Shown here: in pieces, positions 1-64,000 of the stretch
How positions within the stretch are numbered: the first letter of the stretch is position 1
How the letters are laid out: the number at the start of each line of letters is the position of its first letter
Source: Chloroflexota bacterium
GTDB taxonomy: Bacteria > Chloroflexota > UBA11872
DNA: 64,000 nucleotides
NCBI GenBank assembly: GCA_963667925.1
Contig: OY764080.1
Location: 2,379,226 to 2,443,225 of the forward strand
Reading direction: 5' to 3'
Translations under genes and position numbers: made by a program
Notes under the pieces: generated by a model
What the model saw: only the letters and a program-made list of their open reading frames with translations
What the model was told of the DNA's origin: nothing
Database searches by the model: none

Positions 1-417
1 ACGTCGTTTTCGTTAGCGATCGGCACGACTCCGGCGTCAAAGAGTCCCGTCAGCGCATTTCGGGCGTTCAGATAGCCGGTGCGATTGTGCAGATCGGCAC
101 GCGAAAGCAGTGCCTGCGCGACAGTCATACCCGCCTCCGCGAAGCAGTCCGAGTAGTGAGCCATCAGCGGCGCCTGCCCGATGGCCGCCAGCACCTGACG
201 CGCAACCAGGGCGTCGCCGGGCAGTGGGACGATTGAACGTCCGACAGCCACTGCTCCGGACGTCACCAGGGCAACCCGCGTCCCCGTCGAGCGGATGTCC
301 GCGATCTGCCGCGCCATGTTCGCGATAAACGCGTGATTGATCCCGGAATCGCCGGCAAGCAGGCGGGTACCGCACTTCACGACAATTCGACGGGAATCGG
401 GCGACATCGACCAGGGT
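1..417 (-). CDS. proB: Glutamate 5-kinase, N-terminal ~139 codons (gene runs off the window start)
   Basis: Minus-strand translation from ATG (revcomp of 415-417) gives MSPDSRRIVVKCGTRLLAGDSGINHAFIANMARQIADIRSTGTRVALVTSGAVAVGR..., a typical ProB N-terminus with the VSSGAVAAG-like motif. No stop before position 1. Confidence 0.8.
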
Positions 418-486
418 CTCCCAGCCTGCGGAGAAGCGGCGCACAGATTGTAGACAGGCGACGCCGTGTAGTCGCGGCCTCACGCC

Positions 487-492
487 TATAAT
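487..492 (+). promoter_or_regulatory. Candidate -10 hexamer TATAAT in the divergent proB / EF-G-like intergenic region
   Basis: Exact TATAAT lies 42 nt upstream of the ATG at 534. The -35 match is weak (CCGTGT/TGTAGT). Confidence 0.3.
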
Positions 493-533
493 GGCGACCC
501 GCGGCTCTGGCGCCGGTCGCCGCATGGCCGCAG

Positions 534-2606
534 ATGAGCGAGACGATGGACCGATACGACACGGATAGCATTCGAAACGTGGCCCTCGTCGCCCACAGCG
601 GCGCGGGCAAGACTTCGCTGGCCGAGGCGCTGTACTACGTCACCGGCAAGGCGTCGCGCCTGGGGCGTGTCGAGGAACACAACACGATCTCCGACTACGA
701 CCCGGACGAGCACGAGCGCGGCATGTCGATCAATCTGGCCGCCGTAGCCTGCGAATGGAACGGGTCAAAGATCAACGTGATCGACACCCCGGGGTACGCC
801 GACTTCGTTGGCGAGGTGATTTCCGGCCTCAACGCGACCGACGCCGCCGCGGTGCTCGTGGACGCCACGGCGGGGATTGAAGTCGGAACAGAAATCGTGT
901 GGCGCCTGGCCTCCGATCTGAACCGCCCGCGCCTATTGATCGTCAGTCGTGTCGACCGGGACAACGCCGACACCGAGTCGGTTGTCGACGACCTGCGCGA
1001 GCGCTTCGGCGCAAATGTCGCGCCGATCCAGGTACCGATTGGTGACGGTCCCGATTTCCGGGGCATCGTTGACCTCCTGGACGGCAAGGCGCGCGTCTTC
1101 GGCCCGAACGGATCGTCGGTGGAAGACACACCCGATGACCTTGCAGACACCGTTGAAGACGCTCGTGAGCAGCTGGTTGAAGCGGTGGCATCCACGGACG
1201 ACGAACTCCTCGAGCAATACCTGGAAGGCGAGGACTTGCAGCGCACGGACCTGGAACGCGCCTTGCGGACCGGGATAGCTGAGGGAAGCATCTTCCCAGT
1301 CCTGTTCACCGCGGCGACCGACCTCAAGGGGGTGCGGGAGACGATCGAAGCCCTCGCGACCCTGGCGCCTTCGCCGGCGGAGGGACTCAATACCCTTCTG
1401 GACGGCGACGCGCCGCCACTTGATGGACCGGTCGTTGCTCAGGTCTTCAAGACGCTGGCCGACCCGTTCGTTGGCAAGGTCTCAATGCTCCGCCTATTTG
1501 CCGGCCGGATCGACGGCGACGCGCAACTCGTGGATCAGCGCACCGGCGAGACCGAGCGACTGGCAAATATCCAGTTCGCGACAGGTAAGGAAGGGACGCC
1601 GGCCCGCCAGATGGCCGCTGGCGACATCGGGTTCGTCACCAAGCTTGACGGGGTGACAACCGGTGACACGCTGACGGCCGACGCACAGGCCGACAGCTTG
1701 CCGGCCTTTGCCATGCCGCAACCCTTGTTCGAGGCGTCAATCACTCCGGAGACCACCGCCGACCTGGACAAGATGGGAACGGCGTTAGCTCGCCTGGTGG
1801 AGGAGGACCCCTCGCTGCAGACGTATCGAAACGAAGAGACGTCCGAGACGATCCTTGCGGGTTTAGGCGAGTCGCACGTGCGCATCAGCCTGGAGCGGGC
1901 GCGCCGCAAGTTTGGGGTTGGATTGAATTCGGACGTGCCCCAGGTCGCGTATCGCGAGACCATTCGCAGAACCGTCAACGCGCATGGCCGCCACAAGCGG
2001 CAGTCGGGCGGCCACGGCCAGTTCGGCGATGTTCAAGTCGAGTTCTCGCCGCTGCCGCGCGGCTCAGGCTTCGAGTTTGAAGACCGCGTCGTGGGTGGGC
2101 GGGTACCGCGTCAGTACATCCCGGCCGTGGAAAAAGGCCTCACCGAGACGATCAACCGCGGGCTCCTCGCCGGCTACCCCGTGGTTGACCTCAAGGCCGC
2201 GCTATTTGACGGGCAGTACCACTCGGTCGACTCATCGGACGAGTCATTCCGCATCGCAGCGCGGCTGGCCTACGAGGACGGCGTCCCCAATGCCCACCCG
2301 GTGATCCTGGAGCCCATTCTCAAGCTCGACATCCTGATTCCCGACGGCAACACGGGCGACGTGATCGGAGATATCAGTTCGAAGCGTGGACACGTCCTCG
2401 GGATGGCGCCAGCCGAAGGTGAGCCCGGATGCTCGATCGTGGAGGTCGAGGCGCCAGAGGCGGAAGTGCAGCGATATGCGACGGACCTTCGCTCAATCAC
2501 GCAGGGCCGCGGACGCTTCACCCGCGAGTTCGTACGCTACGAGGAAGTTCCGCCAAACATCCAGGAGCAGATCGTCGCGATGGCGGCGCGAAAGCGAGAA
2601 CCGTAA
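534..2606 (+). CDS. Elongation factor G-like GTPase paralog (EF-G2 type, 690 aa)
   Basis: G1 motif AHSGAGKTS, then DTPGYADF, then the EF-G domain II-V pattern (ETSETILAGLGESHVRISLER; GGHGQFGDV). Confidence 0.9.
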   Translation: MSETMDRYDTDSIRNVALVAHSGAGKTSLAEALYYVTGKASRLGRVEEHNTISDYDPDEHERGMSINLAAVACEWNGSKINVIDTPGYADFVGEVISGLNATDAAAVLVDATAGIEVGTEIVWRLASDLNRPRLLIVSRVDRDNADTESVVDDLRERFGANVAPIQVPIGDGPDFRGIVDLLDGKARVFGPNGSSVEDTPDDLADTVEDAREQLVEAVASTDDELLEQYLEGEDLQRTDLERALRTGIAEGSIFPVLFTAATDLKGVRETIEALATLAPSPAEGLNTLLDGDAPPLDGPVVAQVFKTLADPFVGKVSMLRLFAGRIDGDAQLVDQRTGETERLANIQFATGKEGTPARQMAAGDIGFVTKLDGVTTGDTLTADAQADSLPAFAMPQPLFEASITPETTADLDKMGTALARLVEEDPSLQTYRNEETSETILAGLGESHVRISLERARRKFGVGLNSDVPQVAYRETIRRTVNAHGRHKRQSGGHGQFGDVQVEFSPLPRGSGFEFEDRVVGGRVPRQYIPAVEKGLTETINRGLLAGYPVVDLKAALFDGQYHSVDSSDESFRIAARLAYEDGVPNAHPVILEPILKLDILIPDGNTGDVIGDISSKRGHVLGMAPAEGEPGCSIVEVEAPEAEVQRYATDLRSITQGRGRFTREFVRYEEVPPNIQEQIVAMAARKREP

Positions 2607-2639
2607 GGTCGTCGCGCCGCGACCCGGGAGTCTGGTCAC

Positions 2640-3698
2640 ATGAACGCACCGGAACGCATTTTTCTAAACTCGCTCGTTGAGGCTCCCAGCCCTTCGGGCT
2701 ACGAGCAGCCGGTGCGCCGTGTGTACCACGAGTACACCCAGGCATTCGCCGACGCCGTCCGCTCGGATGTGCACGGCAACGTCATCGCCACGCGCAATCC
2801 GGAAGGTAGCCCGCGTGTGATGTTCGCGGGGCACTGCGACGAGCTTGGATTCCAGGTCAACTACATCACGAGCGAAGGCTTCATCTACTTCAACACGATC
2901 GGGGGCCACGACGCCGGTGTCATCCCGGGCCGCCGTGTAGTCATCCACACGCAAAACGGTCCTGTCGCAGGCGTAACAGGGCGACGGGCGATTCACCTCA
3001 CGCCAGTGAGCGATCGTGGCAAACCGGCCAAGGTCGAGGACATCTGGATCGATATCGCGGTAGCGGACAAGGACGAGGCGTTGAGCCTGGTGCAGATCGG
3101 CGACCCCATCACCTACGACGTCGGGATTCAGGACCTGCGGAACGGCGTCGTGGCCGGTCGCGCGCTGGATAACAAGGTAGGCGCCTGGGTGGTCGGAGAG
3201 GCATTGCGGCGAATCGACGGTGCGCAACTGCAGGCGTCCGTGCACGCCGTGGCCACCGTCCAGGAAGAGATTGGTCTGCGAGGAGCGGAGACGAGTGCGT
3301 TCGGCATCAACCCACTGGCGGCGGTCGCGGTGGACGTGACGCACGCCACCGATCACCCCAACATCAACAAGAAGACCGCCGGCGACGTAACGCTTGGCGG
3401 CGGCCCCACAATTTCGCGCGGGCCAAACTTCAATCCGGTTGTCGTCGAAAAGCTAATCGAAGCCGCGGAAGCCCTGGACATGCCTGTGCAAATGGAAGCG
3501 GCCGGTCGCGGAACGGGCACCGATGCAAACGCGATACAGCTGTCGCGGGGCGGCGTGGCGACAGGCCTGGTTAGCGTGCCGCTGCGCTACATGCACACGC
3601 CGTCGGAAATCGTGGCGCTAGCCGACGCCGACGCCGCGGCAACGCTGCTGGCAGAGTTCGCGAACCGGGTCTCAGCCGACGACGATTTCACGCCGTAG
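2640..3698 (+). CDS. M42 family metallopeptidase (FrvX/CelM-like glutamyl aminopeptidase)
   Basis: AGHCDELGF metal-binding motif and overall M42 architecture. Confidence 0.85.
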   Translation: MNAPERIFLNSLVEAPSPSGYEQPVRRVYHEYTQAFADAVRSDVHGNVIATRNPEGSPRVMFAGHCDELGFQVNYITSEGFIYFNTIGGHDAGVIPGRRVVIHTQNGPVAGVTGRRAIHLTPVSDRGKPAKVEDIWIDIAVADKDEALSLVQIGDPITYDVGIQDLRNGVVAGRALDNKVGAWVVGEALRRIDGAQLQASVHAVATVQEEIGLRGAETSAFGINPLAAVAVDVTHATDHPNINKKTAGDVTLGGGPTISRGPNFNPVVVEKLIEAAEALDMPVQMEAAGRGTGTDANAIQLSRGGVATGLVSVPLRYMHTPSEIVALADADAAATLLAEFANRVSADDDFTP

Positions 3699-3749
3699 GT
3701 ACGTCCGACTCGACCCTATCCGGCCGCTCGCCGATCTAGCCAGGATTCC

Positions 3750-6700
3750 TTAGGCCGCAGGCGTTCGCACGATGTGCGCCGGCACGTCCTGAACGGCGCG
3801 CTCGGCCCAGTGTGGGTCGGCGGTGAAGAGGAACACCTGCCGGTCGCCGGGCATGTTGGCCAATGCTGCAAGGCCGCTGGCGGTCCGTCCCGGATCCCAG
3901 TTGACGAACATCTCATCGAGGAACAGCGGCAGCGGCTCGTCACCTTCCACGAGATCGACCATGGCCAGCCGCAACGCGAAGTAAATCTGTTGAATCGTCC
4001 CGCGGCTCAGCGGCGTATCCACATCCTGAGGAAAGTCCTCGCCGGTCCGCCGAACCTGGAGATTGGCCCCCGAAGAACTGGCGTCGTCGACACTCAGCAG
4101 GTCATATCGTTCGTGCGTGAAGCCGCGTAGGTATCGGCCCGCCACAGAGAGCAATGGCGACTGATATCGGTCGCGATACGACGTGTCGGCTTCCTGCACC
4201 AGCTTCTGCAGAAGGGCTACCCGGTCGTGCTCCCGGCGCACGAAATCCAGGCGCTCCTCCGCAGCTCTGATGGCACCCATTATGTGAGCAGGCCCCGGCT
4301 CGTCCATCCACCGATTGCGCTCCGTAGTTATTCTGCCGCGCTCATCCGCCAGGTCTTGGGCTGTCCGTCGCAGCTCCTCTGCTTCACGTCGGCTCTCAAC
4401 CCGTTCAGCGTCGCTGAGACCTATCTGAACGCCACCGTCCAGAAGCTGCTCGGCCTCGACGAATCGCTGCCGCCAGTCGGGGACGTCGCGCTCAAGCTCA
4501 AGCAGTACGCGTCGTGCTTCGGCGCGCAGATCGAACGCATGCAGCACCCGCTCGAGTCCAACCTCGGGGTTGGCACCGTGCGGATCAACGACGGCGAGTG
4601 AGGCGTCGATTCGTTCGAGTTTGACGTGACCATCGTCAAGCTCCTCGCCACAAGCCTCAAGCTGCTGGCGGAGGCCTGGAATCTCGGCATCTGCGATGTT
4701 GGCAATACGTTTGGTTTCCAACGCGTCTTCCAGCGCCCGCCGCGCGGCTGGCGCCGCCTCGAAGGGGTCAACGGGCAGTTCAATTGCGAGTTCCTCCCGC
4801 AGGCGTGTCACCCCGTCGTACCAGGCCTTAAGACTTGCGGCCACTTGTCGCCTATTGCGGCGCAGACGTTGGGCGCTGCCTACAATCTGGCGCATGTCTT
4901 CCAGGTCTCGGACCATGGCTTCATTAGGCGTTTCACGCTGTACTGGCGCGATCGGCACGTCTGCAACTACTGACAGAAACTCCGCATGCGCCTCGCCGGA
5001 GGCCGTCGCGGCCCGCTCTACCTCGGCCTCCGCAGCCTCTAGCTCAGCCTGGCCTGCCTCGAGTTCCTGGCGCAGCCGCATCACGTCAGCCTTGGCTTGC
5101 TCTGCGGCGCGCTCAACCTCCAGCGCATCCTGAAGCGCCCGCCGCGCGGCCGGTGCCGAGTCGAAAGGATCTACCGGCAGGTCGCGCCCAAGCGTCGGCA
5201 TCAACCGCTCGACTTCGTCTCGCCAGGCGGCCAGCCGTGAAGCCACAGCTTCTCGATTTCGCCGCAGTCGCTCGGCACTGCTCAGCATCAGACGCATCTC
5301 TTCTAAGTCGCGGACCAAGCCCTCATCAGGAGTCTCATGCTGTACTGGCGCGATCGGCACATCCGCAACTACCGACAGAAACTCCGCATGCGCTTTGCTC
5401 GCTGCCGTAGCGGCCCGCTCAACCTCGGCCTCCGCCGCCTCTAGCTCCGCCTGGCCTGCCTCAAGTTCCTGGCGCAGCCGCATCACGTCAGCCTTGGCTT
5501 GCTCTGCGGCGCGCTCAACCTCCAGCGCATCCTGTAGTGCCCGCCGCGCGGCCGGTGTCGCCTCGAAAGGGTTTTCCGGCAGGTCGCGCCCAATCGTCGG
5601 CGTCAACCGCTCGACTTCGCCTCGCCAGGCGGCCAGCCGTGTTGCCACAGCTTCTCGATTTCGCCGCAGTCGCTCGGCGCTGCTCAGCATCAGACGCATC
5701 TCTTCTAGGTCGCGAAGCAGCCCCTCGTCCGGCGCCTCGAGGTGAATCCGAGCGACGGGGACATCCGCAACTACCGTTAGAAACTTCTCGTGCGCCCTCT
5801 CGGCCGTTCTTTCGTTGGCCATGACGCGCTCACGTGCTTCGACTTCGGATTCCTTCGCGTCTGCCATTTGCTCGAGCACGTCGTCGCGCCGCATGGCGGC
5901 GTCTCGACTTTTCTGAGTCCGCTTGACCTCGGCCTCAAGATCGGCGTCGAACTCGAGCCCTAGTCGATGGAGCCGCGATTCCAATCCGACGCTGGCCTTC
6001 TTCTGACGTCGGCGCGACCAACTTTTATTCGCAGCGACGGAAGCAACTACGGTCAGCACAGCCGCCACTGCAACAATGACAAGCACCCCAATCGGCGCGC
6101 TAAACGCGAAGGTAAATGAGAGGGCCAGCGCGCCGAGCAGGATCGGTATCGCTATCCAGGCAGCTGCATTCAGCGTCACCGGAGCCGAGATCAGAGCCTG
6201 GTAACGCGCAATGTGGTGGAGTTCTCGCAACCGGTCGTCGAGTTCAGCGCGGCTGTGCTCGGTCGCGACGGACTCAAGTCTCCGCTTCAAGCGGGCGCGA
6301 TTTGACTCAGCAGCTTGAAAGTCAACAACGGCGGCAGCCCGCTGCCGCACCGCAGCCTGCAGATTGGCAAAGCGTCCGCGCAATTCGCCCACAGAGAGCT
6401 TGAGCACCGCAATCCGCGTGTCTGCATCGACCTGATCCGTTCTCAGTATCCGTCCGGCAATCTCGCGCAGAGAGTCGTTGATGCCACGCGCCTCGGAATC
6501 AATGCTCGCAAGGCTCTCCTGGTTTTCCTGAGCACGGGAGAGTTCGCGGTCGAGACGCTCAATGTCAGTGCGAGCACCTAGCAGCGCAAGCATCCGATCC
6601 TCGATCTCGAGCGCCTGTTCACGCTCCTCAATCGCGAGTTGGGTTTCCCGTTGCTGAACCTGGAGTTGCACCAGACGATCACTAACCGACTGCACCTCTT

Positions 6701-8231
6701 GCCGGGACTCCCGCCACGCGGCGAAGCGCCCTCGTAACTCGGCCACCGAGATCGTGAGGAGTGCTCTGCGGGTAGCAGAGTCAATCTGATCGCACGTGAG
6801 CGTGCGCCCGGCGACTTCACGGAGTGCGCCGTCGCTGCGTTGCAGCTCTGCATTCATGCTCCGCACCCGGTCTTGGTTTTCCTGCGCGCGCGATGTCTCG
6901 CGGTCCAAGCGTTCGATATCCTCACGGACCTCCAGAAGCGCGCAGGTACCAACGTCAACCTCCAGCGCGGCTTCGCGGTCCGCGATCCTCTTACAGATGT
7001 CGTCTTGCCCAGACTGAAGCCGCTTCAGGCGACTATCCGCTGCGTCAAGCAGATTCCGGGAATCCCGCCAGCCGGCGAAGCGCCCACGCAATTCGACCAC
7101 TGAGAGTTCGTTAATCGCGCGGCAGACGCCTTCGTCAAGCTGTTCCACTGTGAGCACGCGCGCCGCCAGTTCTTGCAGCCCACCGTCGCTGCGCTGCAAC
7201 TCACTATCCATGCTCCTGATGCGATCACGATCCTCTTGCGCGCGAGACAGCTCGCGGTCCAGTCGCTCGACATCAGCGCGGGCAACCAAGAGACGGCGGA
7301 TTCCCGCCTCAACTTCACGCGCCTTCTCGCGCTTCGCGATCTTCACCCGAAGATCCTTCCGCTGTGCCGTGAGCTTCTCCGAGCGATCACGAAGTCTCGC
7401 TCGCTCTTCGGCGACACCGTCCCAGGTGTCGCCTCCGGGTGCCAGGTCCGCAGCCCGTGCTTCGAGTCCACGAAGACGGCCGACCCGTCGAACCAGAGGT
7501 GCCAGCGTGCGGTCCCGCTCTAGCGCTAGCTCAATGCGCTGTAGTTTTCGTTCATTTGCTGCCAGGTCTGAGGCAATCCCCCGCAGTCGCTCATCTGCCT
7601 GCTCGATCCGGCCACGGTGCTCACGAGCCTCGGCCAGGCTCCCGCGCAACCGCCGAATCTGATCGGTAAGCTCGCGGTGTGCCGGCTTCCCGCGACGATC
7701 GGACCGCCAGAGGCGCCGGCGGTCAGCCTCCAGGGCACGCACGATTTCGCGCGATGGCCGCAGATAGTCAAATGGACTTCCACCCAGCAGATTCTGCACG
7801 GCCTGCCAAGCCTGCTGATCAAGCCGGAGCGCCTCGTCTTGAGTCAAGGCATACACGTTCTTGAAGACGGCGCGGTCCATGAGGCCAGTCCAAGGAACCT
7901 GTCGATTGGCAAGATCGCCCTCGTCGCTGTTAATCCTGATTCGTCCAAACGGCCGCGCTCGGAGTCGACGTGCAACGCTAGCCAGATCGCCGTTGCGCAG
8001 CACAACATCCAGTCGACCGTGCGGATACTGTCCGCCCCAGGGTCGATAAGGATGGCCGTCGGCCGTGGCCGGAGAGAATCCGAACATTGCGCTGGTAAAA
8101 AACTCAAAGAGCGCGCTCTTCCCGGATTCGTTGGGACCGAGAACGACAACCACGTCATGGTCAGCAAGGCCCTTTGTCGACCAATCCGTGATTGGTCCAA
8201 AGTCAGCTATAGACCAACCCTCAACCCTCAC
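3750..8231 (-). CDS. Giant SMC/SbcC/Rad50-like AAA ATPase (YhaN/SbcF type, 1493 aa)
   Basis: N-terminal Walker A (VVVLGPNESGKSALFEFF); C-terminal signature LSRGTIQQIYFALRLAM and Walker B LPLFLDEMFVNWD. Between them, long coiled-coil arms with internal tandem repeats and a ~45-aa hydrophobic segment (AAWIAIPILLGALALSFTFAFSAPIGVLVIVAVAAVLTVVASVAA). 4-nt overlap with the upstream phosphoesterase gene. Confidence 0.8.
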   Translation of the reverse strand: MRVEGWSIADFGPITDWSTKGLADHDVVVVLGPNESGKSALFEFFTSAMFGFSPATADGHPYRPWGGQYPHGRLDVVLRNGDLASVARRLRARPFGRIRINSDEGDLANRQVPWTGLMDRAVFKNVYALTQDEALRLDQQAWQAVQNLLGGSPFDYLRPSREIVRALEADRRRLWRSDRRGKPAHRELTDQIRRLRGSLAEAREHRGRIEQADERLRGIASDLAANERKLQRIELALERDRTLAPLVRRVGRLRGLEARAADLAPGGDTWDGVAEERARLRDRSEKLTAQRKDLRVKIAKREKAREVEAGIRRLLVARADVERLDRELSRAQEDRDRIRSMDSELQRSDGGLQELAARVLTVEQLDEGVCRAINELSVVELRGRFAGWRDSRNLLDAADSRLKRLQSGQDDICKRIADREAALEVDVGTCALLEVREDIERLDRETSRAQENQDRVRSMNAELQRSDGALREVAGRTLTCDQIDSATRRALLTISVAELRGRFAAWRESRQEVQSVSDRLVQLQVQQRETQLAIEEREQALEIEDRMLALLGARTDIERLDRELSRAQENQESLASIDSEARGINDSLREIAGRILRTDQVDADTRIAVLKLSVGELRGRFANLQAAVRQRAAAVVDFQAAESNRARLKRRLESVATEHSRAELDDRLRELHHIARYQALISAPVTLNAAAWIAIPILLGALALSFTFAFSAPIGVLVIVAVAAVLTVVASVAANKSWSRRRQKKASVGLESRLHRLGLEFDADLEAEVKRTQKSRDAAMRRDDVLEQMADAKESEVEARERVMANERTAERAHEKFLTVVADVPVARIHLEAPDEGLLRDLEEMRLMLSSAERLRRNREAVATRLAAWRGEVERLTPTIGRDLPENPFEATPAARRALQDALEVERAAEQAKADVMRLRQELEAGQAELEAAEAEVERAATAASKAHAEFLSVVADVPIAPVQHETPDEGLVRDLEEMRLMLSSAERLRRNREAVASRLAAWRDEVERLMPTLGRDLPVDPFDSAPAARRALQDALEVERAAEQAKADVMRLRQELEAGQAELEAAEAEVERAATASGEAHAEFLSVVADVPIAPVQRETPNEAMVRDLEDMRQIVGSAQRLRRNRRQVAASLKAWYDGVTRLREELAIELPVDPFEAAPAARRALEDALETKRIANIADAEIPGLRQQLEACGEELDDGHVKLERIDASLAVVDPHGANPEVGLERVLHAFDLRAEARRVLLELERDVPDWRQRFVEAEQLLDGGVQIGLSDAERVESRREAEELRRTAQDLADERGRITTERNRWMDEPGPAHIMGAIRAAEERLDFVRREHDRVALLQKLVQEADTSYRDRYQSPLLSVAGRYLRGFTHERYDLLSVDDASSSGANLQVRRTGEDFPQDVDTPLSRGTIQQIYFALRLAMVDLVEGDEPLPLFLDEMFVNWDPGRTASGLAALANMPGDRQVFLFTADPHWAERAVQDVPAHIVRTPAA
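4540..5742. repeat. Intragenic tandem direct repeat, 3 x 402 bp (134 aa), in the C-terminal coiled-coil arm of the SMC-like ATPase
   Basis: Units starting at 4939 and 5341 begin with the identical ctgtactggcgcgatcggcac and are near-identical over long stretches. A third copy (~4540-4938) is more diverged. Confidence 0.85.
6440..7500. repeat. Intragenic tandem repeat, 3 x ~350 bp (~110-117 aa), in the N-terminal coiled-coil arm of the same gene
   Basis: Recurrent LERLDRELSRAQE(D/N)(R/Q)DR(I/V)RSM(D/N)(S/A)ELQRSDG(G/A)L(Q/R)E(L/V)A protein motif. DNA motif gcggtc(g/c)a(g/a)(a/t)cg(c/t)tc(a/g)a(t/c)at at ~6541, ~6891 and ~7245. Confidence 0.7.
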
Positions 8232-9559
8232 AGCCGATCCTCGCGCAGCATCCGCTCGGCAACTGCAAAGTCGAGTCCGTCCAGCAACTCGCGGAGATAA
8301 GCCAGCCGTTCGGGGCCATCAGGATGCTCATCGGCGAGAGCAAGTTCCTCCGGAGCCAGCCGGGCAAGGATCGAGTTGTCGACGCGCGCCAGATTCACGA
8401 GTTCGAGCGCTTCGCCCAGCACGTGCTGCTGGCCGACATATCGGGCGGGGTCGATCGGCGGATAGAGCCCGGCGTCGCGAACCTCGACTTCGAGCACCCC
8501 AAGCACTGCGCAAAGATCTTCGGCCAATTCGTTGCGCTCGTCGGCTCGGCGCAGTACATCGACCAGCGGGCAAGGGCCGGCAAGATTCACGCGCAGAATC
8601 CACTCTTGGTCGGGCAACACATTCGCGTCGGACTCGCGTAGACGTTCGAAATTCGCCCGTATTTGGTCCTGGAGAATGGTGATGCTGTGGGCACTTCTAA
8701 GGTCCGGACTTGGTAGTTCCTCCCAGCGCACGGGCGCCAGCGGGTGGAAGCGCACGCGAGGGGCAGCAGGCGGGTCCAAATCGACAACTAGTGCCCCCTT
8801 GGCGCCGGATTCTCCGAAGTCCCGGCCCTGCAGATTGCCGGAATACCAGGCGGGAGAGTCCTCGCGGATTCGTTGGCGTTTGTGGATATGACCGAGCGCC
8901 CAGTAGGCGTAGCCTGGATCTAGATCGGAAAGAGCAGCGGGTGCGTAGACGTGTCCAGCTTCGTCGTACGCCGCGCCCTGCGCGCCGCCGACATCTGCGT
9001 GCAAAAGCGCGACGGCAGGTTCCGGACCTGGCGCCTCCGGGAAGGATGCAGCAAGGTTGGTCGACTCGTGGGTCGTCTGGTGTCCCGCCCCCACAACCCA
9101 GCCCACGCGATTGCCTCCACGAAGGATGGGAATCTTCTGCGGCGTCCGGGACTTCAGTAGGCGAAGGCCGCCTGACGGCCAAGCAATGCGCGAAGCGCGG
9201 TAGTTGGCACGACCAGGATCGTGATTGCCGGTGGCGTAAACCACCGTCACATCGGCGTCAGCGAGCTGTTCCAGTTCACGTATCAGTTCTAACTCTGTTG
9301 CGATGGTTAGCCATTCGTTGTCGAACAGGTCGCCAGCGATCACCAGCGCGTCGGCATCTTTCAGAATGGTCAGAGCAACCAGTCTCTTGAGTGCCTCGCG
9401 GCCCGCGTCCTGAAGCCGTTGCCTTAGCGCGGGATCGTGACGTCGATAGGGAGTGTCGAGATGAATGTCAGCCGCGTGGACTATACGCACAGGCTCTTCC
9501 ACTTCCGCTATGATGGCGTCTGAAGCGTCCGGCGGCGGTGCACCGCCGCCGGACGCCAA
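8228..9559 (-). CDS. SbcD/Mre11-like calcineurin-type phosphoesterase (YhaO/SbcE type DNA-repair exonuclease)
   Basis: Motifs VHAADIHLD, GDLFD, GNHD and GHIH. ORF-track start is TTG at 9559; in-frame GTG at 9500-9502 or 9488-9490 (MRIVHAADIHLD) is the more plausible start. 4-nt overlap (8228-8231) with the ATPase gene implies translational coupling. Confidence 0.8.
   Translation of the reverse strand: MASGGGAPPPDASDAIIAEVEEPVRIVHAADIHLDTPYRRHDPALRQRLQDAGREALKRLVALTILKDADALVIAGDLFDNEWLTIATELELIRELEQLADADVTVVYATGNHDPGRANYRASRIAWPSGGLRLLKSRTPQKIPILRGGNRVGWVVGAGHQTTHESTNLAASFPEAPGPEPAVALLHADVGGAQGAAYDEAGHVYAPAALSDLDPGYAYWALGHIHKRQRIREDSPAWYSGNLQGRDFGESGAKGALVVDLDPPAAPRVRFHPLAPVRWEELPSPDLRSAHSITILQDQIRANFERLRESDANVLPDQEWILRVNLAGPCPLVDVLRRADERNELAEDLCAVLGVLEVEVRDAGLYPPIDPARYVGQQHVLGEALELVNLARVDNSILARLAPEELALADEHPDGPERLAYLRELLDGLDFAVAERMLREDRL
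9525..9556. promoter_or_regulatory. Perfect 32-bp GC-rich palindrome (GCGTCCGGCGGCGGTG|CACCGCCGCCGGACGC) at the 5' end of the phosphoesterase/ATPase operon
   Basis: Read directly from the sequence: 16+16 nt perfect inverted repeat. It lies between the ggt stop (9699) and the operon start (5' UTR, or first codons if the TTG start is real). Confidence 0.6.
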
Positions 9560-9610
9560 TGCCTGGCTCCAGCGGCTCTATACAAACACCGCCCAAGCCA
9601 CACGCGACCT

Positions 9611-9642
9611 TAGCATATTTAGCGAAATTTGCGGAAGTTCAA
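9611..9642 (-). promoter_or_regulatory. Candidate sigma70-like promoter (minus strand TTGAAC ... TAAATA/TATGCT) in the locally AT-rich ggt / yhaO intergenic region
   Basis: Hexamer inspection only. The region is markedly AT-richer than its flanks. Confidence 0.25.
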
Positions 9643-9698
9643 CCCTTTTATGGGAAGGGGCTGCAATCTCGCATTTTGGCGATTTTCCAGGAATACAC

Positions 9699-11300
9699 CT
9701 AGACGCCGATGGCGTAGCCGTCCCGACGTGGGTCGGCGCCTCCCTGGAGCGCGCCGGTCGCGGGGTTGCGGCTGGCGCCCTGCATGCCGCCGACGGCCAT
9801 GGTCCAGGGGTCGGTGGCTTCGGCGCCGTGGCCTCGGGCAGCCAGATCGTCAATCACGCTCTGGTCGATACGAGATTCGACAAGCACCAGGTCGCCATCC
9901 ATCAGCCGCATGCGCGGTGCTTCGATGGCGGCCTGCACGTCCAGCCCAAAGTCCACGTGCTGCACCAGGGCCTGCGGCTGGGTCTGGCAAATGCCGTAGC
10001 TGCCGGGCGTGCCCAGCGCCAAGACCGGCTCGCCATCGCGCAGGGTGATGGTGGGGGCAATTGGCAACGAGAGCGGGGCGCCCGGGTATAGGTGATTCGG
10101 GCTCAGCGGGTTCAGATCGCCCCACCGAAGCAAATCGTTGGTCAGCACGCCATGCCCCTGGACCACAATGCCCGAGCCGAACCCGGCGCCGAGGCTTTGG
10201 GTCAGACACACGGCGTTGCCTTCGGCGTCCATCACCGAGAACGAGGTGGTGTGCTCCAGCATGGGATCGGGCTTTGAGCCAGGCGCCGGCGCGGCTCCGA
10301 TCTGCTCCGTGGGACCGCTGATGGCCTCGGGCGAGTCCAGCAGACCGCGCAGCCGATCCAGATTCTCGTCCCCCAGGATTTCTTCGACGATCTCGATAGG
10401 CGCGTTGGCGTGGCGGAAGCGTACTTGGGATGACAGCCGAATGGCTCGGATGATCGCGTCCAGATGCTCCGCGCCATTTCGCTCGAGGGCCCCGATGTCC
10501 AGATGACTCACGAGGCCCAGCGTCATCAGCATCTGAAAGCCCTCGGACGGCGGCGGTGCGCCATTGACTTCCAGGTCGCGGTACGCGATTCGGATCGGGT
10601 CTTGCCAGCGCGCTTCCACGGCGGCCAGGTCTTCCATGGAGAGTGCCCCGCCGAGCGCCTGAATTTCATTGACCAAGGCCTGGCCCAGGGCACCGTGATA
10701 CAGGTAGTCGGGCCCCTCGCTGACCAGGGCCTCGTAGGTGTCGGCCAGGTCGTGCTGATGCAGCATCCAGCCGGCGCCCGGTTCTTCATCGTTGTCCAGG
10801 AAGATTTCCGACCAGCCGGGGAAGATCTCCGCGATGTCGTTCAGGCGGCCGCCGATCATGTGGGCGTTGCCTTCGCTGACGGGGAAGCCGCCGCGTGCAA
10901 GCTCAATGGCGTCGGCGAAGAGCTCGGCCGTCGTGCGCGTGCCGTACGTGTCCAGCAGCTTCATCCAGCCAGCGAGACTGGCCGGCGGGCCCACGCCGTG
11001 CGGACCGCGGGTCAGGTCGTCGTAGCGTCGCGCGATGGAATCGAACTTGAGCGGTACGGCCGGCGTGAAGTCCAAACAACGCACGCGGCGCTCGGCAGCC
11101 ACGTAGACCATGGCCGTGCCCATGCCGGCCAGCCCCGACATGTATGGCTCAACCACATCGAGCGCGGCTGCGGTGGCGACAGCGGCGTCAAATGCGTTGC
11201 CGCCGTTGGACAGGATGCGAGCGCCTGCCTGCGCCGCGAGAGGATGGGCCGCCGCGACTACGCCTCGGCGGGAGGTGACGCTTGGCCGCCGTCCAAACAT
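9699..11300 (-). CDS. ggt: Gamma-glutamyltranspeptidase
   Basis: GGT-family N-terminus (AAHPLAAQAGARIL..GGNAFDAAVA) and the catalytic Thr region TTSFSVMDAEGNAV; 533 aa. Confidence 0.9.
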   Translation of the reverse strand: MFGRRPSVTSRRGVVAAAHPLAAQAGARILSNGGNAFDAAVATAAALDVVEPYMSGLAGMGTAMVYVAAERRVRCLDFTPAVPLKFDSIARRYDDLTRGPHGVGPPASLAGWMKLLDTYGTRTTAELFADAIELARGGFPVSEGNAHMIGGRLNDIAEIFPGWSEIFLDNDEEPGAGWMLHQHDLADTYEALVSEGPDYLYHGALGQALVNEIQALGGALSMEDLAAVEARWQDPIRIAYRDLEVNGAPPPSEGFQMLMTLGLVSHLDIGALERNGAEHLDAIIRAIRLSSQVRFRHANAPIEIVEEILGDENLDRLRGLLDSPEAISGPTEQIGAAPAPGSKPDPMLEHTTSFSVMDAEGNAVCLTQSLGAGFGSGIVVQGHGVLTNDLLRWGDLNPLSPNHLYPGAPLSLPIAPTITLRDGEPVLALGTPGSYGICQTQPQALVQHVDFGLDVQAAIEAPRMRLMDGDLVLVESRIDQSVIDDLAARGHGAEATDPWTMAVGGMQGASRNPATGALQGGADPRRDGYAIGV

Positions 11301-11406
11301 GGGCGCTGAACTCCTTGCGATGGGTGTGAGGTCGCATGATGCGCGCTTCTCGGCATCGTGGCATATCCAACGAGACTTCGTTCAGTTTTCGCCACCCGGT
11401 GCGGTG

Positions 11407-12129
11407 TCAATACGATTCCGCCACGTCCTCCAGCGCCTGGCGATCGAGGACGTCAATGCGTTTACGGCCAATGGCGATCATCCCCGCGTTCTTGAGTTCG
11501 TTCAGGGCCTGCGTGGCTGTCTCGCGCGATGTGCCGACCCGTTCCGCCATGTCGCTGTGTGTTAGCCCCGTAACGCGGGCGTCGGCATCCGAGGAAAGAC
11601 GCAGTATCAACGTGGCAAGTCGAGCGGTCAGCGACTTGAGTGCCAGGTCTTCAAGTTGCGTCTCGGCTTCGCTGAGACGATCTGCCAGGGTCTGCATGAT
11701 GCGAACCCCGACTGTGGGAAAACGTCCGATCAGGAATTCCAGGTCTCGTCGACTGATGACACACAGCGTCGATTCCTCCAGCGCTTCGGCAAACGAGTCA
11801 CGGCGCGACTGTCCCAGCAATGCCATCTCGCCGAAGAACATGCCTGGCTCGATATTGGAAGTGACGAAACGTTTCCCATCGGGGGAAATGCGGTAGATCT
11901 GAACATGTCCTGTCTTCAAAAGGAATAGCGTCTCCGACTTCTCGTCCGGCTGGTAGAGGATTCGCCCGGGACCAACCGTGGACATGCGCGTGTTGCGCTC
12001 GACCTCATATATTTGCGCTTCGGATAGATCCTGGAAGACCTCAACCTGCTGCAGATAGCGTCGCTTCAGTGCGCCGGGATCAGGGTTCTGGCCAGGGCTT
12101 CGTCCAAGTCTCCACCTAGCTTCACGCAT
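11407..12129 (-). CDS. Crp/Fnr family transcriptional regulator
   Basis: cNMP-binding fold (GEMALL..) and a C-terminal HTH (SDMAERVGTSRETATQALNELK). Confidence 0.8.
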   Translation of the reverse strand: MREARWRLGRSPGQNPDPGALKRRYLQQVEVFQDLSEAQIYEVERNTRMSTVGPGRILYQPDEKSETLFLLKTGHVQIYRISPDGKRFVTSNIEPGMFFGEMALLGQSRRDSFAEALEESTLCVISRRDLEFLIGRFPTVGVRIMQTLADRLSEAETQLEDLALKSLTARLATLILRLSSDADARVTGLTHSDMAERVGTSRETATQALNELKNAGMIAIGRKRIDVLDRQALEDVAESY

Positions 12130-12282
12130 TGTTCTCCGCCCGAGATCTCTGCGTCGTCAGGGCCTAAGACGCCAGAAATGCTCCCGCACAGCCTCTATTG
12201 ACGACCTGGTTGCTCAATCCACATGTTGGCACAGGAGCACGGCCGATTGGAGCTGGTGATCCCCTGGATCACGCCCCGGCAA

Positions 12283-13275
12283 TCAGTTCGGCACTTGAAG
12301 AAAGGGCTTCGCCTCGCTTATCCCGCCGAGATCCATGGTCTCGGCAGCCGCGCGATCGCGCCGCATGGCGCTTACCAGGTCCTCGACCGAGTCAAACGCT
12401 TCCTGACCACGCAGCCAGGCACGGATGAAGGTTCGCAGGCCACGACAATAGATGTCGCGATTGAATCCCAGGAGATGGACTTCGAAGAGTCGCGCTTGGT
12501 GGTCAAACGTGGGACGGGTGCCCACGCTGATCAGTGCCGGATGAGGCTCCGGATCGCCGTCGACGAGCGCCGATCCGGCATAGACACCATCTGCCGGGAG
12601 GACCAGCCACTGGGGAAGGTCAACGTTGGCCGTTGGAAACCCTAATTCGCGGCCTCGACCGTCGCCACGACCCACGGTGCCGTACAGACTATGGCTTCGG
12701 CCAAGAATCTCACGAAGCCTGTCCACTTCGCCCGAAGCCAGGGCGCTGCGAGCCCGCGTGCTTGAAATGGCGCCAGGTGCACCCTCATAGCGCACGGGCA
12801 AGTGAGTGAATCCCAGTCGCGGCGCCAGGCACGCGATGACATCCGGCGTACCCTCGCGATCTCGTCCAATGGCAGCGGTAGGACCGGTGACGAGCGTCCG
12901 CATGTCCAGCCGCTGTACCAGGTCACCAAGGAAATCCTCCGCCGAGCGGCGAGAGAATTGCTGGTCGAAACGCAAAACAACGATGTCATCCACACCGGAT
13001 GCCGCCAGCAGGGTGATTCGGTCGTTGAGTGTGGTCAACATCCGTCGGGGTTCCGAGGGCCGCAGAACCCATTCCGGCGGGGGCCAGAGGGTCACCGCGA
13101 TCGCGCGATCTTCACCGGGACCGGCAGCTGCCCGGCAGGCGGCTTGCAGCAAGGCACGGTGACCCCGGTGAACCCCGTCGAAACGTCCAATCGTTACCGA
13201 GGCGCTGCCCAGGGGAACGAACGTGTCGTCCTCGCGAAATACGCGCACGCGGCGCACATTCGTGGCCTGTGCCAC
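12283..13275 (-). CDS. ribF: Bifunctional riboflavin kinase / FMN adenylyltransferase
   Basis: GRFDGVHRGHRALL nucleotidyltransferase motif plus a riboflavin kinase C-terminal domain. The ORF-track N-terminal extension (to 13653) overlaps truB and is rejected. Likely start is GTG at 13273-13275, overlapping the truB stop by 1 nt (alternative GTG at 13288-13290). Confidence 0.85.
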   Translation of the reverse strand: MAQATNVRRVRVFREDDTFVPLGSASVTIGRFDGVHRGHRALLQAACRAAAGPGEDRAIAVTLWPPPEWVLRPSEPRRMLTTLNDRITLLAASGVDDIVVLRFDQQFSRRSAEDFLGDLVQRLDMRTLVTGPTAAIGRDREGTPDVIACLAPRLGFTHLPVRYEGAPGAISSTRARSALASGEVDRLREILGRSHSLYGTVGRGDGRGRELGFPTANVDLPQWLVLPADGVYAGSALVDGDPEPHPALISVGTRPTFDHQARLFEVHLLGFNRDIYCRGLRTFIRAWLRGQEAFDSVEDLVSAMRRDRAAAETMDLGGISEAKPFLQVPN

Positions 13276-14231
13276 TACGCTGGACTCCACACGATGCGGG
13301 GCGACCACGAACCGGCCTGGCCATTGGCGAGACCAAGAAAGCCCCCATCGCTGTCGTATAGACGGTGCATACCGGCGGGCGCCCGGCTCAGTGAGCGGCC
13401 GTGGCTGAACTCGATGCGATCTCTGTCGCCAAGAATCGCCGATGGTAGATCTTCCACCACGGTGTCCGGGGCATAAAGCAGGGTGCTGAGAAAGCCGTCT
13501 TGGGCCGCGACGGCAAGCTGCCACATCTCGGTCGCGGCGCCCAGAGAGAAGGGACCAACGCGAGTGCGGATGAGTCCGAAAAGGGTGGCGCCACAGCCGA
13601 TCGCCGCCCCCAGGTCTCGCGCGAGCGCCCGAATGTAAGTGCCGGACGAGCACTCGACATGAAGCCCCGCCAGCAGGGCGTCCTGCCAGCCCGAGCCGCT
13701 GCCAAAGTGCAGACGACCGTCAGCCACGCGCACGCCGACTCGGCCGGCGGCAACGAGACGCAGTGTGCGAATGTGAACTTGACGCGCAGGTAGATCCACG
13801 CGCCGGCCAGCGCGAGCCGAGCGATAGGCCCGCACGCCGCCAACTCGGAGAGCCGAGTACTCCGGCGGACGCTGTTCAATTTCGCCGACAAACGCCGGGA
13901 GCAGCTGTTCGACAGCCTGAGGCTCCGGCGACGGGCAAGGCTCAGCGGTCGGATGCGTCTCCAAATCGTGGGAAGGCGTGTCGATTCCGAACAGCACGGC
14001 GGCCGCATACGACTTGGGCATCTCCAGGACGAAGCTGCTCAACCGGGTGGCGCGTCCCACCGCTATCGGCAGCACGCCCCAGGCCAGTGGATCCAGGGTG
14101 CCGCAATGCCCTACGCGTCGCACGCCAAGGCTGCGGCGAACCCGGCCGACGACTTGCGTGGAACTGGCGCCGATCGGCTTGAAGATATTGAGGAATCCGC
14201 CGTTTGGCGGCGCCTCTCCTTCACGGGCCAT
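13275..14231 (-). CDS. truB: tRNA pseudouridine(55) synthase
   Basis: GFLNIFKPIGASSTQVVGRVRR...GHCGTLDPLAWGVLPIAVGRATRL. Start assigned to MAREGE; the ORF track extends to 14288. Confidence 0.9.
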   Translation of the reverse strand: MAREGEAPPNGGFLNIFKPIGASSTQVVGRVRRSLGVRRVGHCGTLDPLAWGVLPIAVGRATRLSSFVLEMPKSYAAAVLFGIDTPSHDLETHPTAEPCPSPEPQAVEQLLPAFVGEIEQRPPEYSALRVGGVRAYRSARAGRRVDLPARQVHIRTLRLVAAGRVGVRVADGRLHFGSGSGWQDALLAGLHVECSSGTYIRALARDLGAAIGCGATLFGLIRTRVGPFSLGAATEMWQLAVAAQDGFLSTLLYAPDTVVEDLPSAILGDRDRIEFSHGRSLSRAPAGMHRLYDSDGGFLGLANGQAGSWSPRIVWSPA

Positions 14232-14508
14232 CGTCAGGTTGCGCTGCCAGGGTTTGCATCCCTTGATCGGTCGCATCGCCGTCGGCACTGCGCTGGGTCG
14301 TCGGCGCGGCCGTCAGCATCTCCGGATCGAGTTGAAATCGAATCTGCGGGATGCGGTACACACGAATGCGAGTCGCAAGCTGCCGCCGAACATACATCGA
14401 CGCGCGCTGCAAGGCGGCCACAGACTGTTCGATGTCGTGGTTGTCCCCTAGCGGCGAGACAAACACTATGGCGTGGCCCAAATCGGGCGAGATCGATACG
14501 TGCCGCAC
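14221..14508 (-). CDS. rbfA: Ribosome-binding factor A
   Basis: VRHVSISPDLGHAIVFVS..RIPQIRFQLD. RbfA-like sequence continues in-frame upstream (..RRAQRIEAQIAREVSDLLERHLEDPAIGFVT) with no ATG/GTG/TTG, so the true start is unresolved. Confidence 0.75.
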   Translation of the reverse strand: MRHVSISPDLGHAIVFVSPLGDNHDIEQSVAALQRASMYVRRQLATRIRVYRIPQIRFQLDPEMLTAAPTTQRSADGDATDQGMQTLAAQPDDGP

Positions 14509-14626
14509 AGTGACGAACCCAATCGCCGGGTCTTCGAGGTGGCGCTCCAGGAGGTCGCTTACCTCACGCGCGATCTGAGCTTCAATCCGTTGGGCACGGC
14601 GGGTCTTGATAGTGCGACCTCCGGTG

Positions 14627-16510
14627 CTACGGGAGCCGTTCTTCGGTGTGGCTGGCCTCGATGATGTCCGCGAGTTGGATCTTGGTTGTGGTCTCTATTG
14701 AAAGCCCGCAGTCGAAGCCCTGTCGTACTTCGTCTACCTCATCCGAGAAGCGTCGAACGGTGAGAATGTGGCCGGTGCCAATTTCCTCGCTGTTGCGCAA
14801 AATCCGAACGCGGGCGCCAGTGTAGACACGACCAGAAAGCACCATGCCGCCGACAATCTGGCGCGTGCGCTCGGTTCGGAACTCGCCGCGGATCTCCAGT
14901 CGTCCGTCGACGACTTCGACCTCTTCCGGCTTGATTGATCCCTTGAGCGCCGCATCGACATCGTCGATCAACTCATAAATCGTGCGATACGTACGTACGT
15001 CAACACCCTGCCGTTCAGCTTCCGCCGCAGCCGTGGCATCGACACGCGAGTTGAAGGCAAGCACAAGTCCCTTCGCGGCAGCCGCGAGATTCACATCCGA
15101 CTCCGAGACTGACCCGACACCCTCGAAGACGACCATCGCACGTGCTCGGTCATCCCCAAGCTGTTCAATCGACTTCACAACCGCATCAATGGAGCCGGCG
15201 GTGTCAGCCTTTACGATCAGGTTTATCTGTTGCAGTCGGCCAGCCGTCATCTGTGCGGCCAGCGATTCCAGGCTCAACCGCATGGCCTGGTCGCCGCTAC
15301 TGCGGGCAGGTGCGCGACTCCGCTGGCGACGACGCTTCCGCTGCCTGGCGACGACGTTCAGGGGGTCTCCGACGTCGGGCATCGCGTCAAGCCCTATGAC
15401 TTGGACTGGAGTGGAAGGCTCGGCCGTCCGGAGTCGTCCCCCGCTCTCGTCAAACAGCGCCCGTACGCGGCCGTTAATCTCACCAGTCGTCACGCTGTCG
15501 CCAACCTTCAGGACGCCGCGTTGGACGAGAACGGTGGCAATTGGCCCCTGGCTATGGTCGAGGCGGGTCTCGATGATCGTGCCCTCTGCCGGACCGTCAA
15601 CAGGCGCCCGCAACTCCTCCAATTCGGCCGTCAGATTGATGTATTCGAGCAGCTCGTCGATTCCCTCGCCCTTAAGGGCCGAGAGAGGAACGGCAACCAC
15701 GTCGCCTCCAAAGTCTTCGACAACGATTTCATGCTCGGTGAGCTGCTGAAGCACGCGGTTTGGATTGGCGGATTCCAGGTCAATCTTGTTGACCGCAACG
15801 ATGATCGGAACACTGGCCGCCTTGGCGTGCCCAATGGCCTCCACCGTCTGCGGCATGATGCCGTCGTCGGCGGCAACCACGATCACGACAATGTCGGTAA
15901 CCCCGGCGCCACGCGCGCGCATGGCGGTAAAGGCCTCGTGCCCTGGGGTGTCAATGAAGGTGATTGCGCCGCCATTCACCGACACCTGGTAGGCGCCGAT
16001 GTGCTGGGTAATCCCCCCGAATTCGCTGTCAACCACATTTGTGTTGCGAATAGCGTCCAGGAGCGTCGTCTTGCCGTGATCGACGTGTCCCATCACGGTC
16101 ACGATGGGCGGTCGGGGCTCGCCTTCCGGAGGCTCTGCGGAGTCGCGCTGCGCCGGCTTTCGGGAGGCCGTTGGAGTTGTGGCGTCGACTTGAGGTTCAT
16201 CGACGATGGCCACCCCAAGGTTCTGCATGACCGCGCGTGCCGTATCGCGATCGATGGCCGCGTTGATGGTCGTCAACACGCCGCGGTTGAGCAACTCCAT
16301 GATGATGTCAGTCGGCGGCACTTCGGCGCGCTCCGCTATGTCGGCGATTGAGGCTGAGTCCGGCATTCCCACTTCGCGAAGTTCAATGGCCGGCGCCTCC
16401 GGCACCTCGGCCGGTCGCTCCTCGGCCGGAGTACCGGCGCGCTGCTGCGGACGACGGCGGGCGCGTGGCCGCGGCGGCGGGCGACGGCGTGTGCGTCGGC
16501 GGCGCGCCAT
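14627..16510 (-). CDS. infB: Translation initiation factor IF-2
   Basis: G-domain [28 protein letters not shown] and the IF-2 C-terminal domains. ATG start at 16508-16510 (MARRRR..) sits 1 nt from the ylxR-like stop. The ORF track offers an alternative TTG start at 16564. Confidence 0.9.
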
Positions 16511-16511
16511 G

Positions 16512-16730
16512 CTAGCGAACGCTCCCGGTAAGTCGGATAACGCGTTCGCGCTCAACTTGCTCAATCAACATCTCAGCCTGATCACGATCTATGGGAACTC
16601 CCAAGTGCTTGCTTAGAATGCCGCGCGCAAGCGCCGCCTGCACAGAGCCGCTGTCGACGGAGATATAGGCGCCACGCCCATTGACGCGGCCAGACGGATC
16701 GCAACAAACGTCGCCGTCGGGCCTACGCAC
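16512..16730 (-). CDS. ylxR: YlxR/DUF448-family protein of the nusA-infB operon (probably 5'-truncated as listed)
   Basis: ..RTCVVTREKRPKRQLIRIVRRPDGDVCCDPSGRVNGRGAYIS.. matches the YlxR RxCxxCR / GRGAY pattern. Homology extends in-frame up to the nusA stop (16808) without a canonical start codon. Confidence 0.6.
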   Translation of the reverse strand: MRRPDGDVCCDPSGRVNGRGAYISVDSGSVQAALARGILSKHLGVPIDRDQAEMLIEQVERERVIRLTGSVR

Positions 16731-16807
16731 GATACGAATGAGTTGACGTTTCGGACGCTTTTCGCGCGTGACAACGCAGGTGCGAGTCGGCTCAGCTCGG
16801 GCGATGA

Positions 16808-17998
16808 TTAACTCCCGGATCCGACGGCGTCGCGCCCAACTTGTTCCGTCATTCTCGCCGATTCGGATTCCAGCGACACTTCGGGTTCTTCGAGTGGAGC
16901 GTCCAAACTGTCTAGACTCGCCTCTTCGTCGGGCACTGTCTCGGGCTCCGCAACGCCCACAGCTTCGGCGGGCTCCGCCGCATCTCGAATCGTGATCTTG
17001 AACCCTGTCAGCCTGGCTGCCAAACGCGCATTTTGACCTTCGCGCCCTATGGCAAGCGACACCATATCGGTCGGCACGAACACGTCGGCTACGCGCTGGC
17101 TCAAGTCAACATGGACGTTGCGCACTCGAGCAGGACTGAGCGCATTGGCCACGTAAACACGCGGCTCATCGTCGTGCAGGATGATCTCGACCTTTTCCTG
17201 TCCCAGTTCGCGGAGAACGTTTTGGATGCGCGTCCCGCGCATCCCCACGGCCGAACCAACGGGGTCAAGCCCATCTTGCCGCGAGCGCACCGCCAGCTTG
17301 GTGCGTACGCCAGCGTCGCGCGCAATTGCCGCAATGTCGACCAAACCGTTCTGAATCTCCGGAACCTCGCGTTCAAAGAGGCGGCGGACAAAATCTGCGT
17401 GGGAGCGCGAAACGCGCAACTGTGCGCCGCGCCCGCCTTCCGCCACTTCGAGTAGTAGCACACGCATGCGCTGCCCGGAGCGGTAAAACTCTCCGGGAAC
17501 CTGGTCGCCCGGAAGCATGATCGCCTCACCGCGCCCCAGATCCACAAAGACGCCGCGATTCTCGACGCGGGTCACTCGCCCGACGAGCAAGAGCCCCTGG
17601 TGCTCGATGAAGTGCGTGTAAATCTCCAGACGCTCAGCATCGCGAAGAGCTTGCTGCATCGCCTGCCGGGCCTTCTGTGTCGCGATACGACCGAAGTTTG
17701 GCGGGGTGATGTCGATCTGAAAGATCTCACCGACTTCCATCGTCTTGTCGTAGGTTCTGGCCTCGGCCAGCGAGATCTCGTGAACCTCGTCGGACACGAC
17801 TTCGACAACGGTCTTGTTCGCGTAGACGGTCGAGTCACCCGTTTCCGGGTCGATTTCAATGTCGATGTCGTCGTAGTCACTGTTGTAGTCCTCGAAGGCC
17901 GACATGATGGCTGTGCGCAGAGCGTTAACGACCGCCTCAATCTGGATGCCCTTCTCGTCGGCAAGCTGTTGTAGCGCCAACATGAAGTCACTGCGCAC
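16808..17998 (-). CDS. nusA: Transcription termination/antitermination factor NusA
   Basis: NusA N-terminal domain, S1 and KH domains (396 aa). Confidence 0.95.
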   Translation of the reverse strand: MRSDFMLALQQLADEKGIQIEAVVNALRTAIMSAFEDYNSDYDDIDIEIDPETGDSTVYANKTVVEVVSDEVHEISLAEARTYDKTMEVGEIFQIDITPPNFGRIATQKARQAMQQALRDAERLEIYTHFIEHQGLLLVGRVTRVENRGVFVDLGRGEAIMLPGDQVPGEFYRSGQRMRVLLLEVAEGGRGAQLRVSRSHADFVRRLFEREVPEIQNGLVDIAAIARDAGVRTKLAVRSRQDGLDPVGSAVGMRGTRIQNVLRELGQEKVEIILHDDEPRVYVANALSPARVRNVHVDLSQRVADVFVPTDMVSLAIGREGQNARLAARLTGFKITIRDAAEPAEAVGVAEPETVPDEEASLDSLDAPLEEPEVSLESESARMTEQVGRDAVGSGS

Positions 17999-18100
17999 GG
18001 GAATGCCTCCTCAGGACGTTTGGACCGCTTCCCTCCCCCGGGAAAAAGACGGGCACTTCGCCCGCCCACGACAGACAATGCGGCTACGCACAGTCTAGCA

Positions 18101-18125
18101 CTGCTCGCTGGCACTCAGCGAGCAG
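18101..18125 (-). terminator. Hairpin CTGCTCGCT-ggcactc-AGCGAGCAG downstream of the ABC ATPase gene and upstream of nusA (no U-tract)
   Basis: 9-bp perfect stem with 7-nt loop, read from the sequence. Position fits a terminator of the sugar operon or a nusA leader structure. Confidence 0.3.
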
Positions 18126-18218
18126 GCCAACAAGTAGCGTGCCGTTTGAAGCTACAAAGCCTGACCTATCGGCCGACTTGATCCAACAAAGAGCTGACTG
18201 ACCGCAACAGGCCTAGCG

Positions 18219-19403
18219 CTAAATCAGCCGGTCTTCGTCAGCGTTGAAGACATACGCGTCGTCCACCGGGACCTTCGCGTAGACGGTGGTATTGCGGTCC
18301 CACTCCTCTTCAAGCGGCCGCTTGGCGATCACCCGCGACCCCGCGAGATCAAAGGTGACTTCCTTTCGCTGCTCGGAGAAGTGGGTCTCGACCCAATACA
18401 CCTCCACCGGCACCGAGCCCTCGACCTGATGATGGCTCAACTCAATCGACTCGGGTCGGATGCCGAGGTTCACCGGGTCGCCTTCACGCCGCCCCAGGGC
18501 ATCGTTCCGCAGGTCCACGAAATGACCGTCCACGCGCACTCCGCCGCGCTCGGCCTGCGCCGGCATCAGGTTCATCGGCGGAAGTCCCACGAACCCAGCC
18601 ACGAACATGTTCGCCGGGTTGTCGTAGATTTCCCGATAGGTGCCGAGTTGCTGGATCTTTCCGGCCTGCATGACCGCAATTCGGTCGCCCATCGCCTGGG
18701 CCTCGGTCTGGTCGTGCGTAACGTACACAGTGGTGATGTTGAAGCGACGCAGCAACCGCTTGATTTCTACGCGGGTTCGGCTACGCAGCTTGGCATCGAG
18801 ATTCGACAGCGGCTCGTCGAAGAGGAAGACCGTCGGGTCGCGCACGATACAGCGGGCGATCGCCACGCGCTGCTGCTGACCGCCCGACAATGCCTTGGGT
18901 CGACGATCCAGGAGCTGATCAAAGCCGACGCCCATGATCTGCGAGACGATCTCGACGCGCTCGTCGACCTCTTCCTCACGCTTGTGCATCTTGAAGAAGA
19001 ATCCAAGATTCTTCTTGCTGTGCATGTGCGGATAAAGAGCGTAGTTCTGGAACACGATGCCAACGCGCCGCTCCTTGGCGCCAAGCACCGTCCAGTCCTC
19101 TTCGCCGTAGCGGATTGTCCCGCTGTTCGGGAAGTCCAGCCTGATCAGCCCCGCGACGACCCGCAGCATGGTGGACTTGCCGCAGCCCGACGGCCCCAGA
19201 ATGGCAATGGACTCGCCGTCGTGGATGTCGAGATCCACGCCGTCGATGGCGTGAATACTGCCGTCGTGGTAGTTGGCCTGTCCCACGAGGTCGGATTTTT
19301 CGTCGTCGGGAGTCCCGCCGGTCTGGCCGAAGATCACGGCCGCCGGGTCCGAGTCTTCCTTGAAGATCACGCGGGCATTTCGAATCTGAACGTCAGCCAT
19401 CAA
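18219..19403 (-). CDS. Sugar ABC transporter ATP-binding protein (MalK/MsiK/UgpC type)
   Basis: Walker A GPSGCGKST, signature LSGGQQQRVAIAR, and a C-terminal TOBE/MalK regulatory domain. Confidence 0.9.
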   Translation of the reverse strand: MMADVQIRNARVIFKEDSDPAAVIFGQTGGTPDDEKSDLVGQANYHDGSIHAIDGVDLDIHDGESIAILGPSGCGKSTMLRVVAGLIRLDFPNSGTIRYGEEDWTVLGAKERRVGIVFQNYALYPHMHSKKNLGFFFKMHKREEEVDERVEIVSQIMGVGFDQLLDRRPKALSGGQQQRVAIARCIVRDPTVFLFDEPLSNLDAKLRSRTRVEIKRLLRRFNITTVYVTHDQTEAQAMGDRIAVMQAGKIQQLGTYREIYDNPANMFVAGFVGLPPMNLMPAQAERGGVRVDGHFVDLRNDALGRREGDPVNLGIRPESIELSHHQVEGSVPVEVYWVETHFSEQRKEVTFDLAGSRVIAKRPLEEEWDRNTTVYAKVPVDDAYVFNADEDRLI

Positions 19404-19439
19404 ACTCCTCCAAGCCTGCCGTCAATTGAAGAGGGCGCG

Positions 19440-20186
19440 TCACAGGCCTCGCCCCTCCGGCTCAACGCCAAACGCGTGGAGCCTGTCTTGTGTCATTCGT
19501 ATCGCCACGAGGGCCAGGGTGCTCGCCATGAGGAACACCGCCGGGAATATGAGCAGCATACTGAGCGCAATGCTGCCAAGCACGACGATGAAGTAGGCAA
19601 CTGACGATCCCGGCGCGCTGAGCGCCATGACCGTCGCGTTGCGGAACAAGTGATAAATGGACATGTCGTATCGGATGAACATCGGGAAGAGGTAGGCCTG
19701 GGCCGCTGTCCACAGGACCACGAAGTAGAGCGAGAGGAATCCAAAGGCCTGAATCAGCAACTGGCCGGTCCCGGTGTAGAAAATGAAGCCCACGATCAAT
19801 CCGTAGAGCAGAAACAGGTCAACCACGAACAGCAGCCAGGCACGTACGAAATTGGATCGAAAGCCGTGCCAGAAGTCGCGCAGCTCAATGTTCTCGTACT
19901 CGATGTGGCGATGCGCTACATGGAAGAGCGCGGCGGTCCCCGGCCCGGCCAGCGCACCGCCCACAACGGTCCCACCCACGATGAACACAAAGAACTGCAC
20001 GCCCGTGCCTGCCGCGTCCGCCTGCAGCACCGCTTGCTGCAATGCCGAGGCGCCTGGGATCCCGACAATCGGAACCAGCGGCACGATCGTGAGAAACCAG
20101 AGCAGGTTTCCGACCAACGCGAGCGAGCGAAGGTCGTAGTAGACCTGGGCGAACCCCCACCAGGTGTGTCGAAAAACGTCAGCCAC
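19440..20186 (-). CDS. YesL-family (DUF624) integral membrane protein
   Basis: Multi-TM protein whose N-terminal pattern (FRHTWWGF...LWFLTIVPLVPIVG) resembles YesL proteins that accompany sugar ABC systems. Confidence 0.6.
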   Translation of the reverse strand: MADVFRHTWWGFAQVYYDLRSLALVGNLLWFLTIVPLVPIVGIPGASALQQAVLQADAAGTGVQFFVFIVGGTVVGGALAGPGTAALFHVAHRHIEYENIELRDFWHGFRSNFVRAWLLFVVDLFLLYGLIVGFIFYTGTGQLLIQAFGFLSLYFVVLWTAAQAYLFPMFIRYDMSIYHLFRNATVMALSAPGSSVAYFIVVLGSIALSMLLIFPAVFLMASTLALVAIRMTQDRLHAFGVEPEGRGL

Positions 20187-20300
20187 GGCGCCTCGCTGCC
20201 GAAACGTACACAGCCATATCCCCTACGTCGCATGGTAGCGGAGACTGGGGCCCGGGCTGCGTTCCAGTTTCTCCCGTGCCTCGCGGTCCTGGCGTGCCGG

Positions 20301-21209
20301 TCAGGCCGGAACTCGCGCTGGTAGTCGATCAAGCATATCGCGCAGTAGGTGCGTGGTATGACTCGTGCTTCCGCAGCACGACCCGACAACTGACACGCCG
20401 GCATCAATCCACCGTCGAGCGAACTCAACCATTCGCTCCGGCGGATACAGGTAGCAGACCCGACCATCAATCAGCTCGGGGACGCCGGCATTGGACTGGG
20501 CCATGAGAGGGCGCCGGGGACCCGCGGCCAGCATCTGGTCGAGGACTTGCGTCATTTCTTCGGGACCGTTGCCGCAGTTGCAGCCAACGACCGCCGCACC
20601 CGCGTCTTCGCACGCGCGCATTCCGTCGGCCGGGGCCACGCCCATCATGGTGTGCAGGTTGATGTCATAGGTCATGGTGGCGAAAACGGGCAACCCTGTC
20701 GAAGCCGCCGCCTGAATCGCGATTTGGACTTCGCGAATGTCACTGAACGTCTCGCAGAGCAGGAGATCCACGCCTCCGGCAGCCAGCTGCTCCGCCTGAA
20801 TTTGAAAAGCCTCGGTCATCTGGGCTTCGGTTACGTCGCCGAGCGGCTCGAGAAAGTCACCGCTTTGCCCGATGTCGCCGGCAACCCAGGCGTCGTCGCC
20901 GGCGACGGCCCGAGCCTGCTCGGCCGCACCGCGGTTGATGGCCTCGGACTGTTCCACCAGGCCGGCTCGCTGCAGTCGGATCAGGTTGCCGCCGAAAGTG
21001 TTAGTCGATAGCACGTCGGCGCCGGCGTCCACGTAGGCCTGGTAAACCTGAGCCATGCGGTCGGGGAAGCGCAGGGTGGCCTCCTCAGGCGCTTCCCAGT
21101 CACGTTCGGGGAAGTCATTGAGGAGGGAGCCCATGGCGCCATCGAAAAGCAGTGGGCGACAGTCGAGAGCGTGCAGGAGAGCGTCAGAGGTAGATCGGTC
21201 AACAGCCAT
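20301..21209 (-). CDS. Homocysteine S-methyltransferase-domain protein (PF02574-like)
   Basis: LLFDGAMGSLL N-terminus and C-terminal Cys cluster (GCNCG, GSCCG) typical of the Hcy-binding domain. Confidence 0.75.
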   Translation of the reverse strand: MAVDRSTSDALLHALDCRPLLFDGAMGSLLNDFPERDWEAPEEATLRFPDRMAQVYQAYVDAGADVLSTNTFGGNLIRLQRAGLVEQSEAINRGAAEQARAVAGDDAWVAGDIGQSGDFLEPLGDVTEAQMTEAFQIQAEQLAAGGVDLLLCETFSDIREVQIAIQAAASTGLPVFATMTYDINLHTMMGVAPADGMRACEDAGAAVVGCNCGNGPEEMTQVLDQMLAAGPRRPLMAQSNAGVPELIDGRVCYLYPPERMVEFARRWIDAGVSVVGSCCGSTSHTTHLLRDMLDRLPARVPA

Positions 21210-21282
21210 GGGGTTTGTTCAGTCCCGGCCAGCTGGGCTCGGGCTATGGACCGAATATAGCAACGATCAACCGTCCGCTTGG

Positions 21283-22800
21283 TTACGTTTCGGCGCGTGC
21301 GGCAGCCTGCGCCGCCGCGGCGGCTCGATTCACCTGGGCCAGCGCCGGATAGAGGTCGCGATACCGGGCATAGGCCGCCTCAAGCGCAACGGCCTCCGTC
21401 GCCTTCGGATCTACCGTTGCGTGCGAAATAGCCGTCGCCTTCACGGCCTCGTCGACGGAAGCGAATTCGCCAGCCGCAACGGCGCCCAGGAGTGCCGCGC
21501 CGAAGGCCGGTCCCCGGCCGTCTGGTTCGATCCGCATCGGTGCGTTGAACACGTCCGCCACAATCTGCCGCCAGATGAGACTTCGAGCGCCTCCACCAGC
21601 CAGCTTGAAGCGATTGACCGATGCGCCAACACCCTGAATGGACTGAGCGGCGTCACGCAGGCTGAACGCCACACCCTCCAGTACCGCCCTCACGATGTCG
21701 GAGCTGCGGTGCGCCGTTGTAAGGCCAGTGAGCGCACCGCGAGCGTCGACATCAAGGTGCGGGGTGCGTTCGCCCTGTAGATAGGGCAGCCATAGCAGGC
21801 CGCGCGCTCCCGGCGGCGAGCTCTCCGCCTCGGCCACCAACTGCCTGTACGGAGTCCCTGGAAAGAACGTATCGCGAAGCCAGCGCAGGGATAGGCCGGC
21901 CGCCTGGGTCACGCCCATCAGGTACCACCGTTCCGGCGCGGCATGCGCGCCGACTTGAACGCGCCCGTCCGGCGCCGCGGCATAAGTCGAGGCGGCGGCA
22001 AACACGACGCCCGATGTTCCGATGGTCACGACGGCATCGCCTTCTGCGACGATTCCGGCCGCCACGGCGCCCGCTGGCTGGTCGCCCGCGCCGGCCGCGA
22101 TGGGGATTCCGGGACGCAAGCCAAGTCGGGCGGCCGCGTTGGACGTTAGACGACCCGCCGTCCGGGGCGACTCCTGGATACCAGGCAGCCAGGCGTGGTC
22201 AATCTCCAGGGTCTCCAGCATTTGACTGGACCAACGGCGCGCGGCCGAATCGAAATATCCAGTGCCGCTGGCGTCAGATACGTCCGTCCAACAGTCGTCC
22301 GACAAGCGCAGCCGGATGAAGTCTTTGGGCAGCAAAACGTGCGCGGTGCGTTCGAACAGACGCGGCTCGTGCTTGCGGACCCAGACGATCTTGGGAGCCT
22401 GGAATCCCTCCAGGGGCAAGTTGCCGGTGTACTTGATGAGGGCAGGGATTCCCAGGGAGCCTTCAAGCTCACGTCGCTGCGGTCCGGTTCGAAGATCGCA
22501 CCAGAGAATCGCGTCACGCAGAGGACGCTGCCGCTCATCGAGCAGAGTCAGGCCATGCATCTGTCCGGTGAGTCCGATTGCGCAAACCTCATCCGGTCGT
22601 TCGGCTTGCGAGGCCACCGCAGCCATCGCGTCAAAGGCTGCCGCTTCCCAGGCCTCTGGTGACTGTTCGGCCCAGCCCGGCTGGGGCGTTTGCAATTCGT
22701 AGGAGGTCTCGTGGACTGCGCGGGTGCGGCCCGACGTGTCGGCCAGCACGGCACGCGCGCCAGTAGTTCCCAGATCCAGCCCAATAACCAGGCCTGCGCT
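21283..22800 (-). CDS. FGGY-family carbohydrate kinase (xylulokinase/rhamnulokinase-like)
   Basis: GLDLGTTGARAVLAD N-terminus and FGGY C-terminal domain. Start assigned near GTG ~22800 (VSAGLVIGLDLG); the ORF-track extension to 22884 overlaps the upstream gene. Confidence 0.8.
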   Translation of the reverse strand, partial: SAGLVIGLDLGTTGARAVLADTSGRTRAVHETSYELQTPQPGWAEQSPEAWEAAAFDAMAAVASQAERPDEVCAIGLTGQMHGLTLLDERQRPLRDAILWCDLRTGPQRRELEGSLGIPALIKYTGNLPLEGFQAPKIVWVRKHEPRLFERTAHVLLPKDFIRLRLSDDCWTDVSDASGTGYFDSAARRWSSQMLETLEIDHAWLPGIQESPRTAGRLTSNAAARLGLRPGIPIAAGAGDQPAGAVAAGIVAEGDAVVTIGTSGVVFAAASTYAAAPDGRVQVGAHAAPERWYLMGVTQAAGLSLRWLRDTFFPGTPYRQLVAEAESSPPGARGLLWLPYLQGERTPHLDVDARGALTGLTTAHRSSDIVRAVLEGVAFSLRDAAQSIQGVGASVNRFKLAGGGARSLIWRQIVADVFNAPMRIEPDGRGPAFGAALLGAVAAGEFASVDEAVKATAISHATVDPKATEAVALEAAYARYRDLYPALAQVNRAAAAAQAAARAET

Positions 22801-23912
22801 CACGTGGCTACGTCCGAGGAGTCGCGGAATGGATCTGTCACCAGGTCGATCGGCTCCACTCGCACCCCCGGCGCCGCCCGCCAAAGCGGGAATGCGGATG
22901 CGGCGCCACGGTCAACGATTGCCTTGGCCATCCACGTTGGGTCGTCATGCAGCACGATAATCGTTCCGCCCAGACCCGCCCCGGCCAGCTTGGCCCCGCG
23001 CGCGCCGAGCTGGGTCGCCTGCGCAATCAGGGCGTCGACGACTGGGCCGGAACCGCCAACGGTGGCGACGTGGCGATGCGCTGCGTTCATGGCCGCCCCC
23101 ACCGCCGCCCAGTCTTGCGCAAGGACATGGCGCTTGGCCTGACGAGCGATCGTGCCCAGCGCGTGCATCGCGGCGCGCACCGCGCGGTCGCCTTCAACCC
23201 AGCGGGCGCGCAGGGGTCGATGGGTTTCGCCTGAATCGCGCTGACGCCCGGTATGTGCCAGCACGAACGGAAGCGCGGTCTCGGGATCCAGCAGGGGCTC
23301 GACGGTCGCCAGCGGGTCGACACGCGGTCCTCGCCAGTGCTCCTTGTCCCGAAAGTCCATGCATGTGAGACCACCAAACGTCGTTGCGTAGAAGTCCTGG
23401 AAGCCGCAGGTGACACCCATCCGGCTGAACTCGATCTCGCGTGCCGTTTCCGCAAACTCATGCCGAGGGGTCTGGCGCCCAAGCCATATGTTCGTGGCGT
23501 GCAGGGCCGCAACCAACAGGGCGCTGCTGCTCGAAAGACCGGCGCTTGGCGGAACATTGCTCCAGCAGCGAATCTCGGCCCGGTCGTCCTGCATGCCCTG
23601 CGCCGTGACCACCGCCTTGAGAACGTTCAGATAGGTTGAATGCCGGGCGGCCGACAGTTCAGACGGGTTCATTCGGGCCGCGCTGGCGGCGGCTGGCGGC
23701 GGGACCAATCGAAGGTCATCGGGGGACTGCACGGTGAGATCGAGGCCGGCGTCCAGTGCCGACAGCCGTAGACGTGGCGCCGCGCGGATGGCGACGAAAG
23801 CACGCTTCGGAACGGCGGCGGCAATGACGGTGCCACCGTACATGTCGCTGGGATTGCCGAGCAGCCCGGCCCGCCCGGGCGCCGACACAACGACCGGTGA
23901 CCCAGCGGTCAC
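22800..23912 (-). CDS. GHMP-family sugar kinase
   Basis: GHMP motif PPSAGLSSSSAL and a C-terminal GHMP domain. Confidence 0.75.
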   Translation of the reverse strand: MTAGSPVVVSAPGRAGLLGNPSDMYGGTVIAAAVPKRAFVAIRAAPRLRLSALDAGLDLTVQSPDDLRLVPPPAAASAARMNPSELSAARHSTYLNVLKAVVTAQGMQDDRAEIRCWSNVPPSAGLSSSSALLVAALHATNIWLGRQTPRHEFAETAREIEFSRMGVTCGFQDFYATTFGGLTCMDFRDKEHWRGPRVDPLATVEPLLDPETALPFVLAHTGRQRDSGETHRPLRARWVEGDRAVRAAMHALGTIARQAKRHVLAQDWAAVGAAMNAAHRHVATVGGSGPVVDALIAQATQLGARGAKLAGAGLGGTIIVLHDDPTWMAKAIVDRGAASAFPLWRAAPGVRVEPIDLVTDPFRDSSDVAT

Positions 23913-24802
23913 AGTCGCTGGCCAAGCTCGCTCACGTACTGCCGAACGCTTGCCCCGTACTGCGGGTCGGTAAGTGCGAAGTCAATGAACGCGCGGTAGT
24001 ACGACTCGAAATTGCCGATGTCGTAGCGGCGCTCACTGGCATCCAGCGGAACGACCCGAACCGGTGGCCGTTCACGCGCCAGGATTGCGATGGAGTCCGT
24101 CAGCCAGCGTTCCCCACCCAACCCAGGTCTGGTGGCCTCGATCGCATCGAATATCTCGGGACCGAAGACGTAGCGCGGGACGATAGCGAGGTCGCTCGGA
24201 GCAGTCCCCGCCGCAGGCTTTTCGACGAGGTCAGCGGCGATGAGGCCTCCATCGACCTCACGCACGTCAACGATGCCGTAGCGGAACGCGTCTTCTTGCG
24301 CGATCTGTTCAACCGCCACAGCGCCGCTGGCCTCGCCCTCGCCGTGAGCTGCGATGAGCCGCGCCACCAGATTGGCGCCGCGAATAATGGTGTCGCCGAA
24401 TGCGACGACTATCGGCTCGCCTCCGGCAAAGTCACGTGCCAGTCCTACCGCGTCCGCAACCCCACTGGGAGTGCCCTGGCGCGTATAGAACACGCCGCGA
24501 ATGCCGTCGGCAATCGGCAGATCGGCGGAATCAACGTTCCCCGCCTGCTGCAGAAGCCGGCTGAGTTCGAGATCGGCATCGAAATGGTCTTCGATAGCCG
24601 CCTTCTTGCGGCCAGTTATCAACAGGATCTGCTCGATACCGGCTGCACGAAGCTCTTCAACCACGTACTGAACGACGGGCTTCCGGCCTACCGGGAGCAT
24701 TTCCTTGGGCTGAGACTTGGTTGCCGGAAACAGGCGTGTCCCAATCCCCGCAACCGGAACCACGGCTTTGCGCACGGGACTGGGAGAGGCGACGGTGTGC
24801 AC
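23909..24802 (-). CDS. UTP--glucose-1-phosphate uridylyltransferase-like NDP-sugar pyrophosphorylase
   Basis: KAVVPVAGIGTRLFPATKSQPKEMLPV...GRKKAAIEDHFD GalU-type N-terminus. 4-nt overlap with the GHMP kinase gene. Confidence 0.85.
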   Translation of the reverse strand: MHTVASPSPVRKAVVPVAGIGTRLFPATKSQPKEMLPVGRKPVVQYVVEELRAAGIEQILLITGRKKAAIEDHFDADLELSRLLQQAGNVDSADLPIADGIRGVFYTRQGTPSGVADAVGLARDFAGGEPIVVAFGDTIIRGANLVARLIAAHGEGEASGAVAVEQIAQEDAFRYGIVDVREVDGGLIAADLVEKPAAGTAPSDLAIVPRYVFGPEIFDAIEATRPGLGGERWLTDSIAILARERPPVRVVPLDASERRYDIGNFESYYRAFIDFALTDPQYGASVRQYVSELGQRL

Positions 24803-24966
24803 TGGCTACCGACCGAACGGACCGCAAGCGACCGGACGCTAGCATACGCAGATCTACGACTCGGCTGGCCGTGCATCACGCGCGGCCTCGTTTGACGATC
24901 TGACTTGTACAGCCGTTACATGGTGTCTGTCGCGCCAGGCACGGCGGCGAAGTGAGGTAAGTCTGC

Positions 24967-25560
24967 GTGCGTCGTGCATTGGTGCTCGGTCTGTGGTTGC
25001 TCCTGGCCCTCGCCGGCGTGCTTGTAGTGCTCGGAGTGTTCGCCACACGCGGCACAGTCGACGTCTCGGATCTGGCGCGTCTGGAGCCAGACGCCCTCGT
25101 GAGCGCGCGGGCGGAGGCCAAGCTCGGCGCCTTTGGCCAGACATCGGAGCAGGCACGCCTCGCGGGTCGCTCGATCCCGGCGCAGGTTGCCTTTACCCAC
25201 GACGAACTGACCGCCCTTGTGCGGGATTGGGGCATGCAAGAGCATGGATTCGGTTCGATCACCGAGATGCAGCTCACCTTCCGTCCCGGAACAATCACGC
25301 TGACAGGCATCCTGCATTCGGCGGGCTTGAGTTTTCCGTTTCGCCTGGACATCGCCGTCACGACCGAGAACAGTCAGCGCACGGCCGAGATCACCCGATT
25401 TCAGGTAGGCGAGATGTATGCGCCCGGCTTCATACGGTCACTTGCCCTTGCGCTTGCCGAACGCACGCTGGACGCCGGGCTGCCACGACTGCCCATCGCC
25501 ATTGAGACGATTGTGGTTACCGACGGCGAACTGCTCGTCTCCGGGGCCGCCGTTCCCTAG
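24967..25560 (+). CDS. Hypothetical membrane-anchored protein (N-terminal TM/signal anchor; DUF2993/LmeA-like?)
   Basis: N-terminal hydrophobic segment LVLGLWLLLALAGVLVVLGVF; no recognisable catalytic motifs. Confidence 0.5.
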   Translation: MRRALVLGLWLLLALAGVLVVLGVFATRGTVDVSDLARLEPDALVSARAEAKLGAFGQTSEQARLAGRSIPAQVAFTHDELTALVRDWGMQEHGFGSITEMQLTFRPGTITLTGILHSAGLSFPFRLDIAVTTENSQRTAEITRFQVGEMYAPGFIRSLALALAERTLDAGLPRLPIAIETIVVTDGELLVSGAAVP

Positions 25561-25581
25561 GCCCTGCGAGCTGCCCGCGCG

Positions 25582-27591
25582 TCAGCGCGGAAACGCCCCA
25601 CGGACGCCGCCATCAACCGGCAAGACGGCGCCGGTGGTCTTGGCCGAACGATCGCTCGCAAGAAAAAGCACGGCCTCGGCTACGTCGTCCGCGCCAATCG
25701 GGGCTTGCAGAAGATTCCTGCGTCGATAGAAGTCTTCCAGCTGGTCAAGCGCCACACCGTGAGCTGCGGCTCGACCCGCCCGGAGTTCGTGGCTCCACAG
25801 CCGGGAATCAGTGAACACCGCGTCAGGATTGACCATGTTGACCCGGATTCCGTGCTCGCCGTTCTCTATGGCGAGCACGCGGCCCAGTTGCAACTGGGCC
25901 GCCTTGGCAGCGCTGTAGGCCCCAAAGCCCCGGCCGGGATCGAAGGCATTCTTGGTGCAAACCAGGACTACGCTGCCGCCGATACCCTGGGCGCACATTG
26001 CGCGAACGGCTGCACGGGTCACAAGAAAGTGCCCTGTGGCATTGACGTCAAGACTGCGCTCCCACGCGTCAAGCTCCAGGCTGGAAATTGACGCAGCGTC
26101 GGCAATGCCGGCGTTCGAGACGACGATGTCGATTCCACCTACCGCGCAAACCACCTGCCGCATGGCCGAATCAACGGCCAGCTGGTCCGTCACGTCCAGG
26201 CACAGCGCGTCGGCCGCATCACCGGAGTGACGTATCCGACTGGCAACCTCCTCGGCGCCAGGCTCGTCAATGTCGGACACAAAGACGTGGGCGCCCGCTG
26301 CAGCCAGCGACAGGGCGGAGGCACGGCCGATTCCACTCGCCGCTCCGGTCACGAGTGCTACCCGTCCGGCGAGATCACGATCCGGCGGTGCCAGCCTGAG
26401 TTTGTACAACTCCAACGGCCAGTACTCGATGTCGAACAGGTCGCGCTCTGGAAGCGCGGCGTAACCGCCCATTGATTCGGCGCCGTCGATCACGTCCATG
26501 GTGTGGCGGTAGATGCGAGCCACGGCGTCGGCCTCGGCGGCCGTACGGCCGCTGGCAAACATGCCGACACCCGGCGCGAGCACAACCCGAGGACCTGGGT
26601 CATGTCTGAAGTCGCTGTCGGAATCGGCGTGTTCATTGACGTAGGCGTCGTACGCAGCCTCATAGCCGGCCACCGCCCGCGGCGCGTCCTCAGGATCTGC
26701 TGACTCCAACACCAGCGGCAGACGCTTCGTCCGAAGCACGTGGTCAGGGGTGGCAGGGCCTTGCTGAGAGAGCCGGGCGACATCCGGCTGGTCGACAAAT
26801 GCGCAAACCCTGGGGCTCGTGTCCGACCGGACGACCATGTGTCGGCGACGGCTCAACAGGCTGCGGAGGGTCAGCGCGAGACTCGCGACGTCTGCCTCCG
26901 ATTTGGCCGTTGCCTGTCGCGGCCCAGACCAGGACCTCGCGATTCGGCTTTCAGCCAGTGAAACAAGCTCGACGTGACGTTCGTAGGACTCTTGCGCGGT
27001 CTCCCCGAACGTCACCAGCCCGTGTTTATCGAGTACGAGGCCGCTGACCGATGGATCGGCGTCATAAACGTCGGCGGCCGCCTTTGAGAGATCGAAGCCG
27101 GGCTTGATGTAAGGAACCAAACCGACAGCTCCGCGCAGGGCGTCGTGAACACGCGCGGCCCCGTCGGGCTGGTTGGTCAGGGTGAGGATCGCGTCGGCAT
27201 GGCTGTGGTCAATCCAGTCCAGCGGGATGAAGGCATGCAGCAAGGTCTCGATAGACGGTCGAGGCGCGCCCGTATCGAGGAGCGCCAGCGTGACCAGTTC
27301 GACCATGGCGTCGTCGTCCAGGGTCTCGCGTTCGCGTAGCTGAAGCAGGTCGTCGAGGGCGAGGGGGGCAAATCCCTCCGGGCCGATCGAGGCCAGATCG
27401 GTCCCACTACCCTTGATGGTGAGCGTCTGTCGCATACCCCCGCGCGGGTCTGAACGCAGGTGCTTGACCGACGTGTTCCCGCCACCAAAGAGGACCAGCG
27501 AGGGTTCAGCGCCGAGCAGGCGCGAGGTGTACACACGCAACGCGAGTGGATCCAGTCCGGCAGCGGCCTGCGACGACCAGCGTGAGCGCAC
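25582..27591 (-). CDS. Bifunctional class II aldolase / short-chain dehydrogenase (rhamnulose-1-phosphate aldolase/alcohol dehydrogenase-like)
   Basis: N-terminal class II aldolase/adducin domain and C-terminal SDR (ALVTGAASGIGRASAL; NAG; YxxxK). GTG start at 27589-27591 avoids overlap with the CinA-like gene; the ORF track extends to 27672. Confidence 0.85.
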   Translation of the reverse strand: MRSRWSSQAAAGLDPLALRVYTSRLLGAEPSLVLFGGGNTSVKHLRSDPRGGMRQTLTIKGSGTDLASIGPEGFAPLALDDLLQLRERETLDDDAMVELVTLALLDTGAPRPSIETLLHAFIPLDWIDHSHADAILTLTNQPDGAARVHDALRGAVGLVPYIKPGFDLSKAAADVYDADPSVSGLVLDKHGLVTFGETAQESYERHVELVSLAESRIARSWSGPRQATAKSEADVASLALTLRSLLSRRRHMVVRSDTSPRVCAFVDQPDVARLSQQGPATPDHVLRTKRLPLVLESADPEDAPRAVAGYEAAYDAYVNEHADSDSDFRHDPGPRVVLAPGVGMFASGRTAAEADAVARIYRHTMDVIDGAESMGGYAALPERDLFDIEYWPLELYKLRLAPPDRDLAGRVALVTGAASGIGRASALSLAAAGAHVFVSDIDEPGAEEVASRIRHSGDAADALCLDVTDQLAVDSAMRQVVCAVGGIDIVVSNAGIADAASISSLELDAWERSLDVNATGHFLVTRAAVRAMCAQGIGGSVVLVCTKNAFDPGRGFGAYSAAKAAQLQLGRVLAIENGEHGIRVNMVNPDAVFTDSRLWSHELRAGRAAAHGVALDQLEDFYRRRNLLQAPIGADDVAEAVLFLASDRSAKTTGAVLPVDGGVRGAFPR

Positions 27592-27605
27592 CGGCTTGAA
27601 TCCAG

Positions 27606-28412
27606 TTAGTCGCGCAGCGGGGCTGTGGGCTTCAGCGTGACAGTCTTCCCGGCCTCGGCGGCTATTCCGCAAAAGAGGTCGTACGCGGCGTCGAGCTGGA
27701 CCTTCGGATCTCCGCCGTCAGTGCTGCGAACCACGATGTCAACCGGCAGCCCATTCACACGCGACTGCCCCACGTATGCCTTCAGATAGGCTGCGGGAAC
27801 CTCCCGCATCACCCGCTGCATAAACGGCGAGGTCTCCGATTCGAATGAGTCGATGTAGACACGCATTCGGGCGGTTTGGGAGGAGAACATTCCGAGCAGC
27901 GCCGGCCGGATGTGCTTCTCAAAACAACCCTCAACTTCGCGCGGTGGGCCGGGCATCGACCAGATCGTCGCCTCACCAACCACGGTCGAAAAGCACGGCG
28001 CCCACCCAACCGGGTTGATGTGCACGGTGGATGCCCGCGGTATCGAGCCCATTTTGAGCCGAGGCGGTACCGACACCTCTTCGATCGTCATGTTTCGACG
28101 CTCGGCATAGTCTTCAATGACCTCGTACGGCGTATGCGTATCACTGCCTGCCACTGAGGCAATCGCATCAACCGTCATGTCATCGGGCGTTGGTCCAAGA
28201 CCGCCGGTGGTCAGAATCGCGCGCGGCTCGCGTGCCACGGCGGCGCGCAATTCCGCGATCAGCGCATCCAGGTCGTCGGCCAGCGCCGTAATGCGGCGAA
28301 CGTCGCCGCCGGCAACCGACACTTCGCCGGCCAACCAGTGAGAGTTCGTGTCCAGCACCAGCCCGGACACGAGTTCCGTTCCGATCGAGAAGATCTCAAC
28401 GTCGTCGTTCAT
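27606..28412 (-). CDS. CinA-like molybdopterin-binding (MoCF_biosynth) domain protein
   Basis: EIFSIGTELVSGLVLDTNSHWLAGEV...TTGGLGPTPDDMT matches the CinA N-terminal domain. Confidence 0.7.
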   Translation of the reverse strand: MNDDVEIFSIGTELVSGLVLDTNSHWLAGEVSVAGGDVRRITALADDLDALIAELRAAVAREPRAILTTGGLGPTPDDMTVDAIASVAGSDTHTPYEVIEDYAERRNMTIEEVSVPPRLKMGSIPRASTVHINPVGWAPCFSTVVGEATIWSMPGPPREVEGCFEKHIRPALLGMFSSQTARMRVYIDSFESETSPFMQRVMREVPAAYLKAYVGQSRVNGLPVDIVVRSTDGGDPKVQLDAAYDLFCGIAAEAGKTVTLKPTAPLRD

Positions 28413-28470
28413 TGCGCCCGCCGCTGCGAATTGGTACCGGAAGGCATTCTAGGTTGAACCGCCCTGTGCG

Positions 28471-29313
28471 GTGCTAGCCTTCCGCCCGGCACGTCGACAG
28501 GTTGGCAGTGAAATGGGGTCCGACTGGTACGCGCAGCGCGGATTCTCGAAGGAGACCCTGCGGCGCGCGCGCGCCTGGTACCTGCAGTTCATCCCGGAAC
28601 CCGGCGATCTCCTGGACGTGGGATGCGGTCGCGGTGAGTTCCTCGCGGTAGCCGCCGAGGCGGGTCACCGGGTAGTTGGCATCGATCACGAACCTGAGAT
28701 GCTGGCACACGTTGGCAATCTGCCCGTGCACCAGGGCGACGCGCTCGACTTTCTTCAGAGCACGCCGGACCAGTACGACGCGATCACGGCATTCCACGTA
28801 ATCGAGCATTTGGCGGTTCGCGAGGCCGACGCCCTCGTTCAACTTGCCGCCGACCGGCTGCGGTCCGGGGGCAGGCTCATCATCGCGACTCCGAATCCAG
28901 GCAGCCTTCCGACCATTTCGCATGAATTCTGGCGCGACCCGACGCATGTTCGGCCTTATGACCGGGAACTGATCGAGTATTTGACCAACGCTGCCGGATT
29001 GGAGTCCGTCGCCGCGGGCGTCAACCCCGAGTCAGAGCGCGGTCTGCCGGTGGATCTGGCCGACCTTGGACTCACGCCGCCCGCGCAGTCTCAGGGCGAG
29101 TCGGGTCCACCAGACACCCGCGCATCACGTTGGGTCGCGGGGCAGTTGGCCGGCTCAAACTATGGGCGCGACCTTGAGCGGGCCATCCATGAGATTTCCG
29201 ACGGCTTGCTTCACACCCGCCAGGAATTGGCTCGCGTCGCTGGCGTGCTGCGACGGTTCCTGGAGGTGGCCTATGAGCCGTCGGAACTCTACGTAGTCGC
29301 GCGGCGTTCCTAG
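28471..29313 (+). CDS. Class I SAM-dependent methyltransferase
   Basis: Motif I LDVGCGRGEF. Start may be MGSDWY at 28513. Confidence 0.7.
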   Translation: MLAFRPARRQVGSEMGSDWYAQRGFSKETLRRARAWYLQFIPEPGDLLDVGCGRGEFLAVAAEAGHRVVGIDHEPEMLAHVGNLPVHQGDALDFLQSTPDQYDAITAFHVIEHLAVREADALVQLAADRLRSGGRLIIATPNPGSLPTISHEFWRDPTHVRPYDRELIEYLTNAAGLESVAAGVNPESERGLPVDLADLGLTPPAQSQGESGPPDTRASRWVAGQLAGSNYGRDLERAIHEISDGLLHTRQELARVAGVLRRFLEVAYEPSELYVVARRS

Positions 29314-30467
29314 GAAGCCGGCTGCTGCCGGTTGGCGAGTTCGACCTGGGGTGCCGCGTCAGGCGGCGGGAGCGATTCACTGTGCCGCATCAGATCTGCC
29401 GTATAGGCGTGAATGAGCGGTACGTTGGGCTGGAGCACAAACGCACCGTTATCGGCAATGACGGCGCGCACCAGGTCGCCCTCCGGCCGAATCGCGCCCG
29501 ACACCGTCCGAGCAGACCCAATCTGCATCCCGAGCTTGGCCATCGACGGGACCAGGTCAGGCGGCAGGTTGGATTCGAACGCGTTGCTGAGCTCGCGCAG
29601 AAAAGCCGGCGATTCGACGAGCGTCTGCGGAGATATCACCTGCTCAACCAATGCCAGCAGCATCTGCTGCTGACGCACTTCACGAGCAAACGCACCATCC
29701 TGATGCCGTGTGCGCACGTAGCGCAGGGCCATGTCGCCGTTGAAGTGGTTAGGCCCGGCCTCCACGTGAAACGGCTCAAAGCCGGTGTCGGTGGCGTTCG
29801 GGTAGTTGGGGTCGTAAATGGTCGACTCAACATCAACGGACACTCCGCCGAAGAAGTCAACCAGGCGCTTAAACCCATTGAAGTCCAATGTGACCCAGTA
29901 ATCCACCTGCACGCCGAGGAGGTTAGAGACGCGACGAGTGAGGGCGTCCGGACCCTCTTCCTGCAAGACGGAGTTGATTCGAAATGGGTCCGTTCGACAG
30001 TTCGCCACACAAATGTCACGCGGGATCGACACGAGGGTCGCGGCTCTGGCGCCCGGTTCAATGTGGGCGAGAATTATCGCGTCGGTTCGACCGCCGCCCT
30101 CGCCCGGACGCCGGTCGAGGCCGAGAAACAGCACGCTGAACGGCTGGTCTTCGGGCCAATCGGCGATGAAATCCAGTGGGTTCGGCGGCTCCGGTGTCGC
30201 CGTGGCTTCAACCACGGGCGACGGAGTCGGTGGATGCGTCGTTCGGCCCGTCACTATTGGCGTGGCTGACTGAACTGGAGGAACCACGGCGGTTGGCGTC
30301 GTCGGTGCGGCCGAGATGGACGTGTCGGAAGATCGAATCCATACCAGGGCGCCCAGCACGGCCACGACAACAAACACAACGCCGGCAGAAGCGACGCTGA
30401 TTACCTCTGCGCGGCGGAGTCGGTGCGCGCGCCCCGACGCTCGCCGGCGGCTAGGGTCCGATGACAT
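29310..30467 (-). CDS. LCP (LytR-CpsA-Psr) family cell-envelope glycopolymer transferase
   Basis: N-terminal TM anchor, Thr/Pro-rich linker and LCP domain (SVLFLGLDRRPGEGGGRTDAIILAHIEP...VSIPRD). Confidence 0.85.
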   Translation of the reverse strand: MSSDPSRRRASGRAHRLRRAEVISVASAGVVFVVVAVLGALVWIRSSDTSISAAPTTPTAVVPPVQSATPIVTGRTTHPPTPSPVVEATATPEPPNPLDFIADWPEDQPFSVLFLGLDRRPGEGGGRTDAIILAHIEPGARAATLVSIPRDICVANCRTDPFRINSVLQEEGPDALTRRVSNLLGVQVDYWVTLDFNGFKRLVDFFGGVSVDVESTIYDPNYPNATDTGFEPFHVEAGPNHFNGDMALRYVRTRHQDGAFAREVRQQQMLLALVEQVISPQTLVESPAFLRELSNAFESNLPPDLVPSMAKLGMQIGSARTVSGAIRPEGDLVRAVIADNGAFVLQPNVPLIHAYTADLMRHSESLPPPDAAPQVELANRQQPAS

Positions 30468-30677
30468 TGCGAAGTTGCGACGTTATGTCGAGCAGAAACC
30501 CCACTATACGACAGCCATTCATTCGGTAGACCAGTCGGTCCGCTGGTTTTCGGTCGTTGGTTCGGACTACAGAGCGGAGTGCCGGCGGCGAACGTTACGC
30601 CCCGGACGTTCGCCCCATGCTCACTCAGGCGTTCCGAGTACGCTGAGCCTGACGGCGGCGAATCCCACGACTCCTGA

Positions 30678-31721
30678 ATGCAGTTTGCCATTGTCGGATA
30701 CGGCAAGTCGGGTCGCGCGTTCGGAAGGCTGATCCAGTCGTTGCCGGGCGCATCGGTCAGTTGCGTGGTCGACTCTGATCGACGTCGCGCCGAAGTGGGC
30801 GCCAGCGACTTGAACGCCGGGACGTGGAGCAACAACGCCCAGGTTGCCTTGCGTTCCGCGAGTGTGGACGCTGTCGTCATATCGACACCGCATGACTGCC
30901 ATGCGCAACTAGCCCGCGACGCGCTGGACCGCGGGCTGCATGTCCTCCTTGAACCGCCTCTGGCCCTACGTCATCCGGACGCGCAGCACGTCTTGGGCTA
31001 TGCACGAGCAGCCCGCACGGCCTTGGCCATTAACTTCTGGATGCGCGCGATTCCCGGCGTGCGTCGTATTCGAGGCCGCATTCCGCGTCCCACATTCGTT
31101 CAAGTCGAATGCGTCGTTCATCCGCTGTCCGAGTCCTGGATGGGGAAAGCTGAGCACGGCGGCGTCATGGGCTTGCTCGGGAGCCACGCATTGGACCTGA
31201 CCAGCCATCTCATGCAGTCGAAGCCACTCCACGCCCAGGCCATGGGGGGGCGTCACACGCGACGGGCGGCTCTTGCCGACACCGTGGCCATTGGCGTCCG
31301 ATTCGCGAACGGAGGACTTGCTCGTGTGCTTGTGGGCGAATTTGGCCGCGCCCGAGCCAGCACCCCGTGGCGCGCACTTGCAACCGACGGCGTAATCACG
31401 GCGACCGCCCGGGGCAGCTTGCCGCTTGGCGAATCTGGATCGAGTCACGATCGAGAAGCCGAATCTGCCTATTCAAATGAGGCGTGGGCGGCGCAGTGCG
31501 AGAGCCTTACGGCGTTCGCAAACGCCGCAGCCGGACGAGGCGAGCCCCTGGCCGGGGTCGACGACGGCGTACGAGCTGTCCACCTCGCCGATGCGGCCTA
31601 TGAAGCCATGGGTTCACGCCGGCGCGTATCAATCACCGCGACATCGCTACCTGATGCCGTCGGACCCGTCTACGGAGATGATTCCGTCGCGCACCGCCGT
31701 GACCACGGCTTCCGTGCGTGA
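30678..31721 (+). CDS. Gfo/Idh/MocA family oxidoreductase
   Basis: Rossmann N-terminus FAIVGYGKSG. 3' end overlaps the convergent response-regulator gene by 75 nt. Confidence 0.75.
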   Translation: MQFAIVGYGKSGRAFGRLIQSLPGASVSCVVDSDRRRAEVGASDLNAGTWSNNAQVALRSASVDAVVISTPHDCHAQLARDALDRGLHVLLEPPLALRHPDAQHVLGYARAARTALAINFWMRAIPGVRRIRGRIPRPTFVQVECVVHPLSESWMGKAEHGGVMGLLGSHALDLTSHLMQSKPLHAQAMGGRHTRRAALADTVAIGVRFANGGLARVLVGEFGRARASTPWRALATDGVITATARGSLPLGESGSSHDREAESAYSNEAWAAQCESLTAFANAAAGRGEPLAGVDDGVRAVHLADAAYEAMGSRRRVSITATSLPDAVGPVYGDDSVAHRRDHGFRA

Positions 31722-32303
31722 GCGAACCCGCAACTTGCCGTAGACACTGCTGAGGTGCGCCTCCACGGTCTTGGCCGAAACACCCAGGGATTCTGCGGCC
31801 TCGCGATTGGACGCGCCCTCGGCGACGAGTCGCAGTACGTCCAGTTCGCGCATCGTGAGCGGCTCGGCGACTGAGCGCCCCCCTCCTGAATCGGGCGCAG
31901 CCTCCGGCACTTCATGAAAGAAGGTCTGCCCGGCATGAACGCGCCGAACCGCGTCCGCCAGGCCCGCGGTGTCCAGATCCTTCAGCACATATCCCGCGAC
32001 TCCCGCGTCGCGCATGGATTGCACATAGTCGGACTGGCCGTAAGCCGAAACCACCAGGACTCGGGTCGCCGGCGCGATGTGTGCCAGGCGCCGAGCCAAC
32101 GCGGGCCCGCCGCCGGGAATACGAAAGTCAAGAAGGCAGACATCGGGTGAAGAACTCCGGCAGGCACGCTCCGCGGCGGCCGCGTCGCCGGCCGTTCCCA
32201 CAACTTCAACATCCGGGACATTGGCCAGCACCGCCGCGGTTCCTTCGCGAACCATGGCGTGGTCGTCCACAAGCAGCACGCGGATCGGGCGACTGCCGCT
32301 CAC
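31647..32303 (-). CDS. Two-component response regulator, NarL/LuxR family
   Basis: REC domain (IRVLLVDDHAMVREG) plus LuxR HTH (REAAESLGVSAKTVEAH). 4-nt overlap with the kinase gene. Confidence 0.9.
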   Translation of the reverse strand: MSGSRPIRVLLVDDHAMVREGTAAVLANVPDVEVVGTAGDAAAAERACRSSSPDVCLLDFRIPGGGPALARRLAHIAPATRVLVVSAYGQSDYVQSMRDAGVAGYVLKDLDTAGLADAVRRVHAGQTFFHEVPEAAPDSGGGRSVAEPLTMRELDVLRLVAEGASNREAAESLGVSAKTVEAHLSSVYGKLRVRSRTEAVVTAVRDGIISVDGSDGIR

Positions 32304-34837
32304 GAACGAGTGACTTCCGCTGGATGTAATGGAGCCTCAACCGTCAGGACGGTCGGCCCTCCGGGCTGAGAATCCACGTGCATGCGACCACCCAGGCGGC
32401 TGAACCGCTCCTGGAGGCCGGCAAGGCCCAGGTGCCCCACGGCCGCGTAGGCGGTCAGATCCGACGAAGCCGGGAAGCCACATCCGTCGTCCTGAATCGA
32501 TAACCGAATCGCGTCAGCCGCGCACGTAAGTCGAATTCGCACGCGGGACGCCTGCGAATGCCGCAGGGCATTGTTCAACGCCTCCTGGGCCGCGCGGTAA
32601 ATGTTCGTCTCTACGTCCGTGTCCGGTCGCTGAACGTCGGGCGTGCCGTCAATCTGGAGGTCAATTGTGAAGGGTGCGGCTCGCCCCGCCTCCTCCACAA
32701 GCCAGCGCAACGCCGCTTCCAATCCCAGGTCGTCCAATACCGGCGGGCGAAGTCGTTCGCAGATCTCCCGCAAATCCCCGGCGGCCGTATCCACCAGGTG
32801 CAGAAGCGCGTCACGGCTGCGGTAGGGCCCTGGCGCCGCCGAGCGCAAGGCGCGTTGCAGCAGCACCAGCTTCTGCAGCGGCTCGTCATGCAGATCGCGC
32901 GAAATACGTTGCCGCTCCGCCTCCAACATGCCGTTGACCTGGTCATACAGGTCACTCAGCGTCTGTTGGCTGTCTTGGAGACGCTGCGCCGTCTCGTCGA
33001 GTTCCCGGAGACGATCCTGCAACTGCCCCCACAGATCCACCCGCACCATGAAGCTGGCAAGTTGATTGGCCAACGCATCCAGCAAGTTGGCATCCGCCTG
33101 GCTGAACCCAAACGACTCTTCGCGAATCGAAGCCACCACATAGGCCACCACCGACTCATCGATCTTGCACGGAACGACGACCGCTGCAATTTCCGAAAGT
33201 CCGCCGCCGCCGGCAGCCACCACCGCCGAACGGACCTGGGCGTCATCCGGTGTGGGGGCCAGGTTGTTGAAATCGATGGCCACGAGCTTGTGCGGCGGAG
33301 TTGCACGCGTTACAGCGATCCAGTCAAGGCCACTCACGCGTCGGACCGGGCCCAGGACCGACCCGGCAAGCTGATCGATGGAGGCCGTCGACGCCAACGC
33401 GGCGCTGGCCGTTCGCATCACCCGTTGCGTGTCGTAGCTGTCCTGGTACACCCAACCGGACAACGCTCGAAGAACCAGCCAGCGCGCAAAGGGCATCGTC
33501 ACACCGATGCCAACCAGGGCCGCCGCCAGCATCCACACCACCGGCAACGCCCCGGCGCGGTCGGTCAGGTAGCGACCGATCACACCGACCAGCAGCGCGT
33601 AAAACGTAAACAGCAAGATCCAGGCCGCGCCGTGAAGGAACAGGGTTCGCAGTACCCGCTGGAACCGGATCCGCCACGTCGGAACCGCCACGTGGGCAAC
33701 CCCCAGCGCGGTGGCTCCGATAGCCAGCAGGGACACCGAATAAGGAAGGATCTCGGTACCGCTGACAACCGCCGGCACAAGCGAGAGCGCGGTTGGCGGC
33801 AGCGCTGCCGTCAGAAACGTGGCCAGTAGGACCCGAGCCACCCGCCGGTCACGGGGAAACGTGATATCCACAAGCGTGACCAGGCACTTGGCAAGGAGCG
33901 CGGTAAGCCCGAGGGCCGGAAGAAGCGCGACCGTCACCCAGGCCGCGTTATACAACTCCGGCCGGCCCTGGTAGGACGCCACGAGCACCGCCACTGGTCC
34001 TGCCAGAGCGGTAACCGCCAGGGCCGGGACGAACGGCACCATGAAGGCTGGTCCACGAATAGGACAGACGGCCGCGAACCACAGCAAGGCAACGCCCGTC
34101 GCGCCAGTCGCTGCAAAGACCAGCAGCGTCAGCGCGCCTTCGGCGTCCGGTGCCACGGAACCCAGCGAAAGAGCGATGGCCACGCCAAACAGGGCGGCCG
34201 TGGCCGCTCGCAGCAGTCGGCGCCGCCCGTAGAGAGCCACAACCGCACCGCCGGCCGCGAAGACCGTCGCCAGCACTAGCGTGGTGGCGCGCATGGCCGG
34301 ATCGAGACCCGGGAACGGGATCGCTAGACCGGTCTGTGGATCGGCGAGCGACCCTGGGTCAATCGCCGCGTTTAGCTCGACGGGCCGTCCAGTCGCTTCT
34401 CCCGCGGGCCCATTCCACGCAACCGCCTCGCCGGCGCTCAGCCCGGCGCGCCAGGCGGGCCCGCCCGGCGACACGCGCTCGATCAGCCACTGCCCCTGCT
34501 CGGCCGCTACGACCGTCGCCCCGTGCTCGAACGGCTGCATCGCAACCGTTGTGGCCAGGACCAGTGCCGAGACCCACAGCGTCAGACCGAACGCAACGGG
34601 AACAACCCGGCGCGGCCAAATTCGGGCCAGGCCGCCGCGCCGACGATTCTCCGCGGCGAGCCACTCACCGAGGCTCTGACGACGTGTGCGATTAGCGGGT
34701 CGAGCCAGCAGATTGCCCCCCCAGCAGCGGGCACTCCCAGCATACGCTCGCAACCCCGTCCCGACGCAGGCAACTTGCGGCCGCTGGTCTTCACCCTTTC
34801 CCAGGAAAGAGGCAGATGCCCCCGTCTTCGGCGACAA
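32300..34837 (-). CDS. Multi-TM sensor histidine kinase (HisKA_3 + HATPase_c; NarX/LiaS-like)
   Basis: Many N-terminal TM helices, a GAF-like middle region, H-box DLHDEPLQKL and an ATPase domain. The ORF-track start includes one of the upstream repeat copies, so the true start is probably <=34750. Confidence 0.8.
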   Translation of the reverse strand: MSPKTGASASFLGKGEDQRPQVACVGTGLRAYAGSARCWGGNLLARPANRTRRQSLGEWLAAENRRRGGLARIWPRRVVPVAFGLTLWVSALVLATTVAMQPFEHGATVVAAEQGQWLIERVSPGGPAWRAGLSAGEAVAWNGPAGEATGRPVELNAAIDPGSLADPQTGLAIPFPGLDPAMRATTLVLATVFAAGGAVVALYGRRRLLRAATAALFGVAIALSLGSVAPDAEGALTLLVFAATGATGVALLWFAAVCPIRGPAFMVPFVPALAVTALAGPVAVLVASYQGRPELYNAAWVTVALLPALGLTALLAKCLVTLVDITFPRDRRVARVLLATFLTAALPPTALSLVPAVVSGTEILPYSVSLLAIGATALGVAHVAVPTWRIRFQRVLRTLFLHGAAWILLFTFYALLVGVIGRYLTDRAGALPVVWMLAAALVGIGVTMPFARWLVLRALSGWVYQDSYDTQRVMRTASAALASTASIDQLAGSVLGPVRRVSGLDWIAVTRATPPHKLVAIDFNNLAPTPDDAQVRSAVVAAGGGGLSEIAAVVVPCKIDESVVAYVVASIREESFGFSQADANLLDALANQLASFMVRVDLWGQLQDRLRELDETAQRLQDSQQTLSDLYDQVNGMLEAERQRISRDLHDEPLQKLVLLQRALRSAAPGPYRSRDALLHLVDTAAGDLREICERLRPPVLDDLGLEAALRWLVEEAGRAAPFTIDLQIDGTPDVQRPDTDVETNIYRAAQEALNNALRHSQASRVRIRLTCAADAIRLSIQDDGCGFPASSDLTAYAAVGHLGLAGLQERFSRLGGRMHVDSQPGGPTVLTVEAPLHPAEVTRS

Positions 34838-35044
34838 TCGGTGAGCAACTGTGTTGAGGCGCCCGGCTCTTCACCCTCTCCAAGGGGAGAGGCAGGACCT
34901 TTCCTGAGCCAGCCGAAGGATTCGGCCGTCTTCGGCCGAAACCGGAGAGGGGTCTTCCGCTCATGCGCCCCACCCCAGCACCACGCAAGGACGCAACCCA
35001 CGACAGGCCGCGCCCCTCTTCACGCTCTCCGAGGGGAGAGGCAG
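34786..35044. repeat. Three copies of a ~30-bp palindromic repeat (CTCTTCACCCTCTCCAAGGGGAGAGGCAG) in the intergenic region upstream of the two-component operon
   Basis: Copies at 34786-34815, 34866-34896 and 35014-35044. Each holds the inverted repeat CCTCTCC-N4-GGAGAGG, and two are followed by a second small palindrome (GGCCGTCTTCGGCC). Confidence 0.8.
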
Positions 35045-35059
35045 GTTCGGCCGTCCTCG

Positions 35060-35896
35060 CTAGACGGCCACCGCCTCCACCGCGGCCGGAGCCGCGTCGC
35101 CGCCGGCAAAACCGCAGAATTCCTCGTAGTCGATCAGTTCCGTGATCGTCGGAGCGTCGCCGCAAACGGGGCACTCCGGGTCACGCCGCAGCTTCAACTC
35201 ACGGAATTCCATCTCCATGGCGTCAAGCAGCAGCAAGCGTCCCGACAGCGAGTTGCCAATGCCCGCAATGAGCTTCAGCACCTCGGTAGCCTGGATCAGC
35301 CCGATCAGGCCTGGCAAAACCCCAAGCACGCCGGCCTCCGCGCAACTCGGCGCCATCTCCGGTGGGGGCGGCGTCGGGTAAAGGCAGCGGTAGCAGCCGG
35401 CGCCGGGCTCAAACACCGTCGCCATGCCCTCAAAGCGCATGACACTCCCATCCACCAGTGGCTTTCCGAGGAAGTAGGCGGCGTCGTTCGCGAGATACCG
35501 GGTGGGAAAGTTGTCGCAGCCGTTGACCACAATGTCGTACGGCTCCAGGATTTCAAACGCGTTGTCGGAGGTCAGCGGCTCGTCGTGGCGCACCACGGTC
35601 ACGTCCGGATTCAGGCCGGTTAACGTCGCTTCCGCCGAGGCGGTCTTCGGCATCCCAACCCGATCGTCGCGGTGCAGAATCTGTCGTTGCAGGTTTGAAC
35701 GGTCGACGGTATCGAAGTCCACCACGCCCAGCGTGCCCACCCCTGCGGCGGCCAGGTAATAGAGCACGGGCGAGCCAAGCCCGCCGGCGCCAATGGCCAG
35801 CACTTTGGCATTGAGAATCTTGGCCTGGCCGGCCGCCCCAACCTCGGGCAGCAACATGTGGCGGCTGTAACGTTGAACTTGCTCAACGGTGAACAC
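35060..35896 (-). CDS. ThiF/MoeB-family E1-like adenylyltransferase (MoeZ/MoeB-type, with two CxxC zinc motifs)
   Basis: LAIGAGGLGSPVLYYLAAAGVG..DFDTVDRSNLQRQ; CYRC and CPVC motifs. Confidence 0.85.
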   Translation of the reverse strand: MFTVEQVQRYSRHMLLPEVGAAGQAKILNAKVLAIGAGGLGSPVLYYLAAAGVGTLGVVDFDTVDRSNLQRQILHRDDRVGMPKTASAEATLTGLNPDVTVVRHDEPLTSDNAFEILEPYDIVVNGCDNFPTRYLANDAAYFLGKPLVDGSVMRFEGMATVFEPGAGCYRCLYPTPPPPEMAPSCAEAGVLGVLPGLIGLIQATEVLKLIAGIGNSLSGRLLLLDAMEMEFRELKLRRDPECPVCGDAPTITELIDYEEFCGFAGGDAAPAAVEAVAV

Positions 35897-35926
35897 GGTC
35901 GAATACCTTCCAGCTAATGCCGGCGC

Positions 35927-36304
35927 TTAGTGCCCGGCGGGCGGTTCCTCGGTTTCGTAGCCGGCCTCGGCCCACTCGGTCATGCCGCCGGCCATGTTGT
36001 ACGCCTCGGTCACATTCAACGCCCGGGCCATCTGCGTCGCAACCGCGCTGGTCTGCCCGACGTTGCAAATGAACAGCAGGGGCTTCCCGGACGGGATGAC
36101 TTCGACCGGACGCGCCAGGATGTCGTCCAACGGCACATAATCGGCGCCTGGCATGGCCGGCGCGTGAAACTGCGTGCGGACGTCCACCACGTCCACCTCA
36201 CCGTTCTCGATCATCTCCTTCGCCTTGTGAATATCGACGTCGAAGTCAGGCGATCCAGGCAGACCCATTGTTTTGCACCATTCGGAAGTTCCGTCTACGC
36301 TCAA
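35927..36304 (-). CDS. Single-domain rhodanese sulfurtransferase
   Basis: Catalytic-Cys loop FICNVGQTS. Sits immediately upstream of the ThiF gene in the same orientation (split MoeZ arrangement). Confidence 0.8.
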   Translation of the reverse strand: MSVDGTSEWCKTMGLPGSPDFDVDIHKAKEMIENGEVDVVDVRTQFHAPAMPGADYVPLDDILARPVEVIPSGKPLLFICNVGQTSAVATQMARALNVTEAYNMAGGMTEWAEAGYETEEPPAGH

Positions 36305-36423
36305 GCATCGCGCCGTGAGGCCAACAGGTCAACGCAGAATTGTGGCGTCTCCGCGAGGTTTCCTACTGACGGCGCCCACCTTGACAAGGCTATGATCAGG
36401 CACGCACCTGTCACGACACCCTT

Positions 36424-38025
36424 GTGAACACCACCGAACTCGCATCCCGCCTCGCGGCGCCTGAAGTCCCTGACGACGTGGCCGCCAGGCTGCGCCGGCG
36501 GCTCGACGGATTGGACGGCAGCCTGGAAGGCCAGGAACGTCTGGTGCGTGCACTGGATTTACCGTGGGCGGCCAGCAGCGCCGCTCGGCCGCAAATCAGC
36601 GAACTTCACGCGCACCTGGTCGACGACCTCTTTCTCACGGACGAGGTGGCCGACCTGCTCTGCGACCACCTGGTGGTGCGTGAGCACCAGCTCACGTCAG
36701 CGCCCGATGCCACCGGACCGCGAGCGCTGCTTTCTCTTGTCGGCCCGCCGGGTGTCGGCAAATCGCATATTGCCCGTGAGGTCGCGGCGCAACTGGACCT
36801 GCCGCTGGCAACGATTCGCCTGGACCGCTTGGCTTCCCCCGACGAATTATTTGGGAATGAGCAGGCCCCCGGCGAAATCATGCGAGCAATTGAGCGGCTT
36901 GGGCAGAGTGAAGTCGTCCTCCTACTCGAGGAGATTGACGCGATTGGCGGCGGCTGGCCGACGACGTCGAACCAGAATCAGAGAATCAGCGACCGCTGGG
37001 CGGCGGCCCGCGCCACGCTCTTGGCCGCGCTCACGGACGCTGCGGCCCGCCGGCAGTTCCAGGACCGATTCTTCGACGTCCCGTTTGACTTGTCCCGAGC
37101 TCTCGTAATTACGACGGCACGTTGGTTGCCCGACCTTCCACCGTTGGAGCGCGGTCGGCTGGACATCGTGGAACTCGCCGGCTACGTGGACGATGACAAG
37201 GTGGCTATTGCGCGTGACTCATTGGCGCCAGCCATGCTGCGCGAATACAACGTGCCCTCGGACGACCTCGAAATCGAGGACGACGCGCTGTCCGCGCTGG
37301 TGCGCAGCTACACGGTCGAGCCGGGTATCGACGCACTCGACGGTCTGATTCGTCAGGTAGTCCGCCGTGCTCTGACGCGGCGCGCGCTCCAGGGTGAGTC
37401 TGGTCCCGTGTCCATAGCCATCGAAGACCTGGGAGCCACGGTCGGTCGGCCTACGCAGCTTGGCTTGCATCGCCGGCGGCGCGAGACTCCGGGAATGACC
37501 ACCGGAGCGGTGGTGCGGCGCAGCGGCGGGGTGCTTGGACAGATCGAGGCCGTGCAGATGCCCGGCGCCGGACGGATTCGGATTCTGGATACCTCCGGCG
37601 CGGACCTGTCCAGCCGCTACGCGATCGTGCCTTCGTACGTCCGGTCGCGGCTCTCGGACTTGGCCGTCTCGGCCCGGTCGCTCGAAGAGTTCGATACCGA
37701 CTTGCTCGTTCCTGCCAGTGACCTGCCGGGCGACGAAGGCTCCCTCGCCATCGCGGCGGCCATCGCCATGGTTTCCCTGATGCGCGACCGGGCGGCGGAT
37801 CCCGAGTTTCTGGCGATCGGTGGAATGACGGCGCATGGACACGTCCGTCGCGCGCAAGGCGTGCAGGCCAAGATTCTGGCGGCGCACCGCGGCGGCATTC
37901 GCCGGATCGTACTTCCGCGTCAGAACGAGCACGACCTGGACAGCATCCCCGCGCAGCTGCACGACGCCATCACCTTCATCCCCATCGACGAGGCCGGCCA
38001 GGGCATCAACGTCGCCCTCCGCTAG
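36424..38025 (+). CDS. Lon-like ATP-dependent protease paralog lacking the LON N-terminal domain (AAA+ module + S16 proteolytic domain)
   Basis: Lon pre-AAA helical region (DLPWAAS); Walker A GPPGVGKSH; Walker B-like LLLEEID (Asp to Glu at the first acidic position); proteolytic-domain Ser (GDEGSLAIAAAIA) and Lys (VQAKILAAHRGGIRRIVLP) both present. Confidence 0.75.
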   Translation: MNTTELASRLAAPEVPDDVAARLRRRLDGLDGSLEGQERLVRALDLPWAASSAARPQISELHAHLVDDLFLTDEVADLLCDHLVVREHQLTSAPDATGPRALLSLVGPPGVGKSHIAREVAAQLDLPLATIRLDRLASPDELFGNEQAPGEIMRAIERLGQSEVVLLLEEIDAIGGGWPTTSNQNQRISDRWAAARATLLAALTDAAARRQFQDRFFDVPFDLSRALVITTARWLPDLPPLERGRLDIVELAGYVDDDKVAIARDSLAPAMLREYNVPSDDLEIEDDALSALVRSYTVEPGIDALDGLIRQVVRRALTRRALQGESGPVSIAIEDLGATVGRPTQLGLHRRRRETPGMTTGAVVRRSGGVLGQIEAVQMPGAGRIRILDTSGADLSSRYAIVPSYVRSRLSDLAVSARSLEEFDTDLLVPASDLPGDEGSLAIAAAIAMVSLMRDRAADPEFLAIGGMTAHGHVRRAQGVQAKILAAHRGGIRRIVLPRQNEHDLDSIPAQLHDAITFIPIDEAGQGINVALR

Positions 38026-38252
38026 CCGTCCTGCCCACCCGCGGCGAGCGTGGGTGCCAACAGGTTCGAGCCGGCCAGGCGCCCCTGGCCGCATCCAAAT
38101 GGCCACCCGTCCAAATCGGAACTCCCTGGCTGCCCGCCCACGCCCCAACCAGGCGCCTGACGAGGAGACGAACGGGACGCAACTGGCTGGCGGTGGGATC
38201 GGGCTCGGTGCGCTCAGGGAAATGACACGGTAGCGGGACCCAGCGTCGTCTG

Positions 38253-41200
38253 ATGCGCCGCGGGCGGACATGCCGGTTTCGACGCGGAGCGAACGTTACT
38301 GTGAGTGTGTCTACACACTCAGGCCATCCAGGCAGAGGTCTTGTGCGGGGCGCTGGTGGGCGCGACGTGGCCTGGCGACTAGCCCTGTGGGTACGGGCGG
38401 CACGACGCGTGCGGCGGACGGCGCATCGCTTCCGGTCAGTGGCCGCTGCGGGTTTCTGGCTGGCGCTGTCGACCGCCGCCTGCGGGCCGAGCGAGCCGGA
38501 ACACCTGGGGGCGTCCTCGCACGTTCATCGGCTGTCGAACCCCACCTGGCGGGTCGCGCCGTCCATCGAAGAGCAGATCTTCCGGTCCACGACGATCGTG
38601 CGCGCGACGCTGCAGTCGGCGACGGCGGCGGTCGAGACGCTGCCCAGCGATCCGGGGGTGGCGCCCACCTACCAGGCGGTGCAGGAACTGCGCTTCACGG
38701 TGCACGAGTACCTGAAGGGGAGCGGCTCAACCGAACTGCTGGTGGTGGTGCGCGGCGGCCACGCCTACCAGACGGAGGCCGAGGCCCGCGACTTCTTGGA
38801 CTACCAGGTGCAGGCGCGGGTCACGACCTGGGACGAGCGGCAGGCGGTGCTCTTCCTGGAGGCGCCGTCGTCGCCGTACACCCAGGCCGCCGGCGGCGGC
38901 GAAGCGGCGGGCAGCTCCGCGACCACCTCGCCGGTCGTTTTGCAGTTCACCCGCTCGAACTATGGCCAGCCGCCGTGGGCCTACAGCGTGGACACGCTAC
39001 GACCGGCCTGGCTGCCCGCGGAGAACACGCCGGCTGAGGGGGAGGCGCCGACGGCCTTCATCACGGACGGCGCGCAATCGCCCTCGCCGACGATCACGCT
39101 GGCCGACCTGCGGGGCCGGATCGCGGCGCTGGCGGCGGAGCTGCAGGCGGGGGCAGGCGTCGACGGATTCCGGGAGTGCATTCTCACCAGAATCGGATAT
39201 GAACGGAGTCGCCGCGCCGACCCGTGGACGCCGCCTCTGGAAGCCGCGACCGTGGGCTCCGGGTCGGCGGCCGGGACTGACGTGAGTCGTGCGGCATATA
39301 GATATGACGATCCGCAATACAGTCGCTACTGGCTCAGCGGCTCAGACTCGGGGCGCTTCCATGCCGTAGTCATCGATGCCGATGGCGTGCCGAGCACTGG
39401 ATATGACCATTCGCTGGCTACCACCCGGCCCCTGCCGAACGGCACGTATCACGTGCGTTACAACTGGCAACACCCTTCGGAAATCCCCTGTGGCTTTGCG
39501 CCCGATGATTCCTACGATGATTTCACCGTCACGGTCACGGCGCCTACCGGGACGGTGCACGAGGCGTTCTTCGATCCGGCGGCGCTGGGCAGCGGGGTCG
39601 TCGGGCGGGACGCCGCCCACGGGGTGCTGGCGCCGGCGGCGGTCGGCACGGCCGGCGGCGCCGCGGGCGCCGCAGCCAGCAGCGGGGCCAGCACGACGGC
39701 CGCGACCCTGCGGCGGCTGACCTGGGACGCGGGGCAGTTGCGGCTGGACGTGAGCGGTACGACCCTGGCCGGGCAGCAACTGGAGCTGATCCGCCTGGAC
39801 GGGACCGTGGGGCTGACGCTGCGCGGCGACGCCGCCGTCGCCACGGCCACCGCCGACGGCCACGAACTGCGCTGGCCGGTCTGCGAGCAACCCTGGCAAC
39901 CGGGCGAGCGCCTGATGCTGCGAATCAGTCCCGTCCCGGCGGGCGACTCGCCGGCAGCCCCGGCCTGCCCCGGCGCCCCCGCCCTGCCCACCGTGACGGT
40001 CGACACGACGGCCCCGGCGGCCGGGGCGCCCGCAACCCTGACGGCGGCGGTCCCGAGCGACGCCGGCGCCGCGACCTACCAGTGGCAGCGCGACGTGGGC
40101 GGCGTCTGGACGCCGGTGGACGCGGCCGGCGCGGCCTACGAAGCGCGCGCGCTGACCGCCATGACCGGCAGCTGGCGCGTGCAGGCGCGCTACGCCTCCG
40201 GGGCCGTGGCCCACTCGGCGCCGGTGACGCTGACCTGGCCGGCCGCGGCCACGCCCCCGTGCCGCAACGGGATAACGGTCCCCACGCCCACAACCAATAC
40301 CGGCCTGGTGCAGGACTGCACGGCCTTGCTTGAGGCGCGGGACGCGCTGGCCGGGCCCGGCCGCCTGAACTGGGACGGGTCGCGGGCGCTCAGCGCCTGG
40401 ACCGGGGTGAGCGTGGGCGGCACGCCGCAACGGGTGACGGCGCTGCGGCTGGGCGCGCAGGGCCTGACCGGCCCCGTGCCGGCGGCGCTGGGCGCGCTGA
40501 CCCAGTTGACGGCGCTGGACCTGCGCGGCAACGCCCTGACCGGCGCGCTGCCCACCGCCCTCGGCGCGCTGACGCGGCTGACCGACCTCCACCTGGCCGG
40601 CACCCGGCTGACCGGCTGCCTGCCGGCCACCCTAGCCGGGGTGGCGACCACGGACGCGGCGGCGCAGGGGCTGGCCGCCTGCCAGGCGGGCCCGGCATTC
40701 GGGGCGCCCCGCTACGCGTGGATCGTGCCGGCCGGTCTGCCGCCGGGCGCAGCCATTGGCCAGGTGCAGGCGACCGATCCGAACGGCGGGACCGTGACCT
40801 ACGCGCTCACGGCGGGCAATGACGCCAGCGTGTTCCAACTCGACGCGGCCACCGGCATCCTGTCGGTGGCGGGGACGCTGCCGGCGGGCGGCGCCGGATT
40901 GACGGTGACCGCCACGGACGCCCAGGGGGGCGCCACCCGCGTGCCGCTGGTCGTGGCGGTGGCCGACGACGCCCAGCGATCACCGCCGGTGTTCCCGGCC
41001 GCCGGCTGGACCTTCCACGTGGCCGAGAACGCGGGCGTGGAGACGGTCGTTGGAACAGCTGCGGCCCGCGACCTCGACGGCGGCCCGCTGACTTACGCCC
41101 TCACAGCCGGCAACACGGCGGGGACTCTTGCGCTCGACCCCAGCTCCGGGCTGCTCACCGTCGCCGGGCCGTTGCACCACGCCACCACCCCCCACTACAC

Positions 41201-41279
41201 CCTGACGCTTACGGCCACCGACGCCCATGGCTTAACTGCGACCGCCACCGTGACGATCACCGTGACGGTCGTCGTCTAG
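38253..41279 (+). CDS. Large secreted/surface protein with Ig-like, plant-type LRR (LxxLxLxxNxLTGxLP) and cadherin-like repeat domains
   Basis: Signal-like N-terminus (AAGFWLALSTAACG); LRR block GLTGPVPAALGALTQLTALDLRGNALTGALPTALGALTRLTDLHLAGTRLTGCLP; two cadherin-like repeats (ATDPNGGTVTYALTAGNDASVFQLD.., ARDLDGGPLTYALTAGNTAGTL). Ends TITVTVVV. Confidence 0.7.
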   Translation: MRRGRTCRFRRGANVTVSVSTHSGHPGRGLVRGAGGRDVAWRLALWVRAARRVRRTAHRFRSVAAAGFWLALSTAACGPSEPEHLGASSHVHRLSNPTWRVAPSIEEQIFRSTTIVRATLQSATAAVETLPSDPGVAPTYQAVQELRFTVHEYLKGSGSTELLVVVRGGHAYQTEAEARDFLDYQVQARVTTWDERQAVLFLEAPSSPYTQAAGGGEAAGSSATTSPVVLQFTRSNYGQPPWAYSVDTLRPAWLPAENTPAEGEAPTAFITDGAQSPSPTITLADLRGRIAALAAELQAGAGVDGFRECILTRIGYERSRRADPWTPPLEAATVGSGSAAGTDVSRAAYRYDDPQYSRYWLSGSDSGRFHAVVIDADGVPSTGYDHSLATTRPLPNGTYHVRYNWQHPSEIPCGFAPDDSYDDFTVTVTAPTGTVHEAFFDPAALGSGVVGRDAAHGVLAPAAVGTAGGAAGAAASSGASTTAATLRRLTWDAGQLRLDVSGTTLAGQQLELIRLDGTVGLTLRGDAAVATATADGHELRWPVCEQPWQPGERLMLRISPVPAGDSPAAPACPGAPALPTVTVDTTAPAAGAPATLTAAVPSDAGAATYQWQRDVGGVWTPVDAAGAAYEARALTAMTGSWRVQARYASGAVAHSAPVTLTWPAAATPPCRNGITVPTPTTNTGLVQDCTALLEARDALAGPGRLNWDGSRALSAWTGVSVGGTPQRVTALRLGAQGLTGPVPAALGALTQLTALDLRGNALTGALPTALGALTRLTDLHLAGTRLTGCLPATLAGVATTDAAAQGLAACQAGPAFGAPRYAWIVPAGLPPGAAIGQVQATDPNGGTVTYALTAGNDASVFQLDAATGILSVAGTLPAGGAGLTVTATDAQGGATRVPLVVAVADDAQRSPPVFPAAGWTFHVAENAGVETVVGTAAARDLDGGPLTYALTAGNTAGTLALDPSSGLLTVAGPLHHATTPHYTLTLTATDAHGLTATATVTITVTVVV

Positions 41280-41306
41280 GCGCCTGCGTTCGCGGCGGCG
41301 CCGTGA

Positions 41307-41420
41307 TCGTTCACGTTCGCCGAAGTTGCGGCCGTGCGGACGGCGGTAGGCCTGGTAGTCGCGACGGATCCCGGGCGCGGGGCAATGACGCACACGCTGA
41401 CGGCAGGGAATGACGAGGGC
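41307..41420 (+). pseudogene. Decayed in-frame remnant of an additional cadherin-like repeat downstream of the surface-protein stop
   Basis: Same frame as 38253-41279. After two stops (TAG 41277, TGA 41304) the frame encodes ..VVATDPGRGAMTHTLTAGNDEGPLL.., homologous to the ATDPNGGTVTYALTAGND repeats. Confidence 0.4.
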
Positions 41421-41499
41421 CCGCTTCTACGATCACAATCGCCTGAGCTAGCGAAGCTGGCGCGCAGCCCTTGTTGCGGACGCGGCAGACCGCGGGCGC

Positions 41500-44535
<3,036 letters not shown>

Positions 44536-44539
<4 letters not shown>

Positions 44540-45732
44540 CCACCGCCTACTTCGATTGCCTGGCCGGCGCCAGCGGCAACATGATCCTCGGCGCCCTGCT
44601 CGACGCCGGCCTCGACAAAACCCGCCTCCTCGCCGAACTCCGCAAGCTCGACCTCCCCCCCTGGAAACTCCGCGACGAACGAGTCCAACGCGGCCTCATC
44701 CAGGCCCGCCTGGTCGACTTCGATATCCAAGACCGCGGCCACCACCACCCCTACACCGACATCGACGCCCGCATCGCCGCCGCCGACCTCAAACCCCAAA
44801 TCCGGGATGAAGCCCGCCAAATCTTCCGCAACCTCGCCGAAGCCGAAGCCCACGTCCACGGCACCCCCGTAAACCAGGTCGAGTTCCACGAAGTCGGCGC
44901 CGCCGACTCCGTGCTCGATGTCGTCGGCGCCGCCGTTGCCTTCCACCTGCTGGGCATCAATCACGTCGTCGTATCCCCCATCAACACCGGCAGCGGCTGG
45001 GTTGAAACCGCCCACGGCCGCCTCCCCGTCCCCGCCCCCGCCACCACCCAACTCCTCGCCGGCAGCGGAGCCGTCGCCTACGGATCCGATGTCAAGTTCG
45101 AACTCCTCACCCCCACCGGCGCCGCCGTCCTCACCCATGCGGCCCACGCCTTCGGCCCCCTGCCCCCCATGCGCGTGCTCCAAACCGGCTACGGCGCCGG
45201 AACCGCTCGCCTCGCCATCCCCAACGTCCTCCGCGTCACCCTCGGCCAGCCCGTCCAGTCCAACCAGGCCGACACCGCCACCGTCATCGAAACCAACATC
45301 GACGACATGAACCCCGAGGCCTACGAATACGTCGCCGCCCGCCTCTTCGCCGCCGGCGCCCTCGACGTCTGGACCGCCCCCATCGTCATGAAAGGCGGCC
45401 GCCCCGCCACCCAACTCTGCGCACTCGGCTCAAACGACACCGCCGCCGCCCTCATCGACCTGATCCTGACCGAAACCACCACCCTCGGCGTCCGTACCTA
45501 TCAGGTCCAGCGAACCAAGCTCCAACGCGCCAGCTACAGCGTCACCACCCCCTACGGCGACATCCGCGTCAAAGCCTCCTACCTCCACGGAACCCTGCGC
45601 GACGCCGCCCCCGAGGCCGCCGACTGCCGCCGCATCGCCGCCGACCAGGGAGTCCCCTGGCGCGACGTGTACGATGCCGCTCGATCCGCCGGACGCGCCG
45701 CCGCGCCCCCCAGTCCCAACCCCGCGGATTAA
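44536..45732 (+). CDS. larC: Nickel-insertion protein LarC (DUF111, pyridinium-3,5-bisthiocarboxylate mononucleotide nickel chelatase)
   Basis: MTTAYFDCLAGASGNMILGALLDAG.. LarC N-terminus; ATGA overlap with larB. Confidence 0.85.
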
Positions 45733-45744
45733 AAGGCCCAGGCA

Positions 45745-46218
45745 ATGTCCGAATCAGATTCCCCGGTCGTCCCCAGCGCCCAGGGCGACGTCGTTCAAGT
45801 CACCGAAGCCGCCGTCGGATCCGTCCGCGCCGACCGCGTCGTCTCCCAGCGCACCACCATGCGCCACACCCACGCCCAGCATGTCCAGGCCGACCGCTCC
45901 CTCATGCTCATGAACCGCACCGACCAGCTCAACGTCACCCGCGGCGCCCTCGGCGGCGCCACCTCCGGTCGAACCCAGGTCCGCAACGCCGCCATGGGCG
46001 TCAACGTCAGCGGCAACGCTCGGCTCGAGAACGTCGCCGCCAGCTGGGTCGTCGCCGGCAACGTCCAGGCCGACCGCGTCCTCAGCCTCGCCGTCATCGG
46101 CGGCAACGTCTCCGGCAACGTCCGCGCCCTCTTCGGAACCCGCGCCGCCATCGCCTTCGGCATCACCCTCGGCCTCTCCACCCTCCTCGCCCGCCTCCTA
46201 ACCCGCCTCCTCCGCTAA
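45745..46218 (+). CDS. Hypothetical protein with bactofilin-like beta-helical repeats and a C-terminal transmembrane helix
   Basis: Repetitive G/N/V-rich pattern (GVNVSGNARLENVAASWVVAGNVQADRVLSLAVIGGNVSGNV) and C-terminal hydrophobic AIAFGITLGLSTLLARLL. Assignment tentative. Confidence 0.4.
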   Translation: MSESDSPVVPSAQGDVVQVTEAAVGSVRADRVVSQRTTMRHTHAQHVQADRSLMLMNRTDQLNVTRGALGGATSGRTQVRNAAMGVNVSGNARLENVAASWVVAGNVQADRVLSLAVIGGNVSGNVRALFGTRAAIAFGITLGLSTLLARLLTRLLR

Positions 46219-46413
46219 CCAGCCGAAGGGCCTGCCCTGAGCCTGTCGAAGGGGATACCCGCCTTCATCCCCGTCCTCTCTCACTCCTCTGCCCTCTCCA
46301 CTCTCCCCGTCGCCGCGTCTCAGACCCGCCCGTCTTCCGCGCAACCCGCATCGCGACAGCAACCCAGCCAGCGCGAAGAGACCCATGCCCCACAGCCTCT
46401 CCAGCGAAACACC

Positions 46414-47478
46414 CTAAGCCTCAAACTCCTCCAACCGCACCGTCCGCTGCTCATCGCTGCTCCGCACCCCCGCCGCCGCAATCCGAATCGTATTCAGGTT
46501 GTCCCGGCTCGACGTCAACGGCTCACGCCCTTCGTTCAGCGCGGCCATTAGTTCGCCCATGCTCCCGCCGAACGCCTCTGGGAACCACGACCCCTCGATC
46601 GGAAATCGCACCCGACGCTCCGGTTCGTCTCGCTGCGTCACGTCCACCCACTGCGGGCTGCCGGTAATCGAACCCTCCGCGCCGTCGATGTGCCAGAACT
46701 CCGAGTGCCCCGCCTTGCTTTGCACGATGTTGTTGAAGTGATCGATAGCCGTCAGGTCGCCGCTGTCGAAGTGCAGCGCCAGCGTGTGACTCAACGGCGA
46801 AACCGCGTTCTGGCCCTGCATCATCGCCGTCGTCGCGCTCACCGCGTCCGGCGTTCGCCCGCTGAAGTGACGGATCAGGTCCAGGAAATGCACCCCGTGG
46901 TCCACGATGTTGAAGTTCACCACGTCGCGCCACCACTTGTCCGGCTGGTCCTGGTACCCCCGCCGCACGTGCGCAACGCTGAACAACGGGCCACAGATCC
47001 TCGACTCGATCAGCAGCTTGATCGCCGCGTGCGCCGGCGCCCACCGCGCTTGCTGGTTGATCATCAGCGTCACCCCGGCGTCCCGCGCCGAGTTCGACAA
47101 CCACGCCGCGTCCTCCCATGTCATGGCGAAGGGCTTCTGCGACAGGATCGGCTTCTCCGCCGCCAGTAGCGCCGGCCACAGCTCCAGCCGCGCATGCGGA
47201 TGCACCGCCAGGTCGATCACCTCAACCTGATCGTTCTCCAGCACCACCCGCGGATCGGTCCCAGCCGCCTCAATCCCCCATCGCGCCTGCGTCGATTCCA
47301 CCGCCGCCGAATCAATATCGCTGCACGCCACCACCTCGTACCCAAAGTCCCGGTACGCCGGCAAGTGAGCCCCGTTCGCAATCCCACCACACCCGATCAA
47401 CCCAATCCGGTAGTGCCGCCCGCGCGGCGGCTTCGGCCGGTAGTTCCCTGGAGTCAGTCGCAATTCGTCCAGCTTCAT
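46414..47478 (-). CDS. Gfo/Idh/MocA family oxidoreductase
   Basis: YRIGLIGCGGIANGAHLPAY Rossmann N-terminus. ATG start MKLDEL at 47476-47478; the ORF-track extension to 47622 is rejected. Confidence 0.8.
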   Translation of the reverse strand: MKLDELRLTPGNYRPKPPRGRHYRIGLIGCGGIANGAHLPAYRDFGYEVVACSDIDSAAVESTQARWGIEAAGTDPRVVLENDQVEVIDLAVHPHARLELWPALLAAEKPILSQKPFAMTWEDAAWLSNSARDAGVTLMINQQARWAPAHAAIKLLIESRICGPLFSVAHVRRGYQDQPDKWWRDVVNFNIVDHGVHFLDLIRHFSGRTPDAVSATTAMMQGQNAVSPLSHTLALHFDSGDLTAIDHFNNIVQSKAGHSEFWHIDGAEGSITGSPQWVDVTQRDEPERRVRFPIEGSWFPEAFGGSMGELMAALNEGREPLTSSRDNLNTIRIAAAGVRSSDEQRTVRLEEFEA

Positions 47479-49492
47479 GCCCACTACCTCAGCGGCAATC
47501 CACGAGAGAATGCCATGCCTCCACACTTCATCATCGACTCCCACCAACCTTTCTGATTCAAACCCGGCATCATTGACCCCAACGACCGCCCAACTCGCAA
47601 CCCGAGGTGACGGCTTGATCACGAACCCACTGGATCGACGCGCACCCGACGCCGGATATCAGGGTTCGCACCGCGCGTACGATTCCGTCGTGTTGCCCGA
47701 CGTCCTCATTCCGGCGCGCGACGGCGTGCAACTGGCTGCCGATATCTACCTGCCGACCCTCAACGGCCGCCAGGTCGACGGGCAGTTTCCGGCGCTCATC
47801 GAGCGCACCCCGTACCTCAAGGACTCCGGCCGCTACGCACGCAAGGCGCACTGGTACGCACGTCGCGGCTACGCCGTCGTCATCAACGACGTCCGTGGCC
47901 GCGGTCGCTCCGGCGGTGAGTGGTATCCCTTTGCCAGAGAAGCCCCCGACGGCTACGACGCCGTGGAGTGGATCGCGGTCCAGCCCTGGTGCAACGGCCG
48001 CGTCGGCACCATGGGCAACTCCTACGCCGGGTCCGACCAGAGCGCCCTGGCCACCCTCAACCCGCCGCACCTGCGCGCCCAGGTCGTCGGCCAGGGCGCC
48101 AGCAACTACCTGATCTCGTCCATGCGCCAGGGCGGCGCCCTGGAACAGCGCTTCATCAGCTATGCCTACCGCATGGCCGTCACCAGCCAGGAAGCCGGCG
48201 CCGACCCCGACCTTGAGCGCGTCCTGCGCGCCGAGTTCGAACGCGTGCCCGAGATCCTGGGCCCACCCCTGCGCTTCCGCCCAGGCCGCACCGCACTCCG
48301 CTTGCTTCCGCTCTACGAACAATGGGCCTGGGACATCCTCACCCAAGGCGGCAGTGGGCCCTACTGGTCCCAGCGCGGCTACACCATCGATGAGTATTGG
48401 CACGAGCACGCCGACGTCCCGGTCCTCTTCCAAAGCGGCTGGTACGACACCTACCCCCGCAGCGCCATCGCCAACTTCCACGCCCTCCGCCGCCTCAGGT
48501 CCAGTCCCATGTCGTTGCTCCTGGGCCACTGGCGCCACGGCGAGCCCACGACCGAGGAGACCTCCGCCGGCGACGTGGACTTAGGCCTCGAATCCGCCCT
48601 CCCCCTCTACGACGATCTGCGCTTGCGCTTCTTCGATCACCACCTCAAGGACCTGGAAACCGGTCTCGACCGCGAGCCGCCTGTCCGCTACTTTGTCATG
48701 GGCGGACAACTCGGCCGACCGCCCGCCGACCTCGAAGGGCGCCTCTGGCACGGCGGCCGCTGGGAATCGGCCGACAAATGGCCGCCGCCCGCCGCTGCCG
48801 AAACCGCCCTCTTCCTGCAGACCGACGGCTCGCTCACCAGCGAAACACCCAACAAGCCGACCGGCCCAACCCGCTTCACCTACGACCCGCGCAATCCGGT
48901 TCCCACCACCGGCGGTTCCATCAGCGCCGCCGAGGAAGCCCTGCCATCCGGCGGCTTCGATCAGCGCGGCCAGCCCGGCCGCTTCCACGGCCACCACGAC
49001 ACCCTCTCCCTGGCCAGCCGCCCCGACGTCCTCAGCTTCGAGACTGCTCCGTTCGACGCGTCGTTCGAGATCGCCGGCCCCGTCGAGGTCGTGCTTTTCG
49101 CCTCCAGCAGCGCCATCGACACCGACTTCACCGCCAAGCTGCTCGACGTATATCCGCATAGCCACGCCACGCCCGGCGGGTACGAGCTCAACCTGGCCGA
49201 CAGCATCCTCCGCGCCCGCTACCGCAACGGCTACGACGGCGAAGAGTTCCTGCAGCCCGAGGAGATCTACGAGTTCCGCATCGTCCTCTACCCCACCGCC
49301 AACCGCTTCGCCCCCGGCCACCGGCTTCGCGTGGACATCTCCTCGTCCAACTATCCCCGCTTCGACGCCAACCCCAACACCGGGGAGCCGCTTGGCCAAT
49401 CCCGGCGCGTCGAGATGGCCCACCAGGCCGTCTACCACGACCCCGACAACCCCAGCCGCCTGCTCGTCCACGTCCGGCCTGTCGCGGAATGA
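47477..49492 (+). CDS. CocE/NonD family alpha/beta hydrolase (S15 X-Pro dipeptidyl-peptidase-like)
   Basis: VLIPARDGVQLAADIYLP..ALIERTPY..GNSYAG and a C-terminal beta-sandwich. Start uncertain (ATG 47477 or 47510). Confidence 0.8.
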   Translation: MPTTSAAIHERMPCLHTSSSTPTNLSDSNPASLTPTTAQLATRGDGLITNPLDRRAPDAGYQGSHRAYDSVVLPDVLIPARDGVQLAADIYLPTLNGRQVDGQFPALIERTPYLKDSGRYARKAHWYARRGYAVVINDVRGRGRSGGEWYPFAREAPDGYDAVEWIAVQPWCNGRVGTMGNSYAGSDQSALATLNPPHLRAQVVGQGASNYLISSMRQGGALEQRFISYAYRMAVTSQEAGADPDLERVLRAEFERVPEILGPPLRFRPGRTALRLLPLYEQWAWDILTQGGSGPYWSQRGYTIDEYWHEHADVPVLFQSGWYDTYPRSAIANFHALRRLRSSPMSLLLGHWRHGEPTTEETSAGDVDLGLESALPLYDDLRLRFFDHHLKDLETGLDREPPVRYFVMGGQLGRPPADLEGRLWHGGRWESADKWPPPAAAETALFLQTDGSLTSETPNKPTGPTRFTYDPRNPVPTTGGSISAAEEALPSGGFDQRGQPGRFHGHHDTLSLASRPDVLSFETAPFDASFEIAGPVEVVLFASSSAIDTDFTAKLLDVYPHSHATPGGYELNLADSILRARYRNGYDGEEFLQPEEIYEFRIVLYPTANRFAPGHRLRVDISSSNYPRFDANPNTGEPLGQSRRVEMAHQAVYHDPDNPSRLLVHVRPVAE

Positions 49493-49517
49493 ACTCCGGC
49501 TGCCTGGAGGAAGGAAC

Positions 49518-50054
49518 ATGACCGAGCTAAAGATCGGAAACACCCGCTTGACGCTCGTCCAGGGGGACATCACCGTTCAGCAGGTGGACGCCATCGTGAA
49601 CGCCGCCAACGCGGCCCTCAGGGGCGGCGGAGGCGTGGATGGCGCCATCCACCGCGCCGGCGGACCCGACATCATGGCCGAATGCCGCCGGATCGGCGGC
49701 TGTCCTACCGGCGAAGCGGTCCGCACCACCGCCGGCCGCCTCCCCGCCAACCACGTCATCCACGCCGTCGGTCCCATCTGGACCAGCGGCAACGTCGGCG
49801 AACCTGATCTGCTCGCCTCCGCCTACCGCTGCTCGCTCCAGATCGCCGCCGCCCACGGCGCGCGCACCGTCGCCTTCCCCTCCATCAGCACCGGCGTCTA
49901 CGGCTTTCCCAAGGACCTGGCCGCCGAAACGGCCCTCAGCGCCGTCACCGAAGTCCTCCCGAATCTAGACCTCGTCGAAGTCCGCTTCGTAGTCTTCGGC
50001 GACAAAGACCTCGCGGCCTACCGGCAGGCGATGCAGGCCAGGGCTTCCGAGTGA
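49518..50054 (+). CDS. Macro-domain protein (O-acetyl-ADP-ribose deacetylase / ADP-ribose-binding, YmdB-like)
   Basis: LVQGDITVQQVDAIVNAANAALRGGGGVDGAIHRAGG macro motif; SD GGAGGAAGG 5 nt upstream of the ATG. Confidence 0.85.
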   Translation: MTELKIGNTRLTLVQGDITVQQVDAIVNAANAALRGGGGVDGAIHRAGGPDIMAECRRIGGCPTGEAVRTTAGRLPANHVIHAVGPIWTSGNVGEPDLLASAYRCSLQIAAAHGARTVAFPSISTGVYGFPKDLAAETALSAVTEVLPNLDLVEVRFVVFGDKDLAAYRQAMQARASE

Positions 50055-50692
50055 CTGACGACGCCGAACAACGCGCCGGCCGCCGCACCCGCGAGCATTG
50101 GGAGGCCAGGTACCGGGAACGCGAAACGCCCTGGGACGACGGTCAACCCTGGGGCCCGCTTCCCGACCTGCTGAACCGCTTCGCCCCACCCGGTGGCCGT
50201 CTGCTCGACATCGGCTGCGGCCTCGGCGGCAAAGCCGCCCAGATGGCCTCACTCGGCTACCGCGTCCTTGGCGTCGACATTTCGCAGGCGGCAATCGACG
50301 AGGCCCGACGCCTGACCGCCGGCCTGAACGGCGAACTTGAACTCCGCCGCGCGAACTTTCTCGAGGAATCCCCCGACACTCCATTCGACCTCGCCTTCGA
50401 CCGCAGCGTCTGGGCCACATTCGACGAGTCTGGCCGCGCCGCCTTCGCTCGCCAGGTGACCACCTGGCTCGCGCCTGGAGGCCACTGGATCAGCCTCACC
50501 GGCTGCGCCGACAACCGCGATCCCGAAACCGGTGAACCTGACCCGCGCGGCTACCCCCGCCACTCCCTCCAGGCCATCGTCACTTGCTGCGAGAGCCACT
50601 TCGAAGTCCTCGAAGTGAGCCGCCAACCCTTCGGCGCAACTTCCGACACCGACTTCACCGCCTGGGTGACGGTTATGCGGATTCGGGACTGA
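50051..50692 (+). CDS. TPMT/TehB-like class I SAM-dependent methyltransferase
   Basis: HWEARYRERETPWD..LLDIGCGLGGKAAQMASLGYRVLGVDIS; ATGA coupling to the macro gene. Confidence 0.75.
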   Translation: MTDDAEQRAGRRTREHWEARYRERETPWDDGQPWGPLPDLLNRFAPPGGRLLDIGCGLGGKAAQMASLGYRVLGVDISQAAIDEARRLTAGLNGELELRRANFLEESPDTPFDLAFDRSVWATFDESGRAAFARQVTTWLAPGGHWISLTGCADNRDPETGEPDPRGYPRHSLQAIVTCCESHFEVLEVSRQPFGATSDTDFTAWVTVMRIRD

Positions 50693-50949
50693 GCTGGAGA
50701 GTCGACGGGCTTCGGTCTTGGGGCGGCTTTGCGGGGTACTCGGGATGGCTTCGTAGACTGACCAGTTCTTCGCGGTGTGCATTGCGCGACCTGATTCGAA
50801 TGGGGACTTCGGCGTCGGCGGTTTGGGGGATCCCTGAGGCGATCCTGGGACGATAGAGGCAGACGATCCCCCCGGGTCAGCCGTGAGCGGGGTTGCTGAG
50901 GGGTTGGCGCGGTTGATCATGGTGCAGGGGCCCGGCAGCAGACGCCGGG

Positions 50950-52644
50950 GTGATGGACAGGATTGGAAGGGGAGATTCCCTTCAACAGGCTGAGGGCAGG
51001 CTCTCGGAGGGCCTTGGGATGACGGACGGGACGGTTGGGGAGTTACGGGAGGCAGCAGCGGCGCTGTGCGTTGAGAACCAGCCGGTGGAGTTTGGGTTGG
51101 CGAACTATGACCTGGCGGGGGCGCTGCTGGGCGGGGATGCTCCAACTGACGAGCTAGAGGAAGCGGCGCAAGCGGCGGCGCGAGCGTTGCTGGTGTTTAC
51201 ACCGCAGGAACTTCCGGACCTCTTTGCCGGGGCTAGCGAGCGCCTGGGGCAGGCGCAGTGGCGGGCAGGGCGACGCGAGGACGCGCAGCGGACGTACGCG
51301 CAGACGGCGGGGGCGCTGGGCGCGGTTGGACAACATGGGCTGCAAGCGCGGTTGCTGGCGGGCTACGCGCGGGCCGTGGGTCAGGCGGCGAAACCGGAAG
51401 ATCCGTTCAGTGTCCAGCGGGCGGTCGGAGTATTTGACGAGGCGATCGAGGCCGCGCGGATAGCTGAGGCAAAGGGCTTGCTGGTGTCGCTGCTGAATAG
51501 TTCGGGCCGGCTGCTGGCGGGCAACCCGGCGTCGGCGGATAAGGCGTTGTCGCGGTTCGACGAGGCGGCCGAGGCGGTGGTCGACACGGACGTTGGGGTG
51601 GCGATGGCGGTTCACGCGAACCGTGCGGCGGCGTACGGGTTGCGGGAACGGGGCGATCGGGACACGAACCTGCAGGAGGCGATCGCGAGCTACAACCGGG
51701 CGGTCCACCTCCCGGGCATTTCGGATCATCCGCTTGAGGCAGCGCACTTGTACCGGGCGCTGGGAACGGCGTGGGGTCAGCGTCCCGGCGGCGACCGGGC
51801 GCAGAATCTACGGCAGGCGGACAGCGCGCTGGCAGCGGCGCTGGAGCTGCTGACGGACGACGCGCAGCAGAGCGAGCGGGCGTCGATGTGGAGCGAGCGT
51901 GGACTGGCGCAGGCGGAACTTTCGCAACGAGGGATTCCGGGGGCCACGAGCGCCGCGGTCGAGGCGTTCCGGGAAGGCCTGAATGCGGCCAGCGGGGGTG
52001 AGGCGCCGGCGCTGGCGGCTCAGCTGGCGAACAACCTGGGGTCGGCGATCATGACCGCGGCCGGCCAGGGTCTGGAGGCTTCGCTGGCGGAGGCGGCGGA
52101 GGCGCTTGACCGGGCGGCGGAGATTTGGACGTCGCTGAATCAGCCGGAGGACGCAGGGGCGAGCCAGCTGAACGCGGGGCTGGTGTACATGACGCTGCAC
52201 TCGACGGAACGGGACGCGGCGCACCTGGACAAGGCGATCGAGCGTTTGCAGGGCTCAACGGCGGCGCGTCCGCTGGCCACGCACCCGGGGCCGCACGCCG
52301 TCGCGCAGTTCAACCTGGGAATGGCGCTGGCGTTTCGGGCCCAAGGCCGAAACGAAACGGACCTGGCGGCGAGCGTGGAGGCCTTTCGAACGGCCTTGCA
52401 GGTGTGGAAAGGTCCGGACGCGCCACCGCAGGCGGCGGTGGCGCACGCGAACCTGGGAAGCATGCTGTTCGGAATGGCGAAGCAGAACGAGCCCGAGCTG
52501 TTGCGGGACGCGGCGCATCACTACGAGCAGGCGCTGGCGGTATACACCCCGGCGACAAACCCGCAGCAGCACCAGGTGATTTCGAACAATCTGGCGCTCG
52601 TGAGGCGGAGACAGGGGTTGGGTGCGGGAAATGGGGCGGTTTGA
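50950..52644 (+). CDS. Tetratricopeptide-repeat (TPR-like) protein
   Basis: Long all-alpha sequence with recurring A-rich ~34-aa repeats (..AHLYRALGTAWGQ.., ..QFNLGMALAFRAQGR.., ..HANLGSMLFGMAK..). Confidence 0.55.
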   Translation: MMDRIGRGDSLQQAEGRLSEGLGMTDGTVGELREAAAALCVENQPVEFGLANYDLAGALLGGDAPTDELEEAAQAAARALLVFTPQELPDLFAGASERLGQAQWRAGRREDAQRTYAQTAGALGAVGQHGLQARLLAGYARAVGQAAKPEDPFSVQRAVGVFDEAIEAARIAEAKGLLVSLLNSSGRLLAGNPASADKALSRFDEAAEAVVDTDVGVAMAVHANRAAAYGLRERGDRDTNLQEAIASYNRAVHLPGISDHPLEAAHLYRALGTAWGQRPGGDRAQNLRQADSALAAALELLTDDAQQSERASMWSERGLAQAELSQRGIPGATSAAVEAFREGLNAASGGEAPALAAQLANNLGSAIMTAAGQGLEASLAEAAEALDRAAEIWTSLNQPEDAGASQLNAGLVYMTLHSTERDAAHLDKAIERLQGSTAARPLATHPGPHAVAQFNLGMALAFRAQGRNETDLAASVEAFRTALQVWKGPDAPPQAAVAHANLGSMLFGMAKQNEPELLRDAAHHYEQALAVYTPATNPQQHQVISNNLALVRRRQGLGAGNGAV

Positions 52645-52860
52645 CCGAATCAGCGTGGAAGCGATTTAGCGGCGCAACGGTCGCAGGATCCCGCAGTCCG
52701 GGTTCGAATGTGCGGGGCAGCCTCCGCCTTTCTCCTCTGGAAGCAATGAGGTGCGCCGTGATTACAGGGGTGGGAGCGAAGGCCGTAACTCCTCGGTTGG
52801 CCTGATAACGGCAAGGGCCGGGGATAATGCCGGATCGAACAAAGCTGGAAGCTTGGGGAA

Positions 52861-54564
52861 ATGCAGGCTGTCGAGACTGACATTGCGGTAATTGGTGGGG
52901 GACCGGCGGGGTCTTCGCTGGCCACGTTGCTGCGGCAGAGCGGATACAAGGTGACGTTGCTGGAGCGGGAGCGGTTTCCGCGGCCGCACGTGGGCGAGTC
53001 GATGTTGCCGGGGGTGCTGTTTGCGCTAGGGAAGACCGGGGCGCTGGAGCGGGTGGAGAAGGCCGGATTCACGAGGAAGTACGGGGCGACGTATATCTGG
53101 GGGCGGGGTCGAGACCCGTGGACAATTCGATTCTCGGAGGTTCCGCAGGACCGAACGTTTACATTCCAGTGCGACCGAGAGGTGTTCGACAAGCTGCTGC
53201 TGGACCACGCGCGGGACGAGGGGGTTGACGTGCGGGAAGGCCACCAGGTGACGCGCGCGCACATGACTAACGGAAGGGTTTCAGGGCTGTCGTTTACGAA
53301 TGACGAGGGGGAGTCGGGAGAGGTTCGGGCGCGGATGTGCGTGGATGCTTCGGGTCAGTGGTCGGTGCTGGGACGGCAGTTCCGGCTGCGCGAGCACAAC
53401 CATGACCTGCGGCACGTGGCGCTGTTCGGTCATTACCACGGCGGGCCGACGACGCTGCCCGACGTGCTGGACGAGATGGAGCCGACGGACGCTGGAAATG
53501 TGTACGTGGTGGCGGTGGACGACGGGTGGCTGTGGCATATCCCGCTGGCCGGAGGGCTGCGAAGCATCGGGCTGGTGACGGATCCGGAACGGATCCGCGG
53601 GATGTCGCGGACGGAGCGGCGGAAGTACTGGCAGCGGCAGGTGGACTCGTGCGAAGAGTTTGAGCAGCTCCTGGACGGAGGTCGCTGGGCGGGGGATTTC
53701 GACACCGTGTCGGACTGGTCGTTCATCTGTAGGCAGTTTCACGGGCCGGGCTACCTGCTTGTGGGCGATGCGGCGTGCTTCGTGGATCCAATCCTGGCGT
53801 CAGGCATCGCGCTGGCCCTGCAAGGCGTGCTGCGGGCGACGAAGGCGATTCGAACCTCGCTGGAAGCGCCGGACCTGAATCGGCTGGCGATGGATTGGTA
53901 CCAGGAGGGCTACCTACAGCAGGCGAACGATTTCGTGGACATGGCGAATCACTGGTATCACGGGCAGCGCTTGCAGGAGTCGTGGTTCTGGACGGCGCAC
54001 CGGCTGGTAGACCCGAGCCAGAACTTGTCGCTGCGGCAGGCGTTTGTGTTCATTTCGTCCGGGCTGACGCGGGAGACGCCGGAGGAGTCGATCCGCTATA
54101 TGGGCGGATTTACGCCAGGGCAGCTGGCGGTGACGTACGAGAACCTGGGCGTCGAAGGTGGCGCCACAGGCACACCGCTACAGGCCGAGCAGTCATCAGC
54201 GCCGCCATTGGCGCCTCGGGGAGTTGCCGTGACGACGGAGGAAGCGCTGGCCGGGGTCCCGACGTTTATGGCGGGCGCGGAGGTTCGGGCGGGGATGCAG
54301 GAGACGGAGACGGGGTTGCGGCCGGTTACACAGGTCGAACTGCCGGGGGCGGCGAACGGGGATAAGCGGGAGGTTTTGCTCTCGCTGCCGACGCTGTCGG
54401 TGCTGAATCTGCTGGACGGTCGTCGTAGCGGGGCGGAGGTGGCGCAGACGCTGGCGGCGCGGTTTGCGGGGAGTGTGCGGACGGACGAGTCGGCGCTGCG
54501 GCCGATTGTTGGGTCGGTGATTGCGGATCTGGCGGCTGAGGGGGCGGTGGAGTTCAAGAAGTAG
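52861..54564 (+). CDS. Flavin-dependent halogenase (tryptophan-halogenase family) with ~120-aa C-terminal extension
   Basis: FAD motif GGGPAGS, halogenase signature GWLWHIPL (WxWxIP) and FVDPILASG (FxxPxxSxG). Confidence 0.8.
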   Translation: MQAVETDIAVIGGGPAGSSLATLLRQSGYKVTLLERERFPRPHVGESMLPGVLFALGKTGALERVEKAGFTRKYGATYIWGRGRDPWTIRFSEVPQDRTFTFQCDREVFDKLLLDHARDEGVDVREGHQVTRAHMTNGRVSGLSFTNDEGESGEVRARMCVDASGQWSVLGRQFRLREHNHDLRHVALFGHYHGGPTTLPDVLDEMEPTDAGNVYVVAVDDGWLWHIPLAGGLRSIGLVTDPERIRGMSRTERRKYWQRQVDSCEEFEQLLDGGRWAGDFDTVSDWSFICRQFHGPGYLLVGDAACFVDPILASGIALALQGVLRATKAIRTSLEAPDLNRLAMDWYQEGYLQQANDFVDMANHWYHGQRLQESWFWTAHRLVDPSQNLSLRQAFVFISSGLTRETPEESIRYMGGFTPGQLAVTYENLGVEGGATGTPLQAEQSSAPPLAPRGVAVTTEEALAGVPTFMAGAEVRAGMQETETGLRPVTQVELPGAANGDKREVLLSLPTLSVLNLLDGRRSGAEVAQTLAARFAGSVRTDESALRPIVGSVIADLAAEGAVEFKK

Positions 54565-54820
54565 TGAGGGAAGCGGAGTGGGAAGTTAGAGAAGGGGGAT
54601 AGGGAAGTAGGAGTAAGCGAGCGTAGGTGCGGGGGTGTGGTTCGACGCGGGCCTCCGTAAGACTCCGGCCCGGCTCACCACGAACGGTTGGGTGAGCCGG
54701 CAATGGTCGGGGATGGGCGAGAAGTGCAGGGTGAGTTGGGGATGTTGGTTGCTGCTGGGTCCCAGCTGAAGACGCCGGGATGACGGGGACTCGGGACCGA
54801 CGGTTGGGGTGATTAATGCC

Positions 54821-54853
54821 AAACGGCCCGCCGCTTCCCGCGGCGGGCCGTTT
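54821..54853. terminator. Bidirectional rho-independent terminator between the convergent halogenase and solute-binding genes
   Basis: 13-bp GC-rich stem (AAACGGCCCGCCG / CGGCGGGCCGTTT) with a 7-nt loop, flanked by A-run and T-run so each strand has a U-tract. Confidence 0.6.
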
Positions 54854-54868
54854 GAGGATCCGCGAAGA

Positions 54869-56371
54869 CTAGGCCGGAATCGGTGTCCAGTCGTCGTAGG
54901 AGTTGAAGATGGCGTTGGTGTCCGAGGCCATCTTGCGAGCAGCTTGCTCGGGGCCAACCTCGTCGACCCAAAGCTTGGACGCCTCCGTCCGGTACGCACC
55001 GATGAACTCGTCCCAGTACGGGAAGTAGCCAGGAGTGCGTGGTTCGGGCGTGGTGGCGTAAGTCTTGAGCCAGTGCATGCCCTCGGGCGGGGCAGCCAGC
55101 GCATCCGCTTGATCGGCGACTTCCTTGAAGACCGGGAAGTGGCCGCGATCGATCCCGACGCGAGCCTGGTATTCCGGACCCGCGAGGTAGGTGACCAACT
55201 GGACGGTCTGCTCGAGGTTGCCCAGCCGCTCGGCGGCGATGGTGACGATGTGCGGCTGGTCGTTCCAGCCATGCCGCACGTCGCCGGTGCTGGGCGCCGC
55301 GTACATCGGAGCGACGGACCAGGTGAAGCGGTCCTTGATGCGCGGGATGCCGAAGCCGGTGCTGTAGACACGGCCACCGGGCCAGAGGCCGACCTGGCCG
55401 GCGGAGAATGGGTCACCGAACTCGCCGGAGACGCGCTGGCGAATCTCAGGCGGGAAGGCGACGTTCTCGGTGTACATGGTGCCGTGGACCCAGCTCAGCG
55501 CTTCGATCGCACCCGACGAATCGAATTGGGACACGCCGTTCTGGTCGTACCAGAATTCAACGCCGTTGGACCACAGCATGGGTCCCCAGCCGAACTGGTC
55601 GCTGGTGGGCGCCCAGATGCCGAACTGGTCGTTGTCGGCGTCAGTGAGCGCGCGCGAGGCCTCCATGGCGTCGTCCCAGGTCCAGCCCTCGGCGGGCTGA
55701 TCCACGCCGTTGGACTCGAACAGGTCGACGTTGTAGACGAGGCCGTTCATGCCGCCCTGGAACGGGAGGCCGTGCAGGCGACCGTTGGCCTGGTAGAGGG
55801 CGCCTTCCCACGGCAGCCAGCCGGTGGGGAGCACCCAGTAGTCGTCCAGCGAAAAGCCCAGCTTGCCCACCTGGTCGGTGATGTCCGGGAAGAAGCCGGC
55901 CGAGTAGTGGGCCTGGTAGAGGTTGCCCTCGAACAGGATGGCCTCAGCCATGCTGCCAGCGGCGAACTGCAGGTTGAGGGCGTCGAAGTAATCGCCACCG
56001 ATGACGTCGATCTTGACGGGAATGTTGGGGAATTGGCGCGAGAACTGCTCCATTCCCCACTTCATGGCGTTGCCGCGCGGGCCGGACGTGTGGTCGGTGG
56101 CGAAACGAACGCTGACGGGTCCCGCAGCAGGCTCGGCAGCATCGACCGTGACAATCTCTTCGCGGGTGACTGGAACTTCCTTCTCGACGATCCTCTCGAC
56201 TTGCTTGACCTGGGTGACGACCTTTTCGACTACGATGGTTTCACCTTCGCCGCAGGCCGCCAGGACCGCAACACCGGCCGCGCCAAGAGCGCCCGCGCTC
56301 CCGGCTCGTAGCATTTCTCGACGTGTCAGATTCCGCATATCCCCTCCTGCGTCCCGAAGGACCCGCGGCAC
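54869..56371 (-). CDS. ABC transporter substrate-binding lipoprotein (family 1, sugar type)
   Basis: Signal/lipobox AVLAACGEGE and the SBP_bac_1 fold. Confidence 0.85.
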   Translation of the reverse strand: MPRVLRDAGGDMRNLTRREMLRAGSAGALGAAGVAVLAACGEGETIVVEKVVTQVKQVERIVEKEVPVTREEIVTVDAAEPAAGPVSVRFATDHTSGPRGNAMKWGMEQFSRQFPNIPVKIDVIGGDYFDALNLQFAAGSMAEAILFEGNLYQAHYSAGFFPDITDQVGKLGFSLDDYWVLPTGWLPWEGALYQANGRLHGLPFQGGMNGLVYNVDLFESNGVDQPAEGWTWDDAMEASRALTDADNDQFGIWAPTSDQFGWGPMLWSNGVEFWYDQNGVSQFDSSGAIEALSWVHGTMYTENVAFPPEIRQRVSGEFGDPFSAGQVGLWPGGRVYSTGFGIPRIKDRFTWSVAPMYAAPSTGDVRHGWNDQPHIVTIAAERLGNLEQTVQLVTYLAGPEYQARVGIDRGHFPVFKEVADQADALAAPPEGMHWLKTYATTPEPRTPGYFPYWDEFIGAYRTEASKLWVDEVGPEQAARKMASDTNAIFNSYDDWTPIPA

Positions 56372-56635
56372 TTGGCTAGAACCAGCCCGATGTTAGCGCG
56401 TACGCGCACATACGGAAAACCTAAGAGCGAGCATAGCCCAAACCGAACGGGTCGCCGACCGAAATCCAGAGTTCTCCGGGATATCGGCCGGGGAATGGTC
56501 GACCGGCAGCAGGCCATTAGCGCGACAGTGACGCCGGTGCGTCGCGGCGCTGGCAATCACGACGCCTCCTGCGGGAGCCGTAGCGGCGTCAGCGTTCGGC
56601 CAGGCGCCCGGTCGGCGCTTCCGGCTCGACGTTGA

Positions 56636-56842
56636 TTACCAGCTTGCCCCGCTGCGGAGCTTGAATTTTCCGCTCTCGACTTCCTCGTCACCGCAGGCCG
56701 GCAGCAGGCTGAACGCTGCCATCGCTATCACACCGGCCGCCAGCACGCGACGGCGGGTGAGGCGAGGTGAGCGGGCGCGGTCCTTGGCTTGATCGCGACG
56801 CATGCTTGACTCCTCACGAACCTTTCGCCTGACCACAAGCAT
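56636..56842 (-). pseudogene. Orphan 5' fragment encoding only a Tat/lipoprotein signal peptide (likely remnant of a duplicated solute-binding protein N-terminus)
   Basis: TRRRVLAAGVIAMAAFSLLPACGDEEVE resembles the signal region of the adjacent SBP (AVLAACGEGET) and stops after ~14 mature residues. Confidence 0.3.
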
Positions 56843-56868
56843 AAATGTCTGCTCGCCGTTCGACTCGA

Positions 56869-57720
56869 TCAGGCGCCGGCGGGCCGAAAAACGGCGTTGG
56901 GATCAACGACGCAGAGGATTCCGCTCGGGAGCGTGAGGGTGACGCCTCGACTGAGCGAGCTGACGCCGGAGCCCTGCTGGAGGAGGTAGTCGGGATCACG
57001 CTTGACTCGCGGGCCAGCGAATTCGCGCATGGGCTGGGCAGGTATGAGGCGGGCGATAGCGTTGCCGACGGGAGCCACGGAGGTAATGCCGGCATCTTCC
57101 ATGGCCTGGCCGACACGGTTGAAATCGTAGCCGGGGTAGCCGACGTCACGTAGGTAGACGGTGTTTTCAAAGGGTACGAGGCGTCCATTGGGCCGTCGGA
57201 GACGGCGGCGAAGGGTGTCGACTTTGCGGTGGTGGAGCCGGAAGGCCACTTCGAGGACGTGGCAGGCAGTAAAGGTCTGATAGGTGACACCGAGCAGAAG
57301 GAATCGTCCGTTGAGCTTGAAGATTGTCCCCAGCGGGTCGTCGGCAGCCCAGGCCGTGGGGCCGCCGGCATTGACGATTGACTCGGCGTGGGACCCGATG
57401 GCGCTGAGGCTGTGGGTGAGGTGACGGCTGCGACGGTTACCGGCGCGACGGCGGATTTCATCGGCTATGGCTCCCATGTCGGACGGGGTGTTGAGCGGAT
57501 CGAAGACGAAGCTGGGATCCAGGGCGGTCTCGTAGTTGAAGGAAGGGCCGACGAGGGTGCCCGACGGACCGAGGACATCGAGGAGGGCGTCGACGACGGT
57601 CGGAGCGCCGCCCACGACGTGGCCGAGGCTGCGGAGTGAACTGTGGATCATGAGAACATCGCCCGCCTGCAAGCCAAGGCTGCGCAGGTCGGCGGCGAGG
57701 CGGTCGCGGGTGAGGACCAT
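56869..57720 (-). CDS. Aminoglycoside N(3)-acetyltransferase family protein (AAC(3)/Antibiotic_NAT fold)
   Basis: MVLTRDRLAADLRSLGLQAGDVLMIHSSLRSLGHVVGGAPTVVDALLDVLGPSGTLVGPSFNY is a typical AAC(3) N-terminus. ATG at 57718-57720; the ORF track's 430-aa extension overlaps the divergent gene and is rejected. Confidence 0.75.
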   Translation of the reverse strand: MVLTRDRLAADLRSLGLQAGDVLMIHSSLRSLGHVVGGAPTVVDALLDVLGPSGTLVGPSFNYETALDPSFVFDPLNTPSDMGAIADEIRRRAGNRRSRHLTHSLSAIGSHAESIVNAGGPTAWAADDPLGTIFKLNGRFLLLGVTYQTFTACHVLEVAFRLHHRKVDTLRRRLRRPNGRLVPFENTVYLRDVGYPGYDFNRVGQAMEDAGITSVAPVGNAIARLIPAQPMREFAGPRVKRDPDYLLQQGSGVSSLSRGVTLTLPSGILCVVDPNAVFRPAGA

Positions 57721-57781
57721 GTCTGCTAAGTAGATACTGAGGGCCGTGCGAGGATACGCCGCAAGCGTCGCGGAGGGTGAA

Positions 57782-58798
57782 ATGACCAATCCGAGCCCCG
57801 TTCGATGCGCCGTGATCGGGACAAACAACATTGCCGCCCAGCACATTCCGGTGTTGCAGGCGCTGCCGGAGGCGCAGGTGGCGGCGCTGTGCGATATCGA
57901 CCCGGAGGCCCTTGAGGAGACGTCGCGGCAGTTTGGCGTTGAGCGGACGTTTACGAGCGTGGACGACCTGCAGGCGTGGGGTGACTTCGACGCGGTGTAT
58001 GTGCTGGTGAGCGTGCTGGCGGTAGCGGATGTGGCGGAACGGTTTGTCCGGGCGGGGATTCCGACGTTTCTGGAGAAGCCGCCGGGGTTGTATTCGTCTG
58101 ATACGGAGCGTCTGGCGTTGGCGGTACGGGAGACTGGGACGACGGCAATGGTGGGGCTCAATCGTCGCTTCTATACGTGCCTGCAGGCAGGTCGGGAGGC
58201 GCTGCTGAATACGGGCGACATTGTCTCGGTGACGGTGCATGCCGACGAAGTCGCCGCGACTCACTGGGAAGGTTCGAAGTTTCCGCCGGAAGTGGCGGCG
58301 CGTTGGACCTACGCGAACAGCATTCATGCCCTGGACCTGCTGCGGTACCTGGGCGGGGATGTTGCAAAGGTGACCTCAGCAGTGAGACAACGACGACTGC
58401 CGAAGCCGGATAGCTTCAGCGCGCTGCTGGAGTACGAGTCGGGCGCGGTGGGAAGGGCCATTGCGGATCACTTTGGGCCGAAGGGGACGGGGCACTGGTA
58501 TGAGGCTCGGACGGCGAGCGCGGTGTTGACCTCGGGCGTTGGGGCGACGGCCAGTGATCGCTTGAGCTCGTGCACGCTGGAACGGCAGGGTCACAAGCCG
58601 GTTCGGTTTGGCCTGACCGGGCTCGACCGGCGGCTGAAGCCGGGGTTTCCGGGCGAGTCGCGGGCCTTCTTGCAGGCGGTTCAGGCTGGCAAGCCTGTGT
58701 CGTTTCCGGCACCAACCCTGGATGACGCCGTGCGTACGATGAAGATGATCGACGAGATCACGGGGGCCGAGGAGTGGGCGCCCAAGCCGGCGAGTTGA
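57782..58798 (+). CDS. Gfo/Idh/MocA family oxidoreductase
   Basis: VRCAVIGTNNIAAQHIPVL Rossmann N-terminus. Start MTNPSP at 57782; the ORF track starts at 57746. Confidence 0.8.
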   Translation: MTNPSPVRCAVIGTNNIAAQHIPVLQALPEAQVAALCDIDPEALEETSRQFGVERTFTSVDDLQAWGDFDAVYVLVSVLAVADVAERFVRAGIPTFLEKPPGLYSSDTERLALAVRETGTTAMVGLNRRFYTCLQAGREALLNTGDIVSVTVHADEVAATHWEGSKFPPEVAARWTYANSIHALDLLRYLGGDVAKVTSAVRQRRLPKPDSFSALLEYESGAVGRAIADHFGPKGTGHWYEARTASAVLTSGVGATASDRLSSCTLERQGHKPVRFGLTGLDRRLKPGFPGESRAFLQAVQAGKPVSFPAPTLDDAVRTMKMIDEITGAEEWAPKPAS

Positions 58799-58820
58799 GA
58801 CGGGGCGCGGCACGAGGCGG

Positions 58821-59915
58821 ATGGGTCGGATGAGCGAAGTTTTCGACGTGCTCGTGGTCGGCGCGGGGCCGGGGGGCACGCAAGCGGCGGTGAGCGCGGC
58901 GCACCAGATGCGGCACGTGCTGCTGCTGGACGCCAGCAAGGTGAGCCGCCGGCGAGGGCGGGCGTACTGGTCGAAGACGGTGAAGATCGAGGACGCGCCG
59001 GTGTTCGCGGGGATAACCGGCATTGAGTTTGCGAAGGCGTTGCGGGAATGGACCGAGGGGCAGCCGGAACGGGCGATCAAGCGCGGCGGCGAGGAACGAA
59101 TGGCTGGGATTCGGCGGGCCGACGGGTTTGCCATGGACCTGGAGCGGTTGGACGACGACACGTTTCGGCTGACGTACGCGACGGAGCCGCTCTCGCGCGA
59201 CGGCACCGTGGGTGCGACGACGACGGCGCTGGGCCGGACGGTGGTGGTGGCCAGCGGTTTCGAGGACGGCTGGCCGGACATCGAGATCAATGACGCGGCG
59301 GACCGGATGTACCGGAAGTATCAGCTGGTGTATCGCTATGCCGGTAACAGCCGAGGCTGGCACCTGTGTATCCGCTGCGACGGTCACCTGCACGTGGACG
59401 AGCGCGTGGCGATTGTGGGGACGGGCGATTACATCTTTGAGGTGGTGCAGGGGGCGCAGGATTTCACGGATCGAATCACGGTGCTGACGAATGGGCGGCC
59501 GCATGGCATGTCGCCGCCGGTGCTGGCGGCGCTGCGCGAGCGGGGGGCGGAGCTGGACGAAGGTCGAATTGAGGCCCACATCGGGCAGGGTCTGAACCTG
59601 CTGGGGTTCCGGATGGCGGACGGTCGGGAGCTGTTCTTCGACGGATTCTTCGTGGACGAGGGGCTCAAGGCGAACGACGAGTTTCTGCACCGGTTCGACG
59701 TGGCGCACGCTGAGAACGGTTTGCTGCGGTGCAGCGACGACCATGAGGTGCTGGATTCGTCGGGCGAACCGATTCCCGGAATGTGGGCGGCGGGGGACAT
59801 CGTGGCCGGGGAACGGAACCTGATCGCGAGCGCGTTCGCCAGCGGGCAAGACGCGGGGCTGGAGGCTTCGGACAGTCTGAGGCGGTGGGCAGCGCCGGCG
59901 GCGCAGGGGGACTGA
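58821..59915 (+). CDS. FAD-dependent pyridine-nucleotide oxidoreductase (thioredoxin-reductase-like fold, no CxxC)
   Basis: VLVVGAGPGG, second Rossmann VAIVGTGDY, C-terminal GMWAAGDIV. Confidence 0.65.
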   Translation: MGRMSEVFDVLVVGAGPGGTQAAVSAAHQMRHVLLLDASKVSRRRGRAYWSKTVKIEDAPVFAGITGIEFAKALREWTEGQPERAIKRGGEERMAGIRRADGFAMDLERLDDDTFRLTYATEPLSRDGTVGATTTALGRTVVVASGFEDGWPDIEINDAADRMYRKYQLVYRYAGNSRGWHLCIRCDGHLHVDERVAIVGTGDYIFEVVQGAQDFTDRITVLTNGRPHGMSPPVLAALRERGAELDEGRIEAHIGQGLNLLGFRMADGRELFFDGFFVDEGLKANDEFLHRFDVAHAENGLLRCSDDHEVLDSSGEPIPGMWAAGDIVAGERNLIASAFASGQDAGLEASDSLRRWAAPAAQGD

Positions 59916-60014
59916 GTGACTTGCACACCGGCCCGGCACAATGCAAACTACTTTGCTATACAAACTTTCAGGCTAGGCATTTGGTGTTGACGTGGCTGTG
60001 ACCCTGTCTGGACG

Positions 60015-60983
60015 GTGCTCGTGAGTACCACGGACAACGGAATGTTGTTGCGTGCCGGTGGGGTGATGCACCGGTATGGGGACCTGACGGCAGTGAACGA
60101 CGTCTCGCTGGCGGTACGGCGGGGCGAGGTGTTCGGGTTGCTGGGTCCGAACGGGGCGGGCAAGTCGACGCTGATCGGGATTCTCTGCGGCATGTTTGCG
60201 CCCACGGCCGGAAATGTGCACCTGGGCGACGTGCCGATTACGCCGGGAGCGCGGAGCGCCAAGCGACGGATTGGCGTGGTGCCGCAGGACATTGCGCTGT
60301 ACGAGAAGCTGAGCGGCCGGCAGAACCTGCGGTTTTTTGGGCGGGTCTACGGCCTGGGCGGCCGCCGCCTGCGCGAGCGGGTGGAGGCGGTGCTGGACGT
60401 CGTGGGGCTGAGCGATCGGGGGAACGATCAGGCCGGGACGTATTCGGGAGGCATGCAGCGGCGGCTGAACCTGGCGGCGGGGCTGCTGCACGAGCCGGAA
60501 CTCTTGGTCCTTGACGAGCCGACGGTGGGGGTGGACCCGCAGAGCCGGAATCACATCTTCGACAACGTGGAGCGGCTGAATCGCGATCAGGGCGTGACGA
60601 TCGTCTATACGACGCACTACATGGAAGAGGCGGAACGGCTGTGCGACCGGGTGGCGATCATCGACCACGGCAAGATCGTGGCGCTGGATACGCCACGGGC
60701 GCTGATCGAGTCGCTGGGCGGCGGGGTAATCCAGCTCGGAATCGATCCGGAGCAGCGAGCGCAGGTGACGAACTCCCTGGCGTCGCTGGCGTCGGTGCAG
60801 GCCGTGGGGCCGGGGCCGGACGAGCGGTCGCTGAACATCGAAGCAGCCAGCGCGCGGCACGCGCTGGTGGACGTGATGCTGGCGATGAACACGGCGGCGC
60901 TGGAAGTGGAGACCGTGCGAATCCTGGAGCCGAACCTGGAGAGCGTATTCCTGCGCTTTACGGGTCGCCGGCTGAGGGACTGA
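60015..60983 (+). CDS. ABC-2 type exporter ATP-binding protein (DrrA-like)
   Basis: Walker [10 protein letters not shown], signature YSGGMQRRL, Walker B LLVLDEPT. Confidence 0.9.
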
Positions 60984-60986
60984 GCG

Positions 60987-62249
60987 ATGCGGGTAACGCT
61001 GGCCTTCACGATCAAGGAGTTCCTGCTGCTGCTGCGGGATCCGGGCGGCCTGTTTGTGCTGTTCCTGATGCCGGTGATGTTCATGGTGGTCTTCAGCCTG
61101 GCGCTGGGCGGGCTGTTTGAGGAAGGCGCGGCTGAAGGTTCGGCCAGGGCGCTGGAGGTACCGGTGGCGACGGGCGGCGCGGGCGAGGTGGCCGAACGGG
61201 TGGTGGAGCAACTGGACGCAACGCAAGGACTGGCCATTGTTCGCGAGCAGGACGGTGAGGCGCTAACGGCGGATCAGGTGGCTCAGTTGGTGGCGGACGG
61301 CGAGTACCCGGTGGGGGTCGTTTTCCCCGAAGGACTAACGACACTCCTGGAAGATCCGCGCATCCTCCGGGGCGAGCAGGTACAGCCGCTGGAGGTAGAC
61401 GTCATTGTGGATCCGGCAACCACAGGGCAGGTGACGGGTCCGCTGGAGGGCGCGTTGAGCGCGGTTCTACAACAGGTCGTGGGCCAGCGGCTGGGCGAGG
61501 CGGGGGCGGCGGCCTGGTTCGAGCAGGTAGCCGCTGGTCTGCCGGCCGAGGTTCGCGAACAGCTGGCGGCGTCGATGCAGCAGGGCGGTGAGGGAGAGGG
61601 CGCCCTGCCCGTGACGACGCGGCGGCGAGTTCCGCCGGGGGTCGAGCGCGAGCAGTTCCCGGACCAATTCCAGCAGAACGCGGCCGGTTACACGGTTATG
61701 GGGGTGTTTTTCATCGCCACGGTGATGATCGAGTCGATCTTCCGGGAGCGGCGGAGCGGGGCGATGCGACGCCTGCGGGCCGCGCCGGTGGGTCGGGCGC
61801 CGATCGTGATCAGCAAGCTGGCGCCGTTCTACGTGGTGAACCTGATCCAGATCGTGATCATGTTTGCGATCGCGCGGCTGGCGTTTGGGCTGGACCTGGG
61901 GTTTGTGCCGGCGCTGGTGGTGGTATCGGCGGCGCTGGCGCTGGTGGCCACGGGGCTGGGAATAGCGTTGGCCGGAGTCTCGCGCTCGGAGACGCAGGGG
62001 ACGGGCCTGGCGGTGATCGTGGTGCTGACGACGTCGGCGCTGGGCGGGGTGATGGTGCCGCGCTTCATCATGCCCGAGGCGATGCAGCAGATCGGCAACA
62101 TCACACCGCAAGCCTGGGCGATCCAGGGCTATCAGGACGTGCTGGTGCGCGGCCAGGGCGTCGGCGGCGTGTGGCTGGAAGCGGGCGTGCTGCTGATCTT
62201 TGCGGCAGTGTTCACAGCGATCGGAATCTGGCGGTTTCGGTTCGACTGA
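60987..62249 (+). CDS. ABC-2 type exporter permease (DrrB/YhgE-like, large extracytoplasmic loop)
   Basis: N-terminal TM, long periplasmic loop, then an ABC-2 membrane domain with ~5 TM segments. Confidence 0.85.
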   Translation: MRVTLAFTIKEFLLLLRDPGGLFVLFLMPVMFMVVFSLALGGLFEEGAAEGSARALEVPVATGGAGEVAERVVEQLDATQGLAIVREQDGEALTADQVAQLVADGEYPVGVVFPEGLTTLLEDPRILRGEQVQPLEVDVIVDPATTGQVTGPLEGALSAVLQQVVGQRLGEAGAAAWFEQVAAGLPAEVREQLAASMQQGGEGEGALPVTTRRRVPPGVEREQFPDQFQQNAAGYTVMGVFFIATVMIESIFRERRSGAMRRLRAAPVGRAPIVISKLAPFYVVNLIQIVIMFAIARLAFGLDLGFVPALVVVSAALALVATGLGIALAGVSRSETQGTGLAVIVVLTTSALGGVMVPRFIMPEAMQQIGNITPQAWAIQGYQDVLVRGQGVGGVWLEAGVLLIFAAVFTAIGIWRFRFD

Positions 62250-62505
62250 GGACAAGGCGCTAGGCTCGACTACGCTGTTGGCTCAGGTTTCTCCAGAAGT
62301 CGGGATTCAGACGGGCGACGGCGCTGACCGCATGATTCCAGGCGCACCGCGATCAGAGCGTTGACGACGAGCTGACCGACTGCCTGGTTTGCTGGCATCA
62401 CTCAAATGACCATGCGCTTTCGCTCATAAAACGCACATAACACGTCGATGCTTGACAATGGCTGGCCTTCAAGGCAATGTATCGGCAATTCGAAAAGGAG
62501 CAACA

Positions 62506-62598
62506 ATGACCCATCAAAGAGCATGCTTATTAGTAATGTATCATGATACTTACACTCAATCATACACGACCACAATAGAAGATCTTAGGCACTGCTAA
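62506..62598 (+). CDS. Candidate 30-codon leader/small ORF (MTHQRACLLVMYHDTYTQSYTTTIEDLRHC) with strong SD, rare TTA-TTA codons, and TAATG coupling to the downstream gene
   Basis: SD AAAAGGAG 5 nt upstream of the ATG at 62506. Stop TAA (62596-62598) overlaps the ATG at 62598. Codon usage is extremely AT-rich for this genome. Confidence 0.4.
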   Translation: MTHQRACLLVMYHDTYTQSYTTTIEDLRHC

Positions 62599-63899
62599 TG
62601 CTACGCAAAAGGATAGGCAATCAGGCGCATCGGAATGGTGGTGTGCAGTTGGGGGAGGCTCGGGCTATGACGGAGACGTTGAGAATGCGCGAACAGCGAC
62701 GGTCAACAGTTTGGGAACGAGTCCGGCTTGGGCTGGCGGCCGTTGCCGCGGCCAGCCTGACGATTGCGGGGCCAGTGACCGCGTTGCGGGCGCTGGACTG
62801 TGTGGGCATACCCATCAGCGACGGCTGCCTGTTTGCCAACACCGGCGGCGACACGCCTGATCCGAACGACGGGTATGCCGTGACCAACGCCGATAGCGTC
62901 CCGATGTGGGACTTCGTACGCGAGGCTGAGGCTGAGGCCATTGGATACCCGATCAGTCAGCGCTGGCTGGACGGACCGTTCACGCTGCAGGCATTCCAGA
63001 AGGTGATTCTGCAGTGGGACCCGGCCAACGCACGGATGAACTACTACAACACGCTGGACGTGTTGGCCAACCGCTACCCGCACATCGAGCTGCCCAACGT
63101 GCCGGCGCACCAGGTGCTGGCGGCGGACGTAGGCGCGGACTTCGAGACGGTCAAGCAGAACCACCTCGCGATCCTGGATGAGAACCCCGGAATCAAGGCG
63201 CGGTTCCTTGGCGAACCGGACTGGCTCAACCTGTACGGGCTGCCGATTCGGTACGAGGAACGGGAAGTCGATGGCAATCCGCAGGGACTGCAACTGCTGC
63301 GCGCGCAGCGGGCCGTGTTCGCGGTCTGGAACGTGCCAGCGCCCGGGACGACCCCTGGCGAGGTAGTGCTTCAGAACCTTCCGGACAAGGTAAAGCAACT
63401 GAGCAACGTGATTGTTCCCGACGCGACCGAGGCGCCCCTGACGCCCGGGCAGCTGAACGCATTTGAGCCGCAGCAGATACACCGACGCTCCGATGAGGAC
63501 GAGGGCAGCGGCGACGACGAGCGTGCGGTCGACGACCCGCCCGGGACGGACAACGACGGCTTTGACACGACCGCCAATACCGACCACGACGGCTTCGATA
63601 CCACCGCCAATACCGATCACGATGGTTTGGACACGACGGCCAACACCGACAATGACGGAGTCGACACCACCGCGAACACCGATCACGATGGTTTCGACAC
63701 CACCGCCAATACCGACCACGACGGCTTTGATACCACGGCCAACACTGACTACGACGGATTCGACACGACGGCCAACACCGACCACGACGGTTTCGACACC
63801 ACCGCGAATACCGACCATGACGGCTTCGACACCACAGGCAATGAGAACGAGGACACCGACGACACTGCTGAGGACGACAGCGAAGACGACAGCGATTAG
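62598..63899 (+). CDS. Secreted protein with C-terminal acidic tandem repeats (9 x DHDGFDTTANT) and Asp/Glu-rich tail
   Basis: Signal-peptide-like LGLAAVAAASLTIAGPVTALRA; N-terminal domain of unknown function; 11-aa repeats with an EF-hand/DxDxDG-like N-x-D-x-D-G core. An alternative start is the ATG at 62667. Confidence 0.6.
   Translation: MLRKRIGNQAHRNGGVQLGEARAMTETLRMREQRRSTVWERVRLGLAAVAAASLTIAGPVTALRALDCVGIPISDGCLFANTGGDTPDPNDGYAVTNADSVPMWDFVREAEAEAIGYPISQRWLDGPFTLQAFQKVILQWDPANARMNYYNTLDVLANRYPHIELPNVPAHQVLAADVGADFETVKQNHLAILDENPGIKARFLGEPDWLNLYGLPIRYEEREVDGNPQGLQLLRAQRAVFAVWNVPAPGTTPGEVVLQNLPDKVKQLSNVIVPDATEAPLTPGQLNAFEPQQIHRRSDEDEGSGDDERAVDDPPGTDNDGFDTTANTDHDGFDTTANTDHDGLDTTANTDNDGVDTTANTDHDGFDTTANTDHDGFDTTANTDYDGFDTTANTDHDGFDTTANTDHDGFDTTGNENEDTDDTAEDDSEDDSD
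63547..63843. repeat. Tandem 33-bp coding repeat x9 (ACCGACCACGACGGCTTCGACACCACCGCCAAT consensus)
   Basis: Read directly from the sequence; copies differ at a few synonymous or conservative positions. Confidence 0.9.
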
Positions 63900-64000
63900 G
63901 CGGTGACCGTCTCCAAGGTGACCTCCGTGGCGCTTGCACCCCGGATCGATTTCCCCGCCGATCGCGGAGTTCGGGCACTGCAGCGACTGTTCGACGGCGC

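What the first reader, a model, noticed from the sequence alone, without database searches (positions are those of the whole stretch)
3750..9559. SbcCD-like operon with an oversized, symmetrically repeat-expanded SMC-like ATPase carrying a central hydrophobic hairpin
The 1493-aa ATPase has split Rad50/SbcC-type heads (Walker A at the N-terminus; LSRGT signature and Walker B at the C-terminus). It is translationally coupled to an Mre11/SbcD-type phosphoesterase. Each coiled-coil arm carries three tandem repeats: ~110-117 aa x3 in the N-arm and 134 aa x3 in the C-arm. That is the pattern expected if an antiparallel intramolecular coiled coil was lengthened on both strands together. The apex is replaced by a ~45-aa hydrophobic segment predicted to be a membrane hairpin, where Rad50 would carry a zinc hook. 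Nuclease complexes of the YhaN/YhaO (SbcF/SbcE) type act in DNA repair, and SMC-like ATPase plus nuclease pairs also recur in anti-phage systems. A membrane-tethered version with arms roughly 1.5x the usual length is atypical for either role.
Basis: partly seen in the sequence, partly recalled or inferred. Interest (0 to 1): 0.65.

Follow-up and report, generated by a model that had tools for sequence, protein, structure and literature searches.

The report
Membrane-hooked repair ATPase with tripled arms
This is the ordinary YhaN/YhaO (SbcE/SbcF) DNA-repair ATPase–nuclease pair of a sponge-type Chloroflexota bacterium, but in a rare allele whose two coiled-coil arm strands have each been lengthened by the same number of repeat modules (1+1 → 2+2 → 3+3 among orthologs), a natural example of SMC-like arms growing in matched, whole-module steps.

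Summary
Window 3750-8231(-) encodes a 1493-aa ATPase with Walker A at the N-terminus and LSRGT plus Walker B at the C-terminus. It has 3x118-aa repeats in the N arm, 3x134-aa repeats in the C arm, and a charge-free ~50-aa central two-helix hydrophobic hairpin. A GTGA overlap couples it to an Mre11/SbcD-type nuclease.

The interpretation needs two corrections.
- The hydrophobic apex is not atypical. It occurs in 230 of 235 full-length homologs, and the 2009 SbcE paper described it as the hallmark of the YhaN/SbcE family.
- This is the resident, syntenic housekeeping ortholog (IF2-TruB-RibF-Crp-GGT-nuclease-ATPase-M42-EFG in about 20 species), not a defence-island gene.

What is unusual is the arm expansion. 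Fifty-four close relatives carry 1+1 units (~990 aa), one carries 2+2 (1240 aa), and seven carry 3+3 (~1495 aa). None has unequal multiple copies. The units sit at matched distances from the apex, and all six are under purifying selection. The 3+3 clade has 200/200 bootstrap support. The allele lies in flanks that are 95-99% identical to a genome with a 1+1 allele, which suggests transfer by recombination.

Verdict: a new variant of a known kind. Arm pairing, membrane insertion and function are inferred, not shown.

The parts
3750..8231 (-). YhaN/SbcE-family SMC-like ATPase, 1493 aa, GTG start; the 3+3 arm allele
   Evidence: ORF and translation. Pfam AAA_27 (PF13514) at aa 1-198, E 3.9e-12. 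Homologs that sources name 'YhaN'. The ortholog model best matches Rad50 7zr1_D at E 4e-16.
8228..9490 (-). YhaO/SbcF-type Mre11/SbcD-family nuclease. Probable 420-aa form from GTG 9490; the longest ORF runs to TTG 9559. Its stop overlaps the ATPase start (GTGA).
   Evidence: Metallophos E 2e-13. Partial SbcD/Mre11 NCBIfam hits, all below their cut-offs. PDB Mre11 chains E 8e-13. Junction sequence. Start site.
7662..8231 (-). N-terminal half of the ABC-ATPase head (aa 1-190), with Walker A GPNESGKS at nt 8115-8138
   Evidence: Invariant G32, N34, E35, G37, K38 across 84 homologs.
7032..7385 (-). N-arm repeat unit N1 (aa 283-400), head-proximal
6678..7031 (-). N-arm repeat unit N2 (aa 401-518)
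6324..6677 (-). N-arm repeat unit N3 (aa 519-636), apex-proximal
6024..6167 (-). Central hydrophobic helical hairpin (aa ~689-736): two ~20-residue helices joined by an SAP turn, followed by RRRQKK. It takes the place of a zinc hook or hinge.
   Evidence: Two helices in the ortholog model, H458-477 and H481-505. Present in 230 of 235 homologs. No CxxC.
5436..5837 (-). C-arm repeat unit C1 (aa 799-932), apex-proximal
5034..5435 (-). C-arm repeat unit C2 (aa 933-1066)
4632..5033 (-). C-arm repeat unit C3 (aa 1067-1200), head-proximal
4891..5714 (-). Recently homogenised tract of the C-arm array: 402 bp x 2 at 90% identity. The core is aa ~845-965 against 979-1099, 82-100% DNA identity, out of phase with the unit borders.
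   Evidence: TRF and sliding identity. The N arm has no counterpart; it is 51-68% identical throughout.
3753..4331 (-). C-terminal half of the ATPase head (aa 1301-1493), with signature LSRGT at nt 3996-4010 and Walker B LPLFLDEM at nt 3909-3932
   Evidence: Invariant S906, Q912, D936 and others in the homolog alignment.

Best explanation
The locus is the chromosomal YhaO-YhaN (SbcF-SbcE) operon of a Chloroflexota bacterium. It encodes an Mre11/SbcD-like nuclease translationally coupled to a Rad50-like ABC ATPase. The ATPase's two head halves are joined by a folded-back antiparallel coiled-coil arm.

As in nearly all members of this family, the tip of the arm is a two-helix hydrophobic hairpin rather than a zinc hook or hinge. 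I infer that this hairpin sits in the cytoplasmic membrane with both arm strands in the cytoplasm. The ATPase-nuclease head would then work on DNA at a distance from the membrane set by arm length.

In this allele the arm has been extended by two extra modules. Each module is one 118-aa N-strand unit paired with one 134-aa C-strand unit: about 100-110 helical residues per strand, about 16 nm, with two conserved helix breaks on each strand. This takes the arm from roughly 39 nm to roughly 74 nm.

The apex lies between the two arrays, so each step needs two separate tandem duplications. Only matched states (1+1, 2+2, 3+3) are seen, so selection evidently removes mismatched intermediates. The step size fits the ~100-aa steps reported for natural SMC arm lengths, so adding a whole module may preserve the rotational phase between head and apex.

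Shown here: gene identity, repeat structure, matched copy numbers, rarity, purifying selection, synteny and the recombination mosaic. Inferred: physical N:C pairing register, membrane insertion, DSB-repair function, and what the longer arm is for.
For: Family assignment:
- AAA_27/YhaN head.
- Hits named 'YhaN'.
- Nuclease is Metallophos/Mre11/SbcD.
- GTGA overlap between the two genes.
- PMC2811018 describes SbcE with a conserved hydrophobic, insoluble central domain, no CxxC, an adjacent SbcD-like YhaO, and DSB-repair and competence phenotypes.

Fold:
- AF2 model of the 1+1 ortholog P0011 has pLDDT 84, with arms at about 90.
- Full-length Foldseek matches to Rad50, Smc5/6, MukB, condensin and JetC.

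Hydrophobic apex:
- for this protein; family-wide in 230 of 235 homologs.

Coordinated expansion:
- HMM unit counts in full-length proteins are 54 x (1,1), 1 x (2,2) and 6 x (3,3) plus the query. No unequal multi-copy state was found.
- Length arithmetic agrees: 1493 - 2 x (118+134) = 989, and 990 + 252 = 1242, close to 1240.
- Unit borders lie 58-59 residues from the hairpin on both strands.
- Helix breaks recur with period 118 in the N arm and 134 in the C arm of the query-arm model.

Maintenance and rarity:
- dN/dS is 0.13-0.59 in all six units against L001.
- Only P0006 (1496 aa) and P0007 (1240 aa) exceed 1100 aa among the best 150 of 1.84 billion representatives.
- Only L001 and L002 are expanded among 62 species-level loci.

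Age of the expansion:
- 3+3 monophyly has 200/200 bootstrap support.
- Units show positional orthology across 3+3 proteins that are only about 55% identical.

Housekeeping context:
-.

Step size:
- Burmann et al. 2017 (PMC5344682) report natural SMC arm lengths in steps of ~100 aa, with intermediate lengths disfavoured.
Against: - No coordinates or contact maps were available, so the N1:C3, N2:C2, N3:C1 register rests on topology and on symmetric distances from the apex.
- The query-arm model is only moderate (pLDDT 72, pTM 0.33, 18-sequence alignment).
- Membrane insertion is predicted from hydrophobicity alone. The B. subtilis study reported nucleoid and polar foci and did not report membrane association.
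- No NCBIfam model reaches its cut-off for either protein.
- The position of the 2+2 protein relative to the 3+3 clade is unresolved: 21% bootstrap with 3+3, 22% with 1+1. The number of independent expansion or contraction events is therefore unknown.
- The unit trees are NJ on 118-134 columns without support values.
- One period of the C array was homogenised recently with no matching change in the N arm. The two arrays therefore do not always change together at the DNA level.
Confidence: 0.72

Rival explanations
1. The pair is an anti-phage or anti-plasmid defence system (Lamassu-, Wadjet- or Gabija-like SMC ATPase plus nuclease), and the arm-length polymorphism and allele exchange reflect an arms race.
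For: - PADLOC LmuB models match at E 8.6e-10 and 2.4e-6, and mad3 at E 4e-7.
- Foldseek lists JetC and LmuB among the structural neighbours.
- The operon genealogy disagrees with the flanks, and deeply diverged alleles (54-68% identity) sit in flanks that are 90-99% identical. That pattern is often seen at loci under diversifying selection.
Against: - The LmuB hits cover only coiled coil (aa 554-1025 and 279-592).
- The nuclease has no PADLOC hit, and no LmuA, JetAB or other partner is present.
- The operon occupies one fixed site between GGT and an M42 peptidase in about 20 species, among translation and cofactor genes. It behaves as a core gene, not an island.
- Neighbouring TruB and RibF are similarly divergent (61-89%), and the whole 18 kb is a recombination mosaic. 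The operon is therefore not uniquely variable.
Confidence: 0.08
2. The central hydrophobic segment is not a membrane anchor. It is a buried dimerisation element, a hinge or hook substitute forming a four-helix bundle between two protomers, so arm length concerns ring size rather than distance from the membrane.
For: - Rad50 hooks and SMC hinges at this position are dimerisation modules (PMC6969161, title and abstract listed).
- SbcE-YFP formed nucleoid-associated foci in B. subtilis.
- The first helix is only marginally hydrophobic on the Hessa scale, about +0.1 kcal/mol.
Against: - There are 58 consecutive uncharged residues.
- The second helix scores -2.2 kcal/mol.
- The segment is followed by RRRQKK, a cluster of positive charges of the kind that usually sits on the cytoplasmic side of a membrane helix (my inference).
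- The pattern is conserved in 230 of 235 homologs at 25-99% identity.
- The isolated domain and the whole protein are insoluble in E. coli.
- The two roles are not exclusive, since dimerisation could occur within the membrane.
Confidence: 0.15
3. The triple repeats, or the chimeric flanks, are assembly artefacts of a metagenome bin.
For: - Tandem repeats and closely related co-occurring strains are classic sources of misassembly.
- The window switches nearest relative at ~3950, ~9000, ~9600 and ~11300.
- The exact protein is not in the searched protein collection; the best hit is 87% identical.
Against: - The 3+3 architecture recurs in six other 90%-identity clusters from independent assemblies. 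These include a 3.8-Mb chromosome-level MAG (L001) and a 313-kb contig (L072), with identical unit borders.
- Units are 44-73% identical at the DNA level except for one tract, too diverged for repeat collapse or inflation.
- The reading frame is intact, and dN/dS is below 1 in every unit.
- A chimeric join cannot be excluded for the flank mosaic, but it would not affect the repeat finding.
Confidence: 0.03
4. The repeated units are added interaction modules rather than spacers. Each unit pair carries a conserved non-coiled-coil joint that binds a partner (DNA, the nuclease, or another factor), so tripling multiplies binding sites rather than tuning length.
For: - Each unit keeps strongly conserved motifs in all three copies: SVxELRGRF in N units; FLxVVADVPxAP..E.P and PAARRAL in C units.
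- Some of these positions are invariant or nearly invariant across the family.
- Predicted helix breaks coincide with these motifs.
Against: - No partner is known.
- The motifs may simply be what holds the two strands in register at the breaks.
- This reading still requires paired N:C units and is compatible with the main explanation.
Confidence: 0.12

Closest known systems
SbcE/SbcF (YhaN/YhaO) of Bacillus subtilis; Pfam AAA_27 (PF13514) family
   Same: - SMC-like ATPase with the AAA_27 N-terminal head and a C-terminal signature/Walker B head.
- Long heptad arms and a unique hydrophobic central domain instead of CxxC.
- An adjacent SbcD-like nuclease gene.
   Different: - 1493 aa against 963 aa.
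- The nuclease is translationally coupled upstream, and no YhaM gene lies downstream.
- Each arm strand carries three tandem modules.
- Sequence identity to Firmicutes members was not measured here.
- The DSB-repair and competence functions were shown only in B. subtilis.
Rad50/SbcC-Mre11/SbcD
   Same: - ABC-ATPase head fold with an antiparallel coiled-coil arm. The best structural match of the ortholog model is Rad50 7zr1_D.
- The partner has Mre11 phosphoesterase motifs and matches Mre11/SbcD chains.
   Different: - No zinc hook (no CxxC); the apex is a hydrophobic hairpin.
- No Rad50 or SbcC NCBIfam model matches.
Periodic arm-length constraint of SMC proteins (Burmann et al. 2017, PMC5344682)
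   Same: Natural arm lengths fall in steps of ~100 aa, intermediate lengths are disfavoured, and engineered arms work only at periodic lengths. Here the step is one 118/134-aa module per strand, and only matched states occur.
   Different: - That work inferred the steps from length distributions and engineered constructs. Here the steps are visible as recognisable tandem duplications within one orthologous gene.
- This protein is a membrane-hairpin Rad50-like protein, not Smc. No functional test exists.
Lamassu LmuB and Wadjet JetC (defence SMC-like ATPases)
   Same: SMC-like fold, with weak HMM and structural similarity.
   Different: - Similarity is confined to the coiled coil or the generic head.
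- No system partners are present.
- The gene sits in a core-genome, syntenic context.

Membership tests
YhaN/SbcE family (Pfam AAA_27) | N-terminal AAA_27 head domain with Walker A | tested here: met
   PF13514 E 3.9e-12, 46.7 bits against a cut-off of 22, aa 1-198. GPNESGKS at aa 32-39.
YhaN/SbcE family (Pfam AAA_27) | C-terminal head half with signature motif and Walker B | tested here: met
   LSRGT at 1408-1412 and LPLFLDEM at 1434-1441. These positions are invariant in the 84-sequence alignment.
YhaN/SbcE family (Pfam AAA_27) | Conserved hydrophobic central domain between the two heptad regions, with no CxxC hook (PMC2811018) | tested here: met
   The same feature is present in 230 of 235 homologs. 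Paper text.
YhaN/SbcE family (Pfam AAA_27) | Adjacent SbcD-like (YhaO/SbcF) nuclease gene | tested here: met
   The pairing is conserved in all complete related loci.
YhaN/SbcE family (Pfam AAA_27) | Curated NCBIfam family model above its cut-off | tested here: inconclusive
   No YhaN-type model appeared among the NCBIfam hits. All listed hits are far below their cut-offs.
YhaN/SbcE family (Pfam AAA_27) | Role in double-strand-break repair or transformation | not testable with these tools
   Shown only for B. subtilis.
Rad50/SbcC | Zinc hook (CxxC) at the coiled-coil apex | tested here: not met
   No CxxC motif. The only Cys residues are at 370, 413, 430, 480 and 1194.
Rad50/SbcC | Rad50-type ABC ATPase head with antiparallel coiled coil | tested here: met
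   The ortholog model matches 7zr1_D at E 4e-16 and Rad50 heads 3qkt and 5dny at E ~1e-5. The test used the 1+1 ortholog, not the query itself.
SMC proper | Hinge dimerisation domain | tested here: not met
   No SMC hinge domain in the Pfam scan. TIGR02168 scores 24.6 bits against a cut-off of 567.
Mre11/SbcD nuclease (partner) | Calcineurin-like phosphoesterase domain with motifs I-V (DxH, GD, GNHD, H, GHxH) | tested here: met
   Motifs DIH, AGD, GNHD, LLHAD and GHIH are visible in the translation. Metallophos E 2e-13. PDB Mre11 chains E 8e-13. The SbcD and Mre11 equivalog models are all below their cut-offs.
Lamassu (LmuB + LmuA) | LmuB head match and an LmuA effector partner | tested here: not met
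   LmuB HMM hits are restricted to coiled coil. The nuclease has no PADLOC hit, and there is no LmuA neighbour.

The most novel reading that the evidence does not exclude
Arm length in this membrane-hairpin Rad50-like family is a modular, heritable trait. A self-contained N:C module of about one coiled-coil period, with its own conserved joints, can be added in whole numbers without disturbing head-apex phase. Mismatched intermediates are purged. The long-arm (3+3) allele has persisted long enough for its carriers to diverge to about 55% identity. It has been moved between species by homologous recombination because it confers a distinct property, for example a longer reach from membrane to DNA.
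Probability: 0.3. Interest if true: 0.65.

Novelty: new variant of a known kind. Interest (0 to 1): 0.5.

Why it matters
Work on engineered Smc proteins showed that SMC-like arms function only at certain periodic lengths. Length distributions hinted that the same holds in nature, but how arms change length in evolution was not visible.

This locus provides a ready-made allelic series (1+1, 2+2, 3+3) of one orthologous gene at one chromosomal site. The added material is still recognisable as paired tandem duplications on the two strands. That gives a natural set of constructs for three tests:
- whether whole-module steps preserve function;
- what the conserved joints do;
- whether arm length sets the working distance of a membrane-anchored nuclease machine.

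It also draws attention to the barely studied YhaN/SbcE family (8173 hits at E<=1e-3 in the representative library). Its near-universal hydrophobic apex implies a membrane-tethered DNA-end-processing complex. That idea has not been tested since the 2009 description.

Tried and rejected
- Defence-system reading. PADLOC gave only weak LmuB, mad3 and AriAB matches, the two LmuB ones confined to coiled coil, and nothing for the nuclease. The neighbourhood is housekeeping. Rejected.
- Other paired expansions. A search in Longimicrobiales/Gemmatimonadota homologs and in the longer distant homologs (P0060, P0096, P0097, about 1190-1290 aa) found only low-complexity C-terminal extensions and no paired repeats. 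The self-BLAST screen also failed to flag L001 and L002, so it is not a sensitive negative.
- Placing the 2+2 protein as an intermediate. The head/apex NJ bootstrap was unresolved at 21% against 22%. Unit trees suggest a shared first duplication, with P0007 N2 grouping with N3 and P0007 C1 with C1, but they lack support values.
- Reading the arm register from AlphaFold. The tool returns no coordinates, so only secondary structure, pLDDT and Foldseek neighbours could be used.
- Promoter and terminator scan of 3600-9800. Nothing above the shuffled expectation.
- Literature searches for membrane association of YhaN, and for SbcEF work after 2010. Nothing beyond the 2009 paper and one passing mention.
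- A first bootstrap run and a first pairwise-identity script timed out and were redone with faster code.

Full report
**Observation**

Window 3750-8231 (minus strand) is an uninterrupted 1493-codon ORF.
- Its N-terminus carries Walker A (GPNESGKS, aa 32-39).
- Its C-terminus carries an ABC signature (LSRGT, aa 1408-1412) and Walker B (LPLFLDEM, aa 1434-1441).

Self-comparison gives sharp peaks at offsets of 134 and 118 residues and their doubles, far above background: 57, 38, 35 and 31 identities per 60 residues against at most 17.
- Aligning the units shows 3 x 118 aa at aa 283-636, 42-52% identical to each other.
- It also shows 3 x 134 aa at aa 799-1200, 50-78% identical.

Between the arrays lie 58 residues without a single charge.
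- The Kyte-Doolittle 19-mer maximum is 2.9.
- There are two ~20-residue hydrophobic stretches, 692-710 and 714-732, with summed Hessa-scale values of about +0.1 and -2.2 kcal/mol. I recalled the scale values from the literature.
- An SAP turn joins the two stretches, and RRRQKK follows them.
- There is no CxxC motif.

The upstream ORF is a calcineurin-like phosphoesterase with all five Mre11 motifs.
- It matches Pfam Metallophos.
- It gives partial SbcD/Mre11 NCBIfam matches, all below their cut-offs.
- It matches solved Mre11/SbcD chains at E 8e-13.
- Its stop overlaps the ATPase start as GTGA.
- Its real start is probably GTG at 9490 (MRIVHAADIHLD, 420 aa, as called in a homologous contig), not the TTG at 9559.

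**What it is**

The N-terminal head matches Pfam AAA_27, the YhaN family. Several database homologs are named 'YhaN' by their sources.

The only experimental paper on the family is Krishnamurthy et al. 2009 (PMC2811018). It describes B. subtilis SbcE (YhaN) as follows:
- It is an SMC-like protein most similar to SbcC.
- It lacks the CxxC hook.
- It has a 'unique central domain', conserved in all homologs, rich in hydrophobic residues and completely insoluble.
- It is encoded next to the SbcD-like YhaO (SbcF).
- It acts in double-strand-break repair and transformation.

I tested the generality of the hydrophobic centre. Of 235 full-length homologs collected from two searches, 230 have a ~50-residue hydrophobic stretch centred at 48% of their length.

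No zinc hook or hinge is present, so the protein is not a member of Rad50/SbcC or SMC proper, although it works on the same architectural plan.

An AlphaFold2 model of the 990-aa ortholog P0011, built with 84 sequences, has mean pLDDT 84 and arms near 90.
- It shows two helices at the apex, 458-477 and 481-505.
- Its best Foldseek matches over ~1050-1250 aligned columns are Rad50 (7zr1_D, E 4e-16), Smc5/6, MukB, condensin and JetC.
- That is the folded-back head-arm architecture.

**Context**

The flanking genes are EF-G-like GTPase, M42 aminopeptidase, gamma-glutamyltranspeptidase, a Crp-family regulator, RibF, TruB and IF-2.
- A scan of one genome per species found 71 related loci. The close ones are all Chloroflexota MAGs, and the more distant ones are Longimicrobiales/Gemmatimonadota.
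- Many isolate labels resemble those used for marine-sponge metagenome bins. That reading is mine, from the labels only.
- In about 20 species the order IF2-TruB-RibF-Crp-GGT-nuclease-ATPase-M42-EFG is identical.
- PADLOC gave only weak matches, most of them in coiled coil, and none for the nuclease.

This is a resident core gene, not a defence-island gene.

**The unusual part: matched arm expansion**

Homolog lengths fall into three classes: ~990 aa, 1240 aa and 1493-1498 aa. The arithmetic fits whole units: 1493 - 2 x (118+134) = 989, and 990 + 252 = 1242.

I built HMMs from the query's own units and counted copies.

| N units, C units | Full-length proteins |
|---|---|
| 1, 1 | 54 |
| 2, 2 | 1 (P0007 = L002) |
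| 3, 3 | 6, plus the query |

- No protein has unequal multiple copies.
- The (0,1) and (1,0) cases are distant or truncated sequences in which one HMM loses sensitivity.
- A 513-aa fragment, P0123, has 1 N and 2 C units but is cut at its N-terminus.

In the 1+1 protein the N unit ends 58 residues before the hairpin and the C unit begins 59 residues after it. The duplicated segments therefore face each other in an antiparallel arm.
- Predicted helix breaks occur at symmetric distances from the hairpin: N 361-378 against C 586-600, and N 307-318 against C 646-652.
- In a model of the query's arms (aa 190-1300, pLDDT 72) the breaks recur with periods of exactly 118 and 134 residues.
- The nearest structural neighbours of that model are again SMC-type arms and elbows.

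The apex lies between the two arrays, so no single duplication can lengthen both strands. Each step requires two events, and only balanced outcomes are observed.

All six units are under purifying selection in comparison with L001, with dN/dS of 0.13-0.59. They retain the same conserved motifs: SVxELRGRF, FLxVVADVP...P, and PAARRAL.

**Rarity and age**

- Among 1.84 billion cluster representatives, 8173 match at E<=1e-3.
- Of the best 150, only the 3+3 and 2+2 representatives exceed 1100 aa.
- Among 62 species-level loci, only L001 and L002 are expanded.
- The 3+3 proteins form a clade in 200 of 200 NJ bootstraps on 950 shared columns, yet they differ from each other by up to 45%.
- Their units group by position (N1 with N1, N3 with N3, C1 with C1, C3 with C3), so the tripling predates their divergence.
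- The 2+2 protein's apex-proximal units group with the apex-proximal units of the 3+3 proteins. This hints at a shared first duplication.
- The whole-protein tree does not resolve its position: 21% against 22%.

In the query lineage one period of the C array (aa ~845-965 against 979-1099) is 82-100% identical at the DNA level. The N array is 51-68% identical throughout. Gene conversion or unequal crossing-over has therefore homogenised one arm without changing copy number.

**Recombination**

The nearest species-level relative changes along the window.

| Window segment | Content | Nearest relative | DNA identity |
|---|---|---|---|
| 1-3950 | EF-G, M42, last ~70 codons of the ATPase | L014 (1+1 allele) | 95-100% |
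| 3950-9000 | rest of the ATPase, 3' part of the nuclease | L001 (3+3 allele) | 88-96% (55-70% to L014) |
| 9000-9490 | 5' part of the nuclease | none close | at most 77% |
| 9900-11100 | GGT | L014 | 92-98% |
| 11400-16500 | Crp to IF-2 | L003 | 87-90% |

- Trees agree with this picture. The operon tree groups the window, L001 and L072. The flank tree pairs the window with L014 and pairs L001 with other 1+1 genomes.
- The simplest reading is that the 3+3 allele entered an L014-like background by homologous recombination, with one crossover inside the conserved C-terminal head.
- A chimeric assembly join cannot be excluded without reads, but it would not affect the repeat structure.
- The whole region is mosaic, and TruB and RibF are as divergent as the operon. 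I therefore do not read this as locus-specific diversifying selection.

**Mechanism, with what is shown and what is inferred**

Shown:
- a YhaO/YhaN-type nuclease-ATPase operon;
- a Rad50-like fold for its ortholog;
- a family-wide hydrophobic apex;
- matched modular expansion under purifying selection.

Inferred:
- The hairpin inserts in the cytoplasmic membrane with a three-residue outer turn, and both strands return to the cytoplasm.
- The head-nuclease module processes DNA ends as in SbcCD/MR.
- The arm sets the reach of the head from the membrane. At 0.148 nm per helical residue this is roughly 39 nm for 1+1 and roughly 74 nm for 3+3.

Burmann et al. 2017 (PMC5344682) found that natural SMC arm lengths come in ~100-aa steps and that engineered arms function only at periodic lengths. 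A module of ~100-110 helical residues per strand fits that step. It would preserve the rotational relationship between head and apex.

Why a few lineages keep a doubled arm is unknown.

**Verdict**

The finding is a real, rare structural variant of a known but poorly studied family. The 'both strands lengthened together' part is well supported by comparative data. I rate it a new variant of a known kind, of moderate interest mainly to people working on SMC/Rad50 arm mechanics.

Noticed in passing
window 1-18000: The region is a recombination mosaic relative to species-representative genomes. EF-G, M42, the last ~70 ATPase codons and GGT are 95-99% identical to L014. The rest of the operon is 92-94% identical to L001. 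Crp to IF-2 is 87-90% identical to L003. The 5' third of the nuclease gene (9000-9490) is at most 77% identical to anything fetched.
   Followed up: partly
window 4891-5714 (ATPase aa ~845-1099): One period of the C-arm repeat array is 82-100% identical at the DNA level to the next, out of phase with the unit borders. The N-arm array shows no such tract. This indicates recent gene conversion or unequal crossing-over confined to one strand of the arm.
   Followed up: partly
window 9490-9559: The longest nuclease ORF starts at TTG 9559. Homology, the gene call in a related contig (420 aa) and the MRIVHAADIHLD N-terminus all point to GTG 9490, with a purine-rich stretch just upstream.
   Followed up: yes
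window 38253-41279 (+): A 1008-aa ORF lies in a stretch of 71-73% G+C and has a C-terminal cadherin/bacterial Ig domain. The next ~10 kb has strongly negative GC skew, which flips to positive at ~50 kb.
   Followed up: no
window 52861-54564 (+): A tryptophan-halogenase-like FAD enzyme (Pfam Trp_halogenase E 7e-37) sits next to a 564-aa ORF with no Pfam match at 50950-52644.
   Followed up: no
P0123 (513-aa fragment from the representative library): A partial protein about 52% identical to the query has one N unit, the hydrophobic hairpin and two C units before it is cut. It probably comes from a further multi-copy lineage that is not among the full-length hits.
   Followed up: partly
L032-L071 (Longimicrobiales/Gemmatimonadota loci): The ATPase orthologs there fall into discrete length classes (about 826-831 aa and about 907-929 aa) without detectable internal repeats. 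This may reflect another, older stepwise arm-length difference.
   Followed up: no

Follow-up and report, generated by a model that had tools for sequence, protein, structure and literature searches.

A conserved G+C-rich palindrome ahead of a Chloroflexota nuclease-ATPase operon, a candidate stem-loop of the 5' leader RNA

Background

Stem-loops that lie at the 5' terminus or elsewhere in the leader of an mRNA and stabilise it represent an established kind of element, with ompA, papA and aprE as examples (references listed in PMC3997798). The same reference list covers, as another established kind, a leader hairpin that is bound by a regulator, namely that of the rne leader.

We analysed a 64,000-nt stretch of DNA from a Chloroflexota bacterium (hereafter the window), in which an earlier note had drawn attention to a palindrome at the 5' end of a nuclease-ATPase operon. 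On balance, we favour the reading that this palindrome corresponds, at the DNA level, to a highly stable stem-loop (P2) in a ~110-nt 5' leader of the operon mRNA, where it would follow another hairpin (P1) with which the transcript is inferred to begin. P2 is, on that reading, a new lineage-specific form of a known kind of element.

The resemblance to the ompA, papA and aprE leaders lies in the stable hairpins at or near the leader 5' end, followed by an accessible ribosome-binding site, in a P1 that begins only a few nucleotides from where transcription is inferred to start, and in the single-copy, one-gene nature of a cis-acting element, even if cis action at the present locus is presumed. 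In contrast to them, the palindrome corresponds to the second hairpin and not to the 5'-terminal one, its sequence is unrelated to theirs, and the 7-bp core of P2 is invariant, which pure protection of a 5' end would not need. With the regulator-bound rne hairpin P2 has in common that it is a conserved 5'-UTR hairpin, constrained in both structure and sequence, ahead of a gene whose product processes nucleic acids. Homology to it is absent, however, P2 has candidate partners only, and close relatives with other leader cassettes do without it.

Results

A perfect palindrome between ggt and the nuclease gene

Both a re-reading of the letters and a repeat finder bore out the earlier description of a perfect 32-bp palindrome without a spacer: its two arms, GCGTCCGGCGGCGGTG and CACCGCCGCCGGACGC, constitute an inverted repeat of 16+16 nt with 100% complementarity and a 0-nt spacer (Table 1). 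The 64-kb window contains no longer perfect inverted repeat, even if loops of up to 6 nt are allowed, and no other palindrome of this kind. When the whole window (65.5% G+C) was shuffled 100 times with dinucleotides preserved, zero-spacer arms were mostly 8–9 nt long with a maximum of 14 nt, and arms of 16 nt were obtained in 0/100 shuffles, indicating that the palindrome is not a chance feature. Read as RNA, it folds into a 14-bp stem with a UGCA loop and a predicted energy of -35.2 kcal/mol (15 pairs in RNAfold, which adds one flanking G-C pair), and its core, CCGGCGG/CCGCCGG, was invariant in all six loci in which the hairpin was found.

The palindrome is situated inside the 208-nt gap between ggt and the nuclease gene, 142 nt past the ggt stop codon (TAG at 9701–9699, minus strand) and at -66 to -35 relative to GTG 9490, in agreement with the earlier placement 35–66 nt upstream of this codon. 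The ATPase gene begins before the nuclease gene has ended, with an overlap of 4 nt at the nuclease stop, and the two genes thus make up one Mre11/Rad50-like operon. Matches of the nuclease to the SbcD and Mre11 models of NCBIfam were weak and all fell under the cut-offs.

Comparison with related loci indicates that the true nuclease start is GTG 9490, the codon which the earlier note had considered most plausible, and not TTG 9559. The tblastn matches at related loci started at residue 1, or in a small number of cases at residue 3 or 7, of the query beginning at GTG 9490, which gives the N-terminus MRIVHAADIHLD, and those orthologous N-termini that were read begin M/V/L-R-I/F-V-H. The alternative frame proposed to run from TTG 9559 across the palindrome does open there, giving LASGGGAPPPDAS, and this codon is also the one from which the 443-aa deposited product, P0001, was called. 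We rejected this N-terminal extension on account of the match starts, the orthologous N-termini, an in-frame stop (TGA) that separates the hairpin of locus L162 from its ATG, and the mostly non-synonymous nature of the substitutions that separate the window from locus L163 on the 3' side of the palindrome. With the start at GTG 9490, the palindrome is non-coding.

Other coding explanations fared no better. An upstream leader peptide ending at a conserved TAG is open only in the window, L163 and L162, with an unconserved frame, and an antisense ORF (9465..10091) showed no conservation. Across the related loci no conserved in-frame ORF passed through the hairpin on either strand, the ORFs varying in both frame and length.

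Table 1 Features of the operon leader and its surroundings, and copies of the TGnTAnnnT motif in the window
Feature	Position	Strand	Observation
ATPase, 1493 aa	3750..8231	(-)	domain matches: N-terminal AAA_27 domain, SMC/Rad50-like coiled coil
Nuclease, 420 aa, Mre11/SbcD-type metallophosphoesterase, start GTG 9490	8228..9490	(-)	Pfam Metallophos 4.7e-14
Shine-Dalgarno region, purine-rich, GGAAGUGGAAGAG	9494..9506	(-)	largely unpaired in predicted folds
Palindrome / hairpin P2 of the putative leader RNA	9525..9556	(-)	position conserved and stem covarying in six loci
Hairpin P1 (GGCUUGGGCGG...CCGCUGGAGCC)	9564..9600	(-)	predicted folds; inferred transcript 5' end
Extended -10-type motif TGCTAAGGT (TGnTAnnnT)	9607..9615	(-)	invariant in six loci; faces nuclease, 117 nt to start codon
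ggt (gamma-glutamyltranspeptidase), upstream gene	9699..11300	(-)	Pfam G_glu_transpept 5e-103
TGnTAnnnT	18100-18092	(-)	faces nusA, 94 nt to start codon
TGnTAnnnT	21262-21254	(-)	faces homocysteine S-methyltransferase, 45 nt to start codon
TGnTAnnnT	24844-24836	(-)	faces nucleotidyl transferase (NTP-transferase), 34 nt to start codon
TGnTAnnnT	28472-28480	(+)	faces methyltransferase, ~40 nt to likely internal ATG, read by eye
TGnTAnnnT	62543-62535	(-)	faces ORF 61467..62255 (no Pfam match), ~280 nt to start codon

A promoter-type motif and the inferred 5' end

The pattern TGnTAnGnT was invariant ~50 nt upstream of the hairpin in 6/6 loci. Occurrences of TGnTAnnnT in the 64-kb window numbered six on both strands, as opposed to 20 expected from shuffles, and every one of the six was intergenic and faced the downstream gene. 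The rarity of the motif, its intergenic and gene-facing placement and its conservation are good indirect indications of a working promoter element, and the copy upstream of the palindrome is probably a promoter of the extended -10 form. The earlier note had placed a candidate promoter at 9611–9642, which came near but was shifted, the conserved element being located at 9615–9607. On this basis the start of transcription would fall near 9601–9599, with P2 at approximately +45 to +76 of a ~110-nt 5' UTR.

Hairpin P1 was predicted to fold in most leaders, albeit with weaker support from the alignment than P2 (81.8% of cells paired, compared to 29–55% in slid controls). Both its stem and its loop are 100% identical in L163, and the loop is unconserved between leader lineages. 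RNAalifold additionally drew an outer helix, P0 (GCUAAGGUCGCG with CGCCAUCAUAGC; GCUA.../...UAGC), with 85% of cells paired and four pairs changed on both sides. The 5' strand of P0 is the promoter motif itself, so that P0 would need a transcription start further upstream than the inferred one and is probably not formed in a transcript derived from this promoter. As for the region downstream of P2, GGAAGTGG, which is a part of the Shine-Dalgarno region, was also present in a leader type without the palindrome.

Conservation and covariation of P2

Relatives of the nuclease belong to uncultured Chloroflexota genomes. The loci compared were orthologous loci from a species-representative genome set (L001–L080), JGI metagenome loci (L081–L160) and assemblies carrying specific homologues (L161–L170). 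The scan of the JGI metagenomes for relatives yielded none closer than 60% amino-acid identity and none with the hairpin. In the window and in five further loci (L163, L162, L165, L001 and L032) a hairpin ends 35–38 nt ahead of the nuclease start, and these six loci represent ~4 independent leader lineages.

L163 (nuclease 75% identical at the amino-acid level) carries the same 32-mer with one C-to-T change that converts a pair into G-U. The hairpin reads CCCGGCGGAAG-GACG-CTTCCGCCGGG in both L162 and L165 (84% and 83% nuclease identity, respectively, the latter for a partial product covering 62% of the query), CCCGGCGGAGT-TGGCC-ACTCCGCCGGG in L001 (85%) and CTCGGCGGGGG-GACG-CCTCCGCCGGG in L032 (70%). 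The half-sites CCGGCGG and CCGCCGG remained invariant over the ~4 leader lineages while the rest of the leader was only 55–60% identical, and they were separated by 10 nt in every locus but L001, where the distance was 11 nt. The perfection of the palindrome over 32 bp reflects, judging from these loci, nothing more than a stem that is 14 bp long in this lineage and 11 bp in other lineages.

Pairs flanking the core, three inner ones and one outer one, displayed compensatory substitutions across the six loci. In alignment A2, which is centred on the hairpin and thereby favours pairing, standard pairs accounted for 91.7% of cells, compared to 35–55% when partners were slid by 1–3 columns; 6/14 pairs were altered on both sides, and the observed covariation score was reached by 0/500 shuffles. 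For instance, the first pair inside the core was C-G, U-G, A-U, A-U, A-U and G-U across the loci. In the spacer between the half-sites, all 18 cells of the three pairs were paired, and the sole non-Watson-Crick type was a G-U on the sense strand. Likewise, in the 11-bp stem that the six loci share, the imperfect pairs were G-U on the sense strand in 3/3 cases and A-C in none; on the opposite strand each such G-U would be a C-A mismatch. The sense fold was the more stable of the two in 5/6 loci, the difference being clearest with -23.3 vs -14.4 kcal/mol in L032 and -34.7 vs -29.5 kcal/mol in L163.

Covariation of P2 is thus found on the transcribed strand, as looked for in a 5'-UTR stem-loop. 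Such sense-strand asymmetry is expected of a selected RNA helix transcribed towards the gene, and a protein operator needs none. In terms of these comparisons, the hairpin is under selection for sense-strand pairing, and the sequence of its G+C core is constrained. The presence of an invariant 7-bp G+C core amid covarying neighbours suggests that the helix itself is read, beyond what stability alone would call for; the core is unexplained by structure alone, and a DNA-binding protein would fit it too.

Only two of the 81 nt that run from GTGTGG (the inferred start) through P2 distinguish the window from L163 (97.5% identity), compared to identities at third codon positions of 68% in the flanking ggt sequence and 77% in that of the nuclease. 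Conservation falls directly 3' of P2. Among the readings that the earlier note had offered, the 5'-UTR stem-loop is therefore the one supported, by a hairpin in the same place in six loci, by compensatory changes, by sense-strand G-U pairs and by a promoter-type motif upstream.

Distribution of the hairpin and exchange of leaders

The palindrome had no counterpart in ~20 additional orthologous loci in which ggt immediately precedes the nuclease gene (L002–L010, L012–L019, L161, L166, L167, L169 and L170), whose leaders were shorter or different. As a test of the palindrome, the comparison of orthologous operons proposed in the earlier note consequently gave a divided answer, with the hairpin kept in five loci and absent from many. 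Among the latter is L170, the nearest relative that we recovered, with a nuclease from the same 90% protein cluster as that of the window. L170 and L165 share 98–100% identity over ribF, crp and ggt, and their nuclease genes agree at 98% over the initial ~150 nt, and yet the leader of L170 measures 114 nt without the hairpin and that of L165 208 nt with it. Near-identical flanks combined with different leaders indicate that leaders can be exchanged in the manner of a cassette; the hairpin belongs, as far as these loci tell, to one cassette family and is dispensable for the operon.

The additional copies that would have pointed to a regulon were present neither in the window nor in the related loci. 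R1, a covariance model built on the hairpin, gave no second site in the 64-kb window (next best 15 bits, E 0.11), and in 1.35 Mb of related loci it returned one site per hairpin-bearing locus and no others. R2, a model of the whole leader, likewise gave a single site in the window, and over ~1.4 Mb of related loci both models recovered their training sites only. A half-site search with up to three mismatches did not produce a second copy either. For the sequence covered by these scans, we accordingly discarded a repeat family, a regulon site and a dispersed palindrome of the REP type. With REP/BIME palindromes the element shares a G+C-rich intergenic palindrome and a stable RNA hairpin between co-directional genes, but REPs constitute dispersed families, whereas this palindrome is single-copy in the 64 kb of the window plus ~1.4 Mb of related loci.

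Searches of Rfam with window positions 9000–10200 and with L162, L163 and L165 gave no match at E <= 1. A plasmid origin was also considered and set aside, the sole match being a distant ggt. A literature search on the regulation of sbcDC returned nothing relevant.

Discussion

Alternative explanations

A hairpin that is very stable and lies downstream of ggt on the same strand might belong to the 3' end of the ggt transcript, as a terminator without U-tract or as an exonuclease barrier, or might be an intercistronic element of a ggt-nuclease transcript. P2 does share with intrinsic (Rho-independent) terminators and attenuators a perfect G+C-rich stem, a short loop of four nucleotides and a location between two same-strand genes. 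A terminator scan of positions 9300–9900 detected no canonical terminator after ggt, the hairpin was found only at loci with ggt upstream, and canonical hairpin-plus-U-tract sites were not enriched in the window (8, 7 and 8 vs 14.6, 12.6 and 10.3 in shuffles), so that non-canonical 3' ends may be common here. What intrinsic terminators have and P2 lacks, however, is a U-rich tract of ~7–9 nt immediately 3' of the stem. No U-tract was seen in any of the six loci (0/6), the stem being followed by UUCAGACG in the window, UGCAACC in L163, CAACCAG in L162, CGUCAAC in L001 and AGGUAAC in L032. The nusA leader of the same window contains a canonical hairpin followed by UUUUU, which means that the organism appears to use U-tracts, and in mycobacteria, another G+C-rich lineage, a U-tract is required for termination by RNA polymerase as described in PMC3993855. 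Moreover, ~20 further loci with ggt upstream do without the hairpin, and P2 differs from terminators in being downstream of a likely promoter; it lies 142 nt past the ggt stop and just 35 nt before the next start codon. We regard the assignment of the hairpin to the ggt 3' end as unlikely, including the terminator without U-tract that had been suggested earlier.

The two 7-bp half-sites, invariant in ~4 lineages and with a nearly constant spacing of 10–11 nt, would also suit a DNA operator, on which a dimeric regulator bound to CCGGCGG/CCGCCGG represses the operon, for example as a roadblock. A gene for a Crp/Fnr-family regulator is located two genes upstream, a position kept in L163, L165 and L170. 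No Crp/Fnr box could be recognised by eye in the leader, and the half-site motif is, as we take it, unlike Crp or Fnr boxes. An operator has no need of a spacer that is kept complementary by compensatory changes, nor does it account for departures in the 11-bp common stem that are all one-strand G-U. It is further disfavoured by the extra nucleotide of spacing in L001, by a position at approximately +45 to +76 from the inferred start and not over the promoter, and by the lack of a second site in the window or in related loci, which leaves this reading very unlikely, with the invariant core as the chief point still in its favour. A further reading, in which P1 and P2 are the two parts of an independent small RNA of ~80 nt, transcribed from the TGCTAAGGT promoter and terminated by P2, with the operon expressed by read-through, appears highly improbable. 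The order of a promoter motif and two hairpins agrees with it, as does the fact that the stretch spanning the inferred start, P1 with its loop, and P2 is the most conserved one, conservation falling thereafter. On the other hand, a U-tail was found in 0/6 loci, the P1 loop differs between leader lineages, Rfam gave no match, and the 35 nt before GTG 9490 are too short for another promoter, which would make the operon wholly dependent on read-through. We finally considered the extremely improbable case of a palindrome without function, arisen by chance, by template switching in G+C-rich intergenic DNA or as the remnant of a mobile palindromic repeat. Its absence from L170 and the swappable nature of the intergenic region would be in keeping with this, but the shuffles never produced arms of 16 nt (0/100), the stem covaries in six loci, the element is single-copy and the block conservation of 97.5% exceeds the 68–77% seen at third codon positions. 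The conservation data largely refute a functionless palindrome.

A proposed leader RNA with two hairpins

Returning to the stem-loop of a 5' leader as the preferred reading, transcription would start ~7 nt downstream of the extended -10 element TGCTAAGGT (9615–9607), and the RNA would carry, in this order, the 5'-terminal P1 (9600–9564), P2 (9556–9525), ~35 nt that are largely unpaired in predicted folds and bear the ribosome-binding site, and GTG 9490. Both tandem hairpins would act in cis on the mRNA, with P1 protecting the transcript 5' end. P2 may serve, through its CCGGCGG/CCGCCGG helix, as a barrier to degradation and/or as a docking site for a trans-acting factor, and a factor docked there would set the expression of the operon after transcription. 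We infer this function of P2, be it stability or factor binding, from the pattern of conservation described above.

A bolder version would make the P1-P2 leader an undescribed regulatory RNA, in which a trans-acting factor reads the invariant helix and the leader passes between strains as a discrete cassette alongside deeply divergent nuclease/ATPase alleles. We consider this version distinctly unlikely. Conceivably, the trans-acting factor could be the hairpin-recognising nuclease-ATPase complex itself, which would amount to autoregulation.

Conclusions

The analysis corrects a deposited gene call by moving the start of the nuclease from TTG 9559 (P0001) to GTG 9490. It also provides a usable candidate promoter motif for this genome, TGCTAnnnT, which in the window occurs only ahead of genes. 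For a DNA-repair-type operon of an uncultured phylum, it offers a testable leader architecture composed of an extended -10 element, a 5'-terminal hairpin, a conserved G+C hairpin and a ribosome-binding site. If the invariant helix is no protein-binding site, P2 would be a routine stabilising leader structure; if it is true that the helix binds a protein, P2 would join a very small number of known elements that regulate Mre11/Rad50-type genes in bacteria.

Start codon of the nuclease gene

The deposited nuclease product of the window's source (P0001, 443 aa) begins at the TTG at 9559, so that the palindrome is translated as SGGGAPPPDA (window 9491-9559); the start should be the GTG at 9490 in place of this TTG. 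The product of the orthologous locus L163 (P0005, also 443 aa) has its start miscalled in the same manner.

Candidate promoter and terminator signals

Scanning the window for the extended -10-type motif TGnTAnnnT returned six copies, one of them in the leader between ggt and the nuclease gene. The motif was depleted approximately three-fold within the window and confined to intergenic DNA, each copy being oriented toward a gene, and five of the six took the form TGCTAnnnT. From its sequence distribution, TGnTAnnnT is likely to be an extended -10 promoter signature of this Chloroflexota genome. Matches to classical sigma-70 promoters showed no excess in window positions 1-60000, their count being at or below expectation. 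Canonical terminator-like sites in the same interval were fewer than chance (8, 7 and 8 observed versus 14.6, 12.6 and 10.3 expected from shuffled sequence).

In the nusA leader (18049-18100), a canonical hairpin with a U-tract (GUGGGCGGGCGAAGUGCCCGUCUUUUU) lies downstream of a promoter-type motif, an arrangement resembling the leader terminators through which other bacteria autoregulate NusA. Immediately ahead of this motif is a hairpin of 9 bp (CTGCTCGCT...AGCGAGCAG).

Two further perfect inverted repeats were present in the window. The one with 15-nt arms may represent a bidirectional terminator, because it begins with CAAA, ends with TTTG and lies past the end of an ORF.

Coordinates of motif copies and inverted repeats in the window and in orthologous loci
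Feature	Source	Positions	Details
TGnTAnnnT	window	9607-9615	ggt-nuclease leader
TGnTAnnnT	window	18092-18100	
TGnTAnnnT	window	21254-21262	
TGnTAnnnT	window	24836-24844	
TGnTAnnnT	window	28472-28480	
TGnTAnnnT	window	62535-62543	
Perfect palindrome	window	25879-25902	12+12, zero spacer, GCGGCCCAGTTG and CAACTGGGCCGC; within ORF 25582..27672
Perfect inverted repeat	window	54820-54854	15-nt arms, 5-nt loop; past end of ORF 52861..54564
Different leader type, long hairpin	L011	~5810-5870	
Different leader type, long hairpin	L164	218-272	
Different leader type, long hairpin	L169	1335-1395	

Variation among orthologous loci

At loci L011, L164 and L169 the operon has a different leader type, in which ggt is not directly adjacent or is separated by a 460-nt spacer. 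Its long hairpin (13-17-bp arms, ~25-nt loop; for example, GGCGGGGAAGCGT...ACGCTTCCCCGCC) is located ~130-210 nt ahead of the start codon of the nuclease gene.

The nuclease gene itself reads as split or shortened at two related loci: in L164 (404-1688) it consists of two overlapping ORFs, and in L165 (3001-4001) only 264 aa are encoded and 200 nt separate the gene from that of the ATPase. Either case may reflect a pseudogene or an error of long-read assembly.

Comparison of window positions 3750-11300 with loci L161-L166 and L170 revealed that the locus is a mosaic. Despite 98-100% identity between L170 and L165 in ribF, crp and ggt, the cassettes that form their ggt-nuclease leaders are unrelated to each other. 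Deeply divergent alleles (~60% nucleotide identity) exist for the ATPase and for the C-terminal half of the nuclease, one of which is common to the window, L170, L161, L162 and L001 (90-97% identity), with others in L163, L165 and L003. At least five leader types occur at the operon. This pattern suggests that the operon recombines frequently or is under diversifying selection; alternatively, the metagenome assemblies may be chimeric.

Follow-up and report, generated by a model that had tools for sequence, protein, structure and literature searches.

Three repeats upstream of a two-component operon in a 64-kb stretch of Chloroflexota DNA (hereafter the window, in whose numbering all coordinates are given) are very probably members of a dispersed family of modular intergenic repeats that form hairpins, lined up here as a short direct array, and are not binding sites for the regulator encoded by that operon. 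The element is a REP/MITE-like repeat with an unusual strand polarity. The evidence comes from the anatomy of the three copies, from orthologous loci in which the array is absent, and from the distribution and orientation of related copies in other genomes.

Results and Discussion

Three copies between thiF and a histidine-kinase gene

The operon lies on the minus strand. According to Pfam, it encodes a NarL/LuxR-type response regulator (31647-32303; Response_reg and GerE domains) and a sensor histidine kinase with 22 close homologues (32300-34708; HisKA_3 and HATPase_c domains), whose N-terminal half is predicted to be multi-pass membrane. The preceding gene, thiF (35060-35896, minus strand; Pfam ThiF, E 2e-80), encodes an adenylyltransferase of the ThiF/MoeB family and its stop codon directly adjoins the repeat array. 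An exact-sequence look-up of the regulator protein returned no record. Over the whole window, Rfam at gathering thresholds gave no match and a scan for tRNA and tmRNA found none.

A preliminary description of this DNA had noticed the three repeats, and searches with their 29-mer and with a covariance model confirm that they are real and far above chance. The 29-mer is found exactly at 34867-34895 and with two mismatches at 35016-35044, where 0 matches are expected from shuffled sequences; the third copy, at 34787-34815, differs from it by five mismatches. The start-to-start distances between copies are 80 and 149 nt. The covariance model was built from 144 related copies and applied, unfiltered, to the entire window; it gave exactly three significant matches in the 64 kb, all on the minus strand, the next best match reaching 9 bits. 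All three copies sit downstream of the thiF stop codon and ahead of the histidine-kinase gene. A CRISPR array was considered and rejected on account of the irregular spacing (80 and 149 nt) and of "spacers" that are repeated in other genomes; no cas domain was found among the eight flanking ORFs scanned (29.3-38.0 kb).

Architecture of the unit and covariation of its hairpins

Read on the minus strand of the window, the canonical unit is about 80 nt long and consists, in order, of a leader, (G)GTTGCGCGGAAGAC-CCCTCACCG, hairpin A, ATTTCGGCCG-AAGA-CGGCCGAAT, the trinucleotide CTG, hairpin B, CCTCTCC-CCTT-GGAGAGG, and GTGAAGAG. The conserved flank is GGAAGAC-CCCTCACCG, and some copies carry additional hairpin modules between A and B.

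The middle copy of the window is full-length (34862-34971, minus strand; 58.5 bits, model positions 1-88). It displays the leader GCGGAAGAC-CCCTCTCCG, hairpin A as TTCGGCCG-AAGA-CGGCCGAA (34921-34940), an additional 24-nt hairpin module, TCCTTCGGCTGGCTCAGGAAAGGT, and hairpin B as CCTCTCC-CCTT-GGAGAGG (34875-34892) with GTGAAGAG after it; its predicted three-hairpin fold has an energy of -30.8 kcal/mol (z -3.7). The copy adjoining thiF is 5'-truncated (35009-35059, minus strand; covariance match 35009-35094, 36.6 bits, model positions 28-88). It begins within the loop of hairpin A, continues with hairpin B (GCTCTCC/GGAGAGG) and GTGAAGAG, and includes the 29-mer at 35016-35044. At its junction with the gene, the 3' arm of hairpin A is predicted to pair with the final codons of thiF in a hairpin, GGCCGTC-TAGCGAG-GACGGCC (35049-35069, minus strand; DNA fold of 35009-35075, -18.1 kcal/mol, z -1.9), the loop of which holds the thiF stop codon (35060-35062). 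Between these two copies, comparison of the window array with those of three other loci (L001, L027 and L102) delineates a semi-conserved spacer module, CGGCGCGGCC...GGGGCGCATGAGCGG (34972-35008, minus strand), which recurs between tandem copies of other genomes. The third copy (34780-34845, minus strand; 46.1 bits) is degenerate: its 5' part, GTTGCTCACCG, is a variant one and its hairpins have decayed.

The inverted heptamers CCTCTCC-N4-GGAGAGG had been ascribed to each copy; they are perfect in the middle copy only and imperfect in the other two. Indeed, the copy at 35016 has lost the outer pair since it reads GCTCTCC...GGAGAGG, and the copy at 34787 reads CTTTC-CTGG-GAAAG in a shifted register, its predicted fold being no more stable than that of shuffled sequence (z -0.4). 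A mini-palindrome had also been reported after two copies; GGCCGTCTTCGGCC is found exactly once (34924-34937), and its counterparts in the other two copies are degenerate or different. Compensatory changes in hairpin B of the 34787 copy were rejected, as the bases no longer pair when kept in register and the palindrome, which is weak, lies out of register.

Over the 144 copies, compensatory changes affect seven of the nine pairs of hairpin A, with 115 such cells over the whole structure. None of 500 shuffles reached the covariation of hairpin A, and it collapses in slid controls. The invariance of hairpin B is partly imposed by the search pattern. RNAalifold also proposes a possible long-range pairing of CCCTCACC with GGAGAGGG, the columns of which do not vary.

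Probable insertion of the array and probable start of the kinase gene

The gene order rhodanese-ThiF-kinase-regulator is kept in all orthologous loci. Five of them (L002, L004, L121, L122 and L123), with kinases 81-90% identical, have an orthologous thiF-kinase spacer without the element; the genome of L004 carries it elsewhere (L098, L100 and L110). At this locus, the array is present only in the window genome and in a relative with a 99% identical kinase, and the two arrays already differ (that of the window and that of L001 differ in composition). About 80 kb of orthologous loci contain no array and the 64-kb window contains one. On these alignments, the array appears to have been inserted recently into the thiF-kinase spacer. 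The empty site of L002 reads TAGCGAAGAC|CACTGGGCC and the filled site of the window reads TAGCGAGGAC[...GGGTGAAGAC]CAGCGGCC, which places the array directly after GA(A/G)GAC in this single filled/empty comparison between different species. An automated flank-BLAST search for further filled/empty pairs suffered from noise, other repeat families being present in the flanks, and only one indel came out clean, that of a 24-nt module gained or lost between the orthologous copies of L107 and L112.

The longest ORF of the kinase (32300-34837) does run through one copy (34780-34845), as the preliminary description had pointed out, and its suggestion that the real start lies downstream of the repeats agrees with codon periodicity, with the indels upstream and with the N-termini of orthologues. 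Across seven orthologues, codon periodicity starts at CTG-GCT-CGA (window 34708), and the alignment upstream of this CTG contains indels that are not multiples of three. The orthologous protein P0015 starts MARAPSRTRRQSLGEW, exactly at the residue of CTG 34708, and P0022 starts MTRPRRTPRQSLGAW, within the same conserved N-terminal segment. As judged from period-3 conservation and orthologous proteins, the kinase start is most likely this conserved CTG (34706-34708, minus strand; GTG in L001). The gene model would then be corrected to a protein of 802 aa, beginning M-A-R-P-A-N-R-T-R-R-Q-S-L-G-E-W, in place of the 845-aa longest ORF that crosses the repeat.

Downstream of the repeats, the alignment of seven orthologous loci reveals a non-coding motif, GCGTATGCTGG (34737-34747, minus strand), which is almost invariant upstream of all seven kinase genes (10 of 11 columns). 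We take this motif as a candidate for the promoter or leader of the operon, a promoter role being one that we infer, since a consensus scan of this leader region found no sigma-70 promoter. Because the array follows the thiF stop codon and precedes the conserved leader and start of the kinase, the operon's own control region would be downstream of the repeats. As for the copies themselves, consensus promoter or terminator sites were not found in 34600-35150, and a reading of the copies as terminators or promoters was rejected on this ground.

These data bear on the proposal, made in the preliminary description, that the inverted heptamers are autoregulatory operators for the adjacent NarL/LuxR-type response regulator. 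The repeats do lie upstream of the kinase-regulator operon, and GerE/NarL-type regulators bind inverted repeats. However, the five orthologous loci have no repeats and yet keep the 218-aa regulator and the conserved leader motif, the conserved block GCGTATGCTGG lies downstream of the repeats, and one copy of the three is decayed.

Dispersal across genomes and gene context

A scan of a genome collection with a stringent exact pattern located the element in at least 115 stretches of at least 22 assemblies, almost all from Chloroflexota, with at least 16 separate 8-kb stretches in the richest MAG; variants are present in some Acidobacteriota. At least 219 copies, 161 of them canonical, were counted in 0.93 Mb of loci from 22 MAGs, and 214 of the 219 (98%) fall outside predicted genes. 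Between co-directional genes, 30 intergenic regions carry the element in sense and 32 in antisense orientation; 31 regions separate convergent genes and 15 divergent ones (the strand calls of the gene predictor were compared with called genes as a check). Clustered copies are direct, mixed orientation being seen in one of 145 regions only.

The copies are thus many, intergenic, found in every gene context and without promoter association, which supports the REP/MITE-like alternative that the preliminary description had also mentioned. It had itself held that numerous intergenic copies with no promoter association would speak against operators, and this is the pattern found. Operators for the adjacent regulator are further contradicted by the occurrence of copies in all intergenic contexts of 22 genomes, including between convergent gene ends, and by an orientation that tracks GC skew, and we regard this explanation as extremely improbable. 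A false regulatory lead is thereby removed from the annotation. A narrow full-text search returned no description of this Chloroflexota repeat family.

Strand polarity and a possible mode of spread

Copy orientation ignores gene direction and is locked to the G-rich strand. The GC skew on the strand of the element is positive in 99 of 103 loci (96%), with a mean of +0.13, and it is also seen inside genes, whichever way they point (+0.15 in 78 of 80 loci, and +0.14 in 77 of 88). This skew reaches at least 5 kb on either side of the element, and its sign is constant between loci of the same chromosome up to 2 Mb apart. As a side observation, stem mismatches are G-T in 40 cases and A-C in 9, an excess that could reflect the same mutational skew. 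The window's own skew is patchy and flips near 52 kb. A replication origin at this switch was rejected: neither a dnaA gene nor a cluster of DnaA boxes is found there, and the scanned ORFs of 46-55 kb, two of which have no Pfam match, contain no DnaA or DnaN domain.

That orientation follows the local GC skew suggests a replication-coupled, single-strand propagation. We assume that the G-rich strand is the leading strand, that is, the lagging-strand template. The elements would spread via a single-stranded DNA intermediate at the replication fork, like IS200/IS605-type or REP/RAYT-type elements, and would insert next to a GAAGAC motif, as the one filled/empty comparison indicates. Taken jointly, these three steps are put forward as a tentative scheme that may well be wrong in part. 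A weak tblastn test against roughly 1 Mb of loci detected neither a Y1/HUH transposase nor a RAYT, the queries (IS200 TnpA and E. coli RAYT) giving chance-level matches only. Likewise, 13 genes have copies on either side, and Pfam detected no transposase among the ten of them that were scanned. These ten genes are metabolic or of unknown function (aldo-keto reductase, epimerase, GNAT, DAO, methyltransferase, TauE and GYD), and one, in an Acidobacteria contig, is a DUF559 gene. Since these loci yielded no transposase, we can only infer that propagation is coupled to replication.

On the other hand, the same polarity could be kept by selection instead of by the insertion mechanism, if the elements were leading-strand signals of chromosome architecture comparable to KOPS or Chi. 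Co-orientation of 96% with the G-rich strand, independent of transcription, would fit such a role, as would the presence on that strand of GGAGAGGG, one base off the E. coli KOPS consensus, GGGNAGGG. However, the polar signals described so far are 8-mers, present inside genes too, and not 80-nt intergenic tandem hairpin modules, and copies of the present element are gained and lost at the same locus between close relatives. Their density is moreover low and uneven: the 64-kb window has a single array, and some 80 kb of orthologous loci have none. A selected chromosome signal is therefore a distinctly improbable explanation. If complete chromosomes confirm the coupling of orientation to skew, a replication-coupled mobility of a short repeat in Chloroflexota would be indicated, and the elements could then also help to trace replichores and their rearrangements in MAGs.

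Relationship to the whalefall-1 RNA family

A copy of the window (34872-34921, plus strand) aligns with the Rfam family RF01762, whalefall-1, at 19.1 bits, and scores of 20.4-29.3 bits were obtained for the 16 listed matches from five related loci; all are below the gathering score of 37. At every copy tested, the alignment spans model positions 1-56 of 56. Both families display the same order of two hairpins, with a conserved CUCUCC-loop-GGAGAG hairpin, then an (A/G)CAGA linker, then a second hairpin with a variable and covarying stem, and finally a conserved ..G.GAGG.C tail. The Chloroflexota element differs in the GAAGAC-type loop of its second hairpin and in its extra conserved leader and optional hairpin modules. 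Whalefall-1 was previously known only from one whale-fall metagenome, is filed as an sRNA and was rated certainly an RNA (Weinberg et al. 2010, PMC2864571); a narrow literature search returned only this original paper. In contrast to an sRNA, its relatives described here are multi-copy, strand-polar intergenic repeats in Chloroflexota MAGs, which suggests likely host lineages and a genomic behaviour for whalefall-1 relatives.

One would thus wonder whether the elements are structured RNAs that act at the RNA level, be it as small RNAs with two hairpins or as mRNA structures (3'-end or stabilising). The match to RF01762 over the full length of the model, including both hairpins and the conserved bases beside them, the RNA rating of whalefall-1 (PMC2864571) and the strong covariation of hairpin A are all in line with this, and the twofold excess of convergent over divergent regions (31 against 15) is what would be expected of 3'-end elements. 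However, a hairpin of single-stranded DNA predicts covariation equally, and the scores of 19-29 bits compare with an Rfam gathering threshold of 37. The absence of orientation preference relative to co-directional genes (30 sense, 32 antisense) argues against a consistent sense transcript; orientation is set by GC skew and not by genes. In the Rfam orientation, stem mismatches would be mostly A-C instead of G-U. Direct tandem arrays and the many copies per genome, with modules gained or lost between orthologues, also argue against an RNA, as do the window copies, which carry no promoter-like or terminator-like sites. A function as structured RNA therefore seems improbable to us.

A more far-reaching hypothesis would be that whalefall-1 and the Chloroflexota family belong to one superfamily of non-autonomous, replication-polarised DNA elements, spread as single-stranded DNA at the fork by a putative transposase; we consider it possible but rather unlikely. 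If it were true, a curated Rfam sRNA family would really be a mobile DNA repeat, and these genomes would be a natural setting in which the strand specificity of transposition could be studied in an uncultured lineage. The proposed superfamily would have a common GGTKGCSCGGAAGAC leader and interchangeable hairpin modules.

Comparison with mobile and modular repeat families

Like REP, BIME and REPIN sequences, the element consists of short imperfect extragenic palindromes in many copies, sometimes clustered, whose hairpins are preserved by compensatory changes and which vary between close relatives. Cleavage by RAYT needs a conserved GTAG-type tetranucleotide 5' of the hairpin (PMC6006769), whereas the consensus of our 144 copies has no GTAG; it is the GAAGAC motif that recurs, and the flanks are GGAAGAC-CCCTCACCG and GTGAAGAG. 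Moreover, arrays of the element are direct (one of 145 regions mixed), unlike the inverted doublets of BIMEs and REPINs, and the sampled loci yielded no RAYT gene.

A parallel can also be drawn with IS200/IS605 elements, which transpose as single strands into the lagging-strand template (PMC6006769). As in that family, hairpins take the place of terminal inverted repeats, orientation is strongly biased towards one strand independently of transcription (the link to replication being assumed from GC skew), and insertion is apparently beside a short specific motif in the one filled/empty comparison. Members of IS200/IS605 insert 3' of a specific target of 4-5 nt and leave no target duplication. 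In contrast to IS200/IS605, the sampled loci yielded no Y1 TnpA. A classical MITE, with terminal inverted repeats and target-site duplication, was rejected: the ends, GGTTGCGCGGAAGAC... and ...GGGTGAAGAG, do not form an inverted pair, and GAAGA is present in direct orientation in both. Finally, although we know of no sequence similarity between them, the BOX elements of Streptococcus pneumoniae resemble the Chloroflexota element in being mosaics of a few short modules, variable in number, that form stable predicted hairpins.

Repeat copies between thiF and the kinase gene

The minus strand carries a ThiF/MoeB-family gene (35060-35896), a histidine kinase with HisKA_3 and HATPase_c domains (longest ORF 32300-34837) and a NarL/LuxR-type response regulator (31647-32303), so that the repeats fill the spacer that runs from the thiF stop codon to the kinase. 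The copy closest to thiF adjoins this stop codon, and the final thiF codons are one arm of a hairpin shared with the repeat element. The 29-mer of the preliminary description is exact at 34867-34895 and recurs with 2 mismatches at 35016-35044 and with 5 at 34787-34815; no further copy was found in the whole window, and none would be expected by chance. We also searched the whole window, with filters off, using a covariance model of 144 related copies. Exactly three hits were significant, all on the minus strand: a full-length copy (34862-34971, 58.5 bits), a decayed copy (34780-34845, 46.1 bits) and a thiF-proximal copy (35009-35094, 36.6 bits). No other hit exceeded 9 bits. The three related repeats are real and far beyond chance expectation.

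Read on the minus strand, the unit is about 80 nt long, as judged from the conservation flanking the core: (G)GTTGCGCGGAAGAC-CCCTCACCG-[ATTTCGGCCG AAGA CGGCCGAAT]-CTG-[CCTCTCC CCTT GGAGAGG]-GTGAAGAG-CGGCG. The first bracket, hairpin A, is the mini-palindrome GGCCGTCTTCGGCC previously noted after two copies; its one exact occurrence is at 34924-34937. The second, hairpin B, corresponds to the inverted heptamers CCTCTCC-N4-GGAGAGG that had been ascribed to every copy, which are perfect in the middle copy but imperfect in the other two. The motif GAAGA(C) is found at three places in the unit, namely its 5' end, the loop of hairpin A and its 3' end. The full-length copy of the window adopts a predicted three-hairpin fold on either strand (z about -3.7 to -4.0); for the decayed copy, the fold is no more stable than that of shuffled sequence.

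Across 144 distinct aligned copies, 7 of the 9 pairs of hairpin A show changes on both sides, and 115 compensatory cells are counted over the whole structure. Standard pairs make up 95.8% of cells, a share that drops to 37-55% on sliding the 3' partners by 1-3 columns, and 0 of 500 shuffles attained the observed pairing values. Pairing in hairpin A is kept via many compensatory changes; hairpin B is invariant, partly because the search pattern forces it to be.

Two other repeats of the window lie inside ORFs. At 63513-63908, at least nine copies of a 33-nt unit are arrayed in tandem within a plus-strand ORF (62598-63899) that has no Pfam match, implying an 11-residue protein repeat. Three copies of a repeat of about 402 nt (77-82% identity) occupy 4717-5585 within a minus-strand ORF of 1493 aa (3750-8231), whose N-terminal AAA_27 domain, together with these repeats, suggests an internally repeated large ATPase-like protein.

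Distribution and gene context

With each species represented by a single genome, the exact pattern CCTCTCCYCTYGGAGAGNGNNAAGA matched at least 115 stretches in at least 22 assemblies. Among the matches listed, nearly all are from Chloroflexota, with up to 16 separate 8-kb stretches per MAG, and a few variant copies are from Acidobacteriota/Terriglobia. Close homologues of the kinase (69-99% identity) come from Chloroflexota MAGs. The retrieved loci (0.93 Mb) hold 219 copies at up to 5 mismatches from a 28-nt core: 161 are canonical, and 33, including the full-length copy of the window, carry an additional hairpin module between hairpins A and B. Genes were predicted with a simple codon-usage gene finder, whose strand calls match the called genes of L001 and L004 (two loci with orthologous thiF, kinase and regulator genes), and 214 of the 219 copies fall outside them. 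Counted per intergenic region, 30 are sense and 32 antisense to co-directional flanking genes, 31 lie between convergent genes and 15 between divergent ones; clustered copies show mixed orientation in only 1 of 145 regions. The copies therefore show no association with promoters or transcriptional direction, and favour gene 3' ends only mildly. The three copies of the window are a REP/MITE-like repeat array, the alternative that the preliminary description had set beside NarL/LuxR operators.

The orthologous copies of loci L107 and L112 differ cleanly by a 24-nt module, TCCTTCGGCAAGCTCAGGACAGGT, which only one of them contains; hairpin modules are thus acquired or lost whole. A second intergenic region of the window (46230-46350, minus strand) holds a sister-family repeat with the same leader GGGTTGCGCGGAAGAC, then GGGCGGGTCTGAGACGC...; a TTCGACAGGCTCAGGGCAGG module farther along resembles the 24-nt insert seen in the main element. 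This sister-family repeat, too, sits on the locally G-rich (minus) strand. A different family, TGGTTCGACACGGGCCGCCGACGGACTCTGGCCCGGCTCACCACGAACGG, stands beside main elements in L014, L019, L027, L102, L115 and L118 (e.g. near 1725 of L118, minus strand). These genomes have several co-oriented intergenic repeat families, and an ...TTGCAAAGGTCTC motif recurs a short distance upstream of several start codons. In an Acidobacteria MAG (L016, 2878-3243), variant copies (CACCCTCTCCCCTCGGAGAGGG...) lie on both sides of a DUF559 gene (Vsr-like endonuclease fold).

Orthologous loci and the kinase start

The order rhodanese-thiF-kinase-regulator is kept in the six other loci examined. Of these, just L001 (kinase 99% identical) has repeats in the thiF-kinase spacer, in an array that already differs from that of the window in number and type of units. 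In L002, L004, L121, L122 and L123 (kinases 81-90% identical) the spacers are short, unrelated and without any copy; the genome of L004 has the element elsewhere, at L098, L100 and L110. Absence from five orthologous spacers and independence from promoters contradict the operator function. A better candidate for the control region of the operon is the GCGTATGCTGG block (34737-34747), downstream of the repeats and nearly invariant in all seven loci; no sigma-70 consensus promoter was found at this block.

Third-position variation across the seven kinase orthologues starts at CTG-GCT-CGA (34708-34700, minus strand); upstream of this point the orthologues are separated by indels whose lengths are not divisible by three. 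The ATG of the L001 kinase, P0001, is out of frame in the window, and an in-frame TTG at 34753 is unconserved. L001 has GTG in place of CTG 34708, the N-terminus of the orthologue P0015 (MARAPSRTRRQSLGEW...) falls exactly at this position and that of P0022 (MTRPRRTPRQSLGAW...) inside the same conserved segment; gene-caller starts of the other orthologues are scattered downstream. Because of this variation, these indels and these orthologue starts, CTG 34708 is most likely the start of the kinase (802 aa). The earlier suspicion that the start was mis-set and lies past the repeats is borne out, both 34708 and 34753 being downstream of all three copies.

The 3' ends of the response-regulator gene and of a convergent GFO_IDH_MocA oxidoreductase ORF (30678-31721, plus strand) overlap over about 75 nt (31647-31721), and the overlap is called likewise in all orthologous loci.

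Strand polarity and a possible mechanism

The strand polarity of the family is unusually clean. With elements masked, the element strand has a positive GC skew in 99 of 103 loci, with a mean of +0.13. Inside predicted genes the result is the same, both for genes running with the element (+0.15, 78 of 80 loci) and for those running against it (+0.14, 77 of 88). The skew reaches at least 5 kb on each side, and its sign is constant between loci of the same chromosome hundreds of kilobases to 2 Mb apart. The window agrees, its minus strand being G-rich over 1-52 kb. The excess of G-T (40) over A-C (9) stem mismatches may only reflect this same mutational skew. Altogether, the element is a multi-copy, intergenic, modular hairpin repeat with fast turnover, locked in orientation to one DNA strand.

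Within the window, skew is -0.27 at 44-48 kb and +0.20 at 52-56 kb, with a cumulative minimum near 50-52 kb; no DnaA-box cluster was found at this switch, nor DnaA or DnaN domains among the ORFs scanned at 46-55 kb. Instead of an origin, it could mark the boundary of an inversion or of an island. Across 36-52 kb, G+C is raised to 0.68-0.71.

In most bacteria the leading strand is the G-rich strand. If this holds here, the strand on which we read the unit would be on the lagging-strand template. For IS200/IS605-family elements, the single-stranded lagging-strand template is both the source of excision and the target of insertion (PMC6006769). Comparing the empty site of L002, TAGCGAAGAC|CACTGGGCC, with the filled site of the window, TAGCGAGGAC[...GGGTGAAGAC]CAGCGGCC, puts the whole array directly 3' of a GA(A/G)GAC motif in this one comparison. 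This insertion point and the recurrence of GAAGA(C) in the unit would fit a single-strand, site-directed mechanism on the lagging-strand template, which we consider possible, if somewhat short of probable; the sampled loci yielded no transposase. Selected polarity of the KOPS or Chi kind would account for the coupling to skew, but would leave the hairpins, the intergenic restriction and the rapid turnover unaccounted for.

Relation to whalefall-1

A permissive Rfam scan matched the copies to RF01762, the whalefall-1 RNA motif, spanning the complete model (positions 1-56 of 56); the matches are on the complement of the strand on which the unit is read here. Against a gathering score of 37, the copy of the window reaches 19.1 bits; in five related loci, the 16 listed matches reach 20-29 bits. 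Whalefall-1, whose only source is a whale-fall metagenome, was rated a non-cis-regulatory RNA (Weinberg et al. 2010, PMC2864571). An RNA function for our elements is weakened by their lack of orientation relative to genes, their tandem arrays and the missing promoter and terminator signals at the window copies. What the elements and whalefall-1 share is a layout in which a conserved CUCUCC/GGAGAG hairpin is followed by a CAGA linker, then by a second hairpin that varies, and lastly by a tail resembling GGUGAGG. By the Rfam threshold the copies are not whalefall-1 members; by their architecture they are its relatives, and the REP/MITE-like array described here belongs to a repeat family related to whalefall-1.

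Follow-up and report, generated by a model that had tools for sequence, protein, structure and literature searches.

A split rhodanese–ThiF pair back to back with a short, motif-eroded LonA-type protein in one Chloroflexota lineage

The locus lies within a window of 64 kb, the whole stretch of Chloroflexota DNA analysed here, and an ORF check of the window recovered all three ORFs where the preliminary description had placed them. Two minus-strand genes, encoding a single-domain rhodanese and an E1-like adenylyltransferase of the ThiF/MoeB type, are divergent to a plus-strand gene encoding a short Lon protein. A search of the surroundings found no riboswitch, and no defence-system signature was found around the locus. 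The features are listed below.

35060–35896, minus strand: ThiF/MoeB-type E1-like adenylyltransferase, 278 aa, GTG start
35897–35926, minus strand: spacer between the rhodanese stop and the ThiF start, 30 nt
35927–36268, minus strand: single-domain rhodanese, 113 aa, most likely starting at ATG 36268 (the mechanical ORF runs to TTG 36304)
36269–36423: divergent intergenic region between rhodanese and Lon, 155 nt
36424–38025, plus strand: short LonA-derived protein, 533 aa
36742–36765, plus strand: Walker A of the short Lon, GPPGVGKS, aa 107–114
36847–36879, plus strand: pore-loop-1 region, LFGNEQA-PGEI, aa 142–152
36913–36939, plus strand: Walker B, VVLLLEEID, aa 164–172
36946–36993, plus strand: pore-loop-2 region with the insertion GGGWPTTSNQNQRISD
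37105–37341, plus strand: sensor-1, Arg-finger, and sensor-2 positions
37726–37887, plus strand: protease active site, Ser440 and Lys483

The rhodanese–ThiF pair and its genomic setting

The product of 35060–35896 matches Pfam ThiF with 269.7 bits and has no rhodanese domain of its own, and the rhodanese ORF, searched as 35927–36304, matches Pfam Rhodanese with 44.6 bits. Both the E1-like adenylyltransferase with CxxC motifs and the upstream single-domain rhodanese of the preliminary description are therefore upheld. The ATG start is preferred for the rhodanese in agreement with its homologues, which occur at all loci of the clade with lengths of 108–113 aa and identities of 64–100%. The ThiF sequence contains GAGGLG (aa 36–41), the two CxxC motifs CYRC (168–171) and CPVC (242–245), a crossover-loop Cys within SCAEAGVLG (184–192), and the linker motif DYEEFCG (256–262), while the rhodanese carries the active-site loop CNVGQTS with Cys68 (36047–36067). 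In MoeB, ThiF, and rhodanese proteins, the Gly loop serves nucleotide binding and the CxxC pair holds Zn, and the two further motifs supply the crossover-loop Cys and the rhodanese active-site Cys. The catalytic motif set of a PRK08762-type rhodanese–MoeB is complete across the two proteins, and the best PDB matches of the ThiF protein are E. coli MoeB (1jw9), Uba4, and ThiF.

Against the NCBIfam model PRK08762 (NF006444, 'molybdopterin-synthase adenylyltransferase MoeB'; curated cut-off 449 bits), ThiF alone scores 415.3 bits over profile positions 121–384, and the best NCBIfam match of the rhodanese alone is the N-terminal rhodanese part of the same model (positions 16–117, 37.2 bits). When joined in silico, the two sequences score 461.1 bits, with residues 10–375 aligned in a single stretch to positions 16–384 of 387; the cut-off is thus reached by the joined sequence only and by neither gene alone. 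The domain order, a rhodanese followed by a ThiF/MoeB fold, is that of PRK08762 MoeB and is colinear with its profile, but the window encodes two genes, each with its own start, rather than a single polypeptide. The ORFs are split by a TAA stop (35929–35927) and the 30-nt spacer, in which a Shine–Dalgarno-like GGAAGG (35911–35906) stands 9 nt before the ThiF GTG. They share a frame in the window, but L004, L005, and L006 have a spacing that breaks the frame, so the gene fission is real and the shared frame coincidental. The split is retained at every locus of the clade and recurs across more than 40 genomes, with a Shine–Dalgarno sequence and a start codon of its own, and a split rhodanese–ThiF pair is also found in a second Chloroflexota clade, without any Lon. 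In Dormibacteraeota, the two are fused into a 398-aa protein (L078, L081). By these profile matches, the pair represents the N-terminal-rhodanese MoeB architecture (PRK08762) divided over two genes, and not MoeZ.

The equivalog models for MoeZ, UbaA, ThiF, and MoeB all score below their cut-offs. Likeness to MoeZ/MoeBR (NF005902) lies in the E1 core, including the DYEEFCG linker that precedes the rhodanese domain of MoeZ, but ThiF alone reaches 366 bits and the joined sequence 389, versus a cut-off of 647. The match ends at position 287 of the 392 in the profile, and MoeZ has its rhodanese at the C-terminus, whereas here it is a separate upstream gene. Of the earlier designation as a MoeZ-type module, the pairing of a rhodanese with an E1 stands, whereas the MoeZ assignment gives way to the PRK08762 architecture. 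Identity with the SAMP-activating E1 UbaA was also rejected (342 bits, the fourth-best NCBIfam match, versus a cut-off of 450).

As stated in the preliminary description, no MoaD/ThiS/CysO-like gene lies nearby: the 64-kb window contains no beta-grasp ORF ending in GG, tblastn with CysO, ThiS, and MoaD queries gave a best E of 0.3, and tblastn matched no JAMM gene. Carrier, JAMM, Moco, thiamin, and cysteine-synthase genes are all absent from the window, and no Ubl/carrier or JAMM gene was found in the flanks of L001–L042 (up to 8–10 kb per side, less at contig ends). The setting therefore differs from the MoeZ/MoeBR and CysO–CysM–Mec+ arrangement of Mycobacterium-type cysteine synthesis, as the window has no CysO, CysM, or JAMM. 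The nearest outgroup E1s, in contrast, belong either to CysO–CysM–JAMM clusters or to rhodanese–ThiF pairs that have no Lon, and E1s 65–72% identical to the window's E1 adjoin CysO-like carriers, CysM, and JAMM in L043, L046, L053, L059, L072, L080, and others. A ThiF of MoeB/MoeZ type with its carrier encoded elsewhere, as had been considered earlier, largely fits the joint match to PRK08762 and these outgroup clusters, but not the failed MoeZ model.

Domain structure and motif erosion of the short Lon

Pfam assigns AAA, Lon_lid, and Lon_C to the product of 36424–38025 and finds no LON_substr_bdg N-domain (PF02190), in agreement with the earlier observation that the substrate-recognition domain is missing. 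The layout comprises a helical bundle (aa 1 to ~95), an AAA+ module (~100–325), and an S16 protease domain (~335–533). In phmmer searches against the PDB, the protein aligns with residues 275–772 of T. thermophilus LonA (7p6u) and 257–766 of M. taiwanensis LonA. Its AF2 model (pLDDT 86, pTM 0.84) gives Foldseek TM scores of 0.84–0.85 to the N-truncated LonA chains 4ypl and 6u5z, and all the way from residue ~14 to its C-terminus, the protein has LonA as its top match, both by sequence and by fold. According to these alignments and the model, the ~95 N-terminal residues are not novel and correspond to the helical bundle preceding the AAA+ module in LonA. Membership of canonical LonA (TIGR00763, endopeptidase La) was rejected, as the match, starting at profile position 303, scores 225.5 bits versus a cut-off of 608, PF02190 is absent, and the AAA+ motif set is not intact. 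Compared with LonA structures (7p6u, 4ypl, 6u5z, 3m6a), the short Lon shares Lon_lid, Lon_C, and a Ser–Lys dyad with 42-residue spacing, but lacks the LAN/N-domain and the long coiled-coil helix and departs from them in pore-loop 1, Walker B, both sensors, and the residue before the catalytic Ser.

The Walker A motif is intact in the window, and its Lys is gone in P0027, P0029, P0030, L005, and L030. Pore-loop 1 lacks five residues relative to the LonA pattern RRTY[IV]GA in HMMER alignments to 7p6u and 3m6a, including the substrate-gripping Tyr, and this deletion is present in every member of the short-Lon clade. In Walker B (LLLEEID), the Mg-binding Asp has become Glu; the window's protein retains the second, catalytic acidic residue, but most other lineages of the family have N or G there. 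Pore-loop 2 keeps its Trp and contains an insertion of ~14 residues, GGGWPTTSNQNQRISD, restricted to the window's subclade, and aa 177–188 in this region form the sole low-confidence segment of the AF2 model. Alignment to LonA structures places Arg instead of Asn at sensor 1 (TTARW, aa 233); the Arg finger is kept (LERGRLD, aa 245), and Asp replaces Arg at sensor 2 (YTVEPGIDALD). The roles of Arg484 and Arg541 come from work on MtaLonA, in which Arg541 contacts the ATP phosphates and degradation needs both Tyr397 and Trp431 (PMC8503904).

In the protease domain, Ser440 (PGDEGSLAIA) and Lys483 (GVQAKILAAH) are retained at the correct spacing of 42 residues. Lon active centres follow this spacing rule and have Pro or Asp before the Ser (PMC9569914); the residue preceding Ser440 is Gly, neither the Pro of the A-type centre nor Asp. 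The catalytic Ser is replaced by Ala in L005, L008, L029, L030, L032, L035, L041, and P0121, and Walker B, sensor 1, sensor 2, the Arg finger, the Walker A Lys, and the catalytic Ser all vary across the short-Lon family. The preliminary description had reported a Glu at the first Walker B acidic position and a retained Ser/Lys dyad; this account is correct but incomplete, given the further alterations in pore-loop 1, the two sensors, and the residue before the Ser.

Two other truncated or degenerate Lon types invite comparison. LonC of Meiothermus taiwanensis has lost its ATPase residues, may still bind nucleotide, degrades only unfolded substrates independently of ATP, and has chaperone ability (PMC3391209, PMC13069640), and its protease and ATPase components are LonB-like (PMC9569914). 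In the window's short Lon, in contrast, Walker A and the second Walker B Glu are retained, and the likeness to LonC is a proposed functional analogy drawn from motif loss. The PDB search matched 60 sequences at E ≤ 0.001, none of them a LonC chain, and the LonA-only top matches in sequence and fold rule out membership of the LonC clade; by these sequence and model comparisons, the short Lon and LonC are of independent origin. LonBA, the Bacillus subtilis LonB type, lacks the LonA N-terminal region and has a LonA-like active centre (PMC9569914). It is, however, presumed to be membrane-anchored and is found in Firmicutes only, whereas the N-terminus of the short Lon is helical and soluble and its ATPase motifs are degenerate; against the spore_lonB and spore_lon_C models it scores only 31–36 bits.

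Distribution, synteny, and the divergent intergenic region

The short Lon is confined to one Chloroflexota lineage, and its family amounts to a handful of 50%-identity clusters among 1.8 billion representatives. It adjoins the rhodanese–ThiF pair in 32 of 34 species loci selected through ThiF, the other two being cut by contig ends; together with six context look-ups from Lon homologues, these give 38 loci with a short Lon, at all of which the rhodanese–Lon junction is unbroken. Synteny of the divergent pair in relatives, which the preliminary description had set as a test, is thus conserved in every short-Lon genome examined. Both outer flanks have changed repeatedly, with HK–RR present or absent and SGL, cadherin, DUF3179, or enolase beside Lon, and the wider neighbourhood is also largely colinear (LCP, GFO, enolase–larB–larC). 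The short Lon gene is under purifying selection, with dN/dS values of 0.10–0.14 in the window's subclade and 0.18–0.36 in subclades with members carrying either Ser or Ala at the catalytic position. Relative to ThiF (0.02–0.09), it evolves ~3–8 times faster by this measure, and Lon identity falls to 39% where ThiF is still at least 80% identical.

Alignment of 19 intergenic regions revealed blocks common to the whole clade and shared between lineages with only ~40% identity in Lon. The blocks AAGCATCGCGCC (36303–36314) and GTCAAC (36328–36333) yield TTGACC–17 nt–GATGCT on the minus strand, a candidate promoter of rhodanese and ThiF. Two further blocks are CTACTGAC (36363–36370) and GCTATGATC (36389–36397), the latter including TATGAT, a candidate −10 element ~27 nt 5′ of the Lon GTG. 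Between ATGATC and the GTG, indels occur in lengths not divisible by three, so conservation of the block is at the DNA level rather than that of a coding sequence. A strict sigma-70 scan of the intergenic region found no promoter, so both assignments remain at the level of candidates. The unbroken junction and the conserved blocks are compatible with selection for co-regulation, and hence with a functional link.

Functional interpretation

The reading that is somewhat favoured is that a housekeeping sulfur-carrier E1 module stands back to back with a separate, lineage-specific LonA derivative. Gene identities, motif states, distribution, synteny, and purifying selection were observed directly; from these we infer what the proteins do biochemically, which carrier is served, and that the two parts are not functionally coupled. 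The E1-like subunit would adenylate the C-terminal Gly of one or more small sulfur carriers of MoaD/ThiS/CysO/TtuB type encoded elsewhere in the genome, and the Cys68 persulfide of the rhodanese would donate sulfur to convert the acyl-adenylate into a thiocarboxylate, feeding a housekeeping sulfur relay for molybdopterin and/or thiamin, cysteine, or thio-tRNA synthesis. The short Lon is a fast-evolving LonA derivative that has lost the N-domain and pore-loop 1 and whose ATPase site is eroding. From its motifs, it probably still binds nucleotide and assembles in a Lon-like manner and is probably not an ATP-driven unfoldase. By analogy with LonC, the window's protein would most likely be a peptidase that cleaves unfolded or short substrates, either independently of energy or under nucleotide gating; with Ser replaced by Ala, its counterparts in sister lineages would be only non-catalytic binders or scaffolds. 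The Lon–E1 adjacency probably arose once in the lineage ancestor and was then inherited.

Functional coupling of the short Lon with the rhodanese–ThiF pair is possible, and in one form, which we consider unlikely, the Lon would be a dedicated accessory of the module. As a chambered peptidase or binder co-regulated from a shared divergent promoter region, it would mature the carrier precursor by trimming after Gly-Gly, release products, or turn over damaged or self-conjugated E1 and carrier, the job done elsewhere by JAMM proteases (Mec+, QbsD, Thermus JAMM). The adjacency at 38 of 38 loci despite turnover of the outer flanks argues for such a role, as do the conserved intergenic blocks, but all the genomes come from one lineage with a colinear wider neighbourhood, so the synteny may equal simple inheritance. 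Protease partners of E1/carrier systems have precedent (PMC1779556, PMC3980101), and no JAMM lies near this E1, unlike the closest outgroup E1s, which have one within a few kb, leaving the niche for such a peptidase vacant; yet there is also no neighbouring carrier gene to process. Moreover, since at least seven syntenic relatives have Ala for the catalytic Ser, and P0027 and P0029 also lack the Lys, a peptidase role cannot be the conserved function. The higher dN/dS of Lon relative to ThiF likewise speaks against a dedicated accessory.

It is distinctly improbable that the short Lon serves bulk quality control as a second general protease, ATP-dependent and with full activity, unrelated to its neighbours. 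The window's subclade does keep the Walker A Lys, the second Walker B Glu, the Arg finger, the pore-loop-2 Trp, and the Ser–Lys dyad, the model superposes on active LonA cores, and purifying selection is evident (dN/dS ~0.1). Against this stand the deletion of pore-loop 1 with its Tyr, the replaced sensor-1 Asn and sensor-2 Arg, the absent substrate-selecting N-domain, and a score far below the endopeptidase La cut-off (225 versus 608 bits).

Least probable of all is the ubiquitin-like tagging idea raised in the preliminary description, under which an E1-activated Ubl would tag proteins for recognition and degradation by the Lon paralogue; it is unsupported, since no Ubl or isopeptidase gene is present in the 64 kb or the relatives' flanks, the UbaA model failed, the N-domain and pore-loop-1 Tyr needed for substrate engagement and translocation (PMC8503904) are missing, conservation of the ATPase residues has broken down, and relatives have lost the protease Ser. 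In its favour are the conserved synteny of E1 and Lon and the E1-like family itself, including the 342-bit UbaA match: in Thermus (TtuC/TtuB) and Haloferax (UbaA/SAMP), the same E1 works with several carriers and also sustains protein conjugation, together with a protease partner (PMC3980101). That partner is, however, a JAMM metalloprotease (plus the proteasome in archaea) and not a Lon. Among the papers listed by a full-text search on Lon with ThiF, rhodanese, or ubiquitin-like proteins, none connected Lon with an E1, nor is Lon mentioned in a 2006 survey of E1 gene neighbourhoods.

A long shot among the interpretations is that the short, pore-loop-less Lon is a dedicated E1 partner, namely a receptor or peptidase (a dead scaffold in some lineages) binding sulfur-carrier/Ubl proteins or their conjugates. 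If true, this would represent a bacterial E1–Lon axis, in which a Lon chamber does the work that known Ubl systems of prokaryotes assign to a JAMM protease or the proteasome.

The rhodanese-ThiF pair and its genomic context

Four features of the window are considered here:
35060-35896, minus strand: ThiF-like E1 (mechanical ORF list; Pfam ThiF, 269.7 bits)
35927-36304 as a mechanical ORF, minus strand: rhodanese (Pfam Rhodanese, 44.6 bits)
36424-38025, plus strand: short Lon of 533 aa (Pfam AAA, Lon_lid and Lon_C)
27606-28412: CinA-like MoCF_biosynth-domain protein (Pfam)

The E1-like ThiF with CxxC motifs and the upstream single-domain rhodanese of the preliminary description were both recovered as ORFs with the expected Pfam matches and motifs, namely GAGGLG, two CxxC pairs (CYRC and CPVC) and a crossover-loop Cys in SCAEAGVLG in ThiF, and the active-site loop CNVGQTS in the rhodanese. 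Because rhodanese homologues (108-113 aa) begin at a position equivalent to the ATG at 36268, judging from their lengths and starts this codon is the likely start of the gene. Among NCBIfam models, ThiF scores best against PRK08762, which describes a MoeB of 387 residues carrying a rhodanese at its N-terminus; the match spans profile positions 121-384 with 415 bits, and the rhodanese gene matches positions 16-117 of the same model. When joined in silico, the two proteins give a single continuous PRK08762 match of 461 bits against a curated cut-off of 449, whereas the joined sequence fails the models for MoeZ (389 bits, cut-off 647), UbaA (341, cut-off 450), the ThiF equivalog (227, cut-off 275) and MoeB (TIGR02355; 219, cut-off 377). 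By these profile scores, the pair is a fission form of MoeB with an N-terminal rhodanese and not of MoeZ, in which the rhodanese is C-terminal, and the MoeZ-type identity first proposed has to be abandoned. The near-equal PDB scores of ThiF (E. coli MoeB, Uba4 and E. coli ThiF, all at ~183-190 bits) fail to tell pathways apart for this E1. Singly, each half fails the MoeB equivalog model, leading to under-annotation by automatic pipelines; the pair otherwise counts as ordinary sulfur metabolism, and its division into two genes matters for annotation only, adding a member to an already known enzyme type. Expression as a read-through or recoding fusion was also considered, the two ORFs being in one frame in the window with TAA and ten codons between them. 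It was rejected on account of that stop, ThiF's own GTG with a Shine-Dalgarno GGAAGG 9 nt upstream, and the out-of-frame spacing at three relatives' loci (L004, L005 and L006).

No MoaD/ThiS/CysO-like carrier gene had been noticed nearby, and this was upheld: within the 64-kb window no ORF of at least 55 aa ends in Gly-Gly in a plausible frame, and tblastn of the window with CysO-like, ThiS-like, MoaD, CysM and JAMM queries (the E. coli ThiS and MoaD queries being extra probes only) gave nothing better than E = 0.3. Among the large ORFs scanned with Pfam, no gene of Moco, thiamin or cysteine synthesis was found; these ORFs encode housekeeping proteins (EF-G, M42 peptidase, SbcCD-like, GGT, Crp, TruB, IF-2 and NusA), sugar and oxidoreductase functions, the CinA-like MoCF_biosynth-domain protein, enolase-LarB-LarC, a halogenase-like FAD enzyme and transporters. 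No Rfam family reached threshold anywhere in the window, and no Moco, TPP or SAM riboswitch was seen upstream of the rhodanese and ThiF genes. An anti-phage defence context (CBASS Cap2-like E1, BrxL-like Lon) was discarded, PADLOC returning only generic E1-Rossmann and AAA matches.

Several further features of the window were recorded. The enolase, LarB (AIRC) and LarC (Ni_insertion) genes at 42465-45732 (plus strand) overlap stop-to-start in one apparent operon. The clade as a whole retains this arrangement downstream of the short Lon (seen in L001, L005-L008 and L041), and the rhodanese-ThiF sulfur module is ~6.5 kb away; neither a LarE-like sulfur-inserting enzyme nor LarA was seen among the scanned window ORFs. 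GC skew is -0.2 to -0.3 over 42-50 kb and +0.1 to +0.23 over 50-62 kb, with a cumulative minimum near 50 kb. The ORFs at 47570-48538 (minus), 48581-49573 (minus) and 50950-52644 (plus) have no Pfam match.

Conservation of the neighbourhood

A scan for ThiF homologues, taking one genome per GTDB species, yielded 80 loci. At those with ThiF of at least 80% identity, the rhodanese is always present (34/34) and the short Lon is found at 32 of the 34, the other two (L011 and L022) being truncated by a contig end within or next to the rhodanese; no Lon occurs at any of the 46 loci with ThiF of at most 72% identity, in flanks of up to 10 kb on each side. Reached from the opposite direction, all six loci selected through Lon homologues (77% to 44% identity) have rhodanese and ThiF divergent to the Lon. 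The divergent pair is therefore syntenic in relatives. The Lon-linked E1s form one clade in a quick neighbour-joining tree of 88 ThiF sequences. A second Chloroflexota clade has split rhodanese and ThiF genes and no Lon (L047, L048, L052, L054, L056, L057, L062-L065, L067, L069-L071, L073, L074), and the two are fused into a 398-aa protein in Dormibacteraeota (L078, L081). In a further, large group the E1 has as neighbours CysO-like carriers (in some cases immediately upstream or fused), along with a cysteine synthase of CysM type and a JAMM protease (L043, L046, L053, L059, L060, L066, L068, L072, L077, L079, L080 and others). Within it, a CysO-like beta-grasp domain lies directly upstream of ThiF and is apparently fused to it in L072 (9722-12748), as well as in L066, L068, L080, L046 and L059, followed by a second free CysO, the cysteine synthase and the JAMM protease; these outgroup loci represent a two-carrier variant of the CysO system.

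The outer flanks of the triad vary. A histidine kinase/response regulator pair lies downstream of ThiF at most clade loci, is missing from L006, L007, L028, L031, L038 and L041, and is replaced by other genes in L029 and L033; since it is present in most but not all members, it falls outside the conserved triad. The gene after the Lon may encode SGL, a cadherin/LRR protein (the window and L009), DUF3179 proteins or enolase. The rhodanese-Lon junction is therefore the part of the neighbourhood that changes least. Colinearity across the clade nevertheless extends to much of the wider region (LCP, GFO/IDH oxidoreductase, enolase-larB-larC), and because all of these genomes belong to one lineage, conserved synteny is weak evidence for a functional link. 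A real link, in which the short Lon is an accessory of the carrier system and fills the JAMM niche, is considered unlikely. The surroundings of the outgroup E1s are the classic sulfur-carrier ones of an earlier survey, in which JAB peptidases are listed as partners of E1-like enzymes and Lon is never mentioned (Iyer et al. 2006, PMC1779556).

In the window, the genes next downstream of ThiF, across a gap of 222 nt, are those for the kinase (32300-34837, minus strand; 845 aa, multi-pass membrane, HisKA_3, weak PDZ-like match) and a LuxR-type response regulator (31647-32303, minus strand). Synonymous divergence from L009, the closest genome, is mosaic over 30678-35896 and beyond: 0.03-0.05 for ThiF, rhodanese and Lon, 0.11 for SGL, 0.46 for the kinase, and 1.4-1.5 for the response regulator and GFO oxidoreductase, which points to a recombination boundary in or beside the kinase gene. 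Relative to most relatives, a gene for a protein of 1008 aa that combines cadherin, Ig-like and leucine-rich-repeat domains (38253-41279, plus strand; in a stretch of 71-73% GC) is inserted between Lon and SGL, and L009 has the same 3.3-kb gap. The protein is similar to the eukaryote-like proteins found in sponge symbionts, and sponges are the source of many of the related MAGs.

The divergent intergenic region (36269-36423), aligned for 19 clade members, retains conserved blocks even between lineages whose Lons are ~40% identical. One block, AAGCATCGCGCC...GTCAAC, reads TTGACC-17 nt-GATGCT on the rhodanese strand; another, CTACTGAC...GCTATGATC, sits ~27 nt upstream of the Lon GTG. As indels between ATGATC and this GTG disrupt the reading frame, the latter block is a DNA element, with TATGAT as a likely -10, and not coding sequence. 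The upstream ATG in GCTATGATC was dismissed as the Lon start, being out of frame in the window and L012. All promoter assignments here are putative, because a strict sigma-70 and terminator consensus scan of 34.8-38.3 kb returned nothing, and no shared palindromic operator was seen in the alignment.

A degenerate LonA derivative

As initially described, the Lon lacks the N-domain (no LON_substr_bdg in the Pfam scan), keeps the catalytic Ser/Lys and has Glu in place of Asp at the first acidic position of Walker B (LLLEEID). Its Walker A reads GPPGVGKS. Ser440 and Lys483 are 42 residues apart, a spacing reported for all Lon subfamilies; the residue before the Ser is Gly, as against Pro in LonA and Asp in LonB (PMC9569914). 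In a phmmer search of the PDB, residues 14-529 align with LonA structures (T. thermophilus 7p6u from residue 275, M. taiwanensis LonA from 257, and B. subtilis 3m6a). By this alignment, the first ~95 residues correspond to LonA's pre-AAA+ helical bundle and not to a new domain; what is absent relative to LonA is the LAN domain and the long helix. An AlphaFold model, built from an alignment of 16 sequences, is confident (pLDDT 86, pTM 0.84), has residues 177-188 as its sole disordered segment, and superposes on N-truncated LonA chains with TM 0.84-0.85.

Residue-level alignment to LonA reveals the loss of five pore-loop-1 residues including the Tyr (GHRRTY[IV]GA-PG to GNEQA-PG) and changes of sensor-1 Asn to Arg (TTARW) and sensor-2 Arg to Asp (YTVEPGIDALD); the pore-loop-2 Trp is kept and followed by a 14-residue insertion. 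Degradation by MtaLonA needs both Tyr397 (pore-loop 1) and Trp431 (pore-loop 2), which touch the substrate, while Arg484 (Arg finger) and Arg541 (sensor II) position ATP (PMC8503904). With pore-loop 1 and sensor II gone, the short Lon is unlikely to work as a processive unfoldase, and its being a fully active general protease paralogue is quite improbable. It differs from LonA in score (225 bits, cut-off 608), in lacking the N-domain and pore-loop 1, and in its sensors; its PDB matches include no LonC chain; and the LonB and spore-Lon models reach no more than 31-43 bits with a protein whose fold is LonA-like. It is most aptly called a degenerate Lon of LonA descent, restricted to one lineage and previously unnamed; it is neither LonA, LonC nor LonBA, and we infer from similarity that it is a paralog. 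If it is a protease at all, it would be LonC-like in action, yet outside the LonC family.

A word-indexed search returned ~35 short relatives of 44-98% identity, from Chloroflexota MAGs wherever named, followed without intermediates by canonical ~800-aa LonA at ~30-33%; an exact look-up of the window's own Lon sequence found no record. When 1.84 billion 50%-identity representatives were searched exhaustively with HMMER, only a few short-family clusters (P0016, P0028, P0121, P0122 and fragments) ranked before ordinary LonA. Long proteins outscoring LonA were rejected as E1-Lon fusions: they contain no ThiF or rhodanese and, being tandem-AAA Lons, owe their inflated score to the repetition of modules. 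Such proteins (P0123-P0130 and others, outside the window; 889-1675 aa) carry two or three LonA-type AAA+ modules in tandem and then a single Lon_C, without a LAN N-domain, and Pfam shows their lids as recurrent Lon_lid hits. P0127 was examined at sequence level: both of its modules come with a helical bundle of their own, intact Walker A/B and a Trp-containing pore loop. We know of no described Lon with this architecture.

All 40 members of the short Lon family compared motif by motif have the pore-loop-1 deletion. At the second acidic position of Walker B, E/D is confined to the window's subclade and the others have N or G, the Arg-finger position holds R, Y, S, A or Q, and the Walker A Lys is gone in L005, L030, P0027 and P0029. 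The catalytic Ser has become Ala in L005, L008, L029, L030, L032, L035, L041 and P0121, and the catalytic Lys is gone in P0027 and P0029. Given these losses, neither proteolysis nor ATP hydrolysis is predicted to be a conserved property of the family. Pairwise Nei-Gojobori dN/dS within the window's subclade lies at 0.10-0.14, close to the values of the adjacent histidine kinase and SGL genes, and reaches 0.18-0.36 in subclades with variously Ser or Ala at the catalytic position (ThiF, 0.02-0.09). Together with an intact ORF in ~40 genomes, the range of 0.10-0.36 rules out a pseudogene or decaying gene.

Function and significance

Taken as a whole, the locus is best read, with somewhat better than even confidence, as a housekeeping sulfur-carrier E1 beside a LonA derivative unable to thread, their adjacency being inherited and not mechanistic. 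The ThiF subunit would adenylate the C-terminal Gly of one or more carrier proteins encoded elsewhere, and the rhodanese persulfide would turn the adenylate into a thiocarboxylate; adenylation followed by thiocarboxylate formation is established MoeB/MoeZ/TtuC chemistry. In Thermus, one E1 serves TtuB, MoaD and ThiS (PMC3980101). In this genome the short Lon, with its kept Walker A, one Walker B Glu, Arg finger and Ser-Lys dyad, probably binds nucleotide and would cleave unfolded or peptide substrates without ATP-driven unfolding, as LonC does (PMC3391209, PMC13069640), and in the Ser-to-Ala lineages it could do no more than bind. The ubiquitin-like tag-and-degrade pathway initially suggested by the meeting of an E1 with a protease is very improbable, the window having yielded no carrier or JAMM gene and the UbaA model failing.

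Should the E1-Lon pairing nevertheless prove functional, it would constitute a new kind of protease partner for prokaryotic sulfur-carrier/Ubl systems. The short Lon appears to be a second route, independent of LonC, to shedding the unfoldase machinery. The losses in the family are graded: every member lacks the N-domain and pore loop, most have also lost ATPase residues and some the protease Ser, and purifying selection persists despite them; this combination, with the invariant E1 pairing, deserves specialist attention. The family is thus a natural series in which to ask what role is left to a Lon ring that is unable to pull and, in some lineages, unable to cut.
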